Shown here: piece after piece, positions 1-61,792 of the stretch
Layout of the letters: every line of letters begins with the position of its first letter
How positions within the stretch are numbered: the first letter of the stretch is position 1
Assembly: GCA_947581665.1 (NCBI GenBank)
Contig: CANPVI010000001.1
Coordinates: 1 to 61,792, forward strand
Reading direction: 5' to 3'
Source: an uncultured Atopobiaceae bacterium
Lineage (GTDB): Bacteria; Actinomycetota; Coriobacteriia; Coriobacteriales; Atopobiaceae
Length of the DNA: 61,792 nucleotides
Made by a program: the position numbers and the translations under genes
Notes under the pieces: generated by a model
Told to the model about the DNA's origin: nothing
What the model saw: the letters and a program-made list of their open reading frames with translations, nothing else
The model's database searches: none

Positions 1-980
1 TACGCGCGCTGCAGGGGGATCATGCGGTCGACGACGGACGTTCCGAAGAACGCCCCCGCGAGCTCGATGCACGTCTGCCGGATAAAGGGCAGGACACGTT
101 CGCCGCGGTCGCCGTTTTTGTAGGGCAGGGGCCCCTCATAGAGGAGCTTGTCCGCCGCTACGATCTCCAACCGGCCCTCGGGGTACGCCCCCGTGGGACG
201 GGTATACCGTTCGATGAGGATCTCTCTTCCCTCTTCGGCATGCCGGCCGTCGCCGTCGAAGGCGCGCTTCCAGCCGCTCGCAGAGGAATAGGGCGCGAGA
301 GGGAATTCGTCGATCGTGCGCCCCGCAAGTTCGACGCCGAAGCGCTCATAGATGTCCGAAACGGGCACGGCTTTGGCGTGAATGATACTCTTGACCTCGG
401 ACATGGTACTCGCGGAGAGGCTGTCCGGGTAAATTTCGAAGGGAGAGAGCGCCGCCACGTTGACATCTCCCTCGTGGAGCGCGTGCCCCGTCTCGTCGGT
501 GCCGATCACCTTGCCCTCGGCAAAGTTCCACACGACCTTGTAAAAGCTCGTGCCACAGACCTCCGACCAGAGCGTCGCCTCGGAGATGACGCGTCCGAGG
601 TCGATGCGGTTTTTGACCGACTTTAAGATGCTCGACGCGATGCGGGCGACGTGCATGTCCGCTTCCGTGTCCGAGAAGGCACGGACTTCGAGGGTGGGCC
701 GCACCTTTGCGAGGCGGGCGAGACGGGTATCGATCGTGGGCGCGATGTGATTGAATGTGCGCCGCGATTCCCACAGAAAGCGTGCGCTCTCCTCCTCAAG
801 CTCCCCCTCGGGCGAGACGTCGCAGTACTGGTTGCCGCTCACGAAGTTCATGTTGAGCTCCCAGCCCCGTTCGAGCTGCCGCCGCATCTCCCTGCGCCGC
901 GCAAAGTCGGCATGGATGTCCCCGACGAGGGCAGCCTTCCGCGCTTCCTCCCGTCTTGCTTCCCATTCTTGTTCGTTCAT
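1..980 (-). CDS. phage portal protein (SPP1 Gp6-like), N-terminal ~326 aa; 3' end lies beyond the left window edge; belongs to the GC-rich flanking prophage
   Basis: Not in the ORF track because no stop lies in the window. Hand translation from ATG 980..978 (AGGAGG 4 nt upstream, ATGA overlap with previous ORF) gives MNEQEWEARREEARKAALVGDIHADF..WELNMNFVSGNQYCDVSPEGELEEES..LWSEVCGTSFYKVVWNF. This is portal-like and lies directly downstream of terminase. Confidence 0.7.
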   Translation of the reverse strand, partial: MNEQEWEARREEARKAALVGDIHADFARRREMRRQLERGWELNMNFVSGNQYCDVSPEGELEEESARFLWESRRTFNHIAPTIDTRLARLAKVRPTLEVRAFSDTEADMHVARIASSILKSVKNRIDLGRVISEATLWSEVCGTSFYKVVWNFAEGKVIGTDETGHALHEGDVNVAALSPFEIYPDSLSASTMSEVKSIIHAKAVPVSDIYERFGVELAGRTIDEFPLAPYSSASGWKRAFDGDGRHAEEGREILIERYTRPTGAYPEGRLEIVAADKLLYEGPLPYKNGDRGERVLPFIRQTCIELAGAFFGTSVVDRMIPLQRA

Positions 981-1270
981 GGTTCCTCCTTTTCAATGCT
1001 TTTGTTTTCGCTTTGGGTAAGTTCCGCAAACCTTCGGAGCAGACGCACTCTCTCCGCTTCGAGCTCCTCGTCCGAAAGACGGGCAAGGTCGGCTCCATCC
1101 TCCATCAGAAGTTTTGCCGCCTTCAGGTCGGGCGGAACGTCCTTTTTGGTCTCCTTGCGCTTGACGAGGCGCAGCTCGCCGTCCTTGGCGTCATACTCCT
1201 CGGTGACCTCCTCGAGGGAGTACCCAAGCGCAACTTTTAAGATGGCTTCCTTGATTTTATCGCACCCCAT
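977..1270 (-). CDS. small phage protein of unknown function between terL and portal (97 aa)
   Basis: ORF 977..1357 trimmed to ATG 1270, just after the terL stop (1275). Sequence MGCDKIKEAILKVALGYSLEEVTEEYDAKDGELRLVKRKETKK.. The stop overlaps the portal ATG. Confidence 0.45.
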   Translation of the reverse strand: MGCDKIKEAILKVALGYSLEEVTEEYDAKDGELRLVKRKETKKDVPPDLKAAKLLMEDGADLARLSDEELEAERVRLLRRFAELTQSENKSIEKEEP

Positions 1271-1274
1271 GTCC

Positions 1275-1913
1275 TCAAAACCCCCTTCGGCGCAGTCTGC
1301 GGATGCGCCTCGATTTATCGCGCTCGATGGCCGATCTGCCGCCCGAAGGACGGGCATTCTGCACCCCGCGCATCAAATAATAACGGATGGCGTCAAGCCC
1401 GTGGTCGTTTTCCTTGACGGGCCGTTCGCCGCTTCCCCAGAAGTATCCCTTGAACTCGCGGATGAGGTTGGGACAGCTCGAAAAGATGTAGAGGTCGGAC
1501 ATGCCGTTGCCGCGCCGCAGATAGCGCTTGACCTCCGCGATGCCGGCAAACACGTCCTTGTTGACGCGCGGATCGGCGAGGATGCCGCACTCGTAAAAGA
1601 GTTCGGTGACGCTCCTGCGGCCGTTTAAGGTCTTTGCCTCGGCGGCGCGGTCGATGATGGCTTTGAGACGCCCCCTTTCGTCCCGCTTCCAACCGAGGGA
1701 ATCGGAGATGCGGGAGATGGCTTCGGCGTGCTCGTCCACCCCCATGCCCGCGGCATAGTGCTCCGCAACGACGTAGACGTTGCCGTCGTAATCGGCCGCG
1801 CACCAGAGCGCGGCGAGCGGATTTTTGAGCCCCGGGTCGATGGAGATGACGTCCTGCCACTCGGGCGGGACGGAGAACGCTCGACCTGTGAAAAGTCTGA
1901 CTTGAAATAACGG
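1275..1913 (-). pseudogene. terL: terminase large subunit, C-terminal (nuclease-domain) part, cut off from its 5' part by the ~59.8-kb insertion
   Basis: ORF 1275..1745 plus the open frame upstream reads ..PPLFQVRLFTGRAFSVPPEWQDVISIDPGLKNPLAALWCAADYDGNVYVVAEHYAAGMGVDEH..ENDHGLDAIRYYLM. No ATPase domain is present on this side. GC is much higher than in the insert. Confidence 0.8.
1909..1913. other. left junction (attL) candidate crossover core, AACGG on + (CCGTT on coding strand)
   Basis: The same pentamer occurs at the right junction (61718..61722) in the same codon phase of the split terL. GC content and coding change abruptly here. Confidence 0.5.
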
Positions 1914-1923
1914 CGGTTGCTTG

Positions 1924-1938
1924 GTGGCAAATTGCCAC
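1924..1938. repeat. perfect palindrome GTGGCAA-A-TTGCCAC, 11 nt inside the element from the crossover core (candidate recombinase half-site)
   Basis: Read directly: ggtGGCAAaTTGCCac. Confidence 0.5.
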
Positions 1939-1969
1939 TTCTTCGGTCTATAAAGTACAGGCGAAAGGG

Positions 1970-2003
1970 CAAAAAAATACCGACCGCTTTGCTTGCAGTC
2001 GGC
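1970..2003 (-). terminator. rho-independent terminator after the recombinase operon
   Basis: Minus strand reads CCGAC-13 nt-GTCGG followed by TATTTTTTT, 15 nt after the stop of 2019..3545. Confidence 0.6.
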
Positions 2004-2018
2004 TGATTTTTCTGTCGC

Positions 2019-3545
2019 CTATTCCTTTCTCCCCCATGTCTTTTCGTATATGATTTCATCGATTTCATCCTCCTTGCTGTGGTAGTAATAGGTCTTCACT
2101 TTGGCGACCATTCCGTTGGTCAATTCGAACTCAAAATTCTCTCTCCCGTAGACCGTTATCTTCTTCACGAGTCCCCGAAAGACCTCGGCATCGAACTCGA
2201 TCAACGGCTCCGTCCGCATGATGATTTTGTTGTATCGGCGGAGGTCGTTCTCCGCTTCGATGTTCATCGCATTCGTCCGTAGCAGTTCCTTGCGCTTGTC
2301 CTCCGCCCTCACGATTTGGTTCAGCACTCGGTTGTACTCGCCCTCGACAGGTCCCTCTAACAGCCCTTTGGCTTGCAGTTGTAGGTAGGTGCGCTCCTGT
2401 GCGAGTAGGTGGTCTATCTCGGCATTCAAGGCTACAAGTTCGTCCGACAGAGGCATCTCAATGAGCCGTTTCTTCTTCCCTCGTAACTCATTGAATATCC
2501 GTATGGTGATGTTCTCAAGGGTTTGCAAACGCACACTTGGACTGTCGCATTTGCGATAGCGTTCATCGTCATGACCACCGCATACGAACCGATATTGCTG
2601 TCCGTTGGTGAACCTGCGAGTGTAGGCGTGTCCGCACTTTCCGCATCGGATTGGCACTCCCTCAAGTGGGTTGTCCCCTTTCGGCTGAAAGCAGTCCGCT
2701 TTCGTCTGCCGCAATCTCACCAAGTTTGCTCTCTCCCAGAGTTCCCTGCTGACTATCGGCTCATGGTGGTTCTCGACATAGTATTGTGTTATCTGCCCTG
2801 TGTTCTTGACTTGCCGTCCGTTCAGCAGCACTCGCTTTTCCATAAGGCAGTCGCCCTTGTATTTTTCGTTCTTGATGTAGTACAGAATTGTGGACGGCTT
2901 GAAGGTCTTCCCTGTCGCCGTTCGGATTCCCTCTCGGTTCAGCTTTTGGCATATCAAGGTCGAGTGTCCTGTTTCCGCATACTCTTCGAAGATGCGCCGC
3001 ACGACCGCCGCCTGCTCTGGCACAGGTACGAGTTCACCATATTCCAATTTGTAGCCGTATGGGGTGTTCGGGTTTTGTATCATCATCCCCTTTTCATATC
3101 TCCGCTGAAACCCCCACCGCACGGATTCGGAGATGTCCTCTGCCTCTTCCTGCGCCACATGAGCCATTGTCACGAGGATGATATTATTCCTGTCCTTCAA
3201 GGTGTCGATGTTCTCCTGCTCGAAGTACACGGATATATTGAGTTCGGTCAGCCGTGCTATGGCTCGGACGATGTCCAAGGTGTTCCGTCCGAATCGCTTT
3301 ATGGACTTGCAGAGTATGCGGTCTATGCGTCCGAGTTCGCAGTCCGACAGCATCTGCAAGAATGCCTCTCGCCTGTTTAAGAACCTACCGCTTATGCCGT
3401 TGTCCACATAAATGCCGCAGTTGACCAAGTTTGGTGTCGTATCCATCACTTCATTGAAGTGTCGTATCTGTGAGTCCAAGCTCACGGTTTGGTCTGTCGT
3501 ACTCACCCTGACATACGCTACTGTTCGGTATCGCTGTTCGCTCAT
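2019..3545 (-). CDS. large serine recombinase (3rd in transcription order of three tandem copies)
   Basis: Resolvase catalytic motif YVRVSTTDQ, recombinase domain, Cys-rich zinc ribbon (RCGKCGH..FVCGG..KC) and coiled-coil tail. Start moved to ATG 3545 (GGAGG 5 nt upstream). Confidence 0.9.
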   Translation of the reverse strand: MSEQRYRTVAYVRVSTTDQTVSLDSQIRHFNEVMDTTPNLVNCGIYVDNGISGRFLNRREAFLQMLSDCELGRIDRILCKSIKRFGRNTLDIVRAIARLTELNISVYFEQENIDTLKDRNNIILVTMAHVAQEEAEDISESVRWGFQRRYEKGMMIQNPNTPYGYKLEYGELVPVPEQAAVVRRIFEEYAETGHSTLICQKLNREGIRTATGKTFKPSTILYYIKNEKYKGDCLMEKRVLLNGRQVKNTGQITQYYVENHHEPIVSRELWERANLVRLRQTKADCFQPKGDNPLEGVPIRCGKCGHAYTRRFTNGQQYRFVCGGHDDERYRKCDSPSVRLQTLENITIRIFNELRGKKKRLIEMPLSDELVALNAEIDHLLAQERTYLQLQAKGLLEGPVEGEYNRVLNQIVRAEDKRKELLRTNAMNIEAENDLRRYNKIIMRTEPLIEFDAEVFRGLVKKITVYGRENFEFELTNGMVAKVKTYYYHSKEDEIDEIIYEKTWGRKE

Positions 3546-3574
3546 AATTGCCTCCATATTTTTCGTTATCAACT

Positions 3575-3612
3575 ACCATACCACAAAATTCGTTTTGAGC
3601 CCAGCGAAACGG
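3575..3612 (-). promoter_or_regulatory. promoter module copy 1 (short form): GCTGGGCTC-16 nt-TATGGT
   Basis: Minus strand reads TTTCGCTGGGCTC then 16 nt then TATGGT, about 30 nt upstream of ATG 3545. Confidence 0.5.
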
Positions 3613-3666
3613 CTTGCCGAAAGAAAGAAGGGACAGCATTTCGCCGTCCGTCCTTTCGGTCGGTCT

Positions 3667-5274
3667 TTACTCTATGATGTCGGTGATGGTGATTCCGCAG
3701 CCGAAGTCATAGGTGAGTTCCTTGCCGTCCACCGTGATGCGGTTGACGACCTTTCGGAACATATCCCCATCGAACTCCGTCAGCTTGCCCTTTACGGCTA
3801 CCATGTCCCAGATGGCTTGGAATCTTTCGTTGGTGTGTTCGAGGTCCACTACTTGGAACGACCGCTTTTTCTGCTCCTGTTTAAGTGCTTCAATTTCGGC
3901 GATGAGCTGTTCCCTTTCTCTTTCTCCGCTGATGAGGTCTTCGGCGTTCTGCGCCGCTTTTACCGCCCTTACAAGCTGCCTTTCCTTTGCCGCTATCTTC
4001 TTGGCGAGTTCATCGTTTGCTTGGTCGGTCAGCCGTTCCGCAAGGGTTTCTTGGATGCTCTCGGTTATTCTTTGCACCATTCCGTCCTTGTCTTCTATCA
4101 GCATATTGACCACTCGGATAAAGGATGCGTGGATCTCCGATTCCTTGATGGCGAGCTGCGTGCAGGCATTGTTACCGTTCAGTTTGTGGTTCGAGCAAGT
4201 CCATGTCTTCACATAATTCTCGCCGCTGTAGTATCCGTGCCTGCGGAAGATGCATCCGCATTGGTAGCAGTACACTTTGCTCGACAGCGGATATTTTGAC
4301 GAGTATCCGCCCCTGCCCGACTTAGTGCAAGACCGCAGGCTGCGGCGGTATTCCATCTCTCGCTTCACCCTCTCGAACATTTCATCGCTGACGATTGCCT
4401 CATGGTCGTCCTCGACATAGTATTGCTGTGTGTCCGCCGATGCCGACCGCTTTTTCTTCACCCAAGGCTGATTGATGGTCTTTTGCAGAAGGGCATCGCC
4501 GATGTATTTTTCGTTCTTCAGCATACCCTCTATAGTGCTTTCATCCCACCGATCCAAGCCTGTCGGCGACTTGATTGCTCGGCTCTTCAGTTCTTCGCTT
4601 ATCATCCGATAACTGTACCCTGTAAGGTAGAGTTCGTAGATGAGCCGAACGACCTCGGCTTGCTCTTTGTTGATGACATACTCATGGTTGAGGACATCGT
4701 ATCCGTAGGTCTTTGCTTTCCGCACGAACCCCTGTTCATTGCGCCGCTGTATGCCCCAATTCACGCTGTCGCTCAGACTGTCCGATTCTTCCTGCGCTAT
4801 GGATGCGTACATGGTCAGCATGAAGTTCGTCCGCTTATCGTCCTGTAAGCTGTTCAGCTTCTCCTTCTCGAAGATTACAGGGATGCGCTTTTCTCGGAGT
4901 TGCTCGATGATGGTCAGGCTGTCCAAGACATTTCGGGCGAATCTTGATACCGACTTGACGAGTATCATGTCTATCTTGCCGTTCAGCGCATCGGCTATCA
5001 TCTCACGGAATCTCACCCTTTTCTTCATGCTCCGTCCTGAGATACCCTCATCGGCATAGACACCCACCATCTCCCAATCGGGGTTGGTCAGTATCAGCCG
5101 TGTGTAGTATTCCAACTGGGACTTGAAACTTGTCTGCTGTTCCTCTCTGCCCGTTGAGACTCTGGCATAAGCTGCCACCCTTTTCTTTTGGACAACGATT
5201 GGCGATTCGTCATCCACGAACAATCGTCTGGTGTCGGTCGCAGGGATCACCCTGATTTTTCTTTCTTCACTCAT
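3667..5274 (-). CDS. large serine recombinase (2nd of three; divergent from the other two)
   Basis: AAYARVSTGREEQQTSFKSQ catalytic region, recombinase domain and zinc ribbon (YCYQCGC..WTCSNH..NACTQ). Start set to ATG 5274 (MSEERK), overlapping the upstream stop (TGATG). Confidence 0.9.
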   Translation of the reverse strand: MSEERKIRVIPATDTRRLFVDDESPIVVQKKRVAAYARVSTGREEQQTSFKSQLEYYTRLILTNPDWEMVGVYADEGISGRSMKKRVRFREMIADALNGKIDMILVKSVSRFARNVLDSLTIIEQLREKRIPVIFEKEKLNSLQDDKRTNFMLTMYASIAQEESDSLSDSVNWGIQRRNEQGFVRKAKTYGYDVLNHEYVINKEQAEVVRLIYELYLTGYSYRMISEELKSRAIKSPTGLDRWDESTIEGMLKNEKYIGDALLQKTINQPWVKKKRSASADTQQYYVEDDHEAIVSDEMFERVKREMEYRRSLRSCTKSGRGGYSSKYPLSSKVYCYQCGCIFRRHGYYSGENYVKTWTCSNHKLNGNNACTQLAIKESEIHASFIRVVNMLIEDKDGMVQRITESIQETLAERLTDQANDELAKKIAAKERQLVRAVKAAQNAEDLISGEREREQLIAEIEALKQEQKKRSFQVVDLEHTNERFQAIWDMVAVKGKLTEFDGDMFRKVVNRITVDGKELTYDFGCGITITDIIE

Positions 5275-6806
5275 CAGCACACCTCCGTTACTGCCTTGAT
5301 ATCTATTGATTGTATTTCGTCTTCGCTTGTCGCCCAATACACGATGGTGACGTATGCCACCTCGCCTGATGTCAGGTGGTATGCGAAGTGTTCCCTGTCC
5401 ACAATTACAATTTTGCGGACGATTTGGTCGAACAGTTTGATGTCGAACTCTGCGATTTTCCCTGTTCGCGTGACCGCCGAGTTATATACTCGGAGGTCAT
5501 TCTGCGCCTTGACATTCTGCCCATTCGTTTCGAGCATATCCTTTTTCTGCTCTTCGGCTTTCACGATGCGGTTGAGCAGTTTCCTGTACTCGCCCTCAAT
5601 CTCTCCGTGTAGCAGTCCCCTTGCTTGGAGTTGCAGGTAGGTCTTTTCCTGATTGAGCATTTGGGTGATCTCTCGGTCGAGTTCCCTGACCGCATCCGTG
5701 ACTTGCATCTCCATAAGGGTTTTGCGCTTGCCTTGTATCATGTTGAAGATTTCCACGAATACCTTTTCGATGGTTTCCTTTTTTACATTTTCGCTTTTGC
5801 AAGCGTTCATCCCTCGGCTACCCTTGTAGTAGCACCCATACCGAACCCTTTTGTCTGTCCGCTTGATGCGGATATAGTTATGTCCGCATTTGCCGCAGAC
5901 GATTTTCCCCTTGAACGGATCGGGCTCTCGGTCTTCCTCTTTCACATACTCCGATGTCCTGTGCCGTAGCACCAACCGTTGGCAGTAGTCCCACATTTCT
6001 CGGCTCACTATCGGTTCGTGGTCATTCTCCACATAGTATTGCTGTGCCGCACCCATGTTTTTGATTTTCTTGCCGTCCGCCACCACGTACTTTTGGAGCA
6101 TGGCATCGCCCTTGTACTTTTCGTTCTTGATGATATATAGGACCGTGCTTGCCATGAACGGTCGCCCATGCGCCGAGGTATAGCCGTCTTTATTCAGTCG
6201 CCGTGCTATCTCCGCCGTGCCGTAGCCCTTGGCATACTCTTCGTATATCCGCTTGACGAGTTTCGCCTCTTCGGGGACGATTACGAGTTGCCCATCGTCA
6301 TTGAACTTGTAGCCGAGCGGGGTGTTCGGGTTCACGATGAGTTGTCCCTGCTCGAATCGCTTCTTGAATGTCCATTTGATGGCTTCGGACTTTTCCTCGT
6401 ATTCTTCCTGTGCTATCTGCGCCATCGTTACGAGCAGGATATTGTTGCGGTCCTTGATGGTGTGCAGATTCTCGGTTTCGAAGTACACAGGGATGTTGAG
6501 TTCCGTCAGTCGGCTGACCGCTCGTATCGTATCCAAGGTGCATCGCCCGAACCGCTTGATTGACTTGCACAGGATTAGGTCTATCTTATGCAATTCGGCA
6601 TCTTGCATCATCCGCTTGAAGTCCTTTCTTGCACCGATGAACCGACCGCTGATGCCATTGTCGATGTAGCACCCACAATTCACCATCTGCGGATCGGCAT
6701 CCATGACTTCGTTGAAGTGTCGTACCTGCGATTCGAGTGATACTTCCTGCCCATAGTTCTTGCTCACTCGGCAGTAGGCGACAGTTCGCAATTTTGTTTC
6801 GCTCAT
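5274..6806 (-). CDS. large serine recombinase (1st of three; paralogue-like to 2019..3545)
   Basis: VAYCRVSKNYGQEVSLESQ, ILCKSIKRFGRCTLD and CGKCGHNY..YGCYYKG..NACKS. Start set to ATG 6806 (GGAGG 8 nt upstream). The longer ORF-track N-terminus is a read-through of the promoter module. Confidence 0.9.
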   Translation of the reverse strand: MSETKLRTVAYCRVSKNYGQEVSLESQVRHFNEVMDADPQMVNCGCYIDNGISGRFIGARKDFKRMMQDAELHKIDLILCKSIKRFGRCTLDTIRAVSRLTELNIPVYFETENLHTIKDRNNILLVTMAQIAQEEYEEKSEAIKWTFKKRFEQGQLIVNPNTPLGYKFNDDGQLVIVPEEAKLVKRIYEEYAKGYGTAEIARRLNKDGYTSAHGRPFMASTVLYIIKNEKYKGDAMLQKYVVADGKKIKNMGAAQQYYVENDHEPIVSREMWDYCQRLVLRHRTSEYVKEEDREPDPFKGKIVCGKCGHNYIRIKRTDKRVRYGCYYKGSRGMNACKSENVKKETIEKVFVEIFNMIQGKRKTLMEMQVTDAVRELDREITQMLNQEKTYLQLQARGLLHGEIEGEYRKLLNRIVKAEEQKKDMLETNGQNVKAQNDLRVYNSAVTRTGKIAEFDIKLFDQIVRKIVIVDREHFAYHLTSGEVAYVTIVYWATSEDEIQSIDIKAVTEVC

Positions 6807-6838
6807 AAGCATTACCTCCATTTTCTTTGGTACGCCAA

Positions 6839-6920
6839 AGCATAGCGTAAAAGACAGAAAGAGCCCAGCGAAAACCGCCCCCAAATTAGACTTTTTACGG
6901 AATAATCGAAAGAATTTTAT
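6839..6920 (-). promoter_or_regulatory. promoter module copy 2, upstream of the recombinase operon
   Basis: Minus strand reads ..GGTTTTCGCTGGGCTC-16 nt-TATGCT, then leader hairpin CTTTGG-cgta-CCAAAG (6825..6840) before the SD. Confidence 0.55.
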
Positions 6921-6933
6921 GTGTCCCTCTGTC

Positions 6934-6968
6934 GTAAAAAAATAGATGTGCGGAGGTCAGTCCGCACA
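6934..6968 (-). terminator. rho-independent terminator ending the lysis/late operon
   Basis: Minus strand reads GTGCGGA-ctgacc-TCCGCAC followed by ATCTATTTTTTT. Confidence 0.7.
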
Positions 6969-7121
6969 CCCATTTTCAATGCCGTATTTTTTCTTCAATT
7001 TCAGCTCTATCGAGTCGTATTCCTCGGTGGTGATTACCCCTTTCCGCATGAGATTAAGGACGATCCCCAAGGCGCAGTTGAACTCGATGGTATTGACCGC
7101 CGCCCTTTCACTGTTTTCCAT
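6957..7121 (-). CDS. 54-aa ORF overlapping the holin 3' end (below ORF-track cutoff); unknown function, SHOCT-like GVITTEEY motif
   Basis: MENSERAAVNTIEFNCALGIVLNLMRKGVITTEEYDSIELKLKKKYGIENGCAD. GAGGA lies 5 nt before ATG 7121. The stop lies inside the terminator stem. Confidence 0.35.
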   Translation of the reverse strand: MENSERAAVNTIEFNCALGIVLNLMRKGVITTEEYDSIELKLKKKYGIENGCAD

Positions 7122-7413
7122 CGTTGTCCTCGCCATCCTTCTTTTCGAGTTGCTTGATGATTTGGTTTGCGCCCGTGGCGGTCAGTCCGCTTGCTCCGCC
7201 GATGACGATTGCCACGACCACGTTCGCCGCCGGGATGATGCTCGGCACGGCATAAAAGGCGACCACACCAAGCACCGCACCCAAGCCCGCCGCTATCAGC
7301 GGGATGAACCGCTTGAAGGTTTCGTTGCCCTTGACTGCGTACTTGATGATGTTGATTACCCAATAGACGATTGCCGCTATCGCGGGTACGCTGATTAACT
7401 CCAAATATTCCAT
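7108..7413 (-). CDS. phage holin (two hydrophobic helices, charged C-terminus)
   Basis: ..VPAIAAIVYWVINII..FIPLIAAGLGAVLGVVAFYAV..GGASGLTATGANQIIKQLEKKDGEDNDGKQ. Typical Firmicutes-phage holin architecture and position after the tail fibre. Confidence 0.8.
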   Translation of the reverse strand: MEYLELISVPAIAAIVYWVINIIKYAVKGNETFKRFIPLIAAGLGAVLGVVAFYAVPSIIPAANVVVAIVIGGASGLTATGANQIIKQLEKKDGEDNDGKQ

Positions 7414-7424
7414 GTTCCCCTCCG

Positions 7425-7721
7425 TTAATTTTTAGAATTTTGTTCAAGCAAGTATTCGTACATTTCCTGCTTGGTTTCGTTGTAGCTCTCCATTGCGTCA
7501 TGCATCTCGCCGTTGGTCTTTCCGTCCCTGATGGCTACCGCATTTGCGTATGTGAGCTTGCCGACCGCATCGATGGATTTGAGGATCAGATAATTCTCCC
7601 GCTCCTCCGCCTTGTCGCGCTCTTCGTCCCGCTTTGTCCGTTTCTTGAAAAACCGCTGCAAGAAAAAAAGCACCATCCCGCTGATGATGCTCCCCACTAT
7701 GCTTATGATTATCGCTACCAT
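7425..7721 (-). CDS. N-terminally membrane-anchored coiled-coil protein next to holin (function unknown)
   Basis: MVAIIISIVGSIISGMVLFFLQRFF followed by a charged helical region. Confidence 0.5.
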   Translation of the reverse strand: MVAIIISIVGSIISGMVLFFLQRFFKKRTKRDEERDKAEERENYLILKSIDAVGKLTYANAVAIRDGKTNGEMHDAMESYNETKQEMYEYLLEQNSKN

Positions 7722-7745
7722 TGTTTCCTCCTTCCCTCTCTCGAA

Positions 7746-8654
7746 TTACCAAATCGCCGAATATCCGCCGAGCTTGTACATAATGAGTTCCGTTGTGCAG
7801 GAGCCCGAATAGTTGCTGCTTGGAAAAGTAGTCGCCGATGATGACACTCGGAGATGGTATTTATTCGCCGTTGTGGTCACCGCTTCGCAGTATATCTGCA
7901 CGTTCTTCACCCCATCCAAATCCACGGTCGAGATGCCGCTGTACGATCCGCTTTTTGCATAAGTGCTGTTGCTCATCGTCCCCAAGCACGCGACACTCGT
8001 ATTGCCCGATGAGTTAGTCACTTTGAGAAAGCACAGGTAGATGCCCGTGCCGGGGATGTTGTATTGCTTTTCGAAACTGAATGTGGTTCTATCAAGCGTG
8101 AGTCCGGGGTTAAAGCTCGGTGTGTTTTTGAGGTCATAATAATCACCGCTCGTAGCCACCGCCGCAAGTCCCGTTATTTTGCCTACTCCGACCGAAGTGA
8201 CCTTTTCATCGGTGACCGCACCTGCGGCGAGTTTCTCCGTGGTTACTGCCCCATCCGCTATCTTGATTGTGGTCACGGCGAGGTCTTGCAGTTTGTCCGT
8301 CCGCACCGCTCCCGTGGCGATTTTTCCGTAGTTCACCGCATGGCTATCAATCTTGCCTTGCGTGATGGAGTTCGCCGCAATATCGTCCTTGTCAACGATG
8401 CTTTTGAAAGCCAATGTCCCGAAGTCCGCGAACCACTTTCGGAGTTTCCCGAATGCCACTTTCAGCGTGTCCCCGCTTGCGATGTTCTCTCTCGTACCGC
8501 TCTGGGTGCTTGTCACCGCCCCGTCTTGCACTTGCGACAAGGCGATTTTGATTTCGTTCAAGTAGCGTTCGTTCTCCGCAAGGATGTTGAAGATACTCGG
8601 TGTGACTTGGTCTTCGGCTTTGTAGTCATTTTTTGGATTCGTCCAAGTTGCCAT
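7746..8654 (-). CDS. tail fibre / receptor-binding protein
   Basis: Last structural gene before the lysis genes. Contains reiterated units ANSITQGKI, HAVNYGKI, GAVRTDKL, LAVTTIKI, GAVTTEKL and GAVTDEKV. Confidence 0.6.
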   Translation of the reverse strand: MATWTNPKNDYKAEDQVTPSIFNILAENERYLNEIKIALSQVQDGAVTSTQSGTRENIASGDTLKVAFGKLRKWFADFGTLAFKSIVDKDDIAANSITQGKIDSHAVNYGKIATGAVRTDKLQDLAVTTIKIADGAVTTEKLAAGAVTDEKVTSVGVGKITGLAAVATSGDYYDLKNTPSFNPGLTLDRTTFSFEKQYNIPGTGIYLCFLKVTNSSGNTSVACLGTMSNSTYAKSGSYSGISTVDLDGVKNVQIYCEAVTTTANKYHLRVSSSATTFPSSNYSGSCTTELIMYKLGGYSAIW

Positions 8655-8663
8655 GATTGCCTC

Positions 8664-10439
8664 CTATTGTTTTCTGCCCCGTGTTTCCTGTGTCAGCCCG
8701 CCATCGTAGTTGAATTTGTTGTACTCGCACACGAGCCGTTCTTTGTCCCCAAATCGGTCGGTGCAGTCGTAGGCGGCTCCTACTTCGAGTTCGGGGTTTC
8801 CTCGCCATGTGGCGGTCAAGCTGCCCTCTCCTGCGGACAAGCGTTTGAGCAGTAGGTTTGCCATGTATTCCGCCTGCTCGAACGACTGCACCAATTCGCT
8901 CGTGGGATGCACATAGGCGATTGCTCCATAGTTGGCGATGCTCTCTTCGTTCCTTGCCGTTACGGTCCGAGTGTTGATATTGATGGCATTGCCCGACACG
9001 GTGATTATCGCCGTCTGCTCTTCCCCAGAGTTATTCCTGATCGTACACTCGCATGAGTTCACACCGCTGTTGAAAGTTACGATTTGCACCATTGCATTGT
9101 CTATCTCCGCGAACGGATATGCAATCTCCGAGGTGTAGTCGATGGTCATGGTTTTCGTTTCGTTCGCTGCCAACCTTATCTCGGTTTCCGCCACATCGAT
9201 GATGTCATCCTCGATGGTCACTTCGCAATAATCCACCGATACCACATTCGAGAAGTCCGTCAGCGATATGTTCGACTTGTAGGAGAATGCGTTGCCGGGG
9301 TTGACGGCGATTGTGCTTGCAATCGGTGTGTCCGTTTCTCCCCTTATGACGATGCGATTGTTCCGATCCACATACATGCGGCAAAGTCCCGCATTGGCGA
9401 TTTCCTGTAAGGCATCCCAACCCGTGGTCTTCGGCAGGAGTGCTGTGTCCACCACAAAGTCTTTCAGCGTGTCCGAGATGCTGTATTCTTCGGGTTTGAA
9501 CCCCATCTTGACCATGATGTCTTCGGCTATCTCATAGAGGGAGATGTCCGTCAACAGCGGAAAGCCGACATAGCTCTTTATCTGCAAGCGCATCAGCCTG
9601 TCGGTCGCCGTGCATTTTACCCATTGGCTGTCCTGCGGTATATCCCACTCATCCGAGTAGAAACATCCGAGCGGCTGGTAGTCGATTTTCCCATCCTTCA
9701 TCTGCCCGATGAACGGGAAAAGTTTTCGGTCGAGCAACATCAGATTCCGCAAGTACCCCTTGTCGAATTTCCGATTTTCGTTGTAGATCGTCACGGTCAT
9801 GGAGTCCGAATTGATGTTGTATGTTCCCTCGGCGGAAGACAATTCCTCGCCGACTTCGAACGTCTGGAGCGCATCGCCCTCGTATATCTCATAGACACGC
9901 TCGAAATTCCGCAAGATTTTGGCACAGGCGTTCGGTTTGCTCCATTTGCTGATAGTCAGTCGCATGGAGGTGATATCGTCCACAACGGTCGAAAAAACGC
10001 GCTCTAAATCGGTGTTCCCCGTTACACTCTCCGTGTGGATCACAGTTCCGTTCCGTTTGTATTCGAGGGTGAAGTCCACGGGGTATTGGTTGAGCTTCGA
10101 GTCCCCTATAACTCGCCAATAGATAATCGGCCGCATCGTAAACGACAATTCGATGAAAGGCTTATTGGCAAACACCCCATTGACATCGGAGAGTCCCCCG
10201 CTCCACCATCCGACCACCAAGGTATCGTCTATCATCCTGAATGTTCCGTCCATCGTGGAGTGTCCGTCCATGGTGCAAGCCTTGACCGTGGGGACGCTCG
10301 GAAGATGATACACATCCTGTGGGTGGCTTATCTCCGAGTTTCCGCTTTCCACAGTCCTGACGTCATGGCTCAATTCTTCGTCCGCATAGACGATTTCCAC
10401 CTTCGCATAGATTTTCCGTGGGTTATCCGAATATGCCAT
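8664..10439 (-). CDS. tail-associated protein (Tal / prophage-tail baseplate hub family)
   Basis: 591 aa, located two genes downstream of the tape measure. The call rests on synteny and size. Confidence 0.6.
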   Translation of the reverse strand: MAYSDNPRKIYAKVEIVYADEELSHDVRTVESGNSEISHPQDVYHLPSVPTVKACTMDGHSTMDGTFRMIDDTLVVGWWSGGLSDVNGVFANKPFIELSFTMRPIIYWRVIGDSKLNQYPVDFTLEYKRNGTVIHTESVTGNTDLERVFSTVVDDITSMRLTISKWSKPNACAKILRNFERVYEIYEGDALQTFEVGEELSSAEGTYNINSDSMTVTIYNENRKFDKGYLRNLMLLDRKLFPFIGQMKDGKIDYQPLGCFYSDEWDIPQDSQWVKCTATDRLMRLQIKSYVGFPLLTDISLYEIAEDIMVKMGFKPEEYSISDTLKDFVVDTALLPKTTGWDALQEIANAGLCRMYVDRNNRIVIRGETDTPIASTIAVNPGNAFSYKSNISLTDFSNVVSVDYCEVTIEDDIIDVAETEIRLAANETKTMTIDYTSEIAYPFAEIDNAMVQIVTFNSGVNSCECTIRNNSGEEQTAIITVSGNAININTRTVTARNEESIANYGAIAYVHPTSELVQSFEQAEYMANLLLKRLSAGEGSLTATWRGNPELEVGAAYDCTDRFGDKERLVCEYNKFNYDGGLTQETRGRKQ

Positions 10440-10442
10440 AGG

Positions 10443-10799
10443 TCACCTCTCGGAGAAACTGACGGAGACGCTTTTCCACATCAGTCTGGACTTCGCCCAA
10501 TCGTAATGCGGCTGATAGGTCAGTCCCTCGGACCGTGCCGACATCGTCACGAGCTGTCCCGTTCCGTTGTCATGAAAGGAAATTTCGCAAAACTTATCGC
10601 TCTTCACGGCCGCCGTGAGCGTGGTCATATCTTCTTTCGAGAGATATTCCCAGCTCACATCGACCTTTCGCTTTGTCCCTATCACGTCCACTACCATCGT
10701 GCCGTCTACAGTCCGCTCCGCCTTGTCGAGAATTTCCTGCGAGAAAGACAGGTCGGTGGGTGCTTTGATTGTCTTCCCGTTTATCTTGAAAAAGTCCAT
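10443..10799 (-). CDS. short distal-tail (Dit-like) / phage tail family protein
   Basis: 118 aa, immediately after the tape measure. The call rests on synteny. Confidence 0.45.
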   Translation of the reverse strand: MDFFKINGKTIKAPTDLSFSQEILDKAERTVDGTMVVDVIGTKRKVDVSWEYLSKEDMTTLTAAVKSDKFCEISFHDNGTGQLVTMSARSEGLTYQPHYDWAKSRLMWKSVSVSFSER

Positions 10800-10800
10800 T

Positions 10801-13491
10801 TTACACCCCCTGTAGATTTACGCCATGCCGTTTGTATTCTTTGTTCAGCTTCGGCATCATCAGCCGTGCAAAGGTCTGCCCGTCGATTTCGAGGACGATT
10901 TCCTGTCCGCTGTCGCCGTTCATTCCTCGCATAGCCAACATCCCTTGCAGTAAGCCGTTTATAAGGTCACCATTCGGGTTGCTGCCCGTTCCGAGCATGG
11001 CTCGGTTTGGTGTGGCGGTCAAGTTGAGCGTACTCGCCACCTCCATTGCCGCTCTCTGCATCATCGGTAGATTTTCGTACATCCCCTCCGCCATCATGTC
11101 CATGAGGTTGGGGATCCACTCGTCCGCCGTATGCCCCGGACCTTTCTTGGTCGGCGAACCGAAACCGAGGAAGTCCGCGATTGCATTTCCGACCGACTTC
11201 ACTCCGTCCACCACCCAATTCCATGCTTTCTTGATGCCATCGCCGATGTTTTGAATAAGATTCTTGCCCCAATTGAATGCATCTTTGAAGAGGTTTTGGA
11301 AGAAGTCCCCGACCTTGCCGAACAGTCCTGTGATGGTGTCCCAGATCCACCCTGCGGCAGATTTGATGCCTTCCCAGATGTTCACGAAGAATCCGCTGAT
11401 GCCTTCCCATGCGCTTTTGAAGATGTTTCCGATGGTATCTCCGCAGTTTTTGAAGAAGTTGACCATGCTCTCCCCGAACCCTTTGATGAACTCCCAAATG
11501 CCGAGGAAGATGTTTTTTATCGCCGACCAAAGGCTGCCCGCGACATTCTTCATGTGTTCCCACGCTTCCGACCAGTCGCCACGCAGCACAGCGCAAACGA
11601 CTTGGATGATTTCGAGGATCGCCTGCGCCACGTCAATGACCGCTTCGATGAACGGTCCGAGCGCATCGATGATGCCCGAAAGAACGCTCGACACCACTCC
11701 CCATAATGTCATCACCAGTCCGCCTATCAGCTCGAAGACGGGTTTCAAGGTTTCGTAGAGCGACACGATGGTGTCCCAGAGCGATGCGAACAGGCTCTTT
11801 ATCTTTTCCCAAATCGGTCGCACATAGGAGAAGAATTTGCCGAGCGCATTCATGATGTTCGTAAAACAGGCGGACACGACTTGCCAAATTTTCGAGAAAA
11901 TGTCCTTCACGGTTTCCCATATTTTCTTGCCGTGTTTCTGCCAGAAGTTCTTTATCGCCGTAACAACGTCTATCACGACATCCTTCACGAAGTTCCAGAC
12001 CTTCTCGGCATACGGCTTGATTTTCCCGAAGATGGTTTTGATGCCTTTCCATAGGGTTTTGAGTGCGTTGAGTGCCGTGTTGATGATTTTCTCGCCGTTC
12101 TGTTCCCACCAAGCCTTTATCGCCCCCACCGCATTGAGTATCACGGATTTGATTTTCTCCCAAATCTTGGTTACCGCATTGCGGAATCCTTCGTTGGTTT
12201 TCCACAAATAGACGAGTACCCCGACCACCGCTGCGATGATGCCGATAATGAGCCCGACCTTGGAGAACAGCATCGATCCGACTTTGGCTATCGTTCCTAT
12301 GCTGCCGATGACCTTGCCAATCACGAGCAACAGCGGTCCGATTGCCGCCGCCAAAAGCGCGATGGTCACGATGTTCTTCTTCGTTCCCATCGACAGCCCC
12401 ATGAGTTTCTGCGTGAGTGGCGAAATGTATTTTTGAATGAACTGTCGGATTATCGGGATCAGCACATCGCCGAACGATATTGCTATTTCCTCGATCTCTG
12501 ACTTCAAGATTTTGACTTGCCCCTGTAATGTGTCAAGCTGTGTTGCCGCCATATCGGAGGCTTTGTTTGTCCCCGTTATCGACTCGGTCATCTCTCTGAC
12601 CGCATCTCCGCCCGCCGACATAAGGGCGAGCATACCGGGGCCCGCTCTCGCGCCGAACACTTTCATCGCTTGAGCGGTATCCATGCCTGCGGCACCGAGT
12701 CTGTCAATGATCGTGGCGAGGTCGTTGGTCGCAGGGTTGACCTCATCATAGGTCAGCCCCAATTCCTCGAACACACCGAGTGCCACAGAGGTCGGGTTCA
12801 TGAGCGATACGAGCGATTGACGGAGCGAAGTGCCTGCGGTCGAGCCGTCATATCCTGCGTTATACAGGACGGCAAGTGCGCCCGTTACTTCCTCTATCTC
12901 GTATCCAAGGCTGTGGGCGACTGGTCCGACATACCCCATTGAATTGGAGAGCTTGTCCATGGTTGCCATGGAGTTGCCTATCGCCGCCGCATACACATTG
13001 GTCACTCTCTCCGCTTGGTCTGCCTCCAAACCGAATTGGTTTAAGGCGGAGATTACGGTATCGGTCGTAAAGGCAAGGTCGCTTTGCGTTGCCGATGCAA
13101 GGTTCAAGGTCGCCTCGATGGACGCTGCCATTTGGTCTACCTTGTAGCCCGCCGATGCCATATAGTACAGCGCATCTGCCGCATCGGATGCCGAAAAGAC
13201 GGTTTTGCTACCCATCTCTCTCGCAAGGGCAGTCATCCTTGCCAATTCATCGCCCGTTGCACCCGCGACCGATGCCGCATTCGCCATGCTCTGCTCGAAT
13301 TGCTGTGAGACATTGACGGCGGCCGTTCCGAGTGCCACAAGCGGTGCTGTGATGCTTGCCGTGAGTTTCGTACCCGCCTTTGTGAATCCTGCGGATACCT
13401 TTTGGATCTGTTTTTGTGCAGTCTGTAACCCTTTGGAAAGCGAGGATATATCTGCCGCTATCTTTACGACAAGGTTACGAATTACAGCCAT
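10801..13491 (-). CDS. tail tape measure protein
   Basis: 896 aa. TP901-type core (..MASAGYKVDQMAASIEATLNLASAT..), a central hydrophobic segment, and a long W/F-periodic helical repeat region. Confidence 0.9.
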   Translation of the reverse strand: MAVIRNLVVKIAADISSLSKGLQTAQKQIQKVSAGFTKAGTKLTASITAPLVALGTAAVNVSQQFEQSMANAASVAGATGDELARMTALAREMGSKTVFSASDAADALYYMASAGYKVDQMAASIEATLNLASATQSDLAFTTDTVISALNQFGLEADQAERVTNVYAAAIGNSMATMDKLSNSMGYVGPVAHSLGYEIEEVTGALAVLYNAGYDGSTAGTSLRQSLVSLMNPTSVALGVFEELGLTYDEVNPATNDLATIIDRLGAAGMDTAQAMKVFGARAGPGMLALMSAGGDAVREMTESITGTNKASDMAATQLDTLQGQVKILKSEIEEIAISFGDVLIPIIRQFIQKYISPLTQKLMGLSMGTKKNIVTIALLAAAIGPLLLVIGKVIGSIGTIAKVGSMLFSKVGLIIGIIAAVVGVLVYLWKTNEGFRNAVTKIWEKIKSVILNAVGAIKAWWEQNGEKIINTALNALKTLWKGIKTIFGKIKPYAEKVWNFVKDVVIDVVTAIKNFWQKHGKKIWETVKDIFSKIWQVVSACFTNIMNALGKFFSYVRPIWEKIKSLFASLWDTIVSLYETLKPVFELIGGLVMTLWGVVSSVLSGIIDALGPFIEAVIDVAQAILEIIQVVCAVLRGDWSEAWEHMKNVAGSLWSAIKNIFLGIWEFIKGFGESMVNFFKNCGDTIGNIFKSAWEGISGFFVNIWEGIKSAAGWIWDTITGLFGKVGDFFQNLFKDAFNWGKNLIQNIGDGIKKAWNWVVDGVKSVGNAIADFLGFGSPTKKGPGHTADEWIPNLMDMMAEGMYENLPMMQRAAMEVASTLNLTATPNRAMLGTGSNPNGDLINGLLQGMLAMRGMNGDSGQEIVLEIDGQTFARLMMPKLNKEYKRHGVNLQGV

Positions 13492-13504
13492 ACCCTCACC
13501 TCCC

Positions 13505-13804
13505 TTATTTGATTATGACTCCCTTTTCCGCCGCCATCGCTTTCAGTATGGCATCACTTTTACTGCTTGCTCTCTGGTTCGGTTTCTTCCTTGATTCTCG
13601 GAGCAGTTTCTCAAGCCGTGGCAGTCTTTTCTGCCGTGCGAGTGCTTCGGTGTGCCATGCAAGGCACAGGAGATTTTCGAACTCCTTCTGCTCTTCATGC
13701 TTTCTTTGTTTGGCTATGAGTTGCAGTTCGTAGGGAGTGTACTCGCCCACAACGAGCGGATCCACACCCCACGCGACCACCGCTTGGTCGCAGAGAGCGT
13801 TCAA
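13505..13804 (-). CDS. tail assembly chaperone T-like segment (-1 frame relative to 13819..14136)
   Basis: This frame stays open upstream to 13921 and overlaps the end of the G-like ORF. The ORF-track start is TTG. Confidence 0.5.
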   Translation of the reverse strand: MNALCDQAVVAWGVDPLVVGEYTPYELQLIAKQRKHEEQKEFENLLCLAWHTEALARQKRLPRLEKLLRESRKKPNQRASSKSDAILKAMAAEKGVIIK

Positions 13805-13818
13805 GTCAAAAGCGGCGG

Positions 13819-14136
13819 TTACTTTTCCCCCGGCACTTCGGGGTTGCCCGCCTGCCCCTTGCCGAATGCCTCGGTCAATGCTTCGCCGAGCTTCTCGGCG
13901 ATTTCCGTGAGGTCGGAGAAGTCATCGATGAGTTCGCCGACCTTTTCGATGGTCAGCGTCTTGTCCTCATGGTAGAGTCCGCCGTACACGATGGCAAGCA
14001 AGTCTTTCACCCCGACGTTATTGAGGTCGAGTGTCAATATCGACTTGCCCGTGATGTCTTCGATGGTCGACAAGGCATTCATGCCGTAGCGGAGCGTTCT
14101 CGGTCTGTCGAGATTGATTGTTACACCTTTCTTCAT
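13819..14136 (-). CDS. tail assembly chaperone G-like
   Basis: 105 aa, acidic, located between major tail and tape measure. Ends ..CCG GGG GAA AAG TAA. Confidence 0.65.
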   Translation of the reverse strand: MKKGVTINLDRPRTLRYGMNALSTIEDITGKSILTLDLNNVGVKDLLAIVYGGLYHEDKTLTIEKVGELIDDFSDLTEIAEKLGEALTEAFGKGQAGNPEVPGEK

Positions 14137-14153
14137 AGTTATTTCCTCCCTAT

Positions 14154-14552
14154 TTATGCCGTTTCAAACGACAATGCGCCCGTGCCTGTGAATTCGACGC
14201 TGATGGACACCACATCGTCCACGGGGTCCTCTATCGACAGGCTGTTGATGAATGCCTCGCCCTTGTAGTAGTTCGTTTCGTCCACATAGAGCTTGACCGT
14301 TACCGTTGTCCCTTTCAGGAATGCGTCCTGAAGTGCGGACTGTCCGTCTTTGTCCGTGGGGACTGCATAGTCGCCCTCGCTCGATGCCGTCCACTCTTTC
14401 AGCCCCGTGATGTAGTTTTTCCAATCATCGCCGAGAGCCGTGGTTTCGAGCGTGTCCAAGGACAGTTCAAGCGACCAGTTCTTGATGCCGACCACTTTCT
14501 TGCCGCTTTCTGAACCGATTTCGACCTTTCCGTTCTTTCCTGCTACTGCCAT
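14154..14552 (-). CDS. major tail protein (phi13-family type)
   Basis: MAVAGKNGKVEIG..IKNWSLELSLDTLETTALGDDWKNYITGLKEWTASSEG..; size and position fit. Confidence 0.8.
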   Translation of the reverse strand: MAVAGKNGKVEIGSESGKKVVGIKNWSLELSLDTLETTALGDDWKNYITGLKEWTASSEGDYAVPTDKDGQSALQDAFLKGTTVTVKLYVDETNYYKGEAFINSLSIEDPVDDVVSISVEFTGTGALSFETA

Positions 14553-14561
14553 ATTTCCCTC

Positions 14562-14972
14562 CTATTTTTCGTTGAATAAAAATTCAAATTCGATGCTCGA
14601 CATATATTCCTCGATATCGAATTTCAATGCCGTGTTCCCGTTGTACTCGTAGTCCGACTTGATGAACACGGCTTGGATGTAAAGTCCGCTCATCTCCCCG
14701 TGATAATCTTGGAACAGCCGTTTCACCATGCGGGAAAGTTCCCTTGACTTCTTGTAAGTGTTATGGTGGCAGACGAATTGAATCGTTTGCCGCACGAACC
14801 CCGTGTCGCCTTGTAAGGCGGAGTCGTAGTTGGCGAGAACGGGAGCATAGACGATGGCGGGCAAGGGAGCGTCTTCGGGGAGGAGTATCGGATATATCCG
14901 CCCTTGCACGAGCCCATTGATCTCTGCATCTGCGCAAAGTTCTTCGTACACCGCTTGGCATATATCTTTCAT
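14562..14972 (-). CDS. tail terminator / DUF3168-like neck protein
   Basis: 136 aa; ..RIYPILLPEDAPLPAIVYAPV..; synteny supports the call. Confidence 0.6.
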   Translation of the reverse strand: MKDICQAVYEELCADAEINGLVQGRIYPILLPEDAPLPAIVYAPVLANYDSALQGDTGFVRQTIQFVCHHNTYKKSRELSRMVKRLFQDYHGEMSGLYIQAVFIKSDYEYNGNTALKFDIEEYMSSIEFEFLFNEK

Positions 14973-15370
14973 ATCGACCTCCCCACCGCTCTCGATATTT
15001 CGGCTACTATCGCCTCATTGATTTGTTCTTGGTTGTCATCGACCGCATTCCGCAGAAACGGATTCGCAGGTCTGCCCCTTGCTCCGAGTTCAACGTGCGT
15101 CCCATAGGTCAGCGACTTGTCATAGTCCACTTGCACGGTCGCCTTGGTCTTAGTGGATTTCCCCTCGGTCAGATGCAGACTTTGCTTGAGTGCGCCCGTG
15201 TCCACGGGGCAGTTTTGCTTTGCATCCGCCAAGGCGATTTGTCCGCCCGCTTTCGCACCTTTCATCAAGACCGATGCTGCGGCATCGTCCATCGCTTTGA
15301 GGTCCTTCGCCAATTTGTCTGCGCCCTCGACTCCGACTTTAACTTTCCGCTGCTTTGCGCTGTAACCCAT
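14969..15370 (-). CDS. HK97 gp10-family head-tail joining protein
   Basis: ..QNCPVDTGALKQSLHL..GTHVELGARGRPANPFLRNAV.. Confidence 0.75.
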   Translation of the reverse strand: MGYSAKQRKVKVGVEGADKLAKDLKAMDDAAASVLMKGAKAGGQIALADAKQNCPVDTGALKQSLHLTEGKSTKTKATVQVDYDKSLTYGTHVELGARGRPANPFLRNAVDDNQEQINEAIVAEISRAVGRSI

Positions 15371-15689
15371 AGCTCACCATTTCCTTGCAGTTGATGACCG
15401 TTGCCCTGTGAGCGGTATCGCTGTCGAGCGTCCCGACTATCTCATAGAGCTTGTCGCCGTACTGAATGCGGTGCAAGACCGTCAGCCAAGGCAAGTAGCG
15501 GATGGTTATCCGTACCACTTTCTCGGCTGTGACTTGCTGTGCGAACATCTGCTCCGTTCCGCTCACAGGCTCGATCTCTGCCCATACCTTTGCCACTTCT
15601 CTCCATTCCCCGACTTCGCCGCCGTAGGCATCGCGTTCCTTGAAGAGTTGCAAGATTTGCACCCTTCGGTTGAGATTGCCTATATCCAT
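15339..15689 (-). CDS. head-tail adaptor (head closure protein)
   Basis: MDIGNLNRRVQILQ..DAYGGEVGEWREVAKVWAEIEPVSGTEQ..ITIRY..; typical H-T-join pattern. Confidence 0.75.
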   Translation of the reverse strand: MDIGNLNRRVQILQLFKERDAYGGEVGEWREVAKVWAEIEPVSGTEQMFAQQVTAEKVVRITIRYLPWLTVLHRIQYGDKLYEIVGTLDSDTAHRATVINCKEMVSYGLQRKAAES

Positions 15690-15988
15690 CAGAATGCCTC
15701 CTTGCGGTATGCGAACAGCATTCGGCGAACGAGGTCGAGTGTTTCCTGTATGCTCACTCCCGATTTGTTATCCTTGGATACTTGCCGTTCCTCGAACAGG
15801 GTGGCGGTCAGGATCAAAGCGGCTTGATGGACGGGTTCGGGGACTTCTTGGAAGTCCGTGAGCCTGCGCCGCAGGACTTCCTCAGTCAACACCTCTGCTG
15901 TAACGATAAGCGAGGAAATGAGCGCATCTTCATCGTCCCCGTCCACGCGGAGAAACTCTTTCGTTTCTTGCAATGTCAACACGCTCAT
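15689..15988 (-). CDS. gp6-like head-tail connector
   Basis: MSVLTLQETKEFLRVDGDDEDALISSLIVTAE..; follows the capsid gene. Confidence 0.65.
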   Translation of the reverse strand: MSVLTLQETKEFLRVDGDDEDALISSLIVTAEVLTEEVLRRRLTDFQEVPEPVHQAALILTATLFEERQVSKDNKSGVSIQETLDLVRRMLFAYRKEAF

Positions 15989-15998
15989 TCACCCCCTA

Positions 15999-17288
15999 TC
16001 ATTCGCCGCTGCGCTTTGCGAGAGTGACGAAAGGCGACACCGTTGCGCTGCCCTTGTACGGCGTGAGCGGTTTGTTCCAGATGGGTTTGCCGTCCATGCG
16101 GTAGATGAAGCGGAACACATTTTCATCGTAGAGGAAGCGGACATGGATAGACGATGCCGCCTTTACACCGCCCTTGTCGATGAGCAGATACTGCCCGATA
16201 TCTGCAAGGATGATGTCGCCCTCTTCGCCCGCAGCACTGCATTGCTCCAAGGGAATAACGGGACGACCGAAGAGCGTTCCGTAGGGTTTCTCGGAGAGTC
16301 CGCCTGCGGGGATGTAGACGGGTTTGTCGCCGATTTTCAGCGTGTAGAGGTAGGGTTCGAGTTCTTGGTTGATGTACCAGACCGCATTGCCCCTCGATCT
16401 CGACCACAGGCGATTCCACATCTTGATAAGGTTCTCGACCGTGATTGTATCCGTCTGCTCCGTTTCCTTTTCGACCTTGACGATTGCCCCGCTCTTCAAG
16501 ATGCCGAGAGGTTCGCCCTCGCCGCTACCCGACAGAATTGCATCATCGATCTTGAAGCCGAACTCTTCGGCGAATGCCTGACGGATGACCGCTTCGAGTG
16601 CCGCCGCATCCTGCAAGAGTTCATCGGTGGCATAGCACAAGCCCGTGAGCTTCTTCAGCGAGAGTTCGAGCTGACGGAACTTCGGTTTGCTTGCCGTGAG
16701 TTCGTCCGCCTCGCCTTCCCAATAGGTCTGCACCCCACCCCAACGGCTGCCGTTGGCACGGCTGTCTTCGTCCACGGCATTGATCTTCATGCCGTTCGCA
16801 TTGGTGCTGATGGGGATTTTCTTGGCACGGCTTGCCAAGATGCCCGTCTCATAGGTGCGTTTCAGAAGTTCGGTCACGAAGTCCTGCTGAACGAGGAACC
16901 CGCCGTCCGAGGGGGTGGTTTCGTTCAGTCCGCTTGCCGCTCTGGTGGAAAGTCTTTCGTCTACCTTTCCGCCGGGTGCCGCCGCCCTGTATGCGGCAAG
17001 GAGCTGTTCGCCGAACGATGCGAACCGCTTTTCATCGCCCTTGGAGGGACTGGGTTTCACTTCGGGTTTCTCCTCGGACTGGGTTTCGGGTTCGATTGCG
17101 AGAAGTTTCTCGGCTCTCGAAATGCTCTCATCCCACGAGCGGATCTCCGCTTCGTAGTTGTCGATTTCCTTGGCTTCCTCATCGGTAAGGAAGCGGTCCT
17201 CGGCTTCCGCCTTGGAGAGAACAGCCATCGCTTTCAGCCTTGCATCCTCTCTTTTGGCTTTCATTTCCAACACTTTTTTCATTGTCAT
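15999..17288 (-). CDS. major capsid protein, HK97 family (with N-terminal delta/scaffold domain)
   Basis: Coiled-coil N-terminus, then ..GGFLVQQDFVTELL..DELLQDAAALEAVI..; 429 aa, located after the prohead protease. Confidence 0.9.
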   Translation of the reverse strand: MTMKKVLEMKAKREDARLKAMAVLSKAEAEDRFLTDEEAKEIDNYEAEIRSWDESISRAEKLLAIEPETQSEEKPEVKPSPSKGDEKRFASFGEQLLAAYRAAAPGGKVDERLSTRAASGLNETTPSDGGFLVQQDFVTELLKRTYETGILASRAKKIPISTNANGMKINAVDEDSRANGSRWGGVQTYWEGEADELTASKPKFRQLELSLKKLTGLCYATDELLQDAAALEAVIRQAFAEEFGFKIDDAILSGSGEGEPLGILKSGAIVKVEKETEQTDTITVENLIKMWNRLWSRSRGNAVWYINQELEPYLYTLKIGDKPVYIPAGGLSEKPYGTLFGRPVIPLEQCSAAGEEGDIILADIGQYLLIDKGGVKAASSIHVRFLYDENVFRFIYRMDGKPIWNKPLTPYKGSATVSPFVTLAKRSGE

Positions 17289-17305
17289 ATATTGATTTCC
17301 TCCAA

Positions 17306-17938
17306 TTAAAGATTTTTGAATTTTGTCTGCAAGCCTTTGAGCTTCGCTTGCTGTTTCGCTCTCTCGGCGGTCTGTTTCTCCGCCTGTTCCTTGCTCCGCT
17401 GTTCCGCCTTATACCCGTCATATTCCTGCATTGCACGAACACCGACATCGGTTGCCGTGTATGCGGGGAAAGTTACGGGACTGACATCGAACAGTTGCAC
17501 TTTTCGGATTTCCCGAACATCCATCGAGTCCTTGGTAGACCATTCGTCTTCCTCGACTATGAACCCTATGGACATCTGCGTGATGTCCCCTCGGCGGATG
17601 CTTGTCACGATATCCCTTGCCCAACCCGTATCAGGCGGCAGTATTCGGACTCGGAGTCCGACTTCGTCTTCAGCGAGTTCGAGCGTTCCCGCTCTGTTTC
17701 GACCAAGCACATAGTTGGGATCGTGGTTGAATAATGCTCGGATATCGTCTTTGCCGATGCTTTCGCTGAATGCGCCCTTTCGGACTATTTCCCGAAACGG
17801 AAAGATTCCGCCAAGGGTTTCGGACCACGAATCGAACACGGCTGCGTGTCCTTCTATGACCGCACTACCCTTTTCGCTTTCGTTTACCCGAAGTTCCGTC
17901 ATCGGGAGCATTCGCAGTTCCTTCTTGCCCTTCTCCAT
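17306..17938 (-). CDS. HK97-family prohead protease
   Basis: ..IEGHAAVFDSWSE..FNHDPNYVLGR..GDITQMSIGF.. Confidence 0.85.
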   Translation of the reverse strand: MEKGKKELRMLPMTELRVNESEKGSAVIEGHAAVFDSWSETLGGIFPFREIVRKGAFSESIGKDDIRALFNHDPNYVLGRNRAGTLELAEDEVGLRVRILPPDTGWARDIVTSIRRGDITQMSIGFIVEEDEWSTKDSMDVREIRKVQLFDVSPVTFPAYTATDVGVRAMQEYDGYKAEQRSKEQAEKQTAERAKQQAKLKGLQTKFKNL

Positions 17939-19184
17939 CGCTACCTCCTTCTTGTTTTTCTTCGCCGCCCGTGGATGCCGACTTCATGTTTCCGTTGACG
18001 AGGTAGGTGTCCCCACCGTCCTCTTTCGGAATAAGCGGCATATCCTCCAAACGGCGTATATCGTTAATGGACAGCCATCCGTTTTGCCTACCGACTGCAT
18101 AGCCCTCCATCCTCGATTTGTAGTCGCCACGCATCAAGCCGTCCACATTGAATTTCGGGAAATACAAAAGCCGTTCTTTCTCATCCAAGAGCGAACGGCT
18201 GATTTCCTGTTCCCACCGCACCAACCACGGTCGGATGGTGTGCTGAACAAATTCGATTGATTGGTGTTCAATGTTGCTGAATGTGGCTCTTTCCAAGTCG
18301 CCCACAAGGTGCGGCGGAACACGGAAGATACGGCAAATCTCATTGACTTGGTACTTGCGTGTTTCGAGGAATTGTGCATCCTCCGGGGCAATGCCGATTG
18401 TGTGGTATTTCATCCCCTCTTCGAGTACCGCCACCTTATGGCTGTTCCTTGTCCCTTGGTAGACCTTATTCCAAGACTCCCTTAACTTTTCGGGGTCCTT
18501 CAGTATGCCGGGGTGTTCGAGAACACCGCCGGGACGCGCTCCGTTTCCAAAGAACTTTGCTCCGTATTCCTCGGTCGCAAGCGACAGTCCGACCGCCTCC
18601 CTTGCCTGCGCTATGGGACTTAATCCCACCACCCCGTCAACCGACAAGCCCTTGATGTGGAAGACTTGGTCTGGGGTGTACACGATGGTTTGGTTGGTGA
18701 TATCGTCCGAGTACGTGTATTTGATCTTGCCTGTGTTCGTATCCCTCTCGACCGTCATGAGCTGCGGTTTCAAGTACCAAAGTTCCGTCACATGACCGTT
18801 TTTGCGGATTTTCCGTGCATAGGCATTGCCCCATAACAGGAGCGAGGTCATCATCGTTTCTCGGAACTCGAAACTGGTGCATTCCTCATTCGGCGAGTCA
18901 TGGAGACACGAAAAAAGCGGATGTTGCTCCGCCGTTTCGCTCTTTCCGTCTTTGCCTTTCTTGTATAAGTGCAACGGCAGACTTGCCACCGTTTCCGCAA
19001 GGATCTTGACGCAGGCATACACCGCCGAGGTCTGCAATGCCCGCATTTCGTCCACGCGCACACCGCTGTTGCTCCCGCCGTAGAAGTCCACGTCGACTCC
19101 CCTGATGAAGTCCTGCATTTCCTTGCTCGGTGCGGTCCGTTGCTCCTTCTTAGGGGCATCCCTACTTCGTCCGAAAATTCTCAT
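17865..19184 (-). CDS. portal protein, HK97 family
   Basis: ..SAVYACVKILAETVASLPLHLYKK.. Start trimmed to ATG 19184 (GGGAGGG 3 nt upstream). Confidence 0.9.
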   Translation of the reverse strand: MRIFGRSRDAPKKEQRTAPSKEMQDFIRGVDVDFYGGSNSGVRVDEMRALQTSAVYACVKILAETVASLPLHLYKKGKDGKSETAEQHPLFSCLHDSPNEECTSFEFRETMMTSLLLWGNAYARKIRKNGHVTELWYLKPQLMTVERDTNTGKIKYTYSDDITNQTIVYTPDQVFHIKGLSVDGVVGLSPIAQAREAVGLSLATEEYGAKFFGNGARPGGVLEHPGILKDPEKLRESWNKVYQGTRNSHKVAVLEEGMKYHTIGIAPEDAQFLETRKYQVNEICRIFRVPPHLVGDLERATFSNIEHQSIEFVQHTIRPWLVRWEQEISRSLLDEKERLLYFPKFNVDGLMRGDYKSRMEGYAVGRQNGWLSINDIRRLEDMPLIPKEDGGDTYLVNGNMKSASTGGEEKQEGGSDGEGQEGTANAPDDGTSGKRKRKG

Positions 19185-19249
19185 TTGCCCTCCCTTTTCC
19201 AAATAATTTGAGCCGTCCTTTCGGGCGGCTCGATCTGTCTTTTTTCCGT

Positions 19250-19543
19250 TTATTTTTTCAGCGGCTTGCTGTCTATCAGCGAGGCGCAGACGTTGTCGAT
19301 TGCTTTCCACTCAGCCGAGCATTTCAGCACCGCATATTTCCCTTGCATCTGCGCTCTGTACACCTTGGCTTGGTGCGCCGCGAACTCTTCGGCGATGATT
19401 TCGGGTGCGTGTTCTACATCGGCGAGGATGCGCTTTTTGAGTTCTTCGACCTTCGCATCGTAGGCTGCGTTTTCCTCTGCGGTCGCGTTGTCATGGAATC
19501 CGTGGCTGTAGTATTTAAGTGTTCTGAAGATGTCTTTTGCCAT
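19250..19543 (-). CDS. hypothetical 97-aa protein (accessory cassette)
   Basis: MAKDIFRTLKYYSHGFHDNATAEENAAYDAKVEELKK..; AGGGAGAG SD; preceded by promoter module 3. Confidence 0.6.
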   Translation of the reverse strand: MAKDIFRTLKYYSHGFHDNATAEENAAYDAKVEELKKRILADVEHAPEIIAEEFAAHQAKVYRAQMQGKYAVLKCSAEWKAIDNVCASLIDSKPLKK

Positions 19544-19592
19544 TTTTTTGCTCTCCCTTTGGGGTGCTGCCCCTCTTTGATTTTGTAACACA

Positions 19593-19690
19593 ACAATACC
19601 GTAAAAAGAGGAAAGAGCCCAGCGAAAAGCGGTCAAAAACACAACTTTTTTTCGGAAAATTCCAAGAATTTTTGGCACGAAAAAACCACC
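19593..19690 (-). promoter_or_regulatory. promoter module copy 3
   Basis: Minus strand reads AAAAAGTTGTGTTTTTGACCGCTTTTCGCTGGGCTC-16 nt-TATTGT. Leader hairpin GGGGCAGCACCCC lies at 19561..19573. Confidence 0.55.
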
Positions 19691-19727
19691 ATATTTCAGG
19701 TGGTTTTATGTGCTTTTCTCTCTTATT

Positions 19728-20114
19728 TTAACTCCCGAACAGGATCTTTCCCGTTTCGAGGGTTTCGCCGTGATGGAGGATCTCCACGATTGCGGTCAAG
19801 GTGTCGTAGTCCTCTTCGGGGTATTCGCTCACCGCATCCCACCATGCCGACCGCAGCACTTCTCTTCTCCCGACCTCACCGACCGAGCCGAGCCTGCTAT
19901 CGTATACCTTGGGATCGTAGGTCACCGCCTCAGCATTGAAGGCATCTTTGAGTTTCAGCCAGAGGCTGTGCGCTTTGCGGTAGGTTTCGGGATCCGCCGT
20001 TCCTGTGAGTTGCGCTATCGGGCAGATGGTGTTCTTCGCCCATTTGATGGGGGTGTTGATGTTTGCTACCACCTCTTCGGCGGTCATCCATTCGTAGTTG
20101 TATTCCTTTGCCAT
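19728..20114 (-). CDS. hypothetical 128-aa protein
   Basis: MAKEYNYEWMTAEEVVANINTPIKWAKNTICPIAQL..; GGGAGGG SD. Confidence 0.6.
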   Translation of the reverse strand: MAKEYNYEWMTAEEVVANINTPIKWAKNTICPIAQLTGTADPETYRKAHSLWLKLKDAFNAEAVTYDPKVYDSRLGSVGEVGRREVLRSAWWDAVSEYPEEDYDTLTAIVEILHHGETLETGKILFGS

Positions 20115-20115
20115 C

Positions 20116-20307
20116 TTATTTGCCCTCCCTACCAAGTTGGTATGCCTGTTCGAGCATCGCTTTGAGTCCCCACACCGAGATGTCGAGGAAGTCTTCTTCA
20201 TCGTTCCACCGTCTTTCGAGGTCGCTGCGTTCTTCGACCACCACGCTGTTCTCCATCGCTATCTTGAGCAGTTCTTTTGCTGTCTTTGCGCTGATTTTCT
20301 TTTCCAT
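20116..20307 (-). CDS. hypothetical 63-aa protein
   Basis: MEKKISAKTAKELLKIAMENSVVVEERSDLERRWNDEEDF..; AAGGAG SD; first gene after promoter module 4. Confidence 0.5.
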   Translation of the reverse strand: MEKKISAKTAKELLKIAMENSVVVEERSDLERRWNDEEDFLDISVWGLKAMLEQAYQLGREGK

Positions 20308-20354
20308 TTTTGGCTCCTTTTTCGGGGGTGTTCCCCTTTCGTTTGTGTAAGCCA

Positions 20355-20445
20355 AGTATAGCGTAAAGAACGGAAAGAGCCCAGCGAAATCGCGCTAAAA
20401 ACACAACTTTTTTCAAAGAAAAATCGGGGGATTTTTTCCTCCGAT
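20355..20445 (-). promoter_or_regulatory. promoter module copy 4
   Basis: AAAAAGTTGTGTTTTTAGCGCGATTTCGCTGGGCTC-16 nt-TATACT. Leader hairpin GGGGAACACCCC lies at 20324..20336. Confidence 0.55.
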
Positions 20446-20478
20446 TTTATGGTTTTCAGCGCATCCGTGACGGCATTT

Positions 20479-20853
20479 TTAGCCGATTTTTACCACGAGT
20501 GCCGGGCGGTATTCGGTGACTTCTTTGTCCGTTTCGGAGTCGTACCTTTTGAACTGAGTGGGGATCATCTTCATGCCGTCCACGCTGCATCCCCGCTTGC
20601 AGAGTTCCCACAGCACTTCGGTCAGGCTGCTGAATGTCGAGCTGATGGTGATGCGGTCGAGGCCTTCCAGTCTGCAGGTGGCAAGGATGCCTTCGATGTC
20701 TTCTTCCCAGATGATGTCCGAGAAGTTGAGGTCGTCCGTTCCTGCCTTTCTGCTGTCCCTGTATGCCTTGTACAGCGTCCAGTTCACATCCTTGGCTTCG
20801 TTGCGTTGCTTGGGATCGTTCATGAGGTCTTCGTAGGTCTTTATGATTTTCAT
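20479..20853 (-). CDS. hypothetical 124-aa protein
   Basis: MKIIKTYEDLMNDPKQRNEAKDVNWTLYKAYRDSRKAG..; GAAGGAG SD. Confidence 0.6.
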   Translation of the reverse strand: MKIIKTYEDLMNDPKQRNEAKDVNWTLYKAYRDSRKAGTDDLNFSDIIWEEDIEGILATCRLEGLDRITISSTFSSLTEVLWELCKRGCSVDGMKMIPTQFKRYDSETDKEVTEYRPALVVKIG

Positions 20854-20899
20854 TCTTTGCTCCTTCGGGCGGTTGCCCTTGCTTTGTTTTTGTAAGCAA

Positions 20900-20990
20900 A
20901 GTATAGCGTAAAGAACAGAAAGAGCCCAGTGAAAATCGGCTAAAAACACAACTTTTTTCGGGAAAAACGAAAGAATTTTCGGCACTCTAA
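20900..20990 (-). promoter_or_regulatory. promoter module copy 5
   Basis: AAAAAGTTGTGTTTTTAGCCGATTTTCACTGGGCTC-16 nt-TATACT. Leader hairpin GGGCAACCGCCC lies at 20867..20878. Confidence 0.55.
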
Positions 20991-21028
20991 CCGTACCGAT
21001 TTCGACACGGTTCGCCGTCCTTTTTGGG

Positions 21029-21060
21029 GGAAATGCGCACACAAATGTATGCGCATTTCC
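21029..21060. repeat. perfect 11-bp-arm inverted repeat GGAAATGCGCA-N10-TGCGCATTTCC
   Basis: Read directly. Lies between promoter module 5 and the repeat array. Confidence 0.6.
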
Positions 21061-21097
21061 GCTCCGTTCTTCCCCCTGATATTCCATATTTTCGGTG

Positions 21098-21600
21098 ATG
21101 GTTACCCCTCGCTACCCTTATAGTGAAAGGTCCTACACGGGCAGGGTACACACCATGCGCCGTAAGGTTGCAGGGAGACACCCTGCCCCCTTCCGCAGTA
21201 AGGTTGCAGGCGGCTTGTGTCCCCCTTGTTACTCTTTCAAAGGGGTTACCCCCTCCCACAGTAAGCGTGTGGACGGTTTGTAACCCCCTCGTTACTCTTT
21301 AAGTGAACGGACACCCCGCCCCCTCCCACAGTAAGGGTGAAGACGGGTTGCACTACCCCCGGCACTCTTAAAGTGTGAGAGCAGTCCCGCCAAGGTACTC
21401 CCCCGCTACTCTTTCAAAGGGGGTCACACCCCCTTGCGGTTTTAGTGAGCGGGTGTAGCCTGTCTCCCCCTTCTTACACTTAAAGGGGGAAGGGGTTACC
21501 CCTCACGACACTTTAAGTGCAGGCGGACACCTGTCCCCTGCGACTCTTTTCTCGACAGCACCTCGTAAGCCGAACGGCGGCGAGTGTTGAATATTTTTTA
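21098..21600. repeat. 0.5-kb non-coding array of degenerate, interleaved repeats with roughly 35-bp periodic C4-5 tracts
   Basis: Eight copies of AC(T/A)CTT(T)nAA(A)G(T/G)G near-palindromes start at about 21112, 21231, 21294, 21364, 21408, 21476, 21508 and 21543. Four copies of C(A/C)GTAAG(G/C)(G/T)TG lie at about 21161, 21196, 21259 and 21329. CCCC(C) runs recur about every 28-45 bp. Confidence 0.7.
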
Positions 21601-21614
21601 AGGAGTGTTTTGCT

Positions 21615-21974
21615 ATGCAAGACCCGATTGAAGCCCTGTTATCCCTTTACCGTGCCAAGATGCCCAAGACGGTGTATCTTATGCGCAACGAGCCCCGCTA
21701 CTCCGCTGTCAAGCACGAGATTGACGGATTTGTCAAGACCGTGCTTGCCGAGGATCCCGATGCCGAAGTGATGGTCGAACCCGATGAGCTGACTGGCTCA
21801 AGCATCTCTGTGTCGGTCATCACCGACTTGCTTGTCCTCTCCGACACGCACAGCCTTCTTCCCCTCTTCGCCCTTGCAGATAACATCGAAGTCTGCGCCC
21901 GCACGGATGGTCGGTTCTACTTCGACCTGTCCTTTCAGAACTGCTACAAGCCCGCACCCGCACACGTCAAATAA
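21615..21974 (+). CDS. hypothetical 119-aa protein (plus strand, opposite to the late genes)
   Basis: AAGGAG lies 8 nt before the ATG. MQDPIEALLSLYRAKMPKTVYLMRNEPRYSAVKHEIDGF.. Confidence 0.6.
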   Translation: MQDPIEALLSLYRAKMPKTVYLMRNEPRYSAVKHEIDGFVKTVLAEDPDAEVMVEPDELTGSSISVSVITDLLVLSDTHSLLPLFALADNIEVCARTDGRFYFDLSFQNCYKPAPAHVK

Positions 21975-21986
21975 GGAGAAAAAGCC

Positions 21987-22304
21987 ATGATAAAAGTCTA
22001 CTGCAAACCCACCGAAAAAGGTGTCCACTCTTTCTTCCTCTCGGTCGAGGGAAAGGACTACTTCCTGTTCCGTCAGCGGTACTCAACGAGTAACCGAAAC
22101 TTCTTCGGGAGCGGTGTCCCGCTCGACCGTGTCTTTTCTTTTCGGAATGTCCACAGCGTTGCCACGCAGCGCACCCTTGATAAAATTCAGACGGCGATCC
22201 CCCTTGCCGAACGGCGGTTCGGTATCGCCGTGACCAAGAAGCAACTCCGCAAAACCGACAGACGGTTCGAACGGTCTGCTCCCCGTTACTTGGAGGCGAT
22301 TTGA
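21987..22304 (+). CDS. hypothetical 105-aa basic protein
   Basis: AAGGAG SD. MIKVYCKPTEKGVHSFFLSVEGKDYFLFRQRY..KKQLRKTDRRFERSAPRYLEAI. Confidence 0.55.
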   Translation: MIKVYCKPTEKGVHSFFLSVEGKDYFLFRQRYSTSNRNFFGSGVPLDRVFSFRNVHSVATQRTLDKIQTAIPLAERRFGIAVTKKQLRKTDRRFERSAPRYLEAI

Positions 22305-22334
22305 GGTCAAAGGCATCGGATTCGAGTCCTTTGG

Positions 22335-23672
22335 TCAGTCGAAAATCTCCACTCCGTCCCTGATGTGCCTGACATCGGCATTCGGATTCTGCTCTCGGAA
22401 TCGGCGCACGATGACATCGCAGTATCTCGGTTCGAGTTCGATTGCACAACACTTTCGGTTGAGCTGCTCGGCGGCAATCAAGGTCGAACCACTCCCGCAG
22501 AACGGCTCCAAGACCATGTCCCCCTCATGGCTGCTGTTATAGATGAGCTTGGCGCATAAGGTAATGGGTTTCATGGTCGGGTGGTCTGGGGACTTGCTCG
22601 GTTTGTTGTCCCTGATCACCGTGGTCGGCTTGCCGAGGATGTCTTCGAGTAGGTCTGCGAGTTCCGCCTTGGACATTTTCTTGATGTTCTCTCGGATGTC
22701 TTCGTAGACGGTCGGTAGCGTCCTATCGTCTATGAAGTAATGCCCCGCTCCTTCTTTCCATCCGTACAGTATCGGTTCATGGATCCATTGGTAGTCCTGT
22801 CTGCCAATGGTGAAGTGGTTTTTATACCACACGAGCGTCTGGGCATATTTCAGCCCCGCATCGGTCATCGCCTTGGTGAAGTTGACCGTTTCCTTGGTGC
22901 TGTGGAAGACATATATCGGTGCGCCGTTCTTCAACCCCTTCTCCGCCGCCTTATAAAAGGCACTCAAGAACTGGTAGAACTCATCGTCCGAAAGGTTATC
23001 GTTGGCGATGTTGCTGTTTTGTCGGCTACTCGAATGGTTCTTCCCCCTTATGCTCGATCCGTAGTCCACGTTGTACGGAGGATCGGTCACCATGATGTCC
23101 GCTTGCTTGCCGTCCAAAACTCGGTTCACATCCTCGAACTGTGTGCTGTCGCCGCACAACAGCCGATGCGTCCCCAAGAGCCACAAATCGCCCGTTTTGG
23201 TCTTCGGTTCGGCTGTTTCTTCGAGGGCAGTTTCGGCATCGAAATCATCTTCATGCACGTTCTCCATACTGCCGCTGCCGAACAGTTCCTGCGCTTCGGC
23301 AAGGTCGAAACCCGTGAGGGTGATGTCAAATCCGCTCCCGTCCAAATCACGGAGTAGATTCGCCAAGAGGTCGGTATCCCACTCGCCGCTGATTTTGTTC
23401 AAGGCGATGTTGAGAGCCTTTTCCTTGCTCTCTTCGAGGTCCACCACCACGCAGTCCACCTCCGTGTAGCCGAGGTCCTTCATCACGGTCAGCCGTTGGT
23501 GTCCGCCTACTACCTTGCCTGTCCGTTTGTTCCAGATGATAGGCTCGACATAGCCGAACTCCAAAATGCTCCGTTTGAGCTTCTCGTACTCGGCATCGCC
23601 GGGTTTGAGTGCTTTCCTCGGATTGTACTCCGCCGCCTTAAGGTCGGCTACTTGCTTTTTCTCAATCTCCAT
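22335..23672 (-). CDS. ParB-like nuclease domain fused to an N6-adenine/N4-cytosine DNA methyltransferase
   Basis: N-terminus ..AEYNPRK..VVGGHQRL.. (ParB/Srx fold). TDPPY catalytic motif. C-terminal LEPFCGSGST SAM motif. Start is ATG 23672 (GGAGG). Confidence 0.85.
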   Translation of the reverse strand: MEIEKKQVADLKAAEYNPRKALKPGDAEYEKLKRSILEFGYVEPIIWNKRTGKVVGGHQRLTVMKDLGYTEVDCVVVDLEESKEKALNIALNKISGEWDTDLLANLLRDLDGSGFDITLTGFDLAEAQELFGSGSMENVHEDDFDAETALEETAEPKTKTGDLWLLGTHRLLCGDSTQFEDVNRVLDGKQADIMVTDPPYNVDYGSSIRGKNHSSSRQNSNIANDNLSDDEFYQFLSAFYKAAEKGLKNGAPIYVFHSTKETVNFTKAMTDAGLKYAQTLVWYKNHFTIGRQDYQWIHEPILYGWKEGAGHYFIDDRTLPTVYEDIRENIKKMSKAELADLLEDILGKPTTVIRDNKPSKSPDHPTMKPITLCAKLIYNSSHEGDMVLEPFCGSGSTLIAAEQLNRKCCAIELEPRYCDVIVRRFREQNPNADVRHIRDGVEIFD

Positions 23673-23731
23673 TTTTCCTCCAAAATAATGACCACACCGC
23701 ATCGGTGTGGCCGTTCGTTTTTGCTGTCCGC

Positions 23732-23935
23732 TTATCTGTGTTCGGGTAACTGCCCGTCATCGACCAAGATGGCATACAAGATTCCGCTGTAATTGAATCT
23801 CTCCATCGTTGCCTTCATTTTGTCGTAGATTTTCTGCATCTCGGCTTGGCTTGCCTTCGCCCTGATTGCCGTTTCGTATTCATACACGAGTTGCTCTTCG
23901 AGAGCGCAGTCTTCATCGATTATAATGTTCGCCAT
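23732..23935 (-). CDS. hypothetical 67-aa protein
   Basis: MANIIIDEDCALEEQLVYEYETAIRAKASQAEMQKIYDKMK..; internal ATG directly after the upstream stop. Confidence 0.45.
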   Translation of the reverse strand: MANIIIDEDCALEEQLVYEYETAIRAKASQAEMQKIYDKMKATMERFNYSGILYAILVDDGQLPEHR

Positions 23936-23942
23936 GACTCTC

Positions 23943-24248
23943 TCACCTTGCCTTTTTGATGATGCCTGTGGATCTCGCCCAAGTGTAGCCGTCAAGGTCC
24001 ACCACGATGCTGTATGACACGTCTTCGCTGTCGATGCGGATGCATCTCCGTTCGCCCTTCTCCGTTTCGCCGCTGATGTCCGCATTCGCTTTCAGGAACT
24101 CATAGTCGCCCATGAGGTCTTCGCTGAACTTTACGAACTCCGCTCGGTCAAGGATGATCCGCTTTTCTACTTTGACCGCTATCTTTTCGCCGTCTTCATG
24201 GAGGTAATGCTCGATTGACCTCGCCTTATGCACCATTTTGATTTTCAT
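23943..24248 (-). CDS. hypothetical 101-aa protein
   Basis: GAAGGAGAAC SD. MKIKMVHKARSIEHYLHEDGEKIAVKVEK.. Confidence 0.6.
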   Translation of the reverse strand: MKIKMVHKARSIEHYLHEDGEKIAVKVEKRIILDRAEFVKFSEDLMGDYEFLKANADISGETEKGERRCIRIDSEDVSYSIVVDLDGYTWARSTGIIKKAR

Positions 24249-24288
24249 GCCGTTCTCCTTCGGGCATCTGCCCTTGTTTTTTTATGCA

Positions 24289-24376
24289 ATTATAGCGTAA
24301 ACAACCGAAAGAGCCCAGAGAAATGCGGCCTAAAACACAGGTTTTTTACAAGAAAAACGCTCGGATTCCCAAGCGT
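24289..24376 (-). promoter_or_regulatory. promoter module copy 6
   Basis: AAAACCTGTGTTTTAGGCCGCATTTCTCTGGGCTC-16 nt-TATAAT. Leader hairpin GGGCAGATGCCC lies at 24262..24273. Confidence 0.55.
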
Positions 24377-25165
24377 TCAGTCTTCAATGACGATGCAATT
24401 TACTCTCTGCGAGTGCGCCGTGCAAGCGTCTATCGCTATAATACCCTTTCCGTAGTATGGCGTGAAGTCCGCATCATCCTCGAACTCCGTGCCTTTCCCC
24501 TCGATCTTGGCGTGTCCGTAGGAGCAATGCCAATGCCCGCACACGATGGTCTTCCCTTCCTCTATCACTCCGTCCTGCGCCGCCGCCATTCCGTTATACC
24601 AACGGGAGAGTGCGAACTCTTCTTTCGGCTGTTCCCGCCAATTCGGTATCGGCAAGTATCGTGCCGAGTATCGGTTGACGAGTATCTTTTGGCAAGGTAT
24701 CCATCCGTGGGTGAAGATGTAATTCGGGGTTTCGTAGTAGTCGAGCATTGCGGGGATGAGCTTCTTGAAGTATGGTGTGTTCTCCATCTTCCTTGCCGTC
24801 CGCTCTGGATACAAGCAAGCCTCCGCAAGCGATTGCCCCGTGAGTTGCAGAATCGTATCAATCGTTCCGTTGCTCCAATGGTGGGTGAAGAAGATGCTAC
24901 TGTCATCGGTCAGCCACTTCGTTGCGTTCTGCACCAGTTCCTCGGTGAGGTCTTCGTGGTTTCCCCGTATAAGGATGAGCTGTCCCTTGGCTTGCTCCCC
25001 CACCATGAATTCTTGGAGTGCCACCGCTTCCCTGCCACGGTCGAACAGATCCCCGCAGACAAGGAGTTTGTGCGGCTCCTTATCGTAAAAGTATCCTTTT
25101 TCTTTGAGTGCCGCCACCATCTCCGTGTAGAACCCGTGGGTGTCGGCTAAAACATAATATCTCAT
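24377..25165 (-). CDS. calcineurin-like metallophosphoesterase (Ser/Thr phosphatase / diadenosine-tetraphosphatase-like)
   Basis: Motifs VLADTHG, GDLFDRG, GNHE and ..GHWH.. in canonical order. Confidence 0.85.
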   Translation of the reverse strand: MRYYVLADTHGFYTEMVAALKEKGYFYDKEPHKLLVCGDLFDRGREAVALQEFMVGEQAKGQLILIRGNHEDLTEELVQNATKWLTDDSSIFFTHHWSNGTIDTILQLTGQSLAEACLYPERTARKMENTPYFKKLIPAMLDYYETPNYIFTHGWIPCQKILVNRYSARYLPIPNWREQPKEEFALSRWYNGMAAAQDGVIEEGKTIVCGHWHCSYGHAKIEGKGTEFEDDADFTPYYGKGIIAIDACTAHSQRVNCIVIED

Positions 25166-25174
25166 TTGCCTATC

Positions 25175-25203
25175 ATTATAGCGTTTTTTGGCTTATTTAT
25201 CAA
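25175..25203 (-). promoter_or_regulatory. sigma-A-type promoter TTGATA-17-TATAAT for the phosphoesterase gene
   Basis: Minus strand reads TTGATAaataagccaaaaaacgcTATAAT, directly after the terL stop. Confidence 0.55.
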
Positions 25204-25215
25204 CCATTTGGGCGG

Positions 25216-26766
25216 CTAAATGACGATTATCCCCCTTTCGTTATACACGCTGTCCGTGCCGCCTTGGTTGCGTATCGCACGGTCCAGAGCCATGACGAGT
25301 GCCACCGCTCCGTCTATGCGCTCCGTGGACTTCTCTTTGTCCATCTTGATGTTGCCCGCAGGATCCGTGCGGACGAAGACGTTGTCCATCATCCACCGCA
25401 AAGGCACATTCCCGCCGTGCGCGATTTTCTGCTCAAGCACGAGCTTCATGAGTTCCTTTGTCGGTGGCGACATATCCTTGAACCCCTGACCGAACGGCAC
25501 GACCGTGAACCCCATCCCTTCGAGATTCTGCGTCATCTGCACCGCTCCCCATCGGTCAAAGGCGATTTCCTTGATGTTGTACTTTGTGCCGAGGTCCTCT
25601 ATAAAGGTTTCGATGTATCCGTAGTGGATGACATTCCCCTCGGTGGTTATGACCTGCCCCTTTGCTTTCCATGTGTCGTATGGAACGTGGTCACGCCGCA
25701 CTCGGAGGTCTATGGTGTCTTCGGGGATCCAAAAGAACGGCAAGACCATGTATTTATCGTCTTCGTCCAAAGGCGGAAAGACCAACACAAAGGCGGTGAT
25801 GTCCGTGCTGCTTGATAGGTCGAGTCCACCGTAGCACTCCCGCCCTTTCAGCCGTTCCGCATCCACGGCGAAGTCGCACTTGTCCCATGCATCCATAGGC
25901 ATCCAACGAACGCTTTGCTTTACCCATTGGTTCAGTCGCAGTTGGCGGAAGAGGTTTTCCTCCGCCGGGTTCTCTTTGGCGGACTCGTATGCGGTCCGCA
26001 GTTTTTCTATGTCCACCGTCACTCCGAGAGACGGATTTGCTTTCCGCCACACCGATTCGTCCGACCAATCATCGTCATCCTCTGCTCCGTATATCACTGG
26101 GTAGAATGTTTTGTCATGCTTTCGCCCTTCGAGGATGTCCTTTGCTTTTTGGTGGACTTCCCAACAGATGCTGTTCCGATCCGTTCCCGCCGTGGTTATA
26201 AGGAAGAACAGGGGTTGCTTTCTCGCATCGCCAGAGCCGTGAGTCATGACATCGTATAGGGCTCGGTTCGGCTGCGCATGGAGTTCATCGAACACGACTC
26301 CGTGGACATTCAGTCCGTGCTTGGTGTACGATTCCGCCGACAGCACCTGATAAAACGAATTCAGCGGCAGATAGACGAGCCGTTTCTGGCTCATCACAGG
26401 CTTGATGCGCTTTTTGAGTGCCGGGCATTGCTCCACCATATTGCAGGCGACATCGAAGACGATGCTTGCCTGCTGTCTGTCCGCCGCACAGCCGTACACC
26501 TCCGCACCCCACTCTCCATCCCCTGCGAGGAGATAAAGGGCGACAGCGGCCGCAATTTCGCTCTTCCCTTGCTTTTTGGGTATCTCTACATAGGCGGTGT
26601 TGTATTGCCTATATCCGTTGTCCTTTACTGTTCCGAATATATCTCGGATGATTTTATCTTGCCAAGGCAAGAGTTCAAACGGTACGCCGTGCCAAGTGCC
26701 TTTTGTGTGTTTTAAGGAGTTGATAAAGGCAACGGCACGGTCCGCAAGCTGCTGATTGTATGCCAT
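25216..26766 (-). CDS. terL: terminase large subunit
   Basis: 516 aa. ..GTWHGVPFELLPWQDKII..VEIPKKQGKSEIAAAVALYLL.. (Walker A-like) and a C-terminal nuclease region. Confidence 0.9.
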   Translation of the reverse strand: MAYNQQLADRAVAFINSLKHTKGTWHGVPFELLPWQDKIIRDIFGTVKDNGYRQYNTAYVEIPKKQGKSEIAAAVALYLLAGDGEWGAEVYGCAADRQQASIVFDVACNMVEQCPALKKRIKPVMSQKRLVYLPLNSFYQVLSAESYTKHGLNVHGVVFDELHAQPNRALYDVMTHGSGDARKQPLFFLITTAGTDRNSICWEVHQKAKDILEGRKHDKTFYPVIYGAEDDDDWSDESVWRKANPSLGVTVDIEKLRTAYESAKENPAEENLFRQLRLNQWVKQSVRWMPMDAWDKCDFAVDAERLKGRECYGGLDLSSSTDITAFVLVFPPLDEDDKYMVLPFFWIPEDTIDLRVRRDHVPYDTWKAKGQVITTEGNVIHYGYIETFIEDLGTKYNIKEIAFDRWGAVQMTQNLEGMGFTVVPFGQGFKDMSPPTKELMKLVLEQKIAHGGNVPLRWMMDNVFVRTDPAGNIKMDKEKSTERIDGAVALVMALDRAIRNQGGTDSVYNERGIIVI

Positions 26767-26780
26767 TTACTCCCCTTTGC

Positions 26781-26811
26781 GCAAAAATAAGGAAGGGACG
26801 AATCCCTTCCT
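26781..26811 (-). terminator. rho-independent terminator immediately upstream of terL
   Basis: Minus strand reads GGAAGGGA-ttcg-TCCCTTCC followed by TTATTTTT, 15 nt before the terL ATG. Confidence 0.65.
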
Positions 26812-26839
26812 GTGAACACGCTATTTTTGGTTTTGTCGG

Positions 26840-27271
26840 TTAGGCTCTCATCCGCGACTGAGTGTCCTTGATAGCCAAGTCGAGGTATTTCGGATCGATG
26901 CCGACGTCATCGTATCCTTCGAGGATCGTATGGTAGTAGAACTCCATCGGCAGTTCGGGTTCGCCGCTGTTCATGATATACACCATCGCCTCCACCGTCT
27001 TCCCTTTGAGTTCGACCGACACCATTTCCTTTCGGTAAAGGTGCGGGTATCCCTCGTAGATGTCGAGTGCCTGTTCATCCGTCTTTGTGATCTCCCACAC
27101 TCCGACTGGTGTTTCCGCACCCTTTTTCTTTTCGATGGTAGCCACCCGTCTAAAGGTCAGTTGGTAGTCTTTCAGCATTCCGATTCCGACCACTTTGGCG
27201 GTGGGACAGCGTCTTGCCATCTGCGCCAAGTTGAGGTTGCTCCCGTATGCTACATACAGTTTCGTTGCCAT
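26840..27271 (-). CDS. gamma-glutamylcyclotransferase (AIG2/GGCT-like)
   Basis: MATKLYVAYGSNLNLAQMARRCP..VWEI..LDIYEGYP..Y.. Start is ATG 27271 (AGGAGAA). Confidence 0.8.
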   Translation of the reverse strand: MATKLYVAYGSNLNLAQMARRCPTAKVVGIGMLKDYQLTFRRVATIEKKKGAETPVGVWEITKTDEQALDIYEGYPHLYRKEMVSVELKGKTVEAMVYIMNSGEPELPMEFYYHTILEGYDDVGIDPKYLDLAIKDTQSRMRA

Positions 27272-27312
27272 TGTCTTGTTCTCCTGTGGATTTTTTATTT
27301 CCTCGGTGGCGG

Positions 27313-28233
27313 TTATGCCGCCACCGTAGGTCTGCCATTCCTGAACGCGATGTCGCCTTCGAGGTTTTCGAGTAGGAACTTTCTTGCCGTTTCGAACTCT
27401 TCGCCTATCATCCCCATGCGGAGTAGCCATGTGCGGAAGGTGTATTTTTCGTTCGCCGTTTCCGTCTTCTTGGCGGTCGCTCCGCGTTGCGTGAGTGCTT
27501 GGTGGCTGATGGCGAGGCACAGTTGGATGTAGGTTTTTATCTTGCCTGCGTGAGTCGTGCCGTTGAAGCATCTGAACTCGATGCCCTTGCCCTGCCATAA
27601 GCTGTGCAGGTTGAGTGCATGGTAGCGGCTTGCGTTGTAGTGGTCAGTCCTTGACCTATAGCCATCGTCACAGTCTTCGTACCATAATCTCTGGACTGTC
27701 CGAGTGCTTGTCGGCTTGGAGCGGTTCATCGCCGCTACGAACTCTTGCTCACTCTTTTTGCACCATCTCCCTGCCCTGTCTGTGCTTACTCCGAGTGCCT
27801 TGAAAAGCAGGTCTTCTTTGCTGTTCATGATGTTGACGAGGTTTCGGAGGGTTTTGGCGGTGTATTGCTCCGCTCCGACGTGGACGTGGATCCCGCAGCT
27901 TGCGTTGGCGATTGCACCTTTGTGGCGGAGCTGCCTGACAATCTCTTGGATGTCTTCGATGTCATCCCATCCGCATATCGGTGTTACGACTTCGCACCTG
28001 TAGTTGTCCTGTTCGTCAACTGGGATGTCTGCGTGGTCTTTCCGCTCAGCCTTGATGCTCGAATCGTACATGATTGTCCATTTCCGTCCTTGGCGGTCGA
28101 TGGCTTTGTACTTTCCGTAGAACCCTCCGTCATAGTGCCATGTGCCGTTGTAGTAGTCGGCGATGACCTTTGCGGCTTGCTCTCTGGTGATGCCTGTGAG
28201 TTCGATTTCGACTCCGAATTTTTGTGTTTTCAT
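27313..28233 (-). CDS. putative amidoligase (Amidoligase_2 / glutamine-synthetase-like fold)
   Basis: MKTQKFGVEIELTGITREQAAKVIADYY..CGIHVHVGA..; family-typical N-terminal G-x-E-x-E and H-x-H. Start is ATG 28233. Confidence 0.7.
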   Translation of the reverse strand: MKTQKFGVEIELTGITREQAAKVIADYYNGTWHYDGGFYGKYKAIDRQGRKWTIMYDSSIKAERKDHADIPVDEQDNYRCEVVTPICGWDDIEDIQEIVRQLRHKGAIANASCGIHVHVGAEQYTAKTLRNLVNIMNSKEDLLFKALGVSTDRAGRWCKKSEQEFVAAMNRSKPTSTRTVQRLWYEDCDDGYRSRTDHYNASRYHALNLHSLWQGKGIEFRCFNGTTHAGKIKTYIQLCLAISHQALTQRGATAKKTETANEKYTFRTWLLRMGMIGEEFETARKFLLENLEGDIAFRNGRPTVAA

Positions 28234-28282
28234 AGCGTGTTCTCCTTTTTGGGGTTCTTTCCGTCCCCCGTTTTGCAAGCAA

Positions 28283-28372
28283 ACAATACCGTAAAAACAC
28301 ACAAGAGCCCAGCGAAAATCGGCCGAAATTCGAAAGTTTTTGAAAGAATTTTTCGGGAATTTTTACGGCTTG
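28283..28372 (-). promoter_or_regulatory. promoter module copy 7
   Basis: ..CGGCCGATTTTCGCTGGGCTC-16 nt-TATTGT. Leader stem GGGG..CCCC lies at 28251..28268. Confidence 0.55.
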
Positions 28373-28575
28373 TAGCCAATCCCCTTGAAGTTCCTTTCAC
28401 CCCTCTTCACAGCCTCCATTTCGGCTTTCTGCGCCGCTTGGTAGGCGGGGTTTTCCTGCTCTTTCGCTTTGCATTCCAGACAGATGCAGTCTTCGTTGAA
28501 CATAGACATCGTCCGTCCACCCGTCAATTCCTTGCCGCAGCGGTCGCAATATTTTTGGCTGAAGAATTTGTCCAT
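28363..28575 (-). CDS. 70-aa zinc-ribbon protein
   Basis: CDRCGK..17 aa..CICLEC; start abuts the upstream stop. Confidence 0.55.
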   Translation of the reverse strand: MDKFFSQKYCDRCGKELTGGRTMSMFNEDCICLECKAKEQENPAYQAAQKAEMEAVKRGERNFKGIGYKP

Positions 28576-29280
28576 TTATATCTCCGTCACTTCCGTTATA
28601 TTTTTCAATTTGTAGGGGTTCAGCACGACCTCCGATTCGTTTCTTCCCATGAAGAATGCCAAGATGTCCTGCTTGCCGATCTCCGCTTTGTACACCGTAC
28701 CGCTTTGTCCGAATCGGTTGGCGAACCACTTCGCTTTCGCTTTATCCAAGGTCCACGAGAGAGCTTTCACATTCCTCGCATTATAGGGTGTTACCCCTCG
28801 GTAGACCGTCACACTTTCTCCGAGTTCGGCGAGTCGCTTGCTTTCCTCGGCATCCATCATGACCGCCTTGTCCGCTTCCTTGAACATAGACACCAATTCC
28901 TTCTTGCTGACGTTGGTATCCATGTTCGGGTTCTCGGCTTGCATCCATGCATCTGCGAGGATCAGCGACAGGTCTTTTGCCGATAGATGCTCTTTCGCAT
29001 ATTTCAGGAACGTAAGCGCATAGGTCTTATTCAGCAACATGAATATCCCGTATGCGTCTTCCGCCCTATCTATCTGCTTGCCGATAAATTCCCGCCATGC
29101 AGTTAGGTCTTCGGTGCTTGCGGTGATGTCCACGATCCGCTTGATGCCGGGGAGCATCGTCACCCCCGATGAGGCGAATGGGTGTTGCACGATCATTGGC
29201 GAATATTCCGTCTTATGGACTTCGATATTCAAGAGCCAATGCGCAACTGCCTTTACCTGACTCAGATCCGTCTTTTCCAC
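28576..29280 (-). CDS. hypothetical protein with a C-terminal R-S-E (ADP-ribosyltransferase-like) motif set
   Basis: ..VTVYRGV..ALSWTL..RNESEVVLNP.. Start set to GTG 29280 (GAAGGAGAAC 4-6 nt upstream, same SD context as sister cassettes). Confidence 0.45.
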   Translation of the reverse strand: MEKTDLSQVKAVAHWLLNIEVHKTEYSPMIVQHPFASSGVTMLPGIKRIVDITASTEDLTAWREFIGKQIDRAEDAYGIFMLLNKTYALTFLKYAKEHLSAKDLSLILADAWMQAENPNMDTNVSKKELVSMFKEADKAVMMDAEESKRLAELGESVTVYRGVTPYNARNVKALSWTLDKAKAKWFANRFGQSGTVYKAEIGKQDILAFFMGRNESEVVLNPYKLKNITEVTEI

Positions 29281-29322
29281 TTCGTTCTCCTTCGGACAGT
29301 CCTTTCCTGTCCATTTGCCCAA

Positions 29323-29364
29323 ACAATAGCGTAATCGGCGGACGAAGTCCAGTGATTTTCGACC
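29323..29364 (-). promoter_or_regulatory. promoter module copy 8 (degenerate: CACTGGACTT-16 nt-TATTGT)
   Basis: Same 16-nt spacing as the other copies. Leader hairpin GGACAG-gaaagga-CTGTCC lies at 29294..29312. Confidence 0.45.
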
Positions 29365-29403
29365 GAAAAAACAAAGAACCGACAGGATTTTCCTTATCGG
29401 TTC
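29365..29403 (-). terminator. rho-independent terminator after 29471..29695
   Basis: Minus strand reads GAACCGA-14 nt-TCGGTTC followed by TTTGTTTTTT. Confidence 0.55.
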
Positions 29404-29470
29404 ATTGTTTCTTTTTTATAATTAAATGTAGCCTATCCAACCGCCTTTTCCGTTCGGGCGGTTTTCGTTT

Positions 29471-29695
29471 TTAGTTCGGTTGCGCTGCCACTACTTCCCC
29501 TATGACACAGCGGAATTGCTGTCCGTTTGAGAAGTTCAGTATCAATGTGAGGCCCTGCTCTTCATAGGTCGCATTGAACAGATCCTCCAAAGCCACTCGG
29601 ATATCGGTGACCAATTCTTCGGGGGTTACATGGTAGTCATCGAACAGGCTTGCCGTCCTTTCTACCTTGGCTGATTCAGTTGCTGTGTTTTTCAT
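29471..29695 (-). CDS. hypothetical 74-aa protein
   Basis: MKNTATESAKVERTASLFDDYHVTPEEL..; own consensus promoter upstream. Confidence 0.55.
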   Translation of the reverse strand: MKNTATESAKVERTASLFDDYHVTPEELVTDIRVALEDLFNATYEEQGLTLILNFSNGQQFRCVIGEVVAAQPN

Positions 29696-29750
29696 ACAAT
29701 ACTCCTTTTTATTGATTTCCGAGGAGTTCGCGCGTCATCCTTGTAGTTAT

Positions 29751-29794
29751 ATTATACCCTTTGCGGACAGGACTGTCAATACAAAAGTCCTGTC
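29751..29794 (-). promoter_or_regulatory. consensus promoter TTGACA-17-TATAAT with a 9-bp inverted repeat bracketing the -35
   Basis: -10 at 29756..29751 and -35 at 29779..29774. The repeat is GACAGGACT (29766..29774) / AGTCCTGTC (29786..29794). Confidence 0.6.
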
Positions 29795-29834
29795 TATGGA
29801 GGATAATAAATTGTCGAAAGGAGGCTTTTATTGT

Positions 29835-30275
29835 ATGAATTTGTCGATTTTCTCGGAAAGGCTTTCCGACCTCATTTTTGACGGCAAGATTAAGACCGAG
29901 GATTTTGCGAAAGCCATCGGTTGTAGCCGTTCTTCTGCATTCGAGCTGAAGTCCGGGGATAGAGAACCCACCCTTGACACGCTTGTCCGCATCGCCGATT
30001 TTTTCCATTGCACGACCGATTATCTGGTTGGGCTCGATGAGGTCATGTATCAGTCAATGACTTTCACGCCGTGTCCGCCCTTTGCCGAACGGATCCCCGC
30101 CATCTGCGCACACTTCAAAATCTCGCGTTATCGCCTACAGCAGATGACCAAAATACCCGAATCAACTCTCTATGCTTGGGCGCACGGAAAGACTGTCCCC
30201 TCCGTTGAAAACCTTGTCAAGATGGCACAGGCTCTCGACTGTTCGCTTGATTTTATCATCGGTCGCGCTATGTAG
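29835..30275 (+). CDS. XRE-family regulator with two tandem HTH domains
   Basis: AGGAGG SD. HTH1 is ..KTEDFAKAIGCSRSSAFELKSGDREPTLDTLVRIADFF.. and HTH2 is ..RYRLQQMTKIPESTLYAWAHGKTVPSVENLVKMAQAL.. Confidence 0.75.
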   Translation: MNLSIFSERLSDLIFDGKIKTEDFAKAIGCSRSSAFELKSGDREPTLDTLVRIADFFHCTTDYLVGLDEVMYQSMTFTPCPPFAERIPAICAHFKISRYRLQQMTKIPESTLYAWAHGKTVPSVENLVKMAQALDCSLDFIIGRAM

Positions 30276-30280
30276 CCCCC

Positions 30281-31399
30281 TCAGATTCTGAGGGCATCTT
30301 TGAGTGCTTCCGCCTTATCCGTCAGTTCCCAAGCAAGGTATTCCTTGCCGAAGTGACCGCCGACTGCGGTCTGCCCGAACACGGCACAGCGGAGGTCGAG
30401 CTTCTCTATCGCTCCGCCGACCGAGAGGTCAAAGACCTTTTCGACCGCATCCTTGATGAGCTTTTCGTTGACCTTGCCCGTGTAAAAGGTATTGATGTCG
30501 ATGGTGGTCGGTCTGGGGACTCCGATGGCATACGAGAGTGCCACTTCGCACTTCTCGGCGAGTTTTGCGGCGACTATGTTCTTGGCAATGTATCTTGCAA
30601 GGTATGCACCGCTGCGGTCCACCTTGCTTGCATCCTTTCCGCTCATCGCTCCACCGCCGTGATGGGCGATGCCGCCGTAGGTGTCCACCATGAGTTTCCG
30701 TCCCGTGAGTCCCGTGTCCGCTTCGAACCCGCCGAGGACAAACCGCCCAGACGGATTGATGAGAATCTCCGCATCGGTGAGGTCGTACTCTCCAAGCACC
30801 TTGCCGATGACCTTTGTCCGTATCTCTTCGGTCAGCTCTGCGAGGTCCTTTTCCTCGGTGTGCTGCGCCGACACCACCACCGATGTGATGTGGTCGAACC
30901 TGTCGCCGTTGTATTGGATAGACACTTGGCTCTTCCCATCGGGACGGAGTCCGTTGATGATCCCATCTCTGCGGCACTCTTCGAGTCGGTCCGTCAGTCG
31001 GTGTGCGAGTTCTATCGGGAGCGGCATATAGTTCATCGTTTCATCGGTCGCATAACCATAAACGATGCCCTGATCACCTGCGCCGAGTTCCGCTCTTCCC
31101 ACCGCCTGTGAGATGTCCGGGGACTGCTCATGAATTCGAACTTCGACTTCGATGCCCGTGGTATCGTAGCCGACCTGCGCCATGACCGACCTTGCTATGT
31201 ATTCGTAGTCGATGTCCGCCGCCGTGGTGATCTCGCCGCTGATGAAACACTTATTGTGGGCAAGCATGACTTCGCAAGCCACTCTGCTGTATTTGTCCTG
31301 CTCCAAGCATTCATCGAGGATGCTGTCGGCTATGAGGTCGGCGAGTTTGTCAGGATGCCCGTTCGTAACCGATTCCGCCGTGTAGATTCGTTTCGTCAT
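30281..31399 (-). CDS. metK: S-adenosylmethionine synthetase
   Basis: TAESVTNGHPDKLADLIADSILD, GAGDQGIVYGYA, GGGAMSGKD(ASKVDRS). Confidence 0.9.
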   Translation of the reverse strand: MTKRIYTAESVTNGHPDKLADLIADSILDECLEQDKYSRVACEVMLAHNKCFISGEITTAADIDYEYIARSVMAQVGYDTTGIEVEVRIHEQSPDISQAVGRAELGAGDQGIVYGYATDETMNYMPLPIELAHRLTDRLEECRRDGIINGLRPDGKSQVSIQYNGDRFDHITSVVVSAQHTEEKDLAELTEEIRTKVIGKVLGEYDLTDAEILINPSGRFVLGGFEADTGLTGRKLMVDTYGGIAHHGGGAMSGKDASKVDRSGAYLARYIAKNIVAAKLAEKCEVALSYAIGVPRPTTIDINTFYTGKVNEKLIKDAVEKVFDLSVGGAIEKLDLRCAVFGQTAVGGHFGKEYLAWELTDKAEALKDALRI

Positions 31400-33264
31400 A
31401 TTTGTTCCTCCGTTAAAAATAAAGCCTTGAAGATTTCCTCCAAGACCTGCACAACTATGCCGTTGCCCGCTTGCCGATATTGCTGTGTTCCGCTGATTTT
31501 TGCGGCATCAATTCGGTCGATTTGTTCATCCTTCCACCCCATAAGGCGAAGGCATTCTCTCGGTGTGAGCTTGCGGATTCGGATGTTCTCCGTTACCACC
31601 GCATTCCCATCGCCGCAGGTCAGTGTGTGCGCCACTCCCTTGCCTACCCGTCCGCGTTTCGTTTTACTGCCGGGGTAGGTCAGATTGATGAAGTCACCCC
31701 TTTCGGCCTCTTCGTAGCCTTGCTTGGTCGCCACTTTGACCTGCACGGGTTCTTCGAGCATTAAGACTGCCGAACTCCCACTGGGACAAGAGCATTGCCC
31801 AGTGAGAGTCGGCGCAACATCGCCGACTTCTTGCTTATTGTAGGCTACAAAGTTTTCGGGTATGTACCCATTCTCGGCTATAAATTCCTTATAGCGGCGA
31901 GCCACATATTGTTTCGAGCCCCTTTTCTTCTGGACGACAAGGTTGTCCTTTTGCACCGAGGTCAGCGTGTTGCACAAGCCTTTTTCGTTGATCTCCAACC
32001 GCTGTTCCGTGGGTATCCCTGCGGTGCGGTCGGAGGGGTTTTCGGGGTTTCTCCCTCGCATTGCCCCTATGAGCGGAGAATCTTCGTCCCCCTCTACTAT
32101 CGGCAATATCGCTGTTTTGAACCCCTCTGGACGAGTGGTTATCGTAGGACAGATACCGCTTTTGTTGACCTTTTTGTTGAAAGCGTCCACGGTGTCGCCC
32201 ACTTCGCAGTCATTTTCAAGCACCGTTTCCACGGCTTGCTTGAAAAATCGTTCGTCCTTTCCCTCTTTCGTATCGATGATGATGGGAGTTTGTCCGCCAC
32301 CCTTGCCCATCGCCTCCGTGAGCGCCGGGCTGATGCCGTCCGTTCTCGGTGTTTGATGCGCTTGGAGTCCGCCGATGACAAAGTTCTCCGCTATCTTTAA
32401 CTCCGTATTGCCGCCCTGCGCACAATGCACGGTCGGCGCAATGCCGTTCGGTTCATAGACTCTGCGGCTGATGTCATGCATCTTGTCCCACTTCTCGCCT
32501 ACCACTTCGCCGACCTGAACACATTGCGGGCCTTTGTAGTCCCTTTGCAGAATGGTGTTCGCCACTTCGTCCCCACGCTTTATGCTGTCCCTGCGAGAGT
32601 TGAAAGACGATGTCACGATGCTCCGAATGGTGCTTTCCTTGAGGTAGAACTTTTCGTCCACTTCATCGTCTATCATGTCCCGCAATCGCAGTTTCAGTTC
32701 TTGCTTTTCGGGAAAGACGAACGGCTTATGTTCGCCTCTTATGGATACGCAGAACACCCTTTCCCTGTTTTGCGGTATACCGTAGTCCTTGGCATTGAGT
32801 ATCTGCCAATAGTTCGTATAACCGAGCGAAGACAAAAAATAAAGCCAACGGTCAAAGTCGGCTTTGAATCTTTTGCTCACAAGGTTCTTCACGTTTTCGA
32901 GCAGTAGGTATTTTGGGAGGGTTCCCTCTTCGTTCGCCGTGGTCAAGAGCCGTTCGACTTCGAAGAGCAGTCCGCTCCGAGTTCCCTCTCGGATGCCTGC
33001 CCCTCGCCCTGCCACGGAGATGTCCTGACAAGGGAACGAGTATGTCCAAAGGTCTGCTTTCGGCAATGCCCTGATTTTTCGGATGTCGCCGAAGTTATGT
33101 ACCTTGCCGTGCAGAGCCTCGTAGGACTTGATTGCATACTTGTCTATCTCCGAAATGCCGACTATCGTATGCGGCACTCCGATGTTCGTCAAGGCTTGCG
33201 TTTGGCTGCCTATCCCTGCGAATAACTCTATGAGTTTCAACGGATTTTCGTCCGTGTATTCCAT
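31396..33264 (-). CDS. DNA (cytosine-5)-methyltransferase with an unusually long variable (target-recognition) region
   Basis: Motif I is LFAGIGS, motif IV SFPCQDIS, motif VI ENVKNL. Motifs IX/X lie about 350 aa later (..TPRECLRLMGW.., QAGNGIVV). 622 aa. The ATG overlaps the terS stop. Confidence 0.9.
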   Translation of the reverse strand: MEYTDENPLKLIELFAGIGSQTQALTNIGVPHTIVGISEIDKYAIKSYEALHGKVHNFGDIRKIRALPKADLWTYSFPCQDISVAGRGAGIREGTRSGLLFEVERLLTTANEEGTLPKYLLLENVKNLVSKRFKADFDRWLYFLSSLGYTNYWQILNAKDYGIPQNRERVFCVSIRGEHKPFVFPEKQELKLRLRDMIDDEVDEKFYLKESTIRSIVTSSFNSRRDSIKRGDEVANTILQRDYKGPQCVQVGEVVGEKWDKMHDISRRVYEPNGIAPTVHCAQGGNTELKIAENFVIGGLQAHQTPRTDGISPALTEAMGKGGGQTPIIIDTKEGKDERFFKQAVETVLENDCEVGDTVDAFNKKVNKSGICPTITTRPEGFKTAILPIVEGDEDSPLIGAMRGRNPENPSDRTAGIPTEQRLEINEKGLCNTLTSVQKDNLVVQKKRGSKQYVARRYKEFIAENGYIPENFVAYNKQEVGDVAPTLTGQCSCPSGSSAVLMLEEPVQVKVATKQGYEEAERGDFINLTYPGSKTKRGRVGKGVAHTLTCGDGNAVVTENIRIRKLTPRECLRLMGWKDEQIDRIDAAKISGTQQYRQAGNGIVVQVLEEIFKALFLTEEQI

Positions 33265-33761
33265 CAGCTTCCCCCTCCCAATAGTTTTTCCATGATGTCG
33301 TCATTGGGATTTTTGTCATCCCATTTCGACAATTTGCTTTCTCGCACCACGACATATATCTTTGCCCACACTTCGTTGGTCTGTTTGAGGTATTGCTGCG
33401 CCATCGCCACGAACGGAGACGGCATCGCCTTTCCGTTGGTGGGATCTTTCACGAGCAAGCCGTGCTTGGTGTTCATGTCTTCGCACTCCAACCACCGAGC
33501 CTTGCAAAAGGCATATTCTTCGAGGTTGTATGGCAGTATGCCCTTGGTGCATCCGATTCCTTTCAACCACGCATAGACCGTTTTGTATATCTCTTTCGCC
33601 TTGGCGGAGAGATATGCCGGGGGTTCGCTCGGCAATTCCATAGCGTCCTGTCCGAAGTCCACTATTTCGATTGTCCGTCTGCCGGGGTTGCCCTCTAATA
33701 TCTTTTGAGTGGCTGCCTTTTTCGGTCGCCCTGCGCCGGGGCGTCTTCCTCCACTTGCCAT
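33264..33761 (-). CDS. terS: terminase small subunit (P27 family)
   Basis: MASGGRRPGAGRPKKAATQKILEGNPGRR..; family-typical N-terminus; follows HNH and the cos-like region. Confidence 0.85.
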   Translation of the reverse strand: MASGGRRPGAGRPKKAATQKILEGNPGRRTIEIVDFGQDAMELPSEPPAYLSAKAKEIYKTVYAWLKGIGCTKGILPYNLEEYAFCKARWLECEDMNTKHGLLVKDPTNGKAMPSPFVAMAQQYLKQTNEVWAKIYVVVRESKLSKWDDKNPNDDIMEKLLGGGS

Positions 33762-34159
33762 ATTCCCTCCCTTTTTCGATTGATTTTTGCCCTATGAAAT
33801 GCTATAATGTTTCCATCGAGCATATTGCCGAGCCACGTCGAGTATCCGATGCCTTCGGTTGAACACTATGCTTGAAGAAGACAATCCGCCAGTCACCTTT
33901 GGATACTCAATGCACTTGGTTGAACGGTCAATCTTCGGGGCAGCCCTTTTGCGGACTGCCCTTTTGATTTTTCCTGATAAATTGATATTTTTGATTTTCC
34001 CGCGAAATCAAAAAGGGACGTTTCCGTCCCCTTTTACCTTCGGTAAAGATTTTCCGATTTTGATTTTTTGCTTTGATTTTTGATTATGCGAAAATTCGCG
34101 TTTGATTGCGGCCCCGCTGTCTGTGTTGATTTCGGTAGAGATTTGACCTCCCCCTGCCC
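33762..34159. other. non-coding cos-like region between HNH and terS
   Basis: At least 8 copies of TTGAT(T/A) lie within 33960..34135. Also a duplicated GCCCTTTTG and the hairpin GGGACG-tttc-CGTCCC (34016..34031). The position is as in HK97-type cos phages. Confidence 0.5.
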
Positions 34160-34546
34160 TCACGACTTCGGATAGTCATGCGGTCGAGTTCCCCACCGAG
34201 AACCCTCTTCGGCTGACTTGCGTGAGTGGCAAGCCCAACAAAGACTTTGGAGATTGCTCGGTGCGAACTTCTCGCCACCGTCCTTGATGGGGACGATGTG
34301 ATCCACCATTGTGGCTTTCGTTCTTTTTCCCGCTTTCAGACAGTCCTCGCAAAACGGATGCTGTTCGAGCTGCCGATTCCTTGCGTATAACCATTCGGGG
34401 GATTTGTAGAAGTTCTTGGTGAAGTCATCTCGCCCGTAAAGATTATACTGTTTATCCGTAAGCCGTTTGTGTTCCTCACAGTATTGTCCCTCTACCAGTC
34501 GGGGACAGCCGGGGTAGCTACACGGTCGTTTCGGTTTTCTTGGCAT
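34160..34546 (-). CDS. phage HNH endonuclease (terminase-associated)
   Basis: ..CSYPGC..C..H.. plus ..DHIVPIKDGG..NLQSLCWACHSRK. Confidence 0.9.
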   Translation of the reverse strand: MPRKPKRPCSYPGCPRLVEGQYCEEHKRLTDKQYNLYGRDDFTKNFYKSPEWLYARNRQLEQHPFCEDCLKAGKRTKATMVDHIVPIKDGGEKFAPSNLQSLCWACHSRKSAEEGSRWGTRPHDYPKS

Positions 34547-34574
34547 TTTTTATTCGCTCCTTCGCCTGTCGATT

Positions 34575-34632
34575 TCATTATACACCCGTCAACCGAGCTT
34601 TTCGTCAACTTTTGTCAACCGTCCGTCAACCA
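34575..34632 (-). promoter_or_regulatory. promoter region with four direct GTTGAC repeats and a TATAAT box upstream of HNH
   Basis: Minus strand reads GGTTGACGGACGGTTGACAAAAGTTGACGAAAAGCTCGGTTGACGGGTGTATAATG. On the + strand GTCAAC lies at 34588, 34604, 34614 and 34625. Confidence 0.55.
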
Positions 34633-34648
34633 ATCGTCTATTCTTTTT

Positions 34649-35368
34649 TCAGACTCGGTCGGCGAATAGGATTTCAAGTATTGACATCGCCCTGTTGCGC
34701 TTTTTATGAACAGCCTGTTTGGAGTATCCCAACCATCTCCCAATGGTACTCATGGATTCCCCTTGCACATAAAGGTGGACGATTATTGCTTTCGCCTCAT
34801 CATCGAGTTGGTCAATGCACCTGTCGAGATATTCCATATCCGCTTTCAGCTCGGCTACTTCCTTGCTGTTGCCGACTGCGATCCTCGCCTTGTTTATTTT
34901 GTAGTTGTCCAATAATTCCTTTATGCCGGGCATCATGCTTTCTTCCTTTTCTCCAAATTCTTCGGCTATTTCCTGCCTATGTTTTTCTTGCTGTATCCGC
35001 AAGTCCCACACCCAATCGGTCGTTTCGTTCGGTTCTAATGACGTGTTCAGCCACAATCGGACTTGTCCGCTGTCTTCGAGTTCTTCCGACCAATCGTCCG
35101 CTTGGCATATCCCTCGGAGTTCCCATATCTGCATTTTTCCAAAGGTTTTGCCCTTGTAGAAGAATAACATCAGCATTCGGTCGGTGGTTTCGTCCAGATA
35201 CTTGGCTCGGAAGTAGTAACCGCCAAAGCGTTGCAGATTGCCGTTTATATAGTCCTCGGTTTCCCGCTTTATATCGGTTTTCGGCATTGGGCTGTCCGTT
35301 TCGCTTGCATAGTCGAACTCCGCCTCCGCCGTTATGACCACTTTGTTGATTACCGATTCCGTTTTCAT
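34649..35368 (-). CDS. ArpU/RinA-like (sigma-70 region-4-like HTH) transcriptional activator with a ~150-aa N-terminal extension
   Basis: C-terminus ..LDDEAKAIIVHLYVQGESMSTIGRWLGYSKQAVHKKRNRAMSILE... Located directly upstream of the packaging genes. Confidence 0.6.
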   Translation of the reverse strand: MKTESVINKVVITAEAEFDYASETDSPMPKTDIKRETEDYINGNLQRFGGYYFRAKYLDETTDRMLMLFFYKGKTFGKMQIWELRGICQADDWSEELEDSGQVRLWLNTSLEPNETTDWVWDLRIQQEKHRQEIAEEFGEKEESMMPGIKELLDNYKINKARIAVGNSKEVAELKADMEYLDRCIDQLDDEAKAIIVHLYVQGESMSTIGRWLGYSKQAVHKKRNRAMSILEILFADRV

Positions 35369-35369
35369 G

Positions 35370-35657
35370 TTACTCCTTCTCGAATGCAGAAATTGTCTTT
35401 CTCACCTCATCTACCGTCCGTACTACCACCGCATATCCGCCTGCGGCAATGATTTGTCCGATGGTTATCGCTTGGAGAGCGGTCGGCTTATTTTTTCCGA
35501 CTTTGCACTCGAATGCGATAAATCGTCCCTTGTAACAGACTATCAAATCTGGAACACCCGCCGTTCCGTACATCCCTCCGTGTTCTTTCCAAAAGAAGAG
35601 ATTGGGAATGGTTTTGAGGTATTCACTTATCTTCCTTATCAAATCGCTCTCTTTCAT
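35370..35657 (-). CDS. VRR-NUC domain nuclease
   Basis: ..GVPDLIVCYKGRFIAFECKVGKNKPTALQ.. (PD-(D/E)xK). Confidence 0.8.
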   Translation of the reverse strand: MKESDLIRKISEYLKTIPNLFFWKEHGGMYGTAGVPDLIVCYKGRFIAFECKVGKNKPTALQAITIGQIIAAGGYAVVVRTVDEVRKTISAFEKE

Positions 35658-35678
35658 TTCCCCTCTTTTCAGACACTA

Positions 35679-35797
35679 CCTGTCATAACCGTCATTCCGT
35701 CATTATGACGAATTTCAAAAATGACACAAACCCCGTCTTGTGGATTTCGGTCTATTTTTTTGCGTTACAAGGATGACGGAATGACAGGAGTGACGGG
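35679..35797. repeat. GTCAT/ATGAC iteron cluster with a 13-bp inverted repeat and an AT-rich centre (candidate origin or operator)
   Basis: GTCAT at 35682, 35691 and 35699. ATGAC at 35705, 35721, 35773 and 35781. GTCATTCCGTCAT (35691..35703) pairs with ATGACGGAATGAC (35773..35785). Confidence 0.5.
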
Positions 35798-35815
35798 TGC
35801 TGTTCATAGAAGTGG

Positions 35816-37792
35816 TTATTCGTCATTGTCCGTGCGGTCGTAGATCGTTGCTTGATAGCCATAGGGCTGTTGGGGCAATTTTCTCACAAAGCAATGTTTC
35901 CTTGCAGACGAAGTGCGTGTTACTTTATGCTCTATGTCATCGCAATAGAGTCGGTACTCGAACTTCTCGATTGCCTTGCCCACGGCTGCATTGGTATCTG
36001 CGATTTGCTTGCCCGTGATGTCGTATATCTCTTTTTTGAGGTCGTCCACCGTTCCACACCATCCCTTGAGCGGATTCCGCTTGACCAATTCCTTGATTGT
36101 CTGGACGATAGTGCTGTTTTCGTATTCTTCCCGCTCTTTGCGGTACTCCACTTCCTCGGCTGTGCCTTCTACCACCCACTTGTAGTCCAAGGTCGTAAAC
36201 GCTATGACCAAGTCGCTTTGCTGTATGTCGCGTCCCACCATGGACAAGGTCGCATTTTGGTCATTGCGCTTTTTCTTCGAGATGATGAAGATGGAGTCGG
36301 CGGCACCCATGAGTGCCGTGCTGCCCGATATCATGTTGAAGACATCCGCCTCATCCAACATTTTCCGAAGGTGATGCACGAACAGCATACAGACTTTGTG
36401 CTTGTCCGCATATTCCTTGAACATCGCCATCTCTCGGTAGTCGCCGCTGTAGACCGACTCATTGCGCATCGCCCTCCCTCGCACCTTTTGCAAGGTGTCG
36501 ATGATGATGAGTTTGATGCCGGGGAAAGTCCGAAGTTCTTCGTCTATCTTGTCCAAGAGTCCCCTGTCCACGGGATCCGCCTCCGTCACAAAGCGAAGAG
36601 CGGTCGGTGCTTTCCTCCCTTTGAGCATTTTGTTGAGTCGGTCTTTCAGCCTTGACTTGCTGTCTTCGAGCGCATAATACAGCACACCGCTCTGGTTGGT
36701 TTTGAAGTCCAAGAATTCCTTGCCCTCCGCCACCGCCAAGCCGAGTTGCAACATCATCCACGACTTGCCTATCTTGGACGGCGCACACAATATGGCGAGT
36801 CCCGTCGGCAGTACATCTCGGACTATCCATATCGGCGGCTCCACGTTTTCGCCTTGGAGTTCAAGGGCGTCGAAACTGTCCTTTGCAGTCGCATACTGTT
36901 TCCGCAGTTTGAGCTTCGCCGCCTTGACCGCATCTTCGAGCTTCTTGGGGTTCGCCATGAGCTGTTCGTTCGGATCCTTGCACTCGCCTGCGATGTTGTA
37001 TGCGATGACCTGAACACCCAAAGCCACGAGTTCCGCCATCATCGCTCCGCTTGCTTTCTGCCCTGCATCATCGTTGTCGAAACAGAGAATAAAGCCACCG
37101 AGCGGACGCTTTTTCTTAACTTCCTCGATCACCTTTTTCCATCCGCCCGTGCCGCAGGTCGCAATGCAATTTCCACCGCTTTGATAGACGCTCATGGCGC
37201 ATATCGGACTTTCGACTACAAATATCGGCTCTTTGGAACGGTGCCTCAACCCCTCGATGTTGAACACAGGCTCTGGACCTGCGTCTTCGGTTTTCGGCTT
37301 GAAAAAGGCTTTCTCTTCGATGCTCCGCGTTTGATAGTAGGTCAGCTTGGACGAGTACGGAATGACCACAGATTTATGGTACTCATCGTACCCCAAACAA
37401 AATTTCCGTATTGTCGCACGGCTCAACTCCCTCTTTTCAAAGTAGTTGGTTTTGCCGATGTCGGCGATGCACCGTTTGAGGTAGTCGGTGATGGTTGCCG
37501 TTTTGCTCGGCTTGGATTCCCCCACTTCGATGTGGTATCTTTCCGCAAGTTCCCTCGCCGCCTCGATGGGCTCTATCCCTTTGAGCTTCGCCACAAAGGT
37601 TATCGCATCGCCCGACTCGCCGCACCCAAAGCACTTGAAAATATTGTCTTCACGCTTGACCGAGAACGATGGAGTCTTCTCTTTATGGAACGGACATAAT
37701 CCTTGCCCTTGGTAGTTGAGATGTACGCCATAGTCTTCGACTACCTCCGCTATCTTGATATTCCTTTTTACCGTTTCAAAAATGTCGCTCAT
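35816..37792 (-). CDS. bifunctional DNA primase (CHC2 zinc finger + Toprim) / RepA-like helicase ATPase
   Basis: CPFHKEKTPSFSV..FKCFGCG; Toprim region; Walker A ..CAPSKIGKSW.. Confidence 0.85.
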   Translation of the reverse strand: MSDIFETVKRNIKIAEVVEDYGVHLNYQGQGLCPFHKEKTPSFSVKREDNIFKCFGCGESGDAITFVAKLKGIEPIEAARELAERYHIEVGESKPSKTATITDYLKRCIADIGKTNYFEKRELSRATIRKFCLGYDEYHKSVVIPYSSKLTYYQTRSIEEKAFFKPKTEDAGPEPVFNIEGLRHRSKEPIFVVESPICAMSVYQSGGNCIATCGTGGWKKVIEEVKKKRPLGGFILCFDNDDAGQKASGAMMAELVALGVQVIAYNIAGECKDPNEQLMANPKKLEDAVKAAKLKLRKQYATAKDSFDALELQGENVEPPIWIVRDVLPTGLAILCAPSKIGKSWMMLQLGLAVAEGKEFLDFKTNQSGVLYYALEDSKSRLKDRLNKMLKGRKAPTALRFVTEADPVDRGLLDKIDEELRTFPGIKLIIIDTLQKVRGRAMRNESVYSGDYREMAMFKEYADKHKVCMLFVHHLRKMLDEADVFNMISGSTALMGAADSIFIISKKKRNDQNATLSMVGRDIQQSDLVIAFTTLDYKWVVEGTAEEVEYRKEREEYENSTIVQTIKELVKRNPLKGWCGTVDDLKKEIYDITGKQIADTNAAVGKAIEKFEYRLYCDDIEHKVTRTSSARKHCFVRKLPQQPYGYQATIYDRTDNDE

Positions 37793-38115
37793 TATTCGTC
37801 CAAGTCCTCATCGATGTATAGTGTGGGTTTGCCGAGTTTTCGGGCAAGTTCGATTTCCGCTTTCATGCCCTCGCTGATGCACGGTCCGAATACCCACACT
37901 TCATCGCATAACTCCAACAGTTGTAACCCCATCGCCATTCCCACTCTTCGCTCGGACTTATTTTCGTCATCGAGGAACTGAGGGAAGATGGCGTGTGGTG
38001 CTATGGGCAGACAGCCTTTCTCGTAGGCATATCTCGAAAAGAGGTTCGCTTTGATGATGTTCCGCTCGTAGCTGCGCCGCAAGGGAGAGCAGATATAAAC
38101 AATCTTTCTTTTCAT
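37792..38115 (-). CDS. DUF4406 / nucleoside 2-deoxyribosyltransferase-like protein
   Basis: MKRKIVYICSPLR..PIAPH..DEVWVFG..SEGMKAEIELA.. Confidence 0.5.
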   Translation of the reverse strand: MKRKIVYICSPLRRSYERNIIKANLFSRYAYEKGCLPIAPHAIFPQFLDDENKSERRVGMAMGLQLLELCDEVWVFGPCISEGMKAEIELARKLGKPTLYIDEDLDE

Positions 38116-38171
38116 ACTCCACCTTTGCCGGGGACGGCAGCCTATGCCACCGTCCCCTTGCCCCTTGATTG

Positions 38172-38870
38172 TTACTCTTCGTCCAACTCCACGACCTTTG
38201 TCGCCATCGCCTTGACCTGTTCGCTCAACACCTTGATGTTTGCGAACTCCGCATCCGTCAAGTCCCTGTCCACCGCAAAGACCGCCTGCGAATAGTTGAT
38301 ACCGCCGCTGTTCTGCGCTTTCTTCAGCGTGAACTTCGTCACCACGCCGTTGGTCTTTTTGCCCTTGGAAAGCAGGCGCATCACATATTTCGAGAACTCG
38401 CCGAGACTACCCGTGGGGAGCGACAAGAGCGTCGGCAGAGCCTCGCCCTCACGGAGCAGATAGATTCTGCGCTTCTGCTTGCAAGCCTTTGCGCCGTTCT
38501 TGCCCGATCCGAACTTGTTGAACTCGCACTCGGCGCAGTTCTTCACCACTCCCGTTTCCGCCTCGATGCCGATGTGTCCGTCCATCGATCCGCAGTCCGG
38601 GGGATTGTTGCCGCCCGTGTACTCTTCCTTGTAGTAGCAGTTGATGGGATGGTGGTACAGGATCACCGCCTTGAATTCCTTGACAGAATCGGGACTGTCG
38701 GGATCGTCCCCCGGCACTTCGTATGCGAGTCCGCCACCCGCCGGGATTCTGATCCTCTCGAAAGAGGGGGTAAGTCCGTCAAGCTCTTCTGCGAGGATTT
38801 CGCCGAGGTTCGCACCCGTGCCGTACTCCGCTACTTCCTGTTCGTTCGCTTTCACTACTTCGTTTGCCAT
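38172..38870 (-). CDS. replication-module protein of unknown function (Cys cluster)
   Basis: MANEVVKANEQEVAEYG..PPDCGS..KNCAECEFNKFGSGKNGAKACK.. Start is ATG 38870 (GGAGG). Confidence 0.6.
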   Translation of the reverse strand: MANEVVKANEQEVAEYGTGANLGEILAEELDGLTPSFERIRIPAGGGLAYEVPGDDPDSPDSVKEFKAVILYHHPINCYYKEEYTGGNNPPDCGSMDGHIGIEAETGVVKNCAECEFNKFGSGKNGAKACKQKRRIYLLREGEALPTLLSLPTGSLGEFSKYVMRLLSKGKKTNGVVTKFTLKKAQNSGGINYSQAVFAVDRDLTDAEFANIKVLSEQVKAMATKVVELDEE

Positions 38871-38887
38871 TGTTTTATCCTCCAAAT

Positions 38888-39913
38888 TTAATATTTTTTC
38901 TGTTTTGCCACGCGGATCGTATTCTTCTCCGCTACTTTGATGAGCCCTTCCAACCACGTCGGGAGTACCCCACCGTTTTCCGAAATGAGTTCCTTGACCG
39001 TTGCCGAGAGCGTCTGGGAGTTGATGGTGAAGAGGTCTTCAAAGCCGTTCGCTTTCATCGCCTCCCACAGTTCCCCTTTCCTTTCGGGTTCGGGTGACGG
39101 ATACTCCGTTGTCACCAACGAGAACGTTGTCCCGTTGCGATTGAACGATGTCAATTCCTCGGTGGTCATGATGCCTATCATTTCCGCCGTGACACCATCA
39201 ATCTCTTCATTGATACCTTTCGCCTGTGCCTCCAACTCGCTCTTTTCAAGTCGTAACTCTTTGAGCCTGTCGGAGAGTTCCAATAACCTGTTGTCCAAAT
39301 TTGACCTCCCATTTTTTAGTGCAGTTTGCAAGTCCATTCCCTTTTTCAAGCGGCTGTCCACGGTACTCCGTGCTTGTCCGTAGATGCGGCAAAGTTCCGT
39401 CAGAGTGAACTCTTTCCCTTGAACTATGTATCGCCTGTTTCTGCGGGTGTTCCTTTGCTGCCGATTCGCAGGAATCCACCTACAGTTTTCGGGACAATAG
39501 TTCCCATCATTATCTTTGCGCTCTATCGTCAAGCCGTCCTTGTATCCATTGGACATCGCCCAATAAAAGAACTGCTCGAAACTGTCTGCCCATTCCTCGC
39601 ACACGGCGATTCCCCGTCCGCCGTAGTTCGGATAGTCTTTGCTTTTCGGATTGCCGCACCGCTGTTTCATATTCGCCCAGATTCGGTGCAGGCGCATCTC
39701 GCCGTTCGGCATCGCTTTTTGCATTCTGCGGTAGCATCCGCAGCTCATCGTATGTCCGTTCACAAGGTCCGTTCCTCGCACGATGGCTGTTCCGCCGCAC
39801 TCGCACTTGCACACCCAAAGGAGTGCTTTGTTCTTGCCGTGGGACTGCATCGGCTCTATTGCCGTCAGCCGTCCGAACTGTTTGCCCGTTAAATCGTTAT
39901 ACTTTTTAGCCAT
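38888..39913 (-). CDS. two-part protein: N-terminal Zn-ribbon + AP2-like DNA-binding (homing-endonuclease-associated) module, C-terminal coiled-coil domain
   Basis: ..GRLTAI..CKCECGG..SCGC..RLHRIWANMKQRCGNPKSKDYPNYGGRGIAVCEEW..ENCRWIP.., then ..RLKELRLEKSELEAQAK.. Confidence 0.55.
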   Translation of the reverse strand: MAKKYNDLTGKQFGRLTAIEPMQSHGKNKALLWVCKCECGGTAIVRGTDLVNGHTMSCGCYRRMQKAMPNGEMRLHRIWANMKQRCGNPKSKDYPNYGGRGIAVCEEWADSFEQFFYWAMSNGYKDGLTIERKDNDGNYCPENCRWIPANRQQRNTRRNRRYIVQGKEFTLTELCRIYGQARSTVDSRLKKGMDLQTALKNGRSNLDNRLLELSDRLKELRLEKSELEAQAKGINEEIDGVTAEMIGIMTTEELTSFNRNGTTFSLVTTEYPSPEPERKGELWEAMKANGFEDLFTINSQTLSATVKELISENGGVLPTWLEGLIKVAEKNTIRVAKQKKY

Positions 39914-41531
39914 TGAGTAGCGTCCTCCAATCGTCTACCATGATTTTCGCTATATCGCCTTTGTGCTTGAGCGCATTGAGGATTTTTTCGTCCACCGTTC
40001 CCTTGCACACAAGATGGATATACAAGCATTTTTGCTTTTGCCCTATGCGGTGGATCCTTGCTCGGCTTTGGTCGTAGTTTGCATACGAGAAGTCGAGCGA
40101 GTAGAACACCGCCACGTTTGCCGCCGTCAAAGTCAGCCCCATGCCCGTGGTTTGCAGTTGTCCGATGAATACCTTGACATCGGAGTTTTCTTGGAATGCC
40201 TTGACTTGCTCCGCTCGGTCGGTGGTCGCTCCGTAGATGAGACTGTATCCGATTTTCTTCGCTTTCAGCATCGCCGCTATCGCCTCGATCTCTGGGACGA
40301 ACCGAGCGAAGACCACCACCTTCTTCCCTTCGTCCAAGCAAGTATCGACCACGTCTTCGAGCGCATCGAGCTTTGCGGCGCTCACTTGGCTTGCCTCGGT
40401 ATTCACATCCCCTCGGATGAATCCGCCCGTGCATTGCGACAGTCGCAGGAGTTGAGTCAACACGTTCCGCACCGTCACTTCGCCGTTGGCGAGTTCCGCA
40501 TAGCAGTCTTTCTCCAAAGCCCTGTATATCGTCTGCGCTTTCGATTCGAGGTTAATCGTCCGTGTTTCGTCCATGAACGGCGGAAGATCCACGGCATCCT
40601 CTATCTTGATGCGGTATGCTATGCTGTGGACTTTCGACACCAATTCGTCCATGTGTCGGTAGCCGACCACCATGCGGTTTTGGTATCCGCCCATTATCGC
40701 ATAGCGGTTGCGGAAGAGATAAAAACTGCCGCCGAAGATGCTCTCGTCCAAGAACTTGTACTGCGAGAAGATGTCTAACGGACTCCCCGTTATCGGCGTC
40801 CCCGTCAGTATCATGTTGTACTTGCTGATTCTGCCAAGGCGGTGCATCGCTTTGGACTGCGTTGCGCTCGGTGTCTTTATCTTTGAGGACTCATCGCAGA
40901 CAATGAGGTCTGGCTGCCACTTCGTTATTTCCTTTTCGAGCCTCCATGCCGATTCGTAGTTGACTACTATAACTTGGAGTGCCTTGCCCTGCATATATCC
41001 GAATGCCGCTTTCTTTTTGTCCATCGTTCCGTCAAGCACAGTTAGTGCGTATGGATAGTCGGCGAACTTTCGGAACTCGTCATCCCACACACCCACGATG
41101 GATTTCGGACAGACCACGAGCATTTTCCGTATGCCCTTTTCCGCTTCGAGCGTCCCCGTGATGGCAATGGTCATCATCGATTTTCCCGTACCCATGTCCG
41201 CGAGGAGTGCCACCGCTTTGCTGTTTTCAAAGGTTTCGAGTGCGAAGTCGTATGCATCTTGCTGATGTTTGAAGAGCTTCGCTTTGACTCTCGGCTCACG
41301 ATGCTCACACGCACTCACAAATGCGCCACGGGCAGTTTTCGCTTTCTCTTTGAGTTCTTCATCGAGTGTCGCTCCGAGAAGTCCCAAAGTGCTTGCATTT
41401 TGGGCGGACAGCGGAATCACCCAACATTTATCATCGGCATCGTAGAACCGACCTTCGATTTCCTTGATGCTCTCTCGGTAGAGGTAGCTGTCGTATATCC
41501 TTATCGTTTCACCCTGCTGTACGGCATACAT
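39906..41531 (-). CDS. SNF2-family helicase
   Basis: LLADMGTGKS (motif I), IVCDESSKIK (motif II), and C-terminal helicase motifs ..QSRARIHRIGQ.. Confidence 0.9.
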   Translation of the reverse strand: MYAVQQGETIRIYDSYLYRESIKEIEGRFYDADDKCWVIPLSAQNASTLGLLGATLDEELKEKAKTARGAFVSACEHREPRVKAKLFKHQQDAYDFALETFENSKAVALLADMGTGKSMMTIAITGTLEAEKGIRKMLVVCPKSIVGVWDDEFRKFADYPYALTVLDGTMDKKKAAFGYMQGKALQVIVVNYESAWRLEKEITKWQPDLIVCDESSKIKTPSATQSKAMHRLGRISKYNMILTGTPITGSPLDIFSQYKFLDESIFGGSFYLFRNRYAIMGGYQNRMVVGYRHMDELVSKVHSIAYRIKIEDAVDLPPFMDETRTINLESKAQTIYRALEKDCYAELANGEVTVRNVLTQLLRLSQCTGGFIRGDVNTEASQVSAAKLDALEDVVDTCLDEGKKVVVFARFVPEIEAIAAMLKAKKIGYSLIYGATTDRAEQVKAFQENSDVKVFIGQLQTTGMGLTLTAANVAVFYSLDFSYANYDQSRARIHRIGQKQKCLYIHLVCKGTVDEKILNALKHKGDIAKIMVDDWRTLLNG

Positions 41532-41739
41532 TGACTCCCCTCCAATCGATGACTGGGAGCATCGCCTCCGCTCCGAACATCGCCATTAAGAGTCGGCTCT
41601 CTTCGTAGGTGAAGATTTCACCGTTGACGAGTTGCTTTCTCAATCGCTCCGCCGTCATCCCCAATTCCCTTGCTATGAACGCAAGCGTCACTCCGTTTGC
41701 GTGTGCCATGCGCACAAAGCGTTTTGCTATTACCTTCAT
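41509..41739 (-). CDS. small HTH-like protein
   Basis: ..GVTLAFIARELGMTAERLRKQL.. Confidence 0.5.
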   Translation of the reverse strand: MKVIAKRFVRMAHANGVTLAFIARELGMTAERLRKQLVNGEIFTYEESRLLMAMFGAEAMLPVIDWRGVNVCRTAG

Positions 41740-42071
41740 TTGTCCTTTCTCCTTGGCTCTTTGAAATTCTTGATTATTTCCTGCATGATTTGGAAGTCAT
41801 TGCCCGTGAGCTTGGCTGCCAATCTTTCCAATAACTCGGTTTGCTTGTCCGACATATATTTGCGACCGAGTCTGTATCCGTCTACCACATGAACGCCGCC
41901 TCCTGTTCCCTTTGTCGTATAGAGAGGGTAGGATATGCTCAACACTTCAATGTCCCTGCGGATCGTCCGCCTATCGACACCGAATTCGAAAGCCAGATTG
42001 TCGATGGTTTCGTGCCTGCGCTCACACATCAATTCCAAAATCGACTGCCGTCTTTCGACCGCTGATTGCAT
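41736..42071 (-). CDS. HTH (DeoR/HTH_11-type) regulator
   Basis: ..RRQSILELMCERRHETIDNLAFEFGVDRRTIRRDIEVL.. Confidence 0.65.
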   Translation of the reverse strand: MQSAVERRQSILELMCERRHETIDNLAFEFGVDRRTIRRDIEVLSISYPLYTTKGTGGGVHVVDGYRLGRKYMSDKQTELLERLAAKLTGNDFQIMQEIIKNFKEPRRKDK

Positions 42072-42115
42072 ATCCTCACCTCCTTTCTGCGTTTTCGTGG
42101 CTTGATTTTATTTGC

Positions 42116-42142
42116 CCAATGGGACACCTGATGTCCCATTGG
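42116..42142. promoter_or_regulatory. perfect 11-bp-arm palindrome CCAATGGGACA-N5-TGTCCCATTGG upstream of the HTH gene (candidate operator)
   Basis: Read directly, 45 nt upstream of ATG 42071. Confidence 0.55.
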
Positions 42143-42171
42143 AAAAATTTCCTGAAATTTTTTTTGAGAAC

Positions 42172-42223
42172 GAAAAAAGGCCACCGATCAACGATCCCGC
42201 TGTGGGATCATCATCGGTGGCCT
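42172..42223 (-). terminator. long-stem rho-independent terminator
   Basis: Minus strand reads AGGCCACCGAT..GATCCC-acagc-GGGATC..ATCGGTGGCCT followed by TTTTTTCG. Confidence 0.7.
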
Positions 42224-42336
42224 CTCAATACTGGATTAACCTATCCGCCTTGCCGCATAGTTTTCTCTGGCTTTACCATGGCCCTGTTTCAGCCCGACCA
42301 GAGTGCTTGCTACGACGTTCTATTTAGTTGTCCTGC

Positions 42337-42537
42337 TCAATCTATCAATTGTTGCCCGTTCGGTGCGAATACATCATATTGCACATGGCGTCTGCTCATT
42401 ACCTTCGAGACTGTTACCGTGCCGCATCTGGGGCATTTCGACTTCGTCAGTCCCTCTTCGTCCCGCCAAGCATTTATCATGCTGTGGCAGTTCAAGCACA
42501 GCACTTTGACTGGCTTGCCTCCATACTTGCTGTCCAT
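42337..42537 (-). CDS. 66-aa zinc-ribbon protein
   Basis: CLNC..18 aa..CPRC. Confidence 0.5.
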   Translation of the reverse strand: MDSKYGGKPVKVLCLNCHSMINAWRDEEGLTKSKCPRCGTVTVSKVMSRRHVQYDVFAPNGQQLID

Positions 42538-42677
42538 TGAATACTACCCTCCTTTCCCGTCAATACAAGCGTTGTTTTCGTCAAACTTCATTTGTGAGGT
42601 CGGGAATTCCGTCACCAAAGTAAGACCGCTTGTATCTCCAAAAATCTTCTCGGCATCGGGGCAGTATGCCGTTTCGA

Positions 42678-42863
42678 TTACTTATTGACAAGCAATGCCG
42701 CTTGCTTCGGCGTAAGGATGGGTACTCTTATCGGTCGCCTGAACTTCGGGATCTCTCCCTCGTATTGGCACTTCTCGCAGATGTACCTACCCTCGGTTTC
42801 GTATAGAAACAGGTCTTTGTTTTTGTGTCCGCACTTCGGGCATTTCACATCATACTGCTCCAT
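42678..42863 (-). CDS. 61-aa zinc-ribbon protein
   Basis: CPKC..17 aa..CEKC. Confidence 0.5.
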   Translation of the reverse strand: MEQYDVKCPKCGHKNKDLFLYETEGRYICEKCQYEGEIPKFRRPIRVPILTPKQAALLVNK

Positions 42864-43086
42864 CTCTCTGCGCCTCCGCCCTTGCTACTATGTCTTTGAG
42901 CTTCTCTTCGCCTACATAGAGGTCTTCGAGGTCCTCGGTGTTGTACTTGAAGGTATAATCCGTTTCGTCCTCCGCCTTGTACTTAAATTCTACTCCGCAC
43001 TTTGCGCATTTGTGGGTTTTCCACCGCTTGTCGAAGTCTAACTCCGCCGGGCATCCGCATCTCATGCAATAAATCGTCTTTTTCAC
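42850..43086 (-). CDS. 78-aa zinc-ribbon protein
   Basis: CMRCGC..14 aa..CAKC. Confidence 0.5.
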   Translation of the reverse strand: MKKTIYCMRCGCPAELDFDKRWKTHKCAKCGVEFKYKAEDETDYTFKYNTEDLEDLYVGEEKLKDIVARAEAQRDGAV

Positions 43087-43100
43087 TATATCACCTCCAG

Positions 43101-43475
43101 TTACATTTCCAAAATTTTAATGTCATAAATGTTCGAGAAAAATATTTTCATCTCGTCCAATATCAGATATTTGTACGCATAGTCTATCCGTTGCACCTTG
43201 CCGCAGGACTCCACGTCATGGCAGGCTCGGTAATGCTCGATCCGTACTTTCATCCCTGTTTCAAGCATAGCCAATGTTTCGGAGATTTCCTCGATGGTAT
43301 CATCGGAGAGGTCCCGTTTTTCCACTCGGCTGCGCCGTTCCTCTCGCACCGCCAAGGCTTCTTTCAAGCCCTTCATCGCATCGAACGGCATAAACTGTTT
43401 AGCCCTTTGTTCCCTTGTCATCGTACCCTGCTCTGTGTCCGCCGATGAAACCATTCCGTTCTCTCTGCGTGGCAC
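43101..43475 (-). CDS. YolD-like protein (start uncertain: GTG 43475, ATG 43454 or ATG 43421)
   Basis: ..REQRAKQFMPFDAMKGLKEAL..; downstream partner of the Y-family polymerase, as in SPbeta yolD-uvrX. Confidence 0.7.
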   Translation of the reverse strand: MPRRENGMVSSADTEQGTMTREQRAKQFMPFDAMKGLKEALAVREERRSRVEKRDLSDDTIEEISETLAMLETGMKVRIEHYRACHDVESCGKVQRIDYAYKYLILDEMKIFFSNIYDIKILEM

Positions 43476-44685
43476 CCTCCATATAGTTGATTCCTCGGAG
43501 CAAGGAGTTCTTGCCGAACTTGTCCGTTATGGCAAGCACCGTCTGCTCCCTCCGCTTTTCTCTCTCCACTTCGCCAAAGTCTGTGAAGAGGTCGTAGCCT
43601 TCGCACGACTCATCGCATACGTCCGCGAAGTCGATTCCGAGTCGCCTGATCTCCGCTCCCTTGTCCGTGGTCTGCTCGAAGATTTCCATAACATACGGTA
43701 TCACCATCGAATACAGGTTAGTGGTCACCGTCATCCGCTTTGTCCCGCCCGTCGGTTCATGACCGCCGAACGTGTATCCCACGAAAATTCCCACTTTGTT
43801 GGTTATGACGTGCCGCCGCATCATCTCATGACAGCCGTTCAGCACCATCTCCGTCATCACGAGCTTCGCTTCATCGTAGTTGTAGTTTCTCGGTAGCACC
43901 TGTGAGAACGACACCGACTTCGACTTGCTGTGGTAGTTCTTGATGTCTTTTATCAGGCAAGGCTCTCTACCCCACGCATGGTCAATCAACAATTCTCCGT
44001 TAATCCCAAACACTTTATACAGGAGTTCCTGCGGTGCTTTCGCTATACCCTCCATGTCATAGATGCCGTATCGGGCAAGCCGTGATGCTGTGCCATGCGC
44101 TATCTGCCAGAAGTCCTCTATCGGTCGGTGATTCCACAGCGTCTTGATATAGGTTTCTTCGGTCAGATAGCCGATGTGGTCCTTGCTGTGCTTGGCGGTG
44201 ATATCCAAGGCTATCTTGGCGAGGTATAGGTTCGTCCCTATCCCTGCGGTCGATGGGATGTGCATTTTGTCGGCGATTTCGTTCATGAGCTTCTTCGCCA
44301 AGGCGACTGCATCCATCTTGAAGAGCGGCAAGTATTCCGTCACGTCGATGAACGACTCGTCTATCGAGTAGACGTGAATGTCCTGCGGATCGAAGTAGTT
44401 TAGATATAGGTCGTATATGTCGGCTGCGTACTCAATGTAGAGCTGCATCCGTGGCAGGGCTCGTATGAAATTTATCGACTTGGGAATCTCCGACATTCGG
44501 CATCGGTTTTTTATCCCCTGCGCCTTCATTTTGGGTGTGATAGCAAGACACAAGGCATTCTTGCCTCGCATTTCATCGACCACGGCAAGGTTCGTTTCGA
44601 AAGGATTTAACCCTCGCTCCGCACACTCGACCGATGCGTAAAAGGTCTTCATGTCTATGCAGAAGTATGTTCTCTGCGCTGCCAT
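43399..44685 (-). CDS. Y-family (DinB/UmuC-like) translesion DNA polymerase
   Basis: ..YFCIDMKTFYASVECAERG..VYSIDESFIDVT.. Confidence 0.9.
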   Translation of the reverse strand: MAAQRTYFCIDMKTFYASVECAERGLNPFETNLAVVDEMRGKNALCLAITPKMKAQGIKNRCRMSEIPKSINFIRALPRMQLYIEYAADIYDLYLNYFDPQDIHVYSIDESFIDVTEYLPLFKMDAVALAKKLMNEIADKMHIPSTAGIGTNLYLAKIALDITAKHSKDHIGYLTEETYIKTLWNHRPIEDFWQIAHGTASRLARYGIYDMEGIAKAPQELLYKVFGINGELLIDHAWGREPCLIKDIKNYHSKSKSVSFSQVLPRNYNYDEAKLVMTEMVLNGCHEMMRRHVITNKVGIFVGYTFGGHEPTGGTKRMTVTTNLYSMVIPYVMEIFEQTTDKGAEIRRLGIDFADVCDESCEGYDLFTDFGEVEREKRREQTVLAITDKFGKNSLLRGINYMEGATQRERNGFIGGHRAGYDDKGTKG

Positions 44686-44701
44686 CAGCCACCGCCTGTC
44701 T

Positions 44702-45304
44702 CTAATTCAAGTCCTTGATTACCTTTACCGCCACACCTTGCACCATGATTTGGTCAACGAAAATGTCATCCATATTCGGGTTTTCGGGATGCAGATAGTA
44801 GACATCTTCCTCCGAGTCGTATTCGAGCCGTTTCAGCGTGACTTCGTTCTCCACGAGTGCCACCACGATGTCGCCCACCTCTGCGGTTTCTTGCTGCCGT
44901 ATCAGCACAAGGTCTTCGTCATTGATGCCTGCGCCAATCATCGAATCGCCGCTTGCTTTCAAGATGAAGAATTTTCCTTGCCCTATCAACGACTCTGGCA
45001 GACGAACATATCCCTCGATATATTCCTCTACTTCGGTCAGCGGTCCGCAAGGGACTGCGCCGAGGATCGCCACCGACCGCATCGGTGAGTCGCTCTGGGC
45101 GAGTGATTTAGAGATGTAGCCGTTCCTGCCCTTGCAGAGCAGTCCGTCTTTCTCTAATCTCGCAAGGTATTTGTATGCTCCGCCAACACTCAAGCCGTAT
45201 TCTTCGGCTACTTCCCTGACTGTCGGTCCGTAGCCTTGCTTGTCGCATTGCTCTTCTACATACTCCTGTATTTGTTTCAAAAGGTTTTGGTCGGGACTGC
45301 GCAT
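44702..45304 (-). CDS. lexA: LexA-type repressor (winged HTH + S24 autopeptidase)
   Basis: ..GYGPTVREVAEEYGLS..; the cleavage region lies between the DNA-binding and S24 domains (exact scissile bond not identified); ..ASGDSMIGAGI..VTLKRL.. Confidence 0.9.
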   Translation of the reverse strand: MRSPDQNLLKQIQEYVEEQCDKQGYGPTVREVAEEYGLSVGGAYKYLARLEKDGLLCKGRNGYISKSLAQSDSPMRSVAILGAVPCGPLTEVEEYIEGYVRLPESLIGQGKFFILKASGDSMIGAGINDEDLVLIRQQETAEVGDIVVALVENEVTLKRLEYDSEEDVYYLHPENPNMDDIFVDQIMVQGVAVKVIKDLN

Positions 45305-45333
45305 ATCTCTCTTCCCCTTTTTTATTCTATCGT

Positions 45334-45415
45334 AAACGGCTGTTCACGATAGGTGCTTTTATTATAGCGATTCTCTTTGCCCTTGTCAATAGTTTTCTGT
45401 CGTACTTTTGCGACA
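45334..45415 (-). promoter_or_regulatory. lexA promoter: palindrome TGTCGCA-aaag-TACGACA, 8 nt, TTGACA-17-TATAAT, then a Cheo-type LexA box GAAC-N4-GTTT
   Basis: Palindrome 45398..45415, -35 at 45384..45389, -10 at 45361..45366, LexA box at 45334..45345 (inside CTATCGT..ACGATAG). Confidence 0.65.
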
Positions 45416-45439
45416 CCCAAAAGTTTTTTTCGGCGGCGC

Positions 45440-45745
45440 TCATTTTTTCTTGTAGTCGGCGAAGGCATATATCGGTGCCGGGTGCTTGCTCTGTCTTCTT
45501 GCCATGTAGCCGTACATACTCACATTGTAGAGCTTGCCGTCTGCGTGGATGGCAAGCGTGAAGAAGTCCGTCCCCTTGCTCGGATCGATCTCTTCTCCGT
45601 TCATCCATACGCAGCCGAGGTCCTTCGCCCATTGGAGAAAGGCTCTCCCCTCTCTCTTCATATCCTTTACAGTGAACCATACCATCTGCTCATTCCCACA
45701 CATATCCTTGTAGGTCAATTCGGTTGTCTTCGTTACTTTTCGCAT
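45440..45745 (-). CDS. hypothetical 101-aa protein
   Basis: MRKVTKTTELTYKDMCGNEQMVWFTVKDMKREGRAFLQWAKDLG..; GAGAGG SD. Start is ATG 45745. Confidence 0.6.
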   Translation of the reverse strand: MRKVTKTTELTYKDMCGNEQMVWFTVKDMKREGRAFLQWAKDLGCVWMNGEEIDPSKGTDFFTLAIHADGKLYNVSMYGYMARRQSKHPAPIYAFADYKKK

Positions 45746-45749
45746 AAAA

Positions 45750-45911
45750 ATACCTCTCTGTTGGATTCCACAAAGAGGTATGAGAAAACCCATCGTCCGA
45801 TGGGTTCTTCCTTTCGTTATATCCCATCGTTCAGCCTTTAGCACCTTGCCGTTCGGTAGGTTGCTGTGCGGTCATTGGGGCTGTCCCTAACGCACTCTTT
45901 ATGGTACTTTT
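45750..45911 (-). promoter_or_regulatory. ~160-nt attenuator-like leader of 45440..45745
   Basis: On the RNA, CGATGGG (45829..45823), CCCATCG (45804..45798) and CGATGGG (45795..45789) are followed by UUUUCUC. An SD-sequestering hairpin follows at 45750..45781. Confidence 0.5.
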
Positions 45912-45940
45912 ATTATAATGCCTGTTTGCCCACAAGTCAA
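45912..45940 (-). promoter_or_regulatory. consensus promoter TTGACT-17-TATAAT (leftward)
   Basis: -35 at 45940..45935 and -10 at 45917..45912. Confidence 0.65.
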
Positions 45941-45966
45941 TGTTATGTGCCACTTTATTTTTGGGA

Positions 45967-45984
45967 TGTCGCACTTATGCGACA
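45967..45984. promoter_or_regulatory. palindrome TGTCGCA-ctta-TGCGACA between divergent promoters (candidate operator)
   Basis: Perfect 7-bp arms. Same motif as at 45398, 48861 and 61360. Confidence 0.6.
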
Positions 45985-46016
45985 ACAAAAATTTTCCCCA
46001 CACACCCCGTTTGGCA

Positions 46017-46045
46017 TTGACTTCTCTCGGCGGTTCGAGTATAAT
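46017..46045 (+). promoter_or_regulatory. consensus promoter TTGACT-17-TATAAT (rightward)
   Basis: -35 at 46017..46022 and -10 at 46040..46045. Confidence 0.7.
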
Positions 46046-46051
46046 ATCATC

Positions 46052-46375
46052 GTAAGCCATTGGTATTTGAAGACCGTGCTATGTCGCCCTACAAGGGTTT
46101 GACGAGGAAACCCCCAAGGCTTTGAGACATTTTGGGATTGATGATAGCGCACCGTACCAGTGACCCCCTTCCGTAACCCATCGGCACTAACGTGGTCTTT
46201 GAAAATTCTCGTTATACCACGGACAGAGCAAGTGAGCTTCTTGCGTGCTTCTGCGTTACACCAACAAATCGAGCAATGGGCATTGCCCACTTGCTTGTTT
46301 TGCGTTGTGTGTAACGATGGGAGCGACCGAGTCAGTTTCTTTCCCCTACACACAGCGTGTGGGGGTTTATTTTTG
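46052..46375 (+). ncRNA. ~320-nt structured leader / ncRNA ending in an intrinsic terminator, upstream of the mini-HNH gene; class not recognised
   Basis: 10-bp closing helix 46066..46075 / 46194..46203. Terminator CCCCTACACAC-agc-GTGTGGGGG+TTTATTTTT (46343..46375). Competing pairings are GTGTGTA (46307) with TACACAC (46347), and CGTTACAC (46254) with GTGTAACG (46309). Confidence 0.5.
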
Positions 46376-46397
46376 GCTCGGAAAGGAGGTGTTATCT

Positions 46398-46739
46398 ATG
46401 AAAATCAATCGCTCTACTGCCATGATGCTCTGGGAGGAACAATTCGGTGATGCGGAGTTCGCCGAAGATTTCCATGGGAACTTGATGCGCCGTTCCGCCT
46501 ATGGCGATGCCGACTACTGCACTCGGTATCATGGGGAACTCATCTATTGCGGATGGAATATTCACCATATTCTCCCCCGCACCCACGGCGGCACCAATGC
46601 CTTTGAAAACCTCATCTGCACCAATGTGGCGACCAATGAGGCGGCGGCGGACAAGATCACCTATTGGATTGATGACTCGCTCTACCAAGTGCGCCGCATA
46701 TTCGGCACGAGTCAACACGAAATAGTCAGGATCACTTAA
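46398..46739 (+). CDS. minimal HNH endonuclease (113 aa)
   Basis: AGGAGG SD. ..YCGWNIHHILPRTHGGTNAFENLICTNVATNEAAADK.. Confidence 0.75.
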   Translation: MKINRSTAMMLWEEQFGDAEFAEDFHGNLMRRSAYGDADYCTRYHGELIYCGWNIHHILPRTHGGTNAFENLICTNVATNEAAADKITYWIDDSLYQVRRIFGTSQHEIVRIT

Positions 46740-46744
46740 AAGAC

Positions 46745-46787
46745 GAACACCCCAAAGCCTCGGCTCTGGGGTGTTCCTTTATGTTTT
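46745..46787. terminator. bidirectional rho-independent terminator between convergent genes
   Basis: GAACACCCCAAAGCC-tcg-GCTCTGGGGTGTTC, flanked by an A-run and a T-run. Confidence 0.7.
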
Positions 46788-46793
46788 ATCCAA

Positions 46794-47351
46794 TTATCCT
46801 GCTCTGGGGTATCCGCGCTTTGCCAAGTCATCATACACTTCGCTTACTGCCGCATAGAAGTTTTCGCCATACTGCGCTGGCGGTTTAATGTACGACACAT
46901 CCCCATACTTGTATCTCATGACCGCCGTTGAGAAGACAAATGCATCGAACTCCATTCCCTGCTCGAAATATTGCTTGTTCTGGCTCCCATCTGCGTTTAT
47001 CGGGCCGTGGTATTGTTCGGTTTCCTCCACCCACTTCTTCAATGTGCCGGGGGAGATAACTGTTTCCCTACCGCTCTCCATGTCATCAATCTGTGAGTAT
47101 TGGAAGATATGGCGGATTTCGTGAAGTAAAAAATATTCTATCTGTAATGGTTCGTTCTTTTCAAATGCCGTGACAACCGAGGCTATATTGAGCTGCAATA
47201 CATCTTCCTTTCGGCTGTATGCGCCAAAAACTGCAGGACGTTCATTAAAGAAAAATGTCCAACGTACCTGTTTTTTGAGTGCGAAAAAACACATATCACT
47301 CCGAATGATATTGCTGATTAACGGCGCATATTGCTCATAGATTCTCTGCAT
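46794..47351 (-). CDS. putative zinc metallopeptidase (HExxH)
   Basis: ..IEYFLLHEIRHIFQYSQ.. Start set to ATG 47351; the SD is weak. Confidence 0.5.
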   Translation of the reverse strand: MQRIYEQYAPLISNIIRSDMCFFALKKQVRWTFFFNERPAVFGAYSRKEDVLQLNIASVVTAFEKNEPLQIEYFLLHEIRHIFQYSQIDDMESGRETVISPGTLKKWVEETEQYHGPINADGSQNKQYFEQGMEFDAFVFSTAVMRYKYGDVSYIKPPAQYGENFYAAVSEVYDDLAKRGYPRAG

Positions 47352-47401
47352 TATTTTATGTTTCCCTGTTGGTCTTTCATTGATGCCGGGGTATCCGCCT
47401 G

Positions 47402-47635
47402 TCAGTCCCAATATACTGCCCAATGCATCTGCTCTGGTGTCATCCTTCTTCCTTCTTGAGCATATTTCAGGAACATCATCCTGCAATACGAATCGATGGG
47501 ATCCTTGGAGAGTACCTTCTGGGCGAGATGTTCACCCCAGACCTTGTCTTCGTCCAAGCAATTCGAGAGTATATAATCGTGGACGAGCTTCTCTTCTTCG
47601 GCTGTGAGCTCCCGCTCTTCCTCGAATTCATCCAT
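47402..47635 (-). CDS. hypothetical 77-aa acidic protein
   Basis: MDEFEEERELTAEEEKLVHDYILSN..; GGAGGG SD. Confidence 0.45.
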   Translation of the reverse strand: MDEFEEERELTAEEEKLVHDYILSNCLDEDKVWGEHLAQKVLSKDPIDSYCRMMFLKYAQEGRRMTPEQMHWAVYWD

Positions 47636-47651
47636 CCCAATTATCCCTCCG

Positions 47652-48815
47652 TCAATCGTCTTCGTCCGCCAAGGATTCCTTGTATTCTTCAATGTCCTTT
47701 TCCCATTTGACCATCCGTTTGTCGAGGATTGGATTTTTCAGTTCCTTTAATCTGGGGAGTATAAAGGAAACGAATGCGTCCATCCCGCCCGTCTCGGTGT
47801 CGGTATAGCATAAGTCCAAAAGGTCGCTCACCATGTCCGCCTTGTCGCCCAATTTTATCTTGGCATCGTCAAGCAGTCCCTGTAATAACTGAACGGCGAG
47901 TGTGCCATTATTCCTCTTCAAAGCCATAAAAATAAACTGTTCGTAGCCGTACAGCACGCTGTCGCGTTCCCTGATTATGGAGAGGAAAAATTCTGTATTG
48001 GCGGCAATGTAGTCGTAGACCTTTTCTGCAAATCCTTTGGGCATATCGTCTGGATAACCAAGGGAGAATGTGGTAATATCCTGCACCCCTTCTTCGTCAT
48101 AGCAAGCATACGGAGTGAATTCCTTTACGAGCCATGCCCAAATTTCAACGGCGAGATCTACATTGTACTCCGCTATTTTTCTCATGAGGTCGCACAGGAT
48201 GTCATCCGTTGAATAGTAGTCGGTGAACTCCTTGGGGAGCCCATGCCCATGCACGACCGCATCGACAAGCTCAAAGCCGTATAACTCATCGCAATACTGT
48301 GCGGCGATACAGTTTTGGGAAAGGATGAACTCACAGCGGCGCATCCGCAAACGATCTTGTTCGTCCAATTCTCTGCACGATTTTAAGTAAGGGAGAGTGC
48401 CTTCCGCCTCTTCCCTCCGTGATGTGACTCCCCCATCAGCACTCGGTTTTCTTGTCGATACGGAAATGGAGAGTTCTATGGATATACCGCTGTCCGACTC
48501 GCCCGCATCGTCCACTTCGTCTATGTCGTCCAAGTCGTCATCGCCGTCATCGTTGCACAGCATTTTGGTGTGCGGGTTCTCAAAATCGCCTTCGTCTATA
48601 TCGTCATCAAGCTCGTCCGAAAAATCATCCTCGTCATCATCACCAAAGTCGGTGGTCACCTTTTCTTGGGACTTTTCATAGGCTTCCCGCATCTCGCGTT
48701 CTTCCTCGTCGACAACCGCCCGCTCAAAGAAGTCATAGTGACCATCCTTGTCTTTGTCATGGATCCCAAGCGGATCCATCATTTTATAAAATTCGTCAAG
48801 AAAATCTTTCCCCAT
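47652..48815 (-). CDS. 387-aa protein with an extremely acidic N-terminal third; unknown function; apparently leaderless mRNA
   Basis: ..DFGDDDEDDFSDELDDDIDEGDFENP..DDGDDDLDDIDEVDDAGESD.. ATG 48815 lies 8 nt after the -10 box and no SD is present. Confidence 0.6.
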   Translation of the reverse strand: MGKDFLDEFYKMMDPLGIHDKDKDGHYDFFERAVVDEEEREMREAYEKSQEKVTTDFGDDDEDDFSDELDDDIDEGDFENPHTKMLCNDDGDDDLDDIDEVDDAGESDSGISIELSISVSTRKPSADGGVTSRREEAEGTLPYLKSCRELDEQDRLRMRRCEFILSQNCIAAQYCDELYGFELVDAVVHGHGLPKEFTDYYSTDDILCDLMRKIAEYNVDLAVEIWAWLVKEFTPYACYDEEGVQDITTFSLGYPDDMPKGFAEKVYDYIAANTEFFLSIIRERDSVLYGYEQFIFMALKRNNGTLAVQLLQGLLDDAKIKLGDKADMVSDLLDLCYTDTETGGMDAFVSFILPRLKELKNPILDKRMVKWEKDIEEYKESLADEDD

Positions 48816-48823
48816 ACACACCT

Positions 48824-48878
48824 ATTATAACATTCTGCGTTCCCCATGTCAATAATGACCTGTCGCAAAAGTGCGACT
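48824..48878 (-). promoter_or_regulatory. palindrome AGTCGCA-cttt-TGCGACA, 8 nt, TTGACA-17-TGtTATAAT
   Basis: -10 at 48824..48829, -35 at 48847..48852, palindrome at 48861..48878. Confidence 0.7.
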
Positions 48879-48889
48879 TTTAATTTCCC

Positions 48890-49189
48890 CTATCTCTCGG
48901 CTTCGGTTCGGACATACAGCATGATGCAGTCCACATATTTTTGTTCATATCGGTAAAGCGTCCGAGAGGTGCAATATCTCTCAATCGCCACTCCGTCTAT
49001 GGTCTTTCTGCGGTTCGGTCCTTCGCCAAATATGCTTTTTATGATCTCGGTATGGTTTGTCTGTTCGATTGCGTCATACACCGCAAAAAACTCTACCGCC
49101 TTTCGGTAGGCTGCTATGTAAATCGGATCCCGTTCATCAATTTGCCGTACTATCATTTTCGCTGTTCGGCTATAAGAGTAACTGCCCAT
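48890..49189 (-). CDS. 99-aa putative HTH protein (sigma region-4/DUF1492-like C-terminus)
   Basis: ..IERYCTSRTLYRYEQKYVDCIM.. Confidence 0.45.
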   Translation of the reverse strand: MGSYSYSRTAKMIVRQIDERDPIYIAAYRKAVEFFAVYDAIEQTNHTEIIKSIFGEGPNRRKTIDGVAIERYCTSRTLYRYEQKYVDCIMLYVRTEAER

Positions 49190-49339
49190 AGATGTTATCG
49201 CATACTGCTATTTTTCTTTCATTATTTCCCTTTTACTCGCCCAATCGGGCGGCATTACTTGTCCCCATTTTTCGACAAAAAATGGCGAAATTCGACTTTC
49301 CGTCCTGATACACTTATCTCATACAAGGAGGTCGTTGCT

Positions 49340-49561
49340 ATGAGAAAACTTGATTCAGAACAGACGCTTATTCAGTTGGTTCATTTGCTTCTGGAATTCC
49401 TTGATGAGATAAATGACCCAATTGACACTTTCGAAAACTCGGACTTCGTTCTTGGCGAGAAAACTGCCTATGTCGAATGTCTGGAACTGATACAGGAACG
49501 GTGGTCCAAAGGTTCGGAGTACGGCATCCCTCAGAACATCGAAAAACTTTATCCCGTCTGA
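49340..49561 (+). CDS. hypothetical 73-aa protein
   Basis: AAGGAGG SD. MRKLDSEQTLIQLVHLLLEFLDEINDPIDTF.. Confidence 0.5.
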   Translation: MRKLDSEQTLIQLVHLLLEFLDEINDPIDTFENSDFVLGEKTAYVECLELIQERWSKGSEYGIPQNIEKLYPV

Positions 49562-49584
49562 CCGTATTCTCCCCACAAAAGACA

Positions 49585-49620
49585 AGCACCCCAAAGCGTT
49601 TCGCTTTGAGGTGCTTTTTC
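49585..49620. terminator. bidirectional rho-independent terminator
   Basis: AGCACCCCAAAGCG-ttt-CGCTTTGAGGTGCT followed by TTTTT. Confidence 0.7.
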
Positions 49621-49642
49621 TGTCCTTCTATTCCAGACGCTT

Positions 49643-49876
49643 TTATTCGTTCACATCGTCAAATATAGGATCATCGAAAAACTCTTTCATGGTCACTCCC
49701 ATTGTCGAAAGGATGTCGTACAATAGGTTCAAACTGACCTTTTCTTGCTTATGGTTGAACAGCTGTGAAAGCGTGGACTTGGCAATGCCGCCCTCTCGGT
49801 TCAGGCTGTACAGCGTTGCGCCCTTCTGCTGCATAAGCACACGCAATCGCGCTATAACGGCATCTACCAATTTCAT
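49643..49876 (-). CDS. XRE/Cro-CI-type HTH regulator
   Basis: ..LMQQKGATLYSLNREGGIAKSTLSQLFNHKQEKVSLNLLYDI.. Start is ATG 49876 (AGGAGGG). Confidence 0.75.
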   Translation of the reverse strand: MKLVDAVIARLRVLMQQKGATLYSLNREGGIAKSTLSQLFNHKQEKVSLNLLYDILSTMGVTMKEFFDDPIFDDVNE

Positions 49877-49964
49877 GAGCCCCACCCTCCTTTGGTTCTT
49901 TCTACTGAACCCTTTTATTATATTTTATGGTGCATAAAAAAGTGGTTCTACCCATAGAAATCCG

Positions 49965-49994
49965 TTTTACTTTCGGGAGGGTTTATGTTACAAT
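49965..49994 (+). promoter_or_regulatory. promoter TTTACT-18-TGtTACAAT for the SLOG gene
   Basis: Read directly. Divergent from the XRE gene. Confidence 0.5.
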
Positions 49995-50018
49995 AAAGGG
50001 TATCCGTTGGAGGGTTTT

Positions 50019-50537
50019 ATGGGCAACATTTGCTGTGTCACTGGGCATCGGCCGAGTAGCTTCCCTTGGAATTTTTGGGATCCTGACAGTGTTCCTCGCC
50101 AAAAATATTTGCAAGTCATGGCATCTGCCATTGACCATGCTATCCGCGAAGACGGCGTTGACCGCTTCATCGCCGGGGGTGCAATCGGTGCTGATACCGA
50201 CTTTGCCGAAACCGTGCTACACTACAGAGACTGCATTCACGAACACATCCGCTTGGAAATCGCCGTCCCCTGCCCCAATCAAAACCTTAAATGGACCGAG
50301 CAAGACAAGGAACGGTATCAGCGGATCCTTGACTCCGCCGATTTGGTCACTACCGTTTCGGACCGCTACACTCGGTTTTGTATGCAAAAGCGAAACGAAT
50401 ACATGGTCGATAACTCCGACATCGTCTTCGCCTTTTGGAATAATACCATCGCCAAGGGCGGCACTTGGAACACCATTCAATATGCGAAGAAAAAGCAAAA
50501 GCGCATAGAATTATTTGTCCTCAACGATTATATTTGA
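50019..50537 (+). CDS. SLOG-family (DUF1273 / YpsA-like) protein
   Basis: MGNICCVTGHRPSSF..FIAGGAIGADTDFAE..; family-typical GHRP and GGAxGxD motifs. Confidence 0.75.
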   Translation: MGNICCVTGHRPSSFPWNFWDPDSVPRQKYLQVMASAIDHAIREDGVDRFIAGGAIGADTDFAETVLHYRDCIHEHIRLEIAVPCPNQNLKWTEQDKERYQRILDSADLVTTVSDRYTRFCMQKRNEYMVDNSDIVFAFWNNTIAKGGTWNTIQYAKKKQKRIELFVLNDYI

Positions 50538-50623
50538 CTGACCGCTTCCCTCTTTGCTCTGTGGTCTATCGGTTATTTCGCAAGGACAATTCTCATTTTA
50601 TTGCGCACCACTTGATTGGCATT

Positions 50624-50653
50624 GAGAGCAGCACGATCTGCTCTCTTTTTTTT
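50624..50653 (+). terminator. rho-independent terminator
   Basis: GAGAGCAG-cacgat-CTGCTCTC followed by TTTTTTTT. Confidence 0.75.
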
Positions 50654-50715
50654 GTCAATGGTTCTTTCGCCCCGACCGTTCTCGGTCACTTTATGGGCAA
50701 AAAGGAGGTGAACTT

Positions 50716-51843
50716 ATGGAAGAAAAAAGAACCGCTCTCGTATCCCGCAAGTCATCGAAGACAGGTATCGGTCAGCGGAATCGAGAGCAAATTCGCGAGG
50801 CTTATGCCACGGCAAATCCCAACCTTGAAGTCATACCCGTGAAGGAGACGGTTCAAGCTGCCGGGGTGCCTCGCAAGTTGCGTGTGTGTGGCTATTGCCG
50901 TGTCAGCACGGAAACCGAACAACAGCAGGGTAGCTTTGAGCTACAAGTCCAAGACCAAGAACGGGTGATAAAGGCTAACCCTGCGTGGGAGTTCGCTGGC
51001 ATCTATGCTGACGAGGGCATCTCTGCGACTGGTGTTGAAAAGCGCAAGGAATTCTTGCGGATGATTGACGACTGCAAGAACGGACAAATCGATCTCATTA
51101 TCACGAAGTCCGTTAGCCGTTTCGCTCGTAACCTTGTCGACTGCATTACTTATATCCGCTTGCTGAAAAATCTCTCCCCTCCTGTGGGCATTTACTTTCA
51201 GAACGACAATCTAAATACCCTCGACCAATCGTCCGAGATGATGATTGCCTTCATGTCCTGCATGGCGCAGGAAGAGTCCGCCAAGAAGTCCGAGGCGGTC
51301 AAGTATGGTGTGCGGAAGAAGTTTGCGGTCGGCATTCCTCGGTGTCCGCGTCTGCTCGGCTACGACAAAGACAAGGACGGGAACTACTTCATTGTGGATG
51401 ATGAGGCAAGGGTTGTCAAGTATATTTTCCATTACTACTTGGAGGGGTACTCCTCCATCGCCATTGCCGATTCGCTCACAAGGGCGGGTATCCCCACCAT
51501 CACAGGACAGAGTCCGATTTGGTGTCCGGGGGTGGTTTTAAGTATTCTCCGCAACGAGAAATATTGCGGCGACATCGCCATGCAGAAAACCTTTACCAAG
51601 GACTACCTCACACACAAAGCCGTCAAGAACACGGGACAGGTGCAAGCATACCTGTTGCACAACCACCATCCCCCTATCGTTTCAAAGACTGACTGGCAGC
51701 GTGTCCAAGAGCTGCTCGAAAGTTGGCGGACGAGAGCAAGGCGCAAAACTCGGAAACAGCGGAAGGTCTTTTTGGTCAAGAAAGGTCGGTTCGCCGGGTA
51801 TCTCATCATTGACCCCTCTTGGACAGAAAATTATTTTGAATAA
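50716..51843 (+). CDS. serine recombinase (4th in window) lacking the zinc-ribbon/coiled-coil C-terminal domain
   Basis: ..VCGYCRVSTETEQQQGSFELQ.. catalytic domain plus recombinase domain (..LRNEKYCGD..HHPPIVS..). Ends about 30 aa later at 375 aa. Confidence 0.85.
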   Translation: MEEKRTALVSRKSSKTGIGQRNREQIREAYATANPNLEVIPVKETVQAAGVPRKLRVCGYCRVSTETEQQQGSFELQVQDQERVIKANPAWEFAGIYADEGISATGVEKRKEFLRMIDDCKNGQIDLIITKSVSRFARNLVDCITYIRLLKNLSPPVGIYFQNDNLNTLDQSSEMMIAFMSCMAQEESAKKSEAVKYGVRKKFAVGIPRCPRLLGYDKDKDGNYFIVDDEARVVKYIFHYYLEGYSSIAIADSLTRAGIPTITGQSPIWCPGVVLSILRNEKYCGDIAMQKTFTKDYLTHKAVKNTGQVQAYLLHNHHPPIVSKTDWQRVQELLESWRTRARRKTRKQRKVFLVKKGRFAGYLIIDPSWTENYFE

Positions 51844-51858
51844 GGAGAATTTAACACT

Positions 51859-52290
51859 ATGGCACTCAAAAATTTCCAAGTCATCGAACTCATTTCGAGC
51901 AAGACCAAGGCGGCGATGACCGTCTATTTCGACAGGTTGAAGTTTAACACTCACACGGCTCCCGATCTCGACTACACTCTCTATGTGCAGTTGCTGATGG
52001 ACACCAACGGCAAGAATTTCGCCATCCAAGCCTGCGACAAGGATTCGGTCAATGCCGTTCCCTTCTCGCGTCCCAAGGATTCCAAGCCCTATCCCATCGT
52101 TGTCCGCACCCCGCAAGCCCTCAAGCAGATTCGCACTGCTATGGGATGGGACGATCCGCAAAAATACTATGTCGTGCCGGGACAGAAATTCTATGACGAA
52201 CGGGCAATCGTCTTCAACCTGAACGATGCCGAGGAATATCATGTCACCAAGCGCAAGGGACGGGATTCCGATGGCGAGTCCGAAGACTGA
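51859..52290 (+). CDS. hypothetical 143-aa protein tightly following recombinase 4
   Basis: AAGGAG SD 15 nt after the recombinase stop. MALKNFQVIELISSKTKAAMTVYFDRLKFNTHTAPDL.. Confidence 0.55.
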   Translation: MALKNFQVIELISSKTKAAMTVYFDRLKFNTHTAPDLDYTLYVQLLMDTNGKNFAIQACDKDSVNAVPFSRPKDSKPYPIVVRTPQALKQIRTAMGWDDPQKYYVVPGQKFYDERAIVFNLNDAEEYHVTKRKGRDSDGESED

Positions 52291-52385
52291 GCGCACCAAA
52301 ATGCGGTGACGTGTCCCGCCACCGCTAACCCAACAGGGAGTCGAAGCAATTCGGCTCTCTTATTCATAATGGCTCCGTTGCTCGG

Positions 52386-52414
52386 TAAAGAGAAAAGCGA
52401 CCTTGTCGGTCGCT
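52386..52414 (-). terminator. rho-independent terminator ending the methylase/GHKL/helicase operon
   Basis: Minus strand reads GAGCGACC-gacaa-GGTCGCT followed by TTTTCTCTTT. Confidence 0.65.
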
Positions 52415-52418
52415 CATC

Positions 52419-52991
52419 TTATGCGTTGATTATTACGATTTTGACATCGACAAGCCCCAAGGTTTTTCGTAAATTCTCCCTCTCGCTGTCCGTCAATAGC
52501 CTACCCGTATTTGACAAAAATAGATACATCTTAACTTGCATCGTTTCTTGTTCGGTGTCAATCAAGGCTCTTTTTTCTAACACTTTCCTCAATGCTGATT
52601 CCCATTTTAACACCGTTCCCTTTGCGGCAAATATAATCACCCCATCTGTTTCCGTAATGAAGGTTACGACTTGGTTCTTATCCGTTTGCAAGAGCAATGG
52701 TCCCTCTCGTCTTTCGAGCTCATATTGAACCTTTTCTGTAGAAAGCAATTCACCATTTTTCTTTTTTGCATACTTCCCTATAATGCAGTCTTTAATGTAT
52801 GTGCGAACCTTGTCCTTTCTCATATATTGAGCAAGGACTCCGCCTATTTGCGGATCTGCCGCCATCTCATCAAGCATTACTGTGCTATTAAAAAGGCCTT
52901 GGGAAAAGTATCCCTCCTCTTCCAATTGCTCCCTAATTCTGCTAACCAACTGCGCCTTAACTGCAGGGGGTATAACCACACGATTGCCCAT
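52419..52991 (-). CDS. hypothetical 190-aa protein, 4th gene of the methylase/GHKL/helicase operon
   Basis: The ATG overlaps the helicase stop (TAATG). No motif recognised. Confidence 0.6.
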   Translation of the reverse strand: MGNRVVIPPAVKAQLVSRIREQLEEEGYFSQGLFNSTVMLDEMAADPQIGGVLAQYMRKDKVRTYIKDCIIGKYAKKKNGELLSTEKVQYELERREGPLLLQTDKNQVVTFITETDGVIIFAAKGTVLKWESALRKVLEKRALIDTEQETMQVKMYLFLSNTGRLLTDSERENLRKTLGLVDVKIVIINA

Positions 52992-54649
52992 TAAAAATCC
53001 TCCGGGAACGATAATTTTTCGTTTTCATCGCAGTTCGCCACATCAGCGATGTCTGCCAACCATTCCATCATAAAGCTGCCTACTTTTTGGTCACTAAACG
53101 AAACAAGTCCGTTGCGAATATACATTGTTTCTGAGTCCAAGCACTTCTCCCTTGCCTCTTTATCCATTTGGATGACCTCTGCAATTCGTCTTATATCGGA
53201 TACAAAGTCGAGGACGATCACGCTCTTTTTTGTAGGACTTATTCTCAATCCGCGGCCTAACTGTTGTACAAAAATTCTTCTTGAATGTGTCGCCCGAAGA
53301 AAAACCAAAATGTTCACATCGGGGACATCTATCCCTTCATTTAAGACGTCGACTGCAGTAACGGCTTGGATTTTCCCTGCTGAAAAATCCATAAGGTTTT
53401 TTCTGCGGGTAAATTTATCCATTCCCGACAAGGAAGCACACGGGATGCCTGATACGGTCAAGAGTTTGGCAAACTTCTCCCCATGTTCAATGGATGGCGT
53501 AAAAATAATAATGCGTGGATTCGCTACTTCCTTGCAGGTCTGATGGATTTGAGAAATTATTGCCTCATCTCGCTGCGGAAGGAAAAGTCGCTTATTGAGG
53601 TCGCGTATACTATGCTTTTTGCTCGATGTTTCGTGAACGAAGTTCCAGTCTATATTGTCACAAAAAAGTCGATAGTCGATATCCGCAAGGTACTTGTCGC
53701 GCATTCCATCGACCAAGGAAACGGTGGCAATAGGCTCACCGAATATATCGCTCATCGACTTACCATCTCCCCGCCATGGGGTTGCAGTCATGCCAATTAA
53801 AAAATTCGGACTTAACGCCGAAAGGCACGATGCAAAACCATTAGCCAATGCGTGATGAGCTTCATCCACAATTACGACATCAAAGTCTTTTTCCTCTATG
53901 CCATTCAAGTAATTTGTGAATGTTTGATACAGCCCAAAATTGATGCCATCATAAATTAGCGGGGGATGTCCGCCAAAAAATGTCCGCGTTGGCACGTCTT
54001 TTGATATTTCCTTCCAAAAACTTTGCTCCAACTGCAATGCCAAATCTTGCGCATGGCATAAAACCAAGAACTTTCTGTTGCCCATTGACCATAGATAATT
54101 CGTCATACGGGCTGCTATCACCGTCTTCCCCAACCCTGTAGCAACAATATATAATGCCCGTTTGCCATGGTTCTCGTAAATGCTTTTGGCTTTGTTAACT
54201 ATATCTTCTTGATACGGACGCAACGGCCTCAATGCCTTAAATTCTGGCAACTGCGCAAGAAAATCCAACAAAAATCTGCCATTCCAGAGCTTCAATTCAA
54301 ATCCTTGCGCCTGCAACTCTCTTTGTCTTTTCCGTGCGCTTTCGGTGAAATCCACATTTGTGGCCACTACCGCTACACTCGCTCCGTAAACAGACATGGC
54401 AGTCATAACTTCCCTAACCGCTGTTGCGCCAACCATTTCGCCCATTGTCTTGGCTTTTACTTGGACCACCCATGTTTGTTTTCGCCCATTGAGTTTGCGC
54501 ACTCCTATGATGTCGGCTCCCATGTCACCCGTCTCACCAACGACTTCGACATTATCCCATCCAGCCAATATCATAAGCCGAGCGACCGCTCTTTCAAGCG
54601 CACGCCAATCGGTCCCTTTCATTATATTGTCAGTTAAAAAATATGCCAT
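52991..54649 (-). CDS. Mrr-type restriction endonuclease domain fused to a DEAD/DEAH-box (ResIII-like) SF2 helicase
   Basis: N-terminus ..GDMGADIIGV..WVVQVKAK.. (PD-(D/E)xK). Motif I is ATGLGKT, motif II VIVDEAHH, motif III TATPWR, plus a helicase-C region. Confidence 0.85.
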   Translation of the reverse strand: MAYFLTDNIMKGTDWRALERAVARLMILAGWDNVEVVGETGDMGADIIGVRKLNGRKQTWVVQVKAKTMGEMVGATAVREVMTAMSVYGASVAVVATNVDFTESARKRQRELQAQGFELKLWNGRFLLDFLAQLPEFKALRPLRPYQEDIVNKAKSIYENHGKRALYIVATGLGKTVIAARMTNYLWSMGNRKFLVLCHAQDLALQLEQSFWKEISKDVPTRTFFGGHPPLIYDGINFGLYQTFTNYLNGIEEKDFDVVIVDEAHHALANGFASCLSALSPNFLIGMTATPWRGDGKSMSDIFGEPIATVSLVDGMRDKYLADIDYRLFCDNIDWNFVHETSSKKHSIRDLNKRLFLPQRDEAIISQIHQTCKEVANPRIIIFTPSIEHGEKFAKLLTVSGIPCASLSGMDKFTRRKNLMDFSAGKIQAVTAVDVLNEGIDVPDVNILVFLRATHSRRIFVQQLGRGLRISPTKKSVIVLDFVSDIRRIAEVIQMDKEAREKCLDSETMYIRNGLVSFSDQKVGSFMMEWLADIADVANCDENEKLSFPEDF

Positions 54650-56991
54650 TATATCAACTCCCCTTTAAGGGTTGCAATGCTCCAAGCGCATTTCGTCATT
54701 TCATTTTTTGATAATCGCGCACTTTTTTCGCCTTGAACCAAAAGTGCATCTTTAAGCATTGATATGATCCTTTCTTTAGATTCGGCCTTGATGCGCTCCA
54801 TCGAATCTGCATTGCCCGTATTCGGCAAGGTGTTGTACTTCGCTCTGAACACTTTGCCATCAAACACATCGTCGGGGAACCTATCAACAAGCCTGATTAG
54901 TGTATTCAAGGGGACATATTGAATAATTCCGATAGATTCTGCCGTCCCTTCGTTATATGCCGTCAACAAATCTGGCTCCGTCAATAAAGCCGTTATTGTC
55001 GCCTCTTCTTCCCCTACGGATTCTTTGAGACAAGCAATAACTTCCTCATATTTATGCGCAAGAGCTGCCCCAAGACGTTCTTTGAATTCATCAAAAAACA
55101 TGGTCGCTTGCTCATTCAGCGAACTCTTATCGACTCTCATGTCTTTTAACTCTGATACGGTCAGTGCGCTATAGATGGATACAATATCCCCCACGCTATC
55201 CCGTGCTGCGAACTTGTTGGCGAGATATATCATCAGCAGGCTTTCGGGGTTGCACGACGGGAACTGAGCCAAAAGTTCATGTCGAGGATCGTAGAAGAAA
55301 TCGCATTCTATGCCATCGGAGAAAAACGCCGCTGGCACACGCTTCCCATTGTACCGAATAATCTCCGTTTTCATCTTATGAGCTCTAACATTCAATGGGT
55401 AGGGGTTGTATGCATATTGACGGGAGAGGAGAGCATTTTCCTCAGACCCTCTCAACAACTCATCACAAGTTGAAGAAGCCGTTTGTGACGGAACGGCTTT
55501 GTGGTGTTCTTCTTCGGGTGCAGCTTGAGGCTCTACATCTGCGCCCTCTTCGCCAAAGTAAGAACTCACATCATCAGAGGGAGCGTCGCCGACATCAACA
55601 TCGCCTGCATCTCCTGCGCCGAATGTCCCTATCTCTCGGTCTGCCTCCCTTACTGCTTGATACCATTTTTCATCGGAAATATAGTCGGCATCACCCTTAT
55701 AGAACCTGTCGGCAAACGCTTTTGCCACATCCTTAGGCAATACCAAATTCTTACTCCCTTTGTCTGGACGGCGATATGCTGTCGCAAGGATACCAACGGG
55801 GGATTCATTTTTATCCGCATAGCCGTATGCTTTTCTTGCTGTCGGGAGAATAGGACCTTGTCCGCGAATCGCCTCCATGGTCTGTATCCATGACAAATCC
55901 GTTCTTACGAAATCATTTTTTTGATATGTCGGCAAAAGGTAGTCGACCTCTACGACGCCCACTATTCTACCGCCAACCGTTGAACCCAATTCCACAGGAT
56001 ACTGAATGGTCGAGCTTCCCGTTGCACCATCTTCAAAATAAAATGCATCCTTGTTCGCAATCAGAATTTTCCGTCCATTTCGCACGAAATCTATGCCATA
56101 ATCATTTGTCGAAAAATAGCGTTGTATCCCAACCCATCCTTTGAGACGCTTTTGTCTTTTTACTATATTGGGCGGCAACGGCTCACCCCTTGACACGGCG
56201 ATTTCTATCTCATCCTCTTGCTCAGGCGAAAGATACCTGTTCCGCTCCATATCAAAATAGGTTTCGCCTAAAACCCTATCAATTTTTTGAACGGCATAAA
56301 CCCTTTGTCCATCCCTTATGACATACCGCTCAGGGGACCATACGCAATATTTTTTGGGTACGAGCCTTCTGCCCTGCACATAAATTTCGATATTGTGTTT
56401 CTCAAGCAGAAGTGAATATACATTTTCGAGCTGCCTGCGAATAGCAGCCGTCTTTGTCGAAATATCGTTATAAATACCGTTGTTGAGTTTTGAGATGATT
56501 ATTTTGGTCCCGTGTTCGGAAATGTCGTCTTTTTCCTTATAAACCACGGGAGTCTTAAATGATTTTTGCGATATCAATTGACTGAAATCTATCTCGACTC
56601 CTACCCATTTATCATCCCCTGCTCTGGTAGTAAATATTGTAGATTTATCTCCCAAGCGGGCTGTCGCAATATTATAGCCCATCCCAAAAAGACCCAAATT
56701 ATTGATTGGATCGTTGCCAGAATACCCTGCTTTGACAGCATTCGTCATTTGTTCAAGTGTCATCCCGCAGGCATTATCTATTATTTCAATGGTTCTCTCT
56801 TTGAGCCCCACTCGTTCGGGCGACCAAATAATTTGGATCCTACGATCATCCCTGTCTGCATCATTTGCAAGGAACGCATCCACGGAATTATCAATGAGTT
56901 CAGCAAAGCATTGCCACGGCGAGAAGGGGATCTCTCCCAACATCCTTAACGTTCTGGGGGTAGGTGTAATATCTACAAACGAATCAGCCAT
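54649..56991 (-). CDS. GHKL-superfamily ATPase (HATPase_c_3 / MORC-MutL-like) with a long uncharacterised C-terminal region
   Basis: N box ..FAELIDNSVDA.., G1 ..IDNACGM.., G2 ..GLFGMGYN... 780 aa. The stop overlaps the helicase ATG. Confidence 0.8.
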   Translation of the reverse strand: MADSFVDITPTPRTLRMLGEIPFSPWQCFAELIDNSVDAFLANDADRDDRRIQIIWSPERVGLKERTIEIIDNACGMTLEQMTNAVKAGYSGNDPINNLGLFGMGYNIATARLGDKSTIFTTRAGDDKWVGVEIDFSQLISQKSFKTPVVYKEKDDISEHGTKIIISKLNNGIYNDISTKTAAIRRQLENVYSLLLEKHNIEIYVQGRRLVPKKYCVWSPERYVIRDGQRVYAVQKIDRVLGETYFDMERNRYLSPEQEDEIEIAVSRGEPLPPNIVKRQKRLKGWVGIQRYFSTNDYGIDFVRNGRKILIANKDAFYFEDGATGSSTIQYPVELGSTVGGRIVGVVEVDYLLPTYQKNDFVRTDLSWIQTMEAIRGQGPILPTARKAYGYADKNESPVGILATAYRRPDKGSKNLVLPKDVAKAFADRFYKGDADYISDEKWYQAVREADREIGTFGAGDAGDVDVGDAPSDDVSSYFGEEGADVEPQAAPEEEHHKAVPSQTASSTCDELLRGSEENALLSRQYAYNPYPLNVRAHKMKTEIIRYNGKRVPAAFFSDGIECDFFYDPRHELLAQFPSCNPESLLMIYLANKFAARDSVGDIVSIYSALTVSELKDMRVDKSSLNEQATMFFDEFKERLGAALAHKYEEVIACLKESVGEEEATITALLTEPDLLTAYNEGTAESIGIIQYVPLNTLIRLVDRFPDDVFDGKVFRAKYNTLPNTGNADSMERIKAESKERIISMLKDALLVQGEKSARLSKNEMTKCAWSIATLKGELI

Positions 56992-57009
56992 ATTGATATC
57001 TCCTTTCGG

Positions 57010-57966
57010 TTATGCCTTAAAATATTCTTCGATTGAACAGCCCACTTTATATGCCAATAGCGGAGGGACCGCATTCCCAATCTGTCGCATATTTCGCGTT
57101 AAGCTATGGCGAAAAACGAATGTGTCTGGAAATGTTTGAATCCTTGCGCACTCTCTTACGGTCAGTCGGCGTGGCAACTCATAATGAAACTGTATATGAG
57201 AGCGCGAATTGGCTCTGACAGTATAGGCGGGCTCATCTCGCTTACTCACCTCATCGCCTTGGACACCGATGCCGGGGGTTTTGTTTGCCTTGAAATATTG
57301 GCTCTGATTCGGTATGCTTTCATCGGTCACATCGATCAAGTCGCCAATTGCCCATTCGATTGATTTGACATCCTCGCTTTCTGCAGGGCGAACGGGAAAA
57401 CCTTTTTTCTCAAATATGTCATCCCTAACGCCAATTATAATAATCCTCATTCGCATTTGTGGAACACCGAACTTTTTACAAGGCATTTGCCATATCGTAA
57501 AATGATATCCTTCGGCCTCAAAGTCGGACAGGATTTGTTTAAGGACTTCACCCTTCTTCATGTTCAATAAATTATATACATTTTCACCAATAACCATTTT
57601 AGGTTTGTGAAATTGCATATACCGCTTCATCGCCAGATAAAGTCTTCCGCGTTCTGAATTCAGTCCCAAAAGTGGACCGCATAACGAGAAGTCTTGGCAA
57701 GGAAAACCGCCTGCTAAGATATCCGCATACGGCATCTTGGAAACATCTGCGATGCCTAAATCCTTTTGTTCCGCCACCTTATGTATGTTGTCATTATATG
57801 TCTGCACACACAGCGGATCAAAATCATAGGCGGCAATGACATTAAAAGGCAACTTACTGTAGGTTTCGCCCTTATATTCAAATCCGCCTTGGAAGCCGAG
57901 GTCGAATCCACCGCACCCGCAGAAAAATGAAATTACAGAATATTCGGTCTGTTTCTTTTGAGCCAT
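57010..57966 (-). CDS. DNA (cytosine-5)-methyltransferase
   Basis: FFCGCGGFDLG (I), GFPCQDFS (IV), ENV (VI), QMRMR (VIII), LTVRECARIQTFPD (IX), GNAVPP (X). Confidence 0.9.
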   Translation of the reverse strand: MAQKKQTEYSVISFFCGCGGFDLGFQGGFEYKGETYSKLPFNVIAAYDFDPLCVQTYNDNIHKVAEQKDLGIADVSKMPYADILAGGFPCQDFSLCGPLLGLNSERGRLYLAMKRYMQFHKPKMVIGENVYNLLNMKKGEVLKQILSDFEAEGYHFTIWQMPCKKFGVPQMRMRIIIIGVRDDIFEKKGFPVRPAESEDVKSIEWAIGDLIDVTDESIPNQSQYFKANKTPGIGVQGDEVSKRDEPAYTVRANSRSHIQFHYELPRRLTVRECARIQTFPDTFVFRHSLTRNMRQIGNAVPPLLAYKVGCSIEEYFKA

Positions 57967-58155
57967 GTTTACCTCATTTAATTCGGTAGTATCATAATTG
58001 CGATGAATACTCCCTTGATTATGCTGAAAGCATACGAGTTTATTTTACCATAAAAACGCCGAAATAGCAATAGATTAGCCCCTGTCAAATGGAATTTAGC
58101 ACCCATTTTCTCCGATAAAGGTCTTGCTCATCAGCGCATGATTACTCCTATGCTC

Positions 58156-58812
58156 TCAAAATGCTTGTCCCCTTGGCAAAGACATAATGTATTTTCTCAC
58201 GGCCTCACTCATTATATTGGTTACCGTGACCGCAGTTCTATTGTTTACTATAATGGCTGCTGTGGTTTTGTCATCATCGGATCCGACCGCAATTTTCCCA
58301 TGTATAACCATGGGTTCTCCTGCCTTTAGCGTGGCAAGTTGGTCAAAATTCGAGAAATGGATCCCATTGCAAGCCCAATCGTAAAATTCATCAAACTTCT
58401 CAAAGTCCTCTGCGACCTTCTTTTTTACGGCTCCATCCCTCAGAGATTCTCCGCTTTCTGCATTACCATAATTCAATTTTTGTTTCCTCAGTACACGCAA
58501 TAAGAACTGGTCTGCGCCCAACAATTTCACTCTATATGCCGTCATGGGAAGGTCGGCGAGCATCCGCATAAGAGCGGTTTGAACAATTATATTCCCCTTT
58601 TTTGCGGCATCAGCGATTGCATCCAAAATGTTTACGGCTCGGTTAAAAAGCATAAGTATTGTAAAAGTCCGAGCATAAATTGTAAACCCATCTGCTACAG
58701 CAATTTGCGCAAATTGACCAATTATGTCCTTTTTCCTCTCTTCAATTTTATCGATGGAATCGGCAAGCGCAAGCTGCAATTTTTGGGACACATCCCTATC
58801 ATTCTCTGCCAT
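58156..58812 (-). CDS. hypothetical 218-aa protein (last gene of the WYL-headed operon)
   Basis: Starts 14 nt after the upstream stop. Composition suggests a mostly helical protein. No motif recognised. Confidence 0.6.
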   Translation of the reverse strand: MAENDRDVSQKLQLALADSIDKIEERKKDIIGQFAQIAVADGFTIYARTFTILMLFNRAVNILDAIADAAKKGNIIVQTALMRMLADLPMTAYRVKLLGADQFLLRVLRKQKLNYGNAESGESLRDGAVKKKVAEDFEKFDEFYDWACNGIHFSNFDQLATLKAGEPMVIHGKIAVGSDDDKTTAAIIVNNRTAVTVTNIMSEAVRKYIMSLPRGQAF

Positions 58813-58825
58813 TCAGTCCACCCTC

Positions 58826-59617
58826 TCAATCCAAATGACCATGATACTTTACCTTGTCTGCGCCAAGATCCCTTAACGCCTTCTCTATTATCCGTGACTT
58901 GACATCCATTATATACTTGGTTGTCCCAAGCGTGTCTGGGGTGAGAACATACCACTTGCCGTCAAACTTGAATGTAAAATATACATCGTCGACCTCATAT
59001 TCTTGCTCCATTTCCAACCCATAGAACGCATCGGCAAGCGTTTGCAAGGCCTCCCCAACGGCATTGGGCAAGACGGTCCCGTCCTGAATAACAATGAGTC
59101 CGTCATCTTCATCCGATTCCACGGCTTGTGGGACATAGAGCTTTGTGCTGAACATCTCGCCCAAAACACCATAAAAATTCAAAAATTCAGTCAGCGAATC
59201 TATGAATTGAGGATAATCCTTGGGTAGTTCGGTTTCGTTAAAATGGCCGCTGACTTTTCGTTCGCTTCCATCATCGAATAGCACAGTCACTTTGTACTTA
59301 CGGATATCTTGCGAGTCGCCATCGTCCGCTGCTTTGAAGTCGGCATCCATTGCAAAGAGGGTTTTAGCGTCAAAGCGGTCAAGAAAATCTGACACAGCTT
59401 CTGCCGAATGATACTTTAAGGTCAGCCCACACTCTTCTGCCATTTTTCGAGATATCGTTACCACTTCGGTCTGGCGGTCAATGACGATTTTTTCCTTGTT
59501 ATCCCAACGGATAATCATCGGCCCCTCTTGATTGGGAATCGGATTATCCTCTCTCACGATGGTAACCGTGTGCTTGAAATTAAAGGTGATTTTTTGTATA
59601 ATTCTCTTTTTTCTCAT
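58826..59617 (-). CDS. hypothetical 263-aa protein
   Basis: ATGA overlap with the upstream gene. No motif recognised. Confidence 0.6.
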   Translation of the reverse strand: MRKKRIIQKITFNFKHTVTIVREDNPIPNQEGPMIIRWDNKEKIVIDRQTEVVTISRKMAEECGLTLKYHSAEAVSDFLDRFDAKTLFAMDADFKAADDGDSQDIRKYKVTVLFDDGSERKVSGHFNETELPKDYPQFIDSLTEFLNFYGVLGEMFSTKLYVPQAVESDEDDGLIVIQDGTVLPNAVGEALQTLADAFYGLEMEQEYEVDDVYFTFKFDGKWYVLTPDTLGTTKYIMDVKSRIIEKALRDLGADKVKYHGHLD

Positions 59618-59916
59618 CCTTTTTCCCTTGTTCTCGCTTCGGCAAGCAGTATATCAAGCCGTGCTGCGATGCGATTTTCCTTTTCATTCAGCTTTTCAAT
59701 ATCAAATTCAAGGGCCTTGCGCTCATTCTGCAAAGCCTTGTATTGTTTGCCGCCGGGGGTTGCAAGGATCGTATCCACTATCCTGCCCTGCTTTTTCAAA
59801 AGTGTTTCCCTTTGGCGGCTGACAGCCAACCGTTGTGCAAGGAGATCGTCAGTCCTCTCTCCTAACTGTTTGTCGGTCCACCGACGCATTCTCTTTTTAT
59901 AAAGCCACTTTATCAT
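59614..59916 (-). CDS. hypothetical 100-aa basic coiled-coil protein
   Basis: MIKWLYKKRMRRWTDKQLGERTDDLLAQRLAVSRQRETLLKK.. Confidence 0.55.
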   Translation of the reverse strand: MIKWLYKKRMRRWTDKQLGERTDDLLAQRLAVSRQRETLLKKQGRIVDTILATPGGKQYKALQNERKALEFDIEKLNEKENRIAARLDILLAEARTREKG

Positions 59917-59925
59917 CTGCGCAAA

Positions 59926-60276
59926 CTACTCTTCGACTCTCTCGTAGCCGTTTGTCAAGAGTTCTTCTACCCATTCCTCAAAGGTAGAGAAGTCCTTCTT
60001 GCTCCACTCGTACTCAATGGTAACCGTTTGGTTCTTTGCCACGAGTTTCCACTTATTGGCGGTTTCCCTTGCTTGGAAGAGAATATCGCCCATTTTGAAC
60101 GTGCCTCTGTCCGAGTTGGTTGTCTTTACGACTACTTCTACTTTTGTCATCTCTTTATCCTCCATATATTTGTCATATTGTTTTGCGGTCATGCAGACTG
60201 GCCCTTTCTCCGTTTCCACTCGCATAATGAAGTCATCATCGGACACGGTGTCTGGCTCTAAAAATTCATGTTTCAT
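59926..60276 (-). CDS. hypothetical 116-aa protein
   Basis: Start set to ATG 60276 (AAGGGGTGGAG SD), 11 nt after the WYL gene stop. MKHEFLEPDTVSDDDFIMRVETEKGPVCMTAKQY.. Confidence 0.6.
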   Translation of the reverse strand: MKHEFLEPDTVSDDDFIMRVETEKGPVCMTAKQYDKYMEDKEMTKVEVVVKTTNSDRGTFKMGDILFQARETANKWKLVAKNQTVTIEYEWSKKDFSTFEEWVEELLTNGYERVEE

Positions 60277-60287
60277 CGCTCCACCCC

Positions 60288-61295
60288 TTATTCCGAATAG
60301 TTTTTGAGTGCTTGCTGTATGTGTTCCTTGATGCGGTCCACCACGGTCTGCGGTGCTGTCACTTTTAGCGTTTCTCCAAACCCACACACCCACGAAAGGA
60401 ACGGATTGCTTATCTGGACTTCGACCGAAAATTCTATCTTGCCATCGCCTTTCTCACGGATTTTGATGCCATCTCCAAACTTGTCGTACACGGCGTCCAG
60501 AATGCCCACAGAACCCTCAAAGGTTACTTCCTCGGTTTCCCCTCCGAACATACTCATGAGGCTCCTCTGGTGGCGTTTAAGGTCGAAGTCTGCCTTCTCT
60601 TTACTTGGTGTGATTTTCTCGTCAAGCATCCGTACTTCGTCCATCTTGTCCACTCGATATTGCACCACGTTGCCGTGGTAGTCATTGTAGCAAAACAGGT
60701 AGTATTTATCGTCCTTGAACACGGTTGCTATGGGGTTCACCACATACCACCTTTTCTCGCCGGGGACAGATGTCCGCATCCGATATTGCCGTTGGTGCTT
60801 GGCATCGTAGTCGAAGTAATAAAAGCCGACTTTGTGTTTGTTGGTAATCGCTTGTGCTATTTCGCTGACCGAATAATAAATGCTTTCGTTCGTCCCCTTG
60901 ACCGTTCCGAACTGCACGATATTGTGTTTCAGCACCTCCGCTTTCTGCGTCCCCGCGAGTTGCGCTATCTTGTCTATCAGCACTGGGGTTTTCTTCTCGG
61001 TGATGAAACTTGCCGCCTGCACAGCGTCCATAAGGATTTGTAATTCGGGCAAGTCAAAGCTGCGATCCACGACATAGTATTCGTTGGTGCGTCCTCGGTT
61101 GCTCAATATCTCATAGCCGAATTGGTTAAGTTCTTCGATGTTGCGGTAGAGGGTACGGCGGTCGCACGAGATGCCGCACTCCGCCAATCTTGCTATAAGG
61201 TCAGCGGTACTCATCGGGTGGTCTTCGTCCGTTTCCCGATTGAGGATTTCCCAAATTTTCAGATACTTGATTTTTGAAATGCTGTCCGTTACCAA
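60288..61295 (-). CDS. WYL-domain transcriptional regulator (HTH-WYL-WCX; BrxR/CapW/YafY type)
   Basis: N-terminal HTH ..YLKIWEILNRETDEDHPMSTADLIARLAECGISCDRRTLYRNIEEL.. WYL core ..HKVGFYYFDYD..RWYVVNPIATVFKDDKYYLFCY.. TTG start with GGAGGG SD. Confidence 0.8.
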   Translation of the reverse strand: MVTDSISKIKYLKIWEILNRETDEDHPMSTADLIARLAECGISCDRRTLYRNIEELNQFGYEILSNRGRTNEYYVVDRSFDLPELQILMDAVQAASFITEKKTPVLIDKIAQLAGTQKAEVLKHNIVQFGTVKGTNESIYYSVSEIAQAITNKHKVGFYYFDYDAKHQRQYRMRTSVPGEKRWYVVNPIATVFKDDKYYLFCYNDYHGNVVQYRVDKMDEVRMLDEKITPSKEKADFDLKRHQRSLMSMFGGETEEVTFEGSVGILDAVYDKFGDGIKIREKGDGKIEFSVEVQISNPFLSWVCGFGETLKVTAPQTVVDRIKEHIQQALKNYSE

Positions 61296-61321
61296 GGTCT
61301 ATCCCTCCATTATGCTCTCCT

Positions 61322-61377
61322 ATTATATCATATCAGTCACCCTTTTGTAAAGGGCGAGATGTCGCAAAAGTGCGACA
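61322..61377 (-). promoter_or_regulatory. WYL-operon promoter: palindrome TGTCGCA-cttt-TGCGACA, 8 nt, TTTACA-18-TGaTATAAT
   Basis: -10 at 61322..61327, -35 at 61346..61351 (inside CCCTTT-aca-AAAGGG), palindrome at 61360..61377. Confidence 0.65.
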
Positions 61378-61508
61378 ATTTATTGTTTCCTTTGCTCATA
61401 AAAAATAGCCGAGAGCTGCCCCACCCTCGGCTTAAAAAGGCGGCATCTATTATCGGATTTGCCCGCTTGTTTTTGGCTATATTTTATGTCGATTTGAGCG
61501 TGTTTTTT

Positions 61509-61708
61509 AGACTTTTCATCGGTCGTAAAATTGCCCAAATCAGACTTTTCATAGAGTACACGCTCACTTCAAACCCCCAAAACTGCTTGTTCCTTTGTGG
61601 CAGAGAAATCAAATCGTTGTTCCTATGAAAAGTCTGCACCCCGTCAAAACCCCATATTTTGGGGCAAAACTGCCCCCAAAATGGCATATTTAGTGTTAGA
61701 CTTTTTCC
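61509..61708. repeat. four copies of AGACTTTT(T)C(A/C) near the right end of the element
   Basis: Direct copies at 61509..61519, 61542..61552 and 61698..61708. Inverted copy ATGAAAAGTCT at 61625..61635. Also CAAAACTGC twice (about 61579 and 61665). Confidence 0.6.
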
Positions 61709-61717
61709 GCTCAAACA

Positions 61718-61722
61718 AACGG
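61718..61722. other. right junction (attR) candidate crossover core AACGG
   Basis: Identical pentamer and codon phase as at 1909..1913. GC jumps immediately to the right. Confidence 0.5.
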
Positions 61723-61792
61723 GGGGATAACGTGCAGCGTTTCCTCGAATTCGGGGTAGACGAGCCCCTCCCGCACCCCGAATTTGCCGTAC
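61718..61792 (-). pseudogene. terL: terminase large subunit, upstream fragment (continues beyond the right window edge)
   Basis: The reverse complement reads YGKFGVREGLVYPEFEETLHVIPP, then enters element DNA and hits a stop (..PPFV*). Confidence 0.6.

What the first reader, a model, noticed from the sequence alone, without database searches (positions are those of the whole stretch)
45912..46739. Strong promoter, about 320-nt structured RNA with terminator/antiterminator alternatives, then a 113-aa HNH nuclease
A perfect TTGACT-17-TATAAT (46017..46045) starts a transcript whose first about 320 nt contain no credible ORF but do contain structure. A 10-bp helix (46066..46075 with 46194..46203) closes a domain of about 120 nt that holds nested hairpins such as GGGTTT-gacgagg-AAACCC. 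An intrinsic terminator lies at 46343..46375. Its 5' arm TACACAC can instead pair with GTGTGTA at 46307. That segment in turn can pair with CGTTACAC at 46254 (via GTGTAACG at 46309). This gives a 1:2 / 2:3 / 3:4 attenuator logic. A 12-codon mini-ORF (ATG 46276, MGIAHLLVLRCV, stop inside segment 2) may take part. The SD of a minimal HNH nuclease follows 10 nt after the terminator. I could not match the RNA to any riboswitch, T-box, glmS or RNase P core known to me. Structured RNAs linked to HNH genes do have precedent (HEARO/omega-RNA type), but those partner much larger proteins. This may be a new cis-regulator or a guide- or antitoxin-like RNA for a small nuclease.
Basis: seen in the sequence. 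Interest (0 to 1): 0.7.

Follow-up and report, generated by a model that had tools for sequence, protein, structure and literature searches.

The report
Riboswitch-like leader gating prophage nuclease gene
A strong promoter drives a conserved, intricately folded RNA leader of about 345 bases that acts as a conditional stop signal in front of a small nuclease gene on a prophage, and it matches no catalogued RNA family, so it looks like a new sensor RNA whose trigger is unknown.

Summary
A near-consensus promoter (46017-46045) starts a leader of about 345 nt that ends in an intrinsic terminator (46343-46376), followed by a 113-aa HNH gene (46398-46739).

The leader is a conserved RNA family. It precedes 72 of 77 HNH homologues in Clostridia genomes and 91 metagenome copies. 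It also precedes an unrelated 73-aa Asn-rich protein family in all five contexts examined. No Rfam family matches it, and I found no description in the searched papers.

Covariation in 58 non-redundant copies supports these elements:
- a three-way junction (Pa, Pb, with a variable third arm);
- a 6-7 bp kissing interaction between the GACGAGG hairpin loop (46101-46107) and the Pb loop (46207-46213);
- an anti-antiterminator helix, P4;
- an antiterminator;
- the terminator.

Its 12-codon mini-ORF and its 10-bp domain-closing helix are not conserved.

Best reading: a riboswitch-like ON attenuator. An unknown effector would lock the sensor fold and a weak closing helix (P0), which blocks P4, frees the antiterminator and allows read-through. 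Guide-RNA, type III antitoxin and leader-peptide readings fail defining tests. This is a new class of a known kind. Its ligand and the biology of the nuclease remain unknown.

The parts
46017..46045 (+). Sigma-70-type promoter, TTGACT-17-TATAAT. The likely transcription start is near 46052.
   Evidence: 11 of 12 consensus matches. A promoter aligns at the same place in the homologous loci.
46052..46397 (+). 5' leader RNA of about 345 nt: sensor domain plus expression platform.
   Evidence: Fold z = -4.3. Conserved upstream of 72 of 77 HNH loci. G-U/U-G cells 381 versus A-C/C-A cells 59 in the helices, so the + strand is the folding strand. The ORFs inside it are not conserved.
46058..46162 (+). 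Domain 1, closed by helix P1 (46058-46065 with 46155-46162).
   Evidence: Compensatory changes within the window's clade. Swap test: native -15.3 versus swapped -9.3 kcal/mol, with 0 of 2000 permutations as good.
46095..46113 (+). K1 hairpin. Its loop GACGAGG (46101-46107) is one partner of the kissing interaction.
46173..46177 (+). Central GUAAC, the 5' strand of the candidate switching helix P0. It pairs with 46255-46259.
   Evidence: 86.5% of cells paired, but only 4 compensatory cells. P0 is in the MFE of truncated transcripts in 28 of 58 leaders. Weak evidence; the switching role is inferred.
46183..46249 (+). Three-way junction closed by Pa (46183-46187 with 46245-46249). It contains hairpin Pb and a variable third arm, Pc.
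   Evidence: Pa plus Pb: 94% of cells paired, covariation 0.49 versus 0.20 in shuffles, 0 of 500 shuffles as high.
46191..46221 (+). Hairpin Pb (46191-46195 with 46217-46221). Its loop holds K2, UCUCGUU (46207-46213), complementary to K1.
   Evidence: K1:K2 central pair is GC 26 / CG 18 / UA 12. Covariation 0.39 versus 0.16, 0 of 500 shuffles as high. The alignment-free optimal duplex lands on K1 in 48 of 58 leaders.
46253..46317 (+). Anti-antiterminator helix P4 (46253-46261 with 46309-46317). It encloses a variable hairpin at 46270-46297.
   Evidence: 99.4% of cells paired, with compensatory changes in the window's clade and in L058. P4 is in the full-length MFE of 58 of 58 leaders.
46306..46354 (+). 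Antiterminator: UGUGUGUA (46306-46313) with UACACACA (46347-46354).
   Evidence: 98.5% of cells paired. One pair lies outside both P4 and the terminator stem and covaries: CG 38 / UA 15. Leaders of the Asn-rich gene keep the pairing with a different terminator sequence.
46343..46376 (+). Intrinsic terminator: stem 46343-46365 and a U-tract.
   Evidence: The stem covaries.
46327..46381 (+). Outer stem around the terminator (46327-46334 with 46374-81). It ends 3 nt before the SD. In the majority consensus of the aligned homologues its last pairs take the first GG of the SD.
   Evidence: 9 of 12 pairs show changes on both sides. It is absent from leaders of the Asn-rich gene.
46385..46739 (+). 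SD GGAGG (46385-46389) and the 113-aa HNH nuclease gene (46398-46739).
46745..46776 (.). Bidirectional terminator hairpin that closes the cassette.
   Evidence: 14-bp stem, called on the - strand with a weaker + strand call.

Best explanation
This is a self-contained accessory cassette (a "moron") in the repressor-proximal region of a prophage. A constitutive strong promoter transcribes a structured leader of about 345 nt, which decides whether RNA polymerase reaches a small HNH nuclease gene.

The leader has two parts.

1. Sensor domain (about 46052-46262). A 5' domain closed by P1 carries a hairpin loop, K1. K1 kisses the loop (K2) of one arm of a downstream three-way junction (Pa, Pb, Pc).

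2. Expression platform (46253-46389), with three mutually exclusive tiers:
- P4, the anti-antiterminator;
- the antiterminator;
- the terminator.

By default P4 and the terminator form, and transcription stops after about 320 nt.

I propose an ON switch. An as yet unknown effector, most likely a small molecule, binds the kissing-loop-locked junction. This stabilises the weak closing helix P0 (central GUAA(A/C) with the UUAC of the P4 5' strand). With that strand held, P4 cannot form. The GYGUGUA segment then pairs with the terminator's 5' arm, and polymerase reads through into the nuclease gene.

Shown: the conserved family, the helices, the kissing interaction, the alternative pairings, and the link to two unrelated small genes.

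Inferred: the role of P0, the direction of the switch, the nature of the effector, and what the nuclease does.
For: Elements in the window:
- Promoter, terminator and fold.

Family:
- 252 HNH homologues.
- The leader is present upstream of 72 of 77 genome loci across Christensenellales, Oscillospirales and Lachnospirales, always in the sense orientation.
- 91 further metagenome copies are followed by the HNH gene.

Structure, counted on MAFFT alignments that were not fitted to any structure:
- OFF platform: 89.8% of cells paired, 22 pairs with double changes, 0 of 500 shuffles as good.
- Antiterminator: 98.5% paired, with a covarying pair outside the competing helices.
- Pa and Pb: covariation 0.49 versus 0.20.
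- K1:K2: covariation 0.39 versus 0.16, and eight different K2 core sequences occur.
- P1 swap test.
- G-U excess on the + strand.

Energetics:
- The OFF state is the full-length MFE (-127.7 kcal/mol). The ON state is -113.5 kcal/mol.
- P0 is in the MFE until the P4 3' strand has been made.

Cis-regulator rather than partner RNA:
- The same leader class precedes a 73-aa Asn-rich protein family in all 5 distinct contexts fetched and in L081, L162 and L184. These copies show their own K1:K2 covariation and a re-matched antiterminator.
- There is no conserved neighbouring gene that could encode a dedicated protein factor.
Against: - No ligand is known. The two regulated gene families give no metabolic clue.
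- P0 is short and A-U rich. It has only 4 compensatory cells, and it is in the MFE of only 28 of 58 truncated transcripts.
- A near-consensus promoter would flood the cell with terminated leader RNA, which would also suit a trans-acting RNA.
- The covariation comes from 58 related sequences without a phylogeny-aware test (no R-scape). The tool's own notes warn that shuffles can be exceeded through relatedness alone.
- The structure of much of domain 1 is not resolved across clades.
- There is no transcript data.
Confidence: 0.6

Rival explanations
1. Same attenuator, but the sensor binds a macromolecule, such as a tRNA (T-box-like), a host RNA-binding protein or a trans-acting sRNA, rather than a small molecule.
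For: - The sensor region is large, about 210-240 nt from the start to P4, which is within the T-box size range.
- The regulated genes point to no metabolite.
- The long invariant single-stranded stretch GCUUUACACCAUAC could be a docking site.
Against: - No match to the Rfam T-box model or any other model, even at E<=10.
- No conserved neighbouring gene for a dedicated protein.
- The downstream genes are unrelated to aminoacylation.
- The cassette works in many different mobile-element contexts and host families, so any factor would have to be universal.
Confidence: 0.2
2. Type III-like toxin-antitoxin. The abundant terminated leader RNA is a stable product that neutralises the nuclease in trans, and the terminator merely sets the RNA-to-protein ratio.
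For: - The layout (strong promoter, structured RNA, terminator, small nuclease gene) is that of ToxIN-type loci.
- The window's cassette has no protein immunity gene, whereas 14 of 77 loci carry a very acidic 59-aa ORF after the HNH gene.
Against: - No tandem repeats.
- The toxin would be an HNH nuclease, not a ToxN-like RNase.
- A conserved, covarying antiterminator is not needed for a fixed ratio.
- The same RNA precedes an unrelated 73-aa protein.
Confidence: 0.1
3. Guide or scaffold RNA for a minimal RNA-guided HNH nuclease, of the HEARO/omega-RNA type.
For: - A structured RNA lies directly upstream of an HNH ORF.
- The HNH core scores best, far below threshold, against the Cas9d and IscB models and against HNH_4.
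Against: - No HEARO or other Rfam match.
- The protein has 113 aa and no RuvC or target-interaction domain.
- The 5' end is paired in P1 rather than being a free variable guide.
- The leader also precedes a non-nuclease gene.
- The RNA carries a complete attenuator.
Confidence: 0.03
4. Classical leader-peptide attenuation. Translation of the 12-codon mini-ORF (46276-46314) chooses between the alternative helices.
For: The mini-ORF exists in the window and stops inside the P4 3' strand.
Against: - Only 10 of 58 leaders have any ATG ORF of at least 5 codons in that frame. Most have an in-frame stop 2-3 codons upstream.
- ATG is ATC in L001-L004.
- The region is a covarying hairpin.
Confidence: 0.02

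Closest known systems
Transcriptional ON riboswitches such as the pbuE (ydhL) adenine riboswitch
   Same: - A 5'-UTR element.
- A junction aptamer locked by a loop-loop interaction.
- The proposed mechanism, in which a ligand-stabilised closing helix withholds a strand from a competing helix so that an intrinsic terminator cannot form.
   Different: - No sequence or model similarity.
- The sensor is about three times larger and has two domains.
- One extra tier, the anti-antiterminator P4.
- The ligand is unknown.
- It controls a nuclease and a small Asn-rich protein on mobile elements, not metabolic or transport genes.
T-box leaders
   Same: - A long multi-domain leader.
- Default termination.
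- An antiterminator that competes with the terminator.
- Found in Bacillota.
   Different: - No T-box model match.
- No T-box sequence or UGGN bulge seen.
- The downstream genes are unrelated to amino-acid supply.
Type III toxin-antitoxin loci (ToxIN, CptIN, TenpIN)
   Same: - The order promoter, structured RNA, terminator, small nuclease gene.
- A mobile-element or defence setting.
   Different: - No tandem repeats.
- An HNH nuclease rather than a ToxN-type RNase.
- A conserved antiterminator.
- The RNA is shared with a non-nuclease gene.
HEARO / omega-RNA with IscB or IsrB
   Same: A structured RNA of a few hundred nt directly upstream of an ORF that contains an HNH motif, on mobile DNA.
   Different: - No HEARO match.
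- The protein lacks RuvC and every other IscB domain.
- No free guide segment.
- The RNA is an attenuator.
SAM-I riboswitch (the immediate neighbour on the other strand, 45821-45907)
   Same: - A terminator-based riboswitch in front of a small gene of unknown function in the same prophage region.
- The two promoters lie back to back.
   Different: - A known family with a known ligand.
- It is an OFF switch.
- It is unrelated in sequence and structure to the HNH leader.

Membership tests
Riboswitch (ligand-sensing cis-regulatory leader) | Lies in the 5' UTR, in the sense orientation, directly upstream of the regulated ORF. | tested here: met
   All homologous hits are on the gene's strand, between a conserved promoter and the SD.
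Riboswitch (ligand-sensing cis-regulatory leader) | A conserved structured sensor domain supported by covariation. | tested here: met
   Pa and Pb, the K1:K2 kissing interaction and P1.
Riboswitch (ligand-sensing cis-regulatory leader) | An expression platform with mutually exclusive terminator and antiterminator. | tested here: met
   The pairing is re-matched in leaders of the Asn-rich gene.
Riboswitch (ligand-sensing cis-regulatory leader) | Direct binding of a small-molecule ligand without protein. | not testable with these tools
   Needs in-line probing, ITC or in-vitro transcription.
Riboswitch (ligand-sensing cis-regulatory leader) | The regulated genes point coherently to a ligand. | tested here: inconclusive
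   Two families only: the HNH nuclease and a 73-aa Asn-rich protein. Neither has a known link to a metabolite.
Any Rfam 15 family (including T-box, HEARO, SAM, glmS, RNase P) | A covariance-model match. | tested here: not met
   Nothing in the window leader at E<=10. Nothing at gathering score in 20 homologous loci. Only chance-level hits in the L011 and L007 leaders.
HEARO/omega-RNA with IscB or IsrB | The partner protein has RuvC and further domains (about 350-500 aa). | tested here: not met
   113 aa, with only a sub-threshold HNH match.
HEARO/omega-RNA with IscB or IsrB | The RNA is specific to its nuclease partner. | tested here: not met
   The same leader class stands upstream of a non-nuclease 73-aa family.
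Type III toxin-antitoxin | The antitoxin is an array of tandem direct repeats. | tested here: not met
Type III toxin-antitoxin | A terminator lies between the RNA and the toxin gene. | tested here: met
Leader-peptide attenuator | A conserved translated leader ORF overlaps the alternative helices. | tested here: not met
   10 of 58 leaders.
HNH (beta-beta-alpha-Me) nuclease | Conserved His and Asn residues of the motif, and a profile match. | tested here: met
   - H56, N71 and N80 are invariant in 91 sequences.
- Pfam HNH scores 20.5 bits, just below the 21.4 cut-off, in the window protein.
- Remote relatives pass the HNH_4 and HNH cut-offs.
- PDB HNH domains match at E = 1e-3.
HNH (beta-beta-alpha-Me) nuclease | Nuclease activity. 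| not testable with these tools
   The AlphaFold model had low confidence (pLDDT 62.5) and was not used.

The most novel reading that the evidence does not exclude
The leader is a riboswitch for a metabolite or nucleotide signal that changes on phage infection, DNA damage or another threat to the mobile element. It would switch on a nuclease effector directly at the level of transcription. This would be an RNA-only counterpart of signal-activated defence nucleases. Together with the back-to-back SAM riboswitch, it would make this prophage region a set of metabolite-gated accessory genes.
Probability: 0.12. Interest if true: 0.9.

Novelty: new variant of a known kind. Interest (0 to 1): 0.62.

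Why it matters
If it is a riboswitch, this is a large new class with a kissing-loop-locked two-domain sensor. It is widespread on prophages and other mobile elements of gut and rumen Clostridia, and it controls a nuclease rather than a metabolic gene. Finding its effector would show what signal these elements monitor before they deploy a potentially self-damaging enzyme. It would also add a ligand-RNA pair for use in anaerobes.

Several cultured carriers make the question directly testable: Ruminococcus flavefaciens ATCC 19208, Lachnobacterium bovis S1b, Coprococcus hominis, Pseudoflavonifractor phocaeensis and Anaerocaecibacter muris.

If the effector turns out to be a protein or a tRNA, it is still an uncatalogued regulatory RNA family with more than 160 examples in hand.

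Tried and rejected
- **Rfam.** Gathering and permissive scans of the window and of homologous leaders found nothing in the leader.
- **BLAST.** The region has no match in the phage or plasmid collections.
- **Literature.** Five searches and four papers read. No HNH-associated leader is described. The unnamed candidates in large microbiome catalogues could not be checked by sequence.
- **Mini-ORF.** Rejected.
Rejected as a family feature.
- **Minus-strand 132-aa ORF (45955-46353) and other ORFs in the leader.** Not conserved.
- **Conserved neighbouring genes.** None.
- **Tandem repeats.** None.
- **PHROGs, PADLOC and NCBIfam for the HNH protein and its neighbours.** No informative hit.
- **AlphaFold of the HNH protein.** pLDDT 62.5, so no fold search was run. 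The family is too uniform for a deeper alignment to help.
- **Viral-contig scans with two aptamer-core patterns.** Only chance hits.
- **Metagenome pattern scan.** 32 of its hits are an unrelated 43-nt repeat in GC-rich contigs.
- **A possible pairing of the Pc-loop GGUG with the invariant CACC.** Considered and dropped. In one leader type the GGUG is inside a helix, and neither side varies.
Full report
**What is in the window**

- TTGACT-17-TATAAT lies at 46017-46045, with 11 of 12 consensus matches.
- A leader of about 345 nt follows.
- An intrinsic terminator has its stem at 46343-46365 (9 pairs) followed by a T-run.
- The SD GGAGG is at 46385-46389.
- A 113-aa ORF runs from 46398 to 46739.
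- A bidirectional terminator hairpin at 46745-46776 closes the unit.

The leader folds much better than dinucleotide shuffles: -121.9 versus -97.3 kcal/mol, z = -4.3.

The ORF product carries an HNH motif. Pfam HNH scores 20.5 bits, just under the 21.4 cut-off. H56, N71 and N80 are invariant in the family. PDB HNH domains match at E = 1e-3. Remote relatives, in which this module is the N-terminal domain of 300-440-aa proteins, pass the Pfam HNH_4 and HNH cut-offs.

**Context**

Window positions 1-43 kb are the late and replication regions of a prophage, on the minus strand. They encode a tape measure protein, major head protein, portal, large terminase, primase and serine integrases. The cassette sits in the repressor-proximal accessory region, next to a LexA-like S24 peptidase and a Y-family polymerase.

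A SAM-I riboswitch on the opposite strand (45821-45907, 51.9 bits) starts from a promoter placed back to back with the leader's promoter.

The cassette therefore has the form of a "moron": its own promoter, one gene, and its own terminator.

**The leader is a conserved RNA family**

The 113-aa protein has 252 close homologues, nearly all 111-116 aa long. A scan of one genome per species returned 77 loci in Christensenellales, Oscillospirales, Lachnospirales and a few MAGs labelled Erysipelotrichaceae.

Sequence similarity to the window's leader runs from the promoter to the start codon in the closest loci (L001-L004, 70-73% identity). It is detectable by profile search in 72 of the 77 loci. 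The five exceptions are:
- L012 and L074, which have little upstream sequence;
- L067 and L077, which are partial gene matches;
- L005, which truly lacks the leader.

A promoter aligns at the same position in the loci inspected. There is no conserved neighbouring gene. The flanks hold TnpV-like genes, serine recombinases, repressors and phage genes in varying combinations.

A pattern scan of metagenomes added 91 more leaders followed by the HNH gene.

Nothing in Rfam 15 matches:
- the window leader at E<=10;
- twenty homologous loci at gathering score;
- two divergent leaders at E<=10.

The phage and plasmid collections hold no similar DNA. Five full-text searches and four motif-discovery papers gave no description of such an element. 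I cannot exclude that it sits unnamed in a large microbiome catalogue.

**Expression platform**

I used a MAFFT alignment of 58 non-redundant copies (A3). It was not fitted to any structure.

The OFF structure has four elements:
- P4 (window 46253-46261 with 46309-46317);
- a variable hairpin inside P4;
- an outer stem;
- the terminator.

On this structure, 89.8% of cells form standard pairs and 22 of 34 pairs have changes on both sides. No shuffle of 500 reaches the observed values, and slid controls fall to 20-49% paired. P4 is almost invariant, but it has compensatory changes in the window's clade (U-A to G-C) and in L058 (U-A to C-G).

The antiterminator runs from 46306-46313 to 46347-46354 in the window. 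It is pairable in 98.5% of cells. Its one variable pair lies outside both P4 and the terminator stem, and it covaries: C-G in 38 sequences and U-A in 15.

Leaders of the second gene family carry a different terminator stem (CCACGCAC...GUGCGUGG). In them the segment that overlaps the P4 3' strand is GUGCGUG, so the complementarity has been re-matched.

The proposed leader peptide is not supported. Only 10 of 58 leaders have any ATG ORF of at least 5 codons ending at that stop. Most have an in-frame stop 2-3 codons upstream. The window's ATG is ATC in its closest relatives.

**Sensor domain**

I used a second MAFFT alignment, running from the transcript start to P4 (A4).

It supports a three-way junction.
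- Pa: 46183-46187 with 46245-46249.
- Pb: 46191-46195 with 46217-46221.
- Together they are 94% paired, with covariation 0.49 versus 0.20 in shuffles.
- The third arm, Pc, differs between leader types.

Its loop (K1, 46101-46107) is complementary to the Pb loop (K2, 46207-46213). This pairing covaries strongly.
- The central pair is G-C in 26 sequences, C-G in 18 and U-A in 12, and is never unpaired.
- Neighbouring pairs switch between A-U and G-C.
- The covariation score is 0.39 versus 0.16, with 0 of 500 shuffles as high.
- Eight different K2 core sequences occur. The commonest K1 versions each face a complementary K2 (ACGAG:CUCGU, ACCGG:CCGGU, ACUAG:CUAGU, ACCAG:CUGGU, AUCGG:CCGAU).

An alignment-free test agrees. 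The optimal duplex between the whole 5' domain and the Pb loop falls on K1 in 48 of 58 leaders. Native partners are better than swapped ones (-11.9 versus -9.7 kcal/mol), and 0 of 2000 permutations reach the native mean.

The 5' domain is closed by P1 (46058-46065 with 46155-46162). P1 is supported by compensatory changes within the window's clade and by a swap test: -15.3 versus -9.3 kcal/mol, with 0 of 2000 permutations as good.

In all helices together, G-U/U-G cells outnumber A-C/C-A cells by 381 to 59. The + strand is therefore the one that folds.

It also competes with Pb. I do not count it as part of the family structure.

**Not a partner RNA of the nuclease**

Two true leaders from the scans (L081, L184) and a second leader in L162 are followed by a different gene. 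It encodes a protein of about 73 aa, rich in Asn, Gln and His with an acidic tail, and it has no family assignment.

This protein has 164 homologues. All five distinct contexts that I fetched carry the same leader class upstream. These contexts include a type I restriction locus, two prophage regions and a repressor/Arc region. The leaders there have their own K1:K2 covariation (AACGAGCA with UGCUCGUU in L203, AUGAGAG with UUCUCAU in L162) and the re-matched antiterminator.

A leader shared by two unrelated small genes, in many mobile-element settings and without a conserved protein neighbour, is best read as a cis-regulator that answers to a ubiquitous signal.

Together with other tests, this rules out three alternatives.
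- **Guide RNA.** There is no HEARO match, the protein is HNH only, and the 5' end is paired.
- **ToxI-like antitoxin.** There are no tandem repeats, and a conserved antiterminator would be unnecessary.
- **Leader-peptide control.** The mini-ORF is not conserved.

**How it most likely works (inference)**

The invariant GUAA(A/C) just 5' of Pa (46173-46177) can pair with the UUAC of the P4 5' strand (46255-46259). This gives a short helix, P0, that closes the junction.

P0 is pairable in 86.5% of cells, but it has only four compensatory cells. Three are in the window's clade, where GUAAC faces GUUAC, and one is in L058, where GUGAA faces UUCAC.

In thermodynamic snapshots of the growing window transcript:
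- P0 is in the MFE until the P4 3' strand appears;
- then P4 replaces it;
- just before the terminator's 3' arm emerges, the MFE shows P0 with the antiterminator;
- at full length, P4 with the terminator wins (-127.7 versus -113.5 kcal/mol).

P0 is in the MFE of truncated transcripts in 28 of 58 leaders. P4 is in the full-length MFE in 58 of 58.

This is the behaviour expected of a marginal switching helix. I therefore propose an ON switch. An effector bound to the kissing-loop-locked junction stabilises P0. That blocks P4, lets the antiterminator form, and permits read-through.

In the majority consensus of the HNH-type leaders, the outer stem's last pairs also take the first GG of the SD, which would add translational repression in the OFF state. 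In the window this stem ends 3 nt before the SD.

**What remains unknown**

The effector, the direction of the switch, the fold of much of domain 1, and the role of the nuclease all remain unknown.

In 14 of 77 loci, and after both cassettes in L162, a very acidic 59-aa ORF follows. This suggests an inhibitor or immunity protein, and hence a harmful effector, but that is a guess.

The covariation statistics come from related sequences and lack a phylogeny-aware test.

**Verdict**

This is a real, conserved, uncatalogued cis-regulatory RNA class. Its mechanism is of a known kind (terminator/antiterminator attenuation with a structured sensor). Its sensor is unusually large, and its cargo is unusual.

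Noticed in passing
window 45440-45940 (minus strand); loci L216-L221: A SAM-I riboswitch (RF00162, 45821-45907) has its own promoter and terminator and controls a 101-aa ORF (45745-45440) with no family assignment. Homologues of that ORF in six fetched loci (two distinct contexts) all keep a SAM riboswitch upstream. They are followed by a LexA-like S24 peptidase and a Y-family polymerase, as in the window. This is an unusual gene association for SAM-I, and it sits on mobile DNA.
   Followed up: partly
window 1-43000 and 50716-51843: The window is largely a prophage. It encodes a tape measure protein (10801-13491), major head protein (15999-17288), portal (17865-19310), large terminase (25216-26766), primase (35816-37792) and several DNA methyltransferases. 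It has at least three large serine integrases (2019-3572, 3667-5337, 50716-51843).
   Followed up: partly
L162 6735-6914 and 8845-9024; 14 of the 77 genome loci: A very acidic protein of about 59 aa (MSKHFFDYDDGD...DEEDDD) directly follows the HNH gene in some loci. In L162 it follows both the HNH gene and the Asn-rich gene. It may be an inhibitor or immunity protein. It is absent from the window.
   Followed up: no
L081, L162, L184, L203-L215: A family of proteins of about 73 aa, rich in Asn, Gln and His (...QLDxYANQNNPNNxAYxAN...), has 164 homologues and no annotation. In every context examined it lies behind the same leader class.
   Followed up: partly
proteins P0127, P0153, P0163, P0169, P0176 and others: The 113-aa HNH module recurs as the N-terminal domain of 300-440-aa proteins whose C-terminal parts match no Pfam, NCBIfam or PADLOC model. 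The HNH core scores nearest to the Cas9d/IscB-type HNH, far below threshold.
   Followed up: partly
L084, L091, L095, L138 and about 30 other metagenome loci: A 43-nt inverted repeat, GCTTTACACCATAC...GTGTAAAG, occurs in GC-rich contigs full of GGGTTAACCC-like repeats, sometimes twice per contig. It shares the P4 sequence but has no leader and no HNH gene. It is an unrelated repeat element.
   Followed up: partly
window 45361-45389 (minus strand): A perfect 12 of 12 TTGACA-17-TATAAT promoter lies upstream of the LexA-like repressor gene (44702-45304).
   Followed up: no
L005 2740-3339: One HNH homologue (66% identical) has no leader. Its upstream region looks like coding sequence. This is a natural leaderless comparison case.
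   Followed up: no

Follow-up and report, generated by a model that had tools for sequence, protein, structure and literature searches.

The end of a prophage in an uncultured Atopobiaceae genome raises the question of whether four proteins of no recognised family, encoded behind a WYL-domain regulator, make up one new anti-phage system. Regulators of the WYL type sense ssDNA and are encoded at the head of defence islands (PMC9122601, PMC9122588, PMC11662680); one of them, DriD, has its own promoter among the members of the DNA-damage regulon under its control (PMC10853764). In the stretch that we analysed (the window, 61,792 nucleotides), the minus-strand order is WYL, g116, g100, g263 and g218, with gaps of 11, 9, −4 and 13 nt that we re-derived at exactly the values given in a preliminary description of this DNA; genes for a methylase, a GHKL ATPase and an Mrr-helicase come after a further gap of 189 nt (Table 1). 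From the WYL promoter to the two hairpins behind g190 there is no terminator-like hairpin of more than six pairs, so that one long transcript is possible. Taken together, our results give this prophage end the appearance of a regulated cargo island and not of one new four-protein defence machine.

The WYL region forms the accessory arm, on the attL side, of a temperate phage of ~59.8 kb, which spans window positions ~1914–61716 and interrupts terL of a resident phage-like element. By tblastn, residues 255–279 of the split host terL are found at 61791..61717 and the remainder at 1913..1314; the prophage is flanked by the two terL halves and the portal gene. The junction at ~61716 is ~340 bp upstream of the palindrome of the WYL operon, which agrees with the extreme position in the prophage that had been claimed for the cluster. 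The left end of the prophage, whose sequence is common to the sister elements, contains ATGAAAAGTCT copies at 61509, 61542 and 61625 and a GGGGCA/TGCCCC hairpin, and the terminator-like hairpin listed in Table 1 would shield the WYL promoter against read-through from the junction. The phage has its own terL, portal, major capsid protein and tape measure genes in the window, encodes a primase and an SNF2 helicase, and carries DNA-modification genes (SAM synthetase and several methylases). As three large serine recombinase genes lie at its far end, we infer that it was integrated by these enzymes. One Cro/CI-type protein was seen nearby, of 80 aa and without a sensor domain.

Table 1 Features of the WYL region, the adjoining cargo and the box-associated promoters (window coordinates)
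Feature	Position	Strand	Details
Non-coding attL-side end of prophage	61378..61716	-	begins GTTTGAGCGGAAAAAGTCTAAC directly after truncated terL codons ...HVIPPF
Intrinsic-terminator-like hairpin AGCCGAG...CTCGGCT + T-run	61407..61432	-	10 pairs, 6 G-C; T-rich tail
WYL box 1, perfect dyad TGTCGCA-CTTT-TGCGACA	61360..61377	.	8 bp upstream of −35
WYL operon promoter TTTACA-18 nt-TATAAT, extended TG	61322..61351	-	promoter score 11/12
wHTH-WYL-WCX transcription regulator, 335 aa	60288..61295	-	TTG start; Pfam, PADLOC
g116, putative acidic soluble protein, 116 aa	59926..60276	-	variable slot; pI 4.7
g100, putative basic protein, 100 aa	59614..59916	-	variable slot; pI 10.2; helical/coiled-coil by composition
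g263, 263 aa	58826..59617	-	N-domain (~aa 5–162) in uncharacterised domain family; C-terminal 100 aa unique
g218, all-helical protein, 218 aa	58156..58812	-	last gene before R-M cargo
C5 cytosine DNA methyltransferase	57010..57966	-	first cargo gene; Pfam DNA_methylase 2e-64; PADLOC MTase_II 1.5e-79
GHKL (MORC-like) ATPase, 780 aa	54649..56991	-	HATPase_c_3 2.2e-11; Morc6_S5 weak
Mrr_cat nuclease + superfamily-2 helicase fusion (ResIII + Helicase_C)	52991..54649	-	PADLOC type IV REase 2e-39
g190, no assigned family	52419..52991	-	last cluster gene; followed by two terminator-like hairpins, 52395-52415 and 52303-52325
WYL box 2	48861..48878	.	8 bp upstream of TTGACA-17-TATAAT; promoter match 12/12
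WYL box 3, perfect dyad	45967..45984	.	26 bp upstream of TTGACT-17-TATAAT, g134 promoter
WYL box 4	45398..45415	.	8 bp upstream of TTGACA-17-TATAAT of lexA-like cassette

The regulator has the HTH-WYL-WCX architecture ascribed to it: WYL (40.7 bits, cut-off 21.8) and WCX (36.7 bits, cut-off 23.9) are above the Pfam cut-offs, an HTH_11 match falls under its own (20.4 bits vs 25), and PADLOC WYL models match at 3e-26. The solved relative closest to it by sequence is DriD (E 3e-4 over WYL+WCX); solved BrxR chains gave no sequence match at E<0.01. Among sister alleles, its dN/dS is 0.01–0.05.

We scanned the window for the palindrome TGTCGCA-N4-TGCGACA, allowing up to two mismatches and taking the expectation from shuffles. 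It occurs in four copies at no more than one mismatch (61360, 48861, 45967 and 45398), compared with 0.27 expected. Box 1 precedes the WYL operon promoter, the top-scoring promoter-like site in 52000–61792; box 2 precedes the promoter of a very acidic 389-aa protein with long Asp/Glu runs (g389, 47652–48821) and the genes that follow it; box 3, flanked by divergent promoter-like sites, precedes g134 (45440–45844); and box 4 precedes a cassette of lexA-like (44702–45304; LexA_DNA_bind+Peptidase_S24), Y-family polymerase (43399–44685; IMS polymerase) and yolD-like (43101–43475; YolD) genes. In 41–61.8 kb, the highest-ranking promoter matches on the minus strand are the four beside the boxes, three of which share the spacing box-8 nt-(−35)-17/18 nt-TATAAT. 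The palindrome that the WYL operon had been said to share with the LexA/SOS cassette does stand upstream of the cassette, at 45398; that it controls the cassette is what this placement suggests.

In the sister elements the box (TGTCATA / AGTCGTA...TGCGACA) occupies the same place upstream of WYL, and operons with a 50%-identical WYL carry TGTAGCGTAATAGCTACA or TGTAGCGGTAAACCGACA 8 nt before TTTACA, a related dyad at this 8-bp spacing standing in L031 and L032. The box travels with WYL, and the layout of box and promoter recurs before operons whose WYL homologue is as little as 50% identical. Wherever the invariant half-site TGCGACA is retained, the predicted recognition helix is the identical DRRTLYRNI; with a different half-site the helix is different too (HRTTLYEDI). 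We infer that the WYL regulator binds the 18-bp dyad as a dimer, although a different HTH protein of the phage may occupy it instead. A separate operator is probable for the LexA-like protein: a GAAC-N4-GTT(T/C) box (TGAACAGCCGTTTA, 45333–45346) lies between the −10 and the ribosome-binding site of its gene, and its counterpart in the relative L030 (CGAACAAGTGTTCA) is at the same place.

That the four downstream proteins belong to no family holds in part: none has a significant Pfam, PHROGs, PADLOC or NCBIfam match, but the N-domain of g263 has homologues. An exhaustive phmmer search with g263 gave 195 matches at E≤1e-3, all confined to this domain, and Pfam domains were found in none of ten sampled N-domain relatives. 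The AF2 model of the domain (pLDDT >90) is a beta-sheet-plus-helix structure for which Foldseek found no neighbour in the PDB (best E 0.019, TM ≤0.2). Sampled relatives sit in unrelated neighbourhoods; in L032–L035 a 437-aa relative lies downstream of a 50%-identical WYL. We treat g116 and g100 as putative proteins, ORFs without a confirmed homologue: no homologues turned up among phage records, in viral contigs or in the PDB, each has no more than 1–2 sequences in its 90%-identity cluster, and the sole hint for g116 is a sub-threshold match to DUF7020 (E 0.0012, 19.5 bits vs a cut-off of 25). The preliminary description was right in calling g100 basic and g218 helical, the latter being all-helical in its AlphaFold model.

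The g218 protein has 18 homologues at 55–61% identity, with WYL upstream and R-M downstream in every context read, and their alignment has 73 invariant columns. Its AF2 model (pLDDT 80.9, pTM 0.78) has no fold neighbour in the PDB or BFVD; the structure prediction and Foldseek check proposed earlier produced no neighbour for either model, and none of the four ORFs could be matched to a defence family or a known structure. The gene is under purifying selection (dN/dS 0.11–0.18) with shuffled alleles, its dS being far higher than that of WYL (1.9 vs 0.3 within the same element pairs). The more distant WYL operons L030–L035 are without g218, so that its partnership with this WYL clade is not obligate. 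Of the four ORFs, g218 is the one with a conserved role, most plausibly in exclusion or defence or as a partner of the regulator; a defence role of individual ORFs, above all g218, is possible on the evidence of position.

Comparison with related elements bears directly on the question of a single system. Across seven sister lineages, whose WYL is 71% identical, WYL and the 218-aa protein are the sole recurrent members. The sisters lack g116, g100 and g263; in their slot stand unrelated genes, which code for a 103-aa protein together with either a Zn-ribbon protein (88/102 aa) or a protein of 254 aa. In the more distant L030, an R-M system comes directly after WYL with nothing between. R-M or defence cargo lies downstream in every relative, including LlaJI/BpuJI/McrBC-type R-M, SLATT+SMODS and UvrD, and the R-M cargo of the sister elements has its own small HTH controller gene, which gives it the appearance of a separate unit. 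The earlier statement that WYL heads a stretch of R-M/defence genes is thus borne out in every related element examined. The claim that the four ORFs form one undescribed multi-protein system is not supported, as three of them are swapped in the sisters and the ORFs do not behave as one conserved system.

The explanation that we favour, at somewhat better than an even chance, is that WYL controls a stress-inducible accessory regulon here whose cargo varies, and that the four ORFs are separately acquired genes under one WYL-controlled promoter and not a four-component machine. The regulator, as a dimer, would occupy the dyad before its own promoter, and the same box would place the g389 operon, g134 and the lexA-like/Y-family polymerase/yolD cassette in its regulon. 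By analogy with CapW, BrxR and DriD, the signal would be ssDNA or a related ligand arising from DNA damage or restricted infection; this ligand would alter DNA binding by the regulator and switch the small regulon on. The direction of regulation is uncertain given that the box is upstream of −35, unlike the sites of those three regulators; as all four promoters are near consensus, however, repression relieved by the signal is likelier than activation. The order of the cargo would be WYL, a variable slot (here g116, g100 and g263), g218, and interchangeable R-M, represented in this window by a Dcm methylase, the MORC-like GHKL ATPase, the Mrr-helicase and g190. Variability of the slot is compatible with some cooperation, and the genes of this particular slot may work jointly.

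One may postulate instead a new multi-component anti-phage system made up of WYL and the four ORFs, either by themselves or joined by the four R-M-like genes in a unit of 8–9 genes. Tight packing, a possible single transcript, a position at the head of a defence island and the failure of known families to account for any of the four proteins would all fit; the loss and replacement of three of the four genes in sister elements that keep WYL and g218, the immediate R-M of L030, the separately controlled R-M of the sisters and the scattered neighbourhoods of the g263 domain make this quite unlikely. The retention of WYL and g218, the sole cluster genes that, like the end sequence, persist throughout the phage family, could alternatively mark them as a core regulatory module of the phage with passengers between, for example a sensor of DNA damage, independent of LexA, that sets g218 free as an antirepressor and so induces the prophage. 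Boxes before several early-arm promoters agree with this idea, as does a lone Cro/CI-type protein without a sensor domain, which fits induction by antirepressor. We nevertheless consider it unlikely: divergence of g218 so far beyond that of WYL is unusual for a fixed partner, 50%-identity WYL operons do without it, it resembles no known antirepressor in PHROGs or in PDB/BFVD folds, and the box-controlled genes look accessory (an acidic protein, an SOS-mutagenesis cassette) and not like replication or lysis genes.

Other alternatives concern the slot genes themselves. Their products might serve the phage as counter-defence, or as helpers for its DNA or its own R-M, expressed upon induction or entry, and not protect the host. 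The acidity of g116 and g263 (pI 4.7–4.8), the Asp/Glu-rich protein driven by the same box and the heavy investment of the phage in DNA modification point in this direction; composition by itself is weak evidence, however, no anti-restriction family in Pfam or PHROGs matches, and the g263 N-domain model is without a structural neighbour, so that we find this distinctly improbable. We hold it to be just as improbable that g116 and/or g100 are not real genes and that the operon is effectively WYL, g263 and g218. Their missing homologues, their tiny clusters and the weak ribosome-binding site of g100 would be expected of spurious ORFs, yet with genes packed so tightly head to tail there is no alternative coding option, a good Shine-Dalgarno sequence (GGGGTGGAG) precedes g116, and the one large-database search did not return even the two proteins themselves, which means that an absence of homologues is not established.

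The accessory-regulon reading has several known counterparts. Prophage and satellite defence hotspots such as those of P2/P4 likewise have conserved flanks (here WYL, g218 and the element end) that bracket fast-exchanged cargo near the attachment site; the phage family and host phylum differ, and a dedicated WYL regulator is present here. BrxR (Picton et al. 2022, PMC9122601; Luyten et al. 2022, PMC9122589) is a wHTH-WYL-WCX protein encoded first in its island. Its own promoter contains an inverted repeat, further boxes occur elsewhere in the island, and mosaic restriction/defence cargo lies downstream. Our locus differs in having no BREX genes, in being phage-borne and in a host outside the Proteobacteria (97% of BrxR homologues were proteobacterial), in its 7-4-7 box upstream of −35 (11-5-11 and downstream of −10 for BrxR), and in a regulon that extends to an SOS-mutagenesis cassette ~16 kb away. 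CapW, the ssDNA-sensing WYL repressor of CBASS (PMC9122588, PMC11662680), shares the three-domain architecture and a palindromic operator of ~20 bp, and supplies the expected logic of derepression on a DNA-damage signal; its operators overlap −10, whereas the box here ends 8 bp before −35, and the window has no adjacent CBASS genes, SLATT+SMODS being carried further downstream in sister elements. DriD, the WYL protein that in Caulobacter activates a DNA-damage regulon independent of LexA (PMC10853764, PMC13004042), is similar in its 7-bp half-sites with an A/T-rich centre and in having sites in its own promoter and before DNA-damage genes (here lexA-like/umuC/yolD). The DriD box, ATACGAC-N7-GTCGTAT, overlaps the place of the −35 in promoters without one, whereas the promoters here have TTGACA/TTTACA and TATAAT, so that activation is not needed. 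Finally, the methylase, the GHKL ATPase (weakly S5-like) and the Mrr-superfamily-2 helicase resemble the MORC/GHKL R-M operons of Iyer, Abhiman and Aravind (2008, PMC2292703); this likeness is limited to genes 52419–57966, to the exclusion of the four ORFs, and g190 is an extra gene here. The GHKL ATPase also weakly resembles the N-terminal part of the BbrUII/HgiDII family of restriction enzymes.

The 335-aa regulator (WYL) at the head of the operon carries a central WYL domain (PF13280, 40.7 bits against a cut-off of 21.8, residues 144–223) and a C-terminal WCX dimerisation domain (PF25583, 36.7 bits against a cut-off of 23.9, residues 255–330) in Pfam, and PADLOC WYL models match it at 3e-26. 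The N-terminal HTH_11 match (residues 43–69) reaches 20.4 bits, under the cut-off of 25. This architecture is consistent with membership of the wHTH-WYL-WCX class, with the wHTH match sub-threshold. The nearest solved relative by sequence is DriD, and the alignment with it spans both WYL and WCX. Behind the regulator lie four ORFs, named here by their length in amino acids (g116, g100, g263 and g218), with successive intergenic spacings of 11, 9, −4 and 13 nt. The preliminary description of these five ORFs, their gaps, the HTH-WYL-WCX head (with its sub-threshold HTH) and the palindrome proved accurate, as did the placement of the operon at the prophage end, where it forms the first attL-side transcription unit of a ~59.8 kb prophage. 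A 111-aa HTH_11 protein encoded elsewhere in the window is dissimilar to the WYL N-terminus and was set aside.

Features of the WYL operon, its promoters and the surrounding prophage
Feature	Position	Strand	Description
WYL regulator	60288-61295	minus	335 aa; Pfam WYL + WCX, PADLOC
g116	59926-60276	minus	116 aa, acidic, soluble
g100	59614-59916	minus	100 aa, basic, soluble
g263	58826-59617	minus	263 aa, acidic, soluble
g218	58156-58812	minus	218 aa, near neutral, soluble
P_WYL	61351-61322 (-35 to -10)	minus	TGTCGCACTTTTGCGACA-8-TTTACA-18-TATAAT
P_g389	48824-48852 (promoter)	minus	AGTCGCACTTTTGCGACA-8-TTGACA-17-TATAAT
P_lexA-like		minus	TGTCGCAAAAGTACGACA-8-TTGACA-17-TATAAT
Fourth box	45967		26 nt upstream of TTGACT-17-TATAAT, divergent promoter region
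Divergent trio	50007-52290	plus	YpsA/SLOG protein (176 aa); short serine recombinase (375 aa, Resolvase+Recombinase); 143-aa protein of no assigned family
g389 region	46794-48821	minus	389-aa protein (g389) with long Asp/Glu runs, no family match; then the 230-aa HExxH protein
lexA-like / Y-family polymerase / YolD cassette	43101-45415	minus	self-contained
HTH_11 protein	41736-42071		111 aa
Phage's own terL	25216-26766	minus	
Three tandem large serine recombinases	2019-6884	minus	all phrog_95; 517, 556, 536 aa
Resident element	1-2018 and 61717-61792	minus	terL, 89-aa gene, P22/SU10-type portal
ATGAAAAGTCT copies	61509-61519, 61542-61552, 61625-61635, ~61695-61705, 1888-1898		direct and inverted

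As had been noted from the sequence, none of the four ORFs could be assigned to a family: no significant match was found in Pfam, PHROGs, PADLOC or NCBIfam. In PADLOC-DB v2 the defence models gave zero matches for g263 and g218, a best E of only 0.011 for g116, and for g100 a match limited to a small segment of a PDC-S02 model (E 9e-4, 17 bits), which is not significant; a DUF7020 match of g116 in Pfam is sub-threshold. No relative of g116 or g100 was recovered from 50,697 phage records (tblastn) or from the viral contigs scanned, and a search with g116 gave nothing among PDB sequences. The g218 protein has 18 relatives at 55–61% identity, a family with 73 invariant columns clustered in residues 57–160, and dN/dS among sister alleles is 0.11–0.18, which indicates a constrained protein. 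In one pair of sister elements (L011/L015) dS is 1.94 for g218 against 0.30 for the neighboring WYL gene, a disparity indicating that g218 alleles have been reshuffled by recombination. No g218 match was recovered from the 50,697 phage records by tblastn, from viral contigs by profile scan or from PDB sequences with the family profile; a metagenome scan yielded two short contigs with identical gene order. For g263, a word-seeded search found no relative, and an exhaustive phmmer search of 1.84 billion representatives returned 195 proteins at E ≤ 1e-3 (57 at E ≤ 1e-10), all of which cover residues ~5–162 only, usually as one domain within proteins of 160–700 aa. None of the 10 relatives scanned has a Pfam domain, and the three neighborhoods read were all short and uninformative. 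Relatives of this N-domain (P0020–P0168; viral contig L032, 12860–14173) are often fused to a C-terminal 'YIFCSVEF...VVVPVG...P.PL.K.K.I.R' domain that is also without a Pfam match.

Structure prediction and Foldseek, proposed earlier as a check, were run for g218 and the g263 N-domain and gave confident models but no fold neighbor. The AlphaFold model of g218 is all-helical (pLDDT 80.9, pTM 0.78) with a disordered loop at 151–176 and has no neighbor in PDB and BFVD, and the g263 N-domain is modeled as a beta-sheet-plus-helix fold (pLDDT >90) with none in PDB; Foldseek matches of the two models were generic helical-bundle or beta-sandwich noise (E ≥ 0.019, TM ≤ 0.38). The g218 family, always found with a WYL regulator of this kind, is a testable candidate for a new function, and the g263 N-domain, a family of ~160 residues with 195 members and a confident predicted fold, is a second.

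Close packing of genes of unassigned family downstream of a WYL gene does not by itself make them a single system, and comparison with sister elements separated a conserved core from exchangeable cargo. We read the g218 contexts of six clusters, which together with the window make seven lineages. All of the sister contexts begin with a truncated terL or a terL-portal-capsid block, followed by a conserved end sequence, a WYL gene (335 aa, 71% identical to that of the window), a gene of 88, 102 or 254 aa, a 103-aa gene and the g218 homolog. After g218 come a small HTH gene, one or two Dcm methylases and a McrBC/LlaJI/BpuJI-type enzyme, and this R-M cargo is often trailed by SLATT+SMODS and UvrD. 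By BLASTP and tblastx, the window and its sisters have in common only the end sequence, WYL, g218 and, generically, Dcm; no counterparts of g116, g100 or g263 were found in the sister elements, where unrelated genes take their place. A more distant set of IMG/VR contigs has WYL homologs at 50–54% identity (L030–L035). In L030, which adjoins a tRNA attachment site, an HNH protein and WYL are followed directly by an HTH-Dcm-BpuJI-Dcm R-M system and then by a cassette of lexA-like (48% identical) and umuC (68% identical) genes. In L031 an RNase_T-family exonuclease and WYL precede several small genes of no assigned family and a LlaJI system, and in L032–L035 the exonuclease-WYL pair is followed by small unassigned genes, including one for a 437-aa protein with the g263 N-domain.

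These gene orders indicate that WYL and restriction-type cargo are constant, and that the stretch between them is exchangeable and sometimes absent. The proposal of a novel four-protein defence system is weakened accordingly, as only WYL and g218 recur across the seven g218 lineages, and a co-evolving four-component system is contradicted by the exchange or absence of the genes between WYL and the cargo. The locus, judged by comparative gene order, instead fits a regulated cargo slot. The proposed defence-type setting stands insofar as WYL heads R-M cargo, but not as regards the four ORFs as one system; what points to a defence role for them is their position, and the slot and cargo proteins of unassigned family are candidates and nothing more. 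Megablast of 52000–61792 against phage and plasmid collections gave no match, and no Rfam family was found in the same interval. In the WYL clade at 50% identity (L031, 2100–3160; L032, 9015–9968), a gene for a DEDDh 3'-5' exonuclease of the RNase_T family precedes WYL in the same transcription unit. A predicted sensor of ssDNA is thereby paired with an enzyme potentially able to generate or remove it.

The adjoining cargo, and only this part of the locus, has a methylase, a GHKL ATPase, a nuclease and a helicase in one operon, the composition of MORC/GHKL-type R-M (DNA_methylase 2e-64, HATPase_c_3 2.2e-11, Mrr_cat 1.3e-18, ResIII 4e-27 and Helicase_C in Pfam). Its Dcm, GHKL and Mrr-helicase genes match the MORC-type R-M operons predicted by Iyer et al. 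2008 (PMC2292703). On its inner side the island is bounded by the divergent trio of plus-strand genes. Homologs of the trio recombinase (45%) and 143-aa protein (31%), the pair at 50716–52290, stand directly upstream of the exonuclease-WYL operon of L031, so the island may be a present or past nested mobile or invertible unit.

The palindrome TGTCGCA-N4-TGCGACA occurs in 4 copies in the window against 0.27 expected, and it is indeed common to the WYL promoter and the LexA/SOS cassette, as was first noted from the sequence. Three minus-strand sites share one layout, in which the 18-bp box is followed by 8 nt, a −35, 17–18 nt and TATAAT. The four box-associated promoters are the best minus-strand promoter matches in 41–61.8 kb, and P_WYL, with a terminator-like hairpin just before it, is the top promoter-like site in 52–61.8 kb. 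The perfect dyad lies 8 bp upstream of the P_WYL −35, and this position is kept among WYL homologs of 50–100% identity. The boxes ahead of WYL in sister elements all keep the promoter-proximal half-site TGCGACA but vary in the distal one. The operons of L032 and L031, with WYL at 50% identity, are preceded by TGTAGCGTAATAGCTACA or TGTAGCGGTAAACCGACA, 8 nt before TTTACA-17-TATAAT. The predicted recognition helix reads DRRTLYRNI in every case where TGCGACA is retained, and HRTTLYEDI where the half-site differs.

One may postulate that the box is instead bound by the LexA-like protein, whose gene it precedes and which has LexA_DNA_bind and Peptidase_S24 domains, with an IMS-family polymerase and a YolD-like protein encoded next. 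Both the window cassette and that of L030 have a separate GAAC-N4-GTT(T/C) box between −10 and RBS, a position and type that we take to be as expected for a Firmicutes LexA operator; across the window this Cheo-type pattern shows no enrichment (125 copies, 119 expected). We set the LexA-like protein aside on this argument, which is purely positional. The covariation of half-site and helix, the conserved placement and the separate LexA-type box together lead us to infer that the TGTCGCA box is the putative operator of the WYL protein.

A scan of genome collections for box plus −35 found this element again in a Clostridia MAG (L026); the four other loci recovered are unrelated and carry none of the window's proteins. 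In another Clostridia MAG (L023, 7795–7826), an 18-mer identical to the P_WYL box stands 8 nt before TTGACA, ahead of paralogous genes of 232 and 73 aa with no assigned function; no WYL gene occurs in the 8 kb covered. The SOS cassette of the window has two kinds of box, the GAAC-N4-GTT(T/C) box between −10 and RBS and the WYL box upstream of its −35. The 48–68% identical lexA-like/polymerase pair of L030 (7700–9871), downstream of the WYL/R-M island, has a perfect CGAACAAGTGTTCA box. The start codon of g389 lies only ~6 nt past −10, so its mRNA may be leaderless, and the next gene encodes a 230-aa protein with an HEIRH (HExxH) motif; neither protein has a Pfam match.

The regulator departs from its characterized relatives in both context and operator position. 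BrxR heads a BREX island and has its box downstream of −10 (PMC9122601, PMC9122589), whereas PADLOC found no BREX protein among the nine products downstream of WYL, the sole Brx match nearby being a weak helicase-domain match of BrxHI (4e-5) on the Mrr-helicase. CapW adjoins CBASS and has an operator overlapping −10 (PMC9122588, PMC11662680), whereas no CD-NTase or CBASS effector was found in the window cluster with Pfam or PADLOC. DriD binds a CGAC-N7-GTCG box that replaces the missing −35 in promoters without one (PMC10853764, PMC13004042); here the box is GTCGCA-N4-TGCGAC, and it lies just upstream of a good −35 (TTGACA or TTTACA). The regulator thus lacks the distinguishing features of BrxR, CapW and DriD alike.

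One explanation for these observations is that a WYL dimer would sit on the boxes in the lysogen, and that DNA damage or restricted infection would produce ssDNA, a demonstrated ligand of CapW, DriD and PafBC (PMC11662680, PMC10853764, PMC11804915). The ssDNA would then switch a regulon comprising the WYL operon with its cargo, the g389 operon, g134 and the SOS-mutagenesis cassette, and the WYL-operon transcript possibly reads through into the MORC-type R-M genes. Since the promoters are near consensus, repression lifted by a signal is favored. The sequence architecture, its conservation and the gene content are observed; that WYL binds the boxes, which ligand it senses, in which direction it regulates and whether g116, g100, g263 or g218 act in defence are to be read as predictions. 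We consider it rather unlikely, though worth stating, that g218, alone or with a slot occupant, represents an undescribed protein family of novel helical fold that acts against phages or in superinfection exclusion, and that an ssDNA-sensing, phage-encoded WYL regulator couples the defence island to the SOS-mutagenesis cassette through one shared operator upstream of the −35, an arrangement unlike those of BrxR, CapW and DriD. As gatekeepers of defence islands, WYL regulators are known mainly from Proteobacteria, and a phage-borne Clostridial example with a predicted multi-promoter regulon, heading a cargo hotspot, is a variant on this known theme. Its putative operator, differently placed in the promoter and present at four promoters, links a restriction/defence island to a lexA-like/translesion-polymerase cassette; if WYL binds these boxes, a single sensor of DNA damage would let the prophage coordinate mutagenesis with protection of its host. 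With one regulator, four promoters and two uncharacterized protein families, the locus offers a good experimental entry.

A complete phage gene set lies on the minus strand (PHROGs, Pfam), including SNF2 helicase, primase, methylases, SAM synthetase, portal, major capsid protein, tape measure and tail fibre, and the large serine recombinases are located at one end (recombinases 2 and 3 overlap by ~60 nt as listed). Comparison with a related intact block by tblastn placed terL residues 267–466 at 1913..1314, a small gene at 1261..1070 and the portal at 941..3, with terL residues 255–279 at 61791..61717. The terL frame is continuous over both junctions (...HVIPPF + SVPPEW...; the intact homolog in L019 reads HVIPPFSVPKEW), and the split gene at the two window ends indicates that ~1914–61716 is one prophage inside the terL of a resident phage-like element. 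Gene set, end-located recombinases and in-frame split target are all as expected of a prophage integrated by large serine recombinases, and the same element and junction occur in L026, a Clostridia MAG in GTDB.

The resident terL is split at about codon 278, with the crossover apparently within a shared (G)TT, and reconstruction of the attP arms gives imperfect inverted repeats (AGACTTTTCACAGG...GGAAAAAGTCT). Sisters with the same end sequence (TTGTTTGAGC.ATAAAAGTCTAAC) use two different targets in the same resident element, as seen by comparing L015/L011/L039 with L017/L019/L021 (junctions L015:7890–7910 and L019:6365–6385). One target is inside terL, leaving Terminase_6N fragments of 273–289 aa, and the other is the 3' end of the capsid gene (...CDWALFEQ*); GATTG.GC..TTT is common to both. 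These phages seem to target the structural genes of a competitor or satellite for insertion. Copies of ATGAAAAGTCT at both prophage ends (5 at ≤1 mismatch against 1.27 expected) may be arm sites for a recombinase or directionality factor; L030 has a different 6-copy repeat, TAATCGTGCAA, adjoining its tRNA attachment site. The prophage gene products include a DNA methyltransferase fused to ParB, an amidoligase, a SAM synthetase and a C5 methylase of 622 aa (22335–23702, 27313–28302 and 30281–33264), a set suggestive of heavy investment in DNA modification or anti-restriction.
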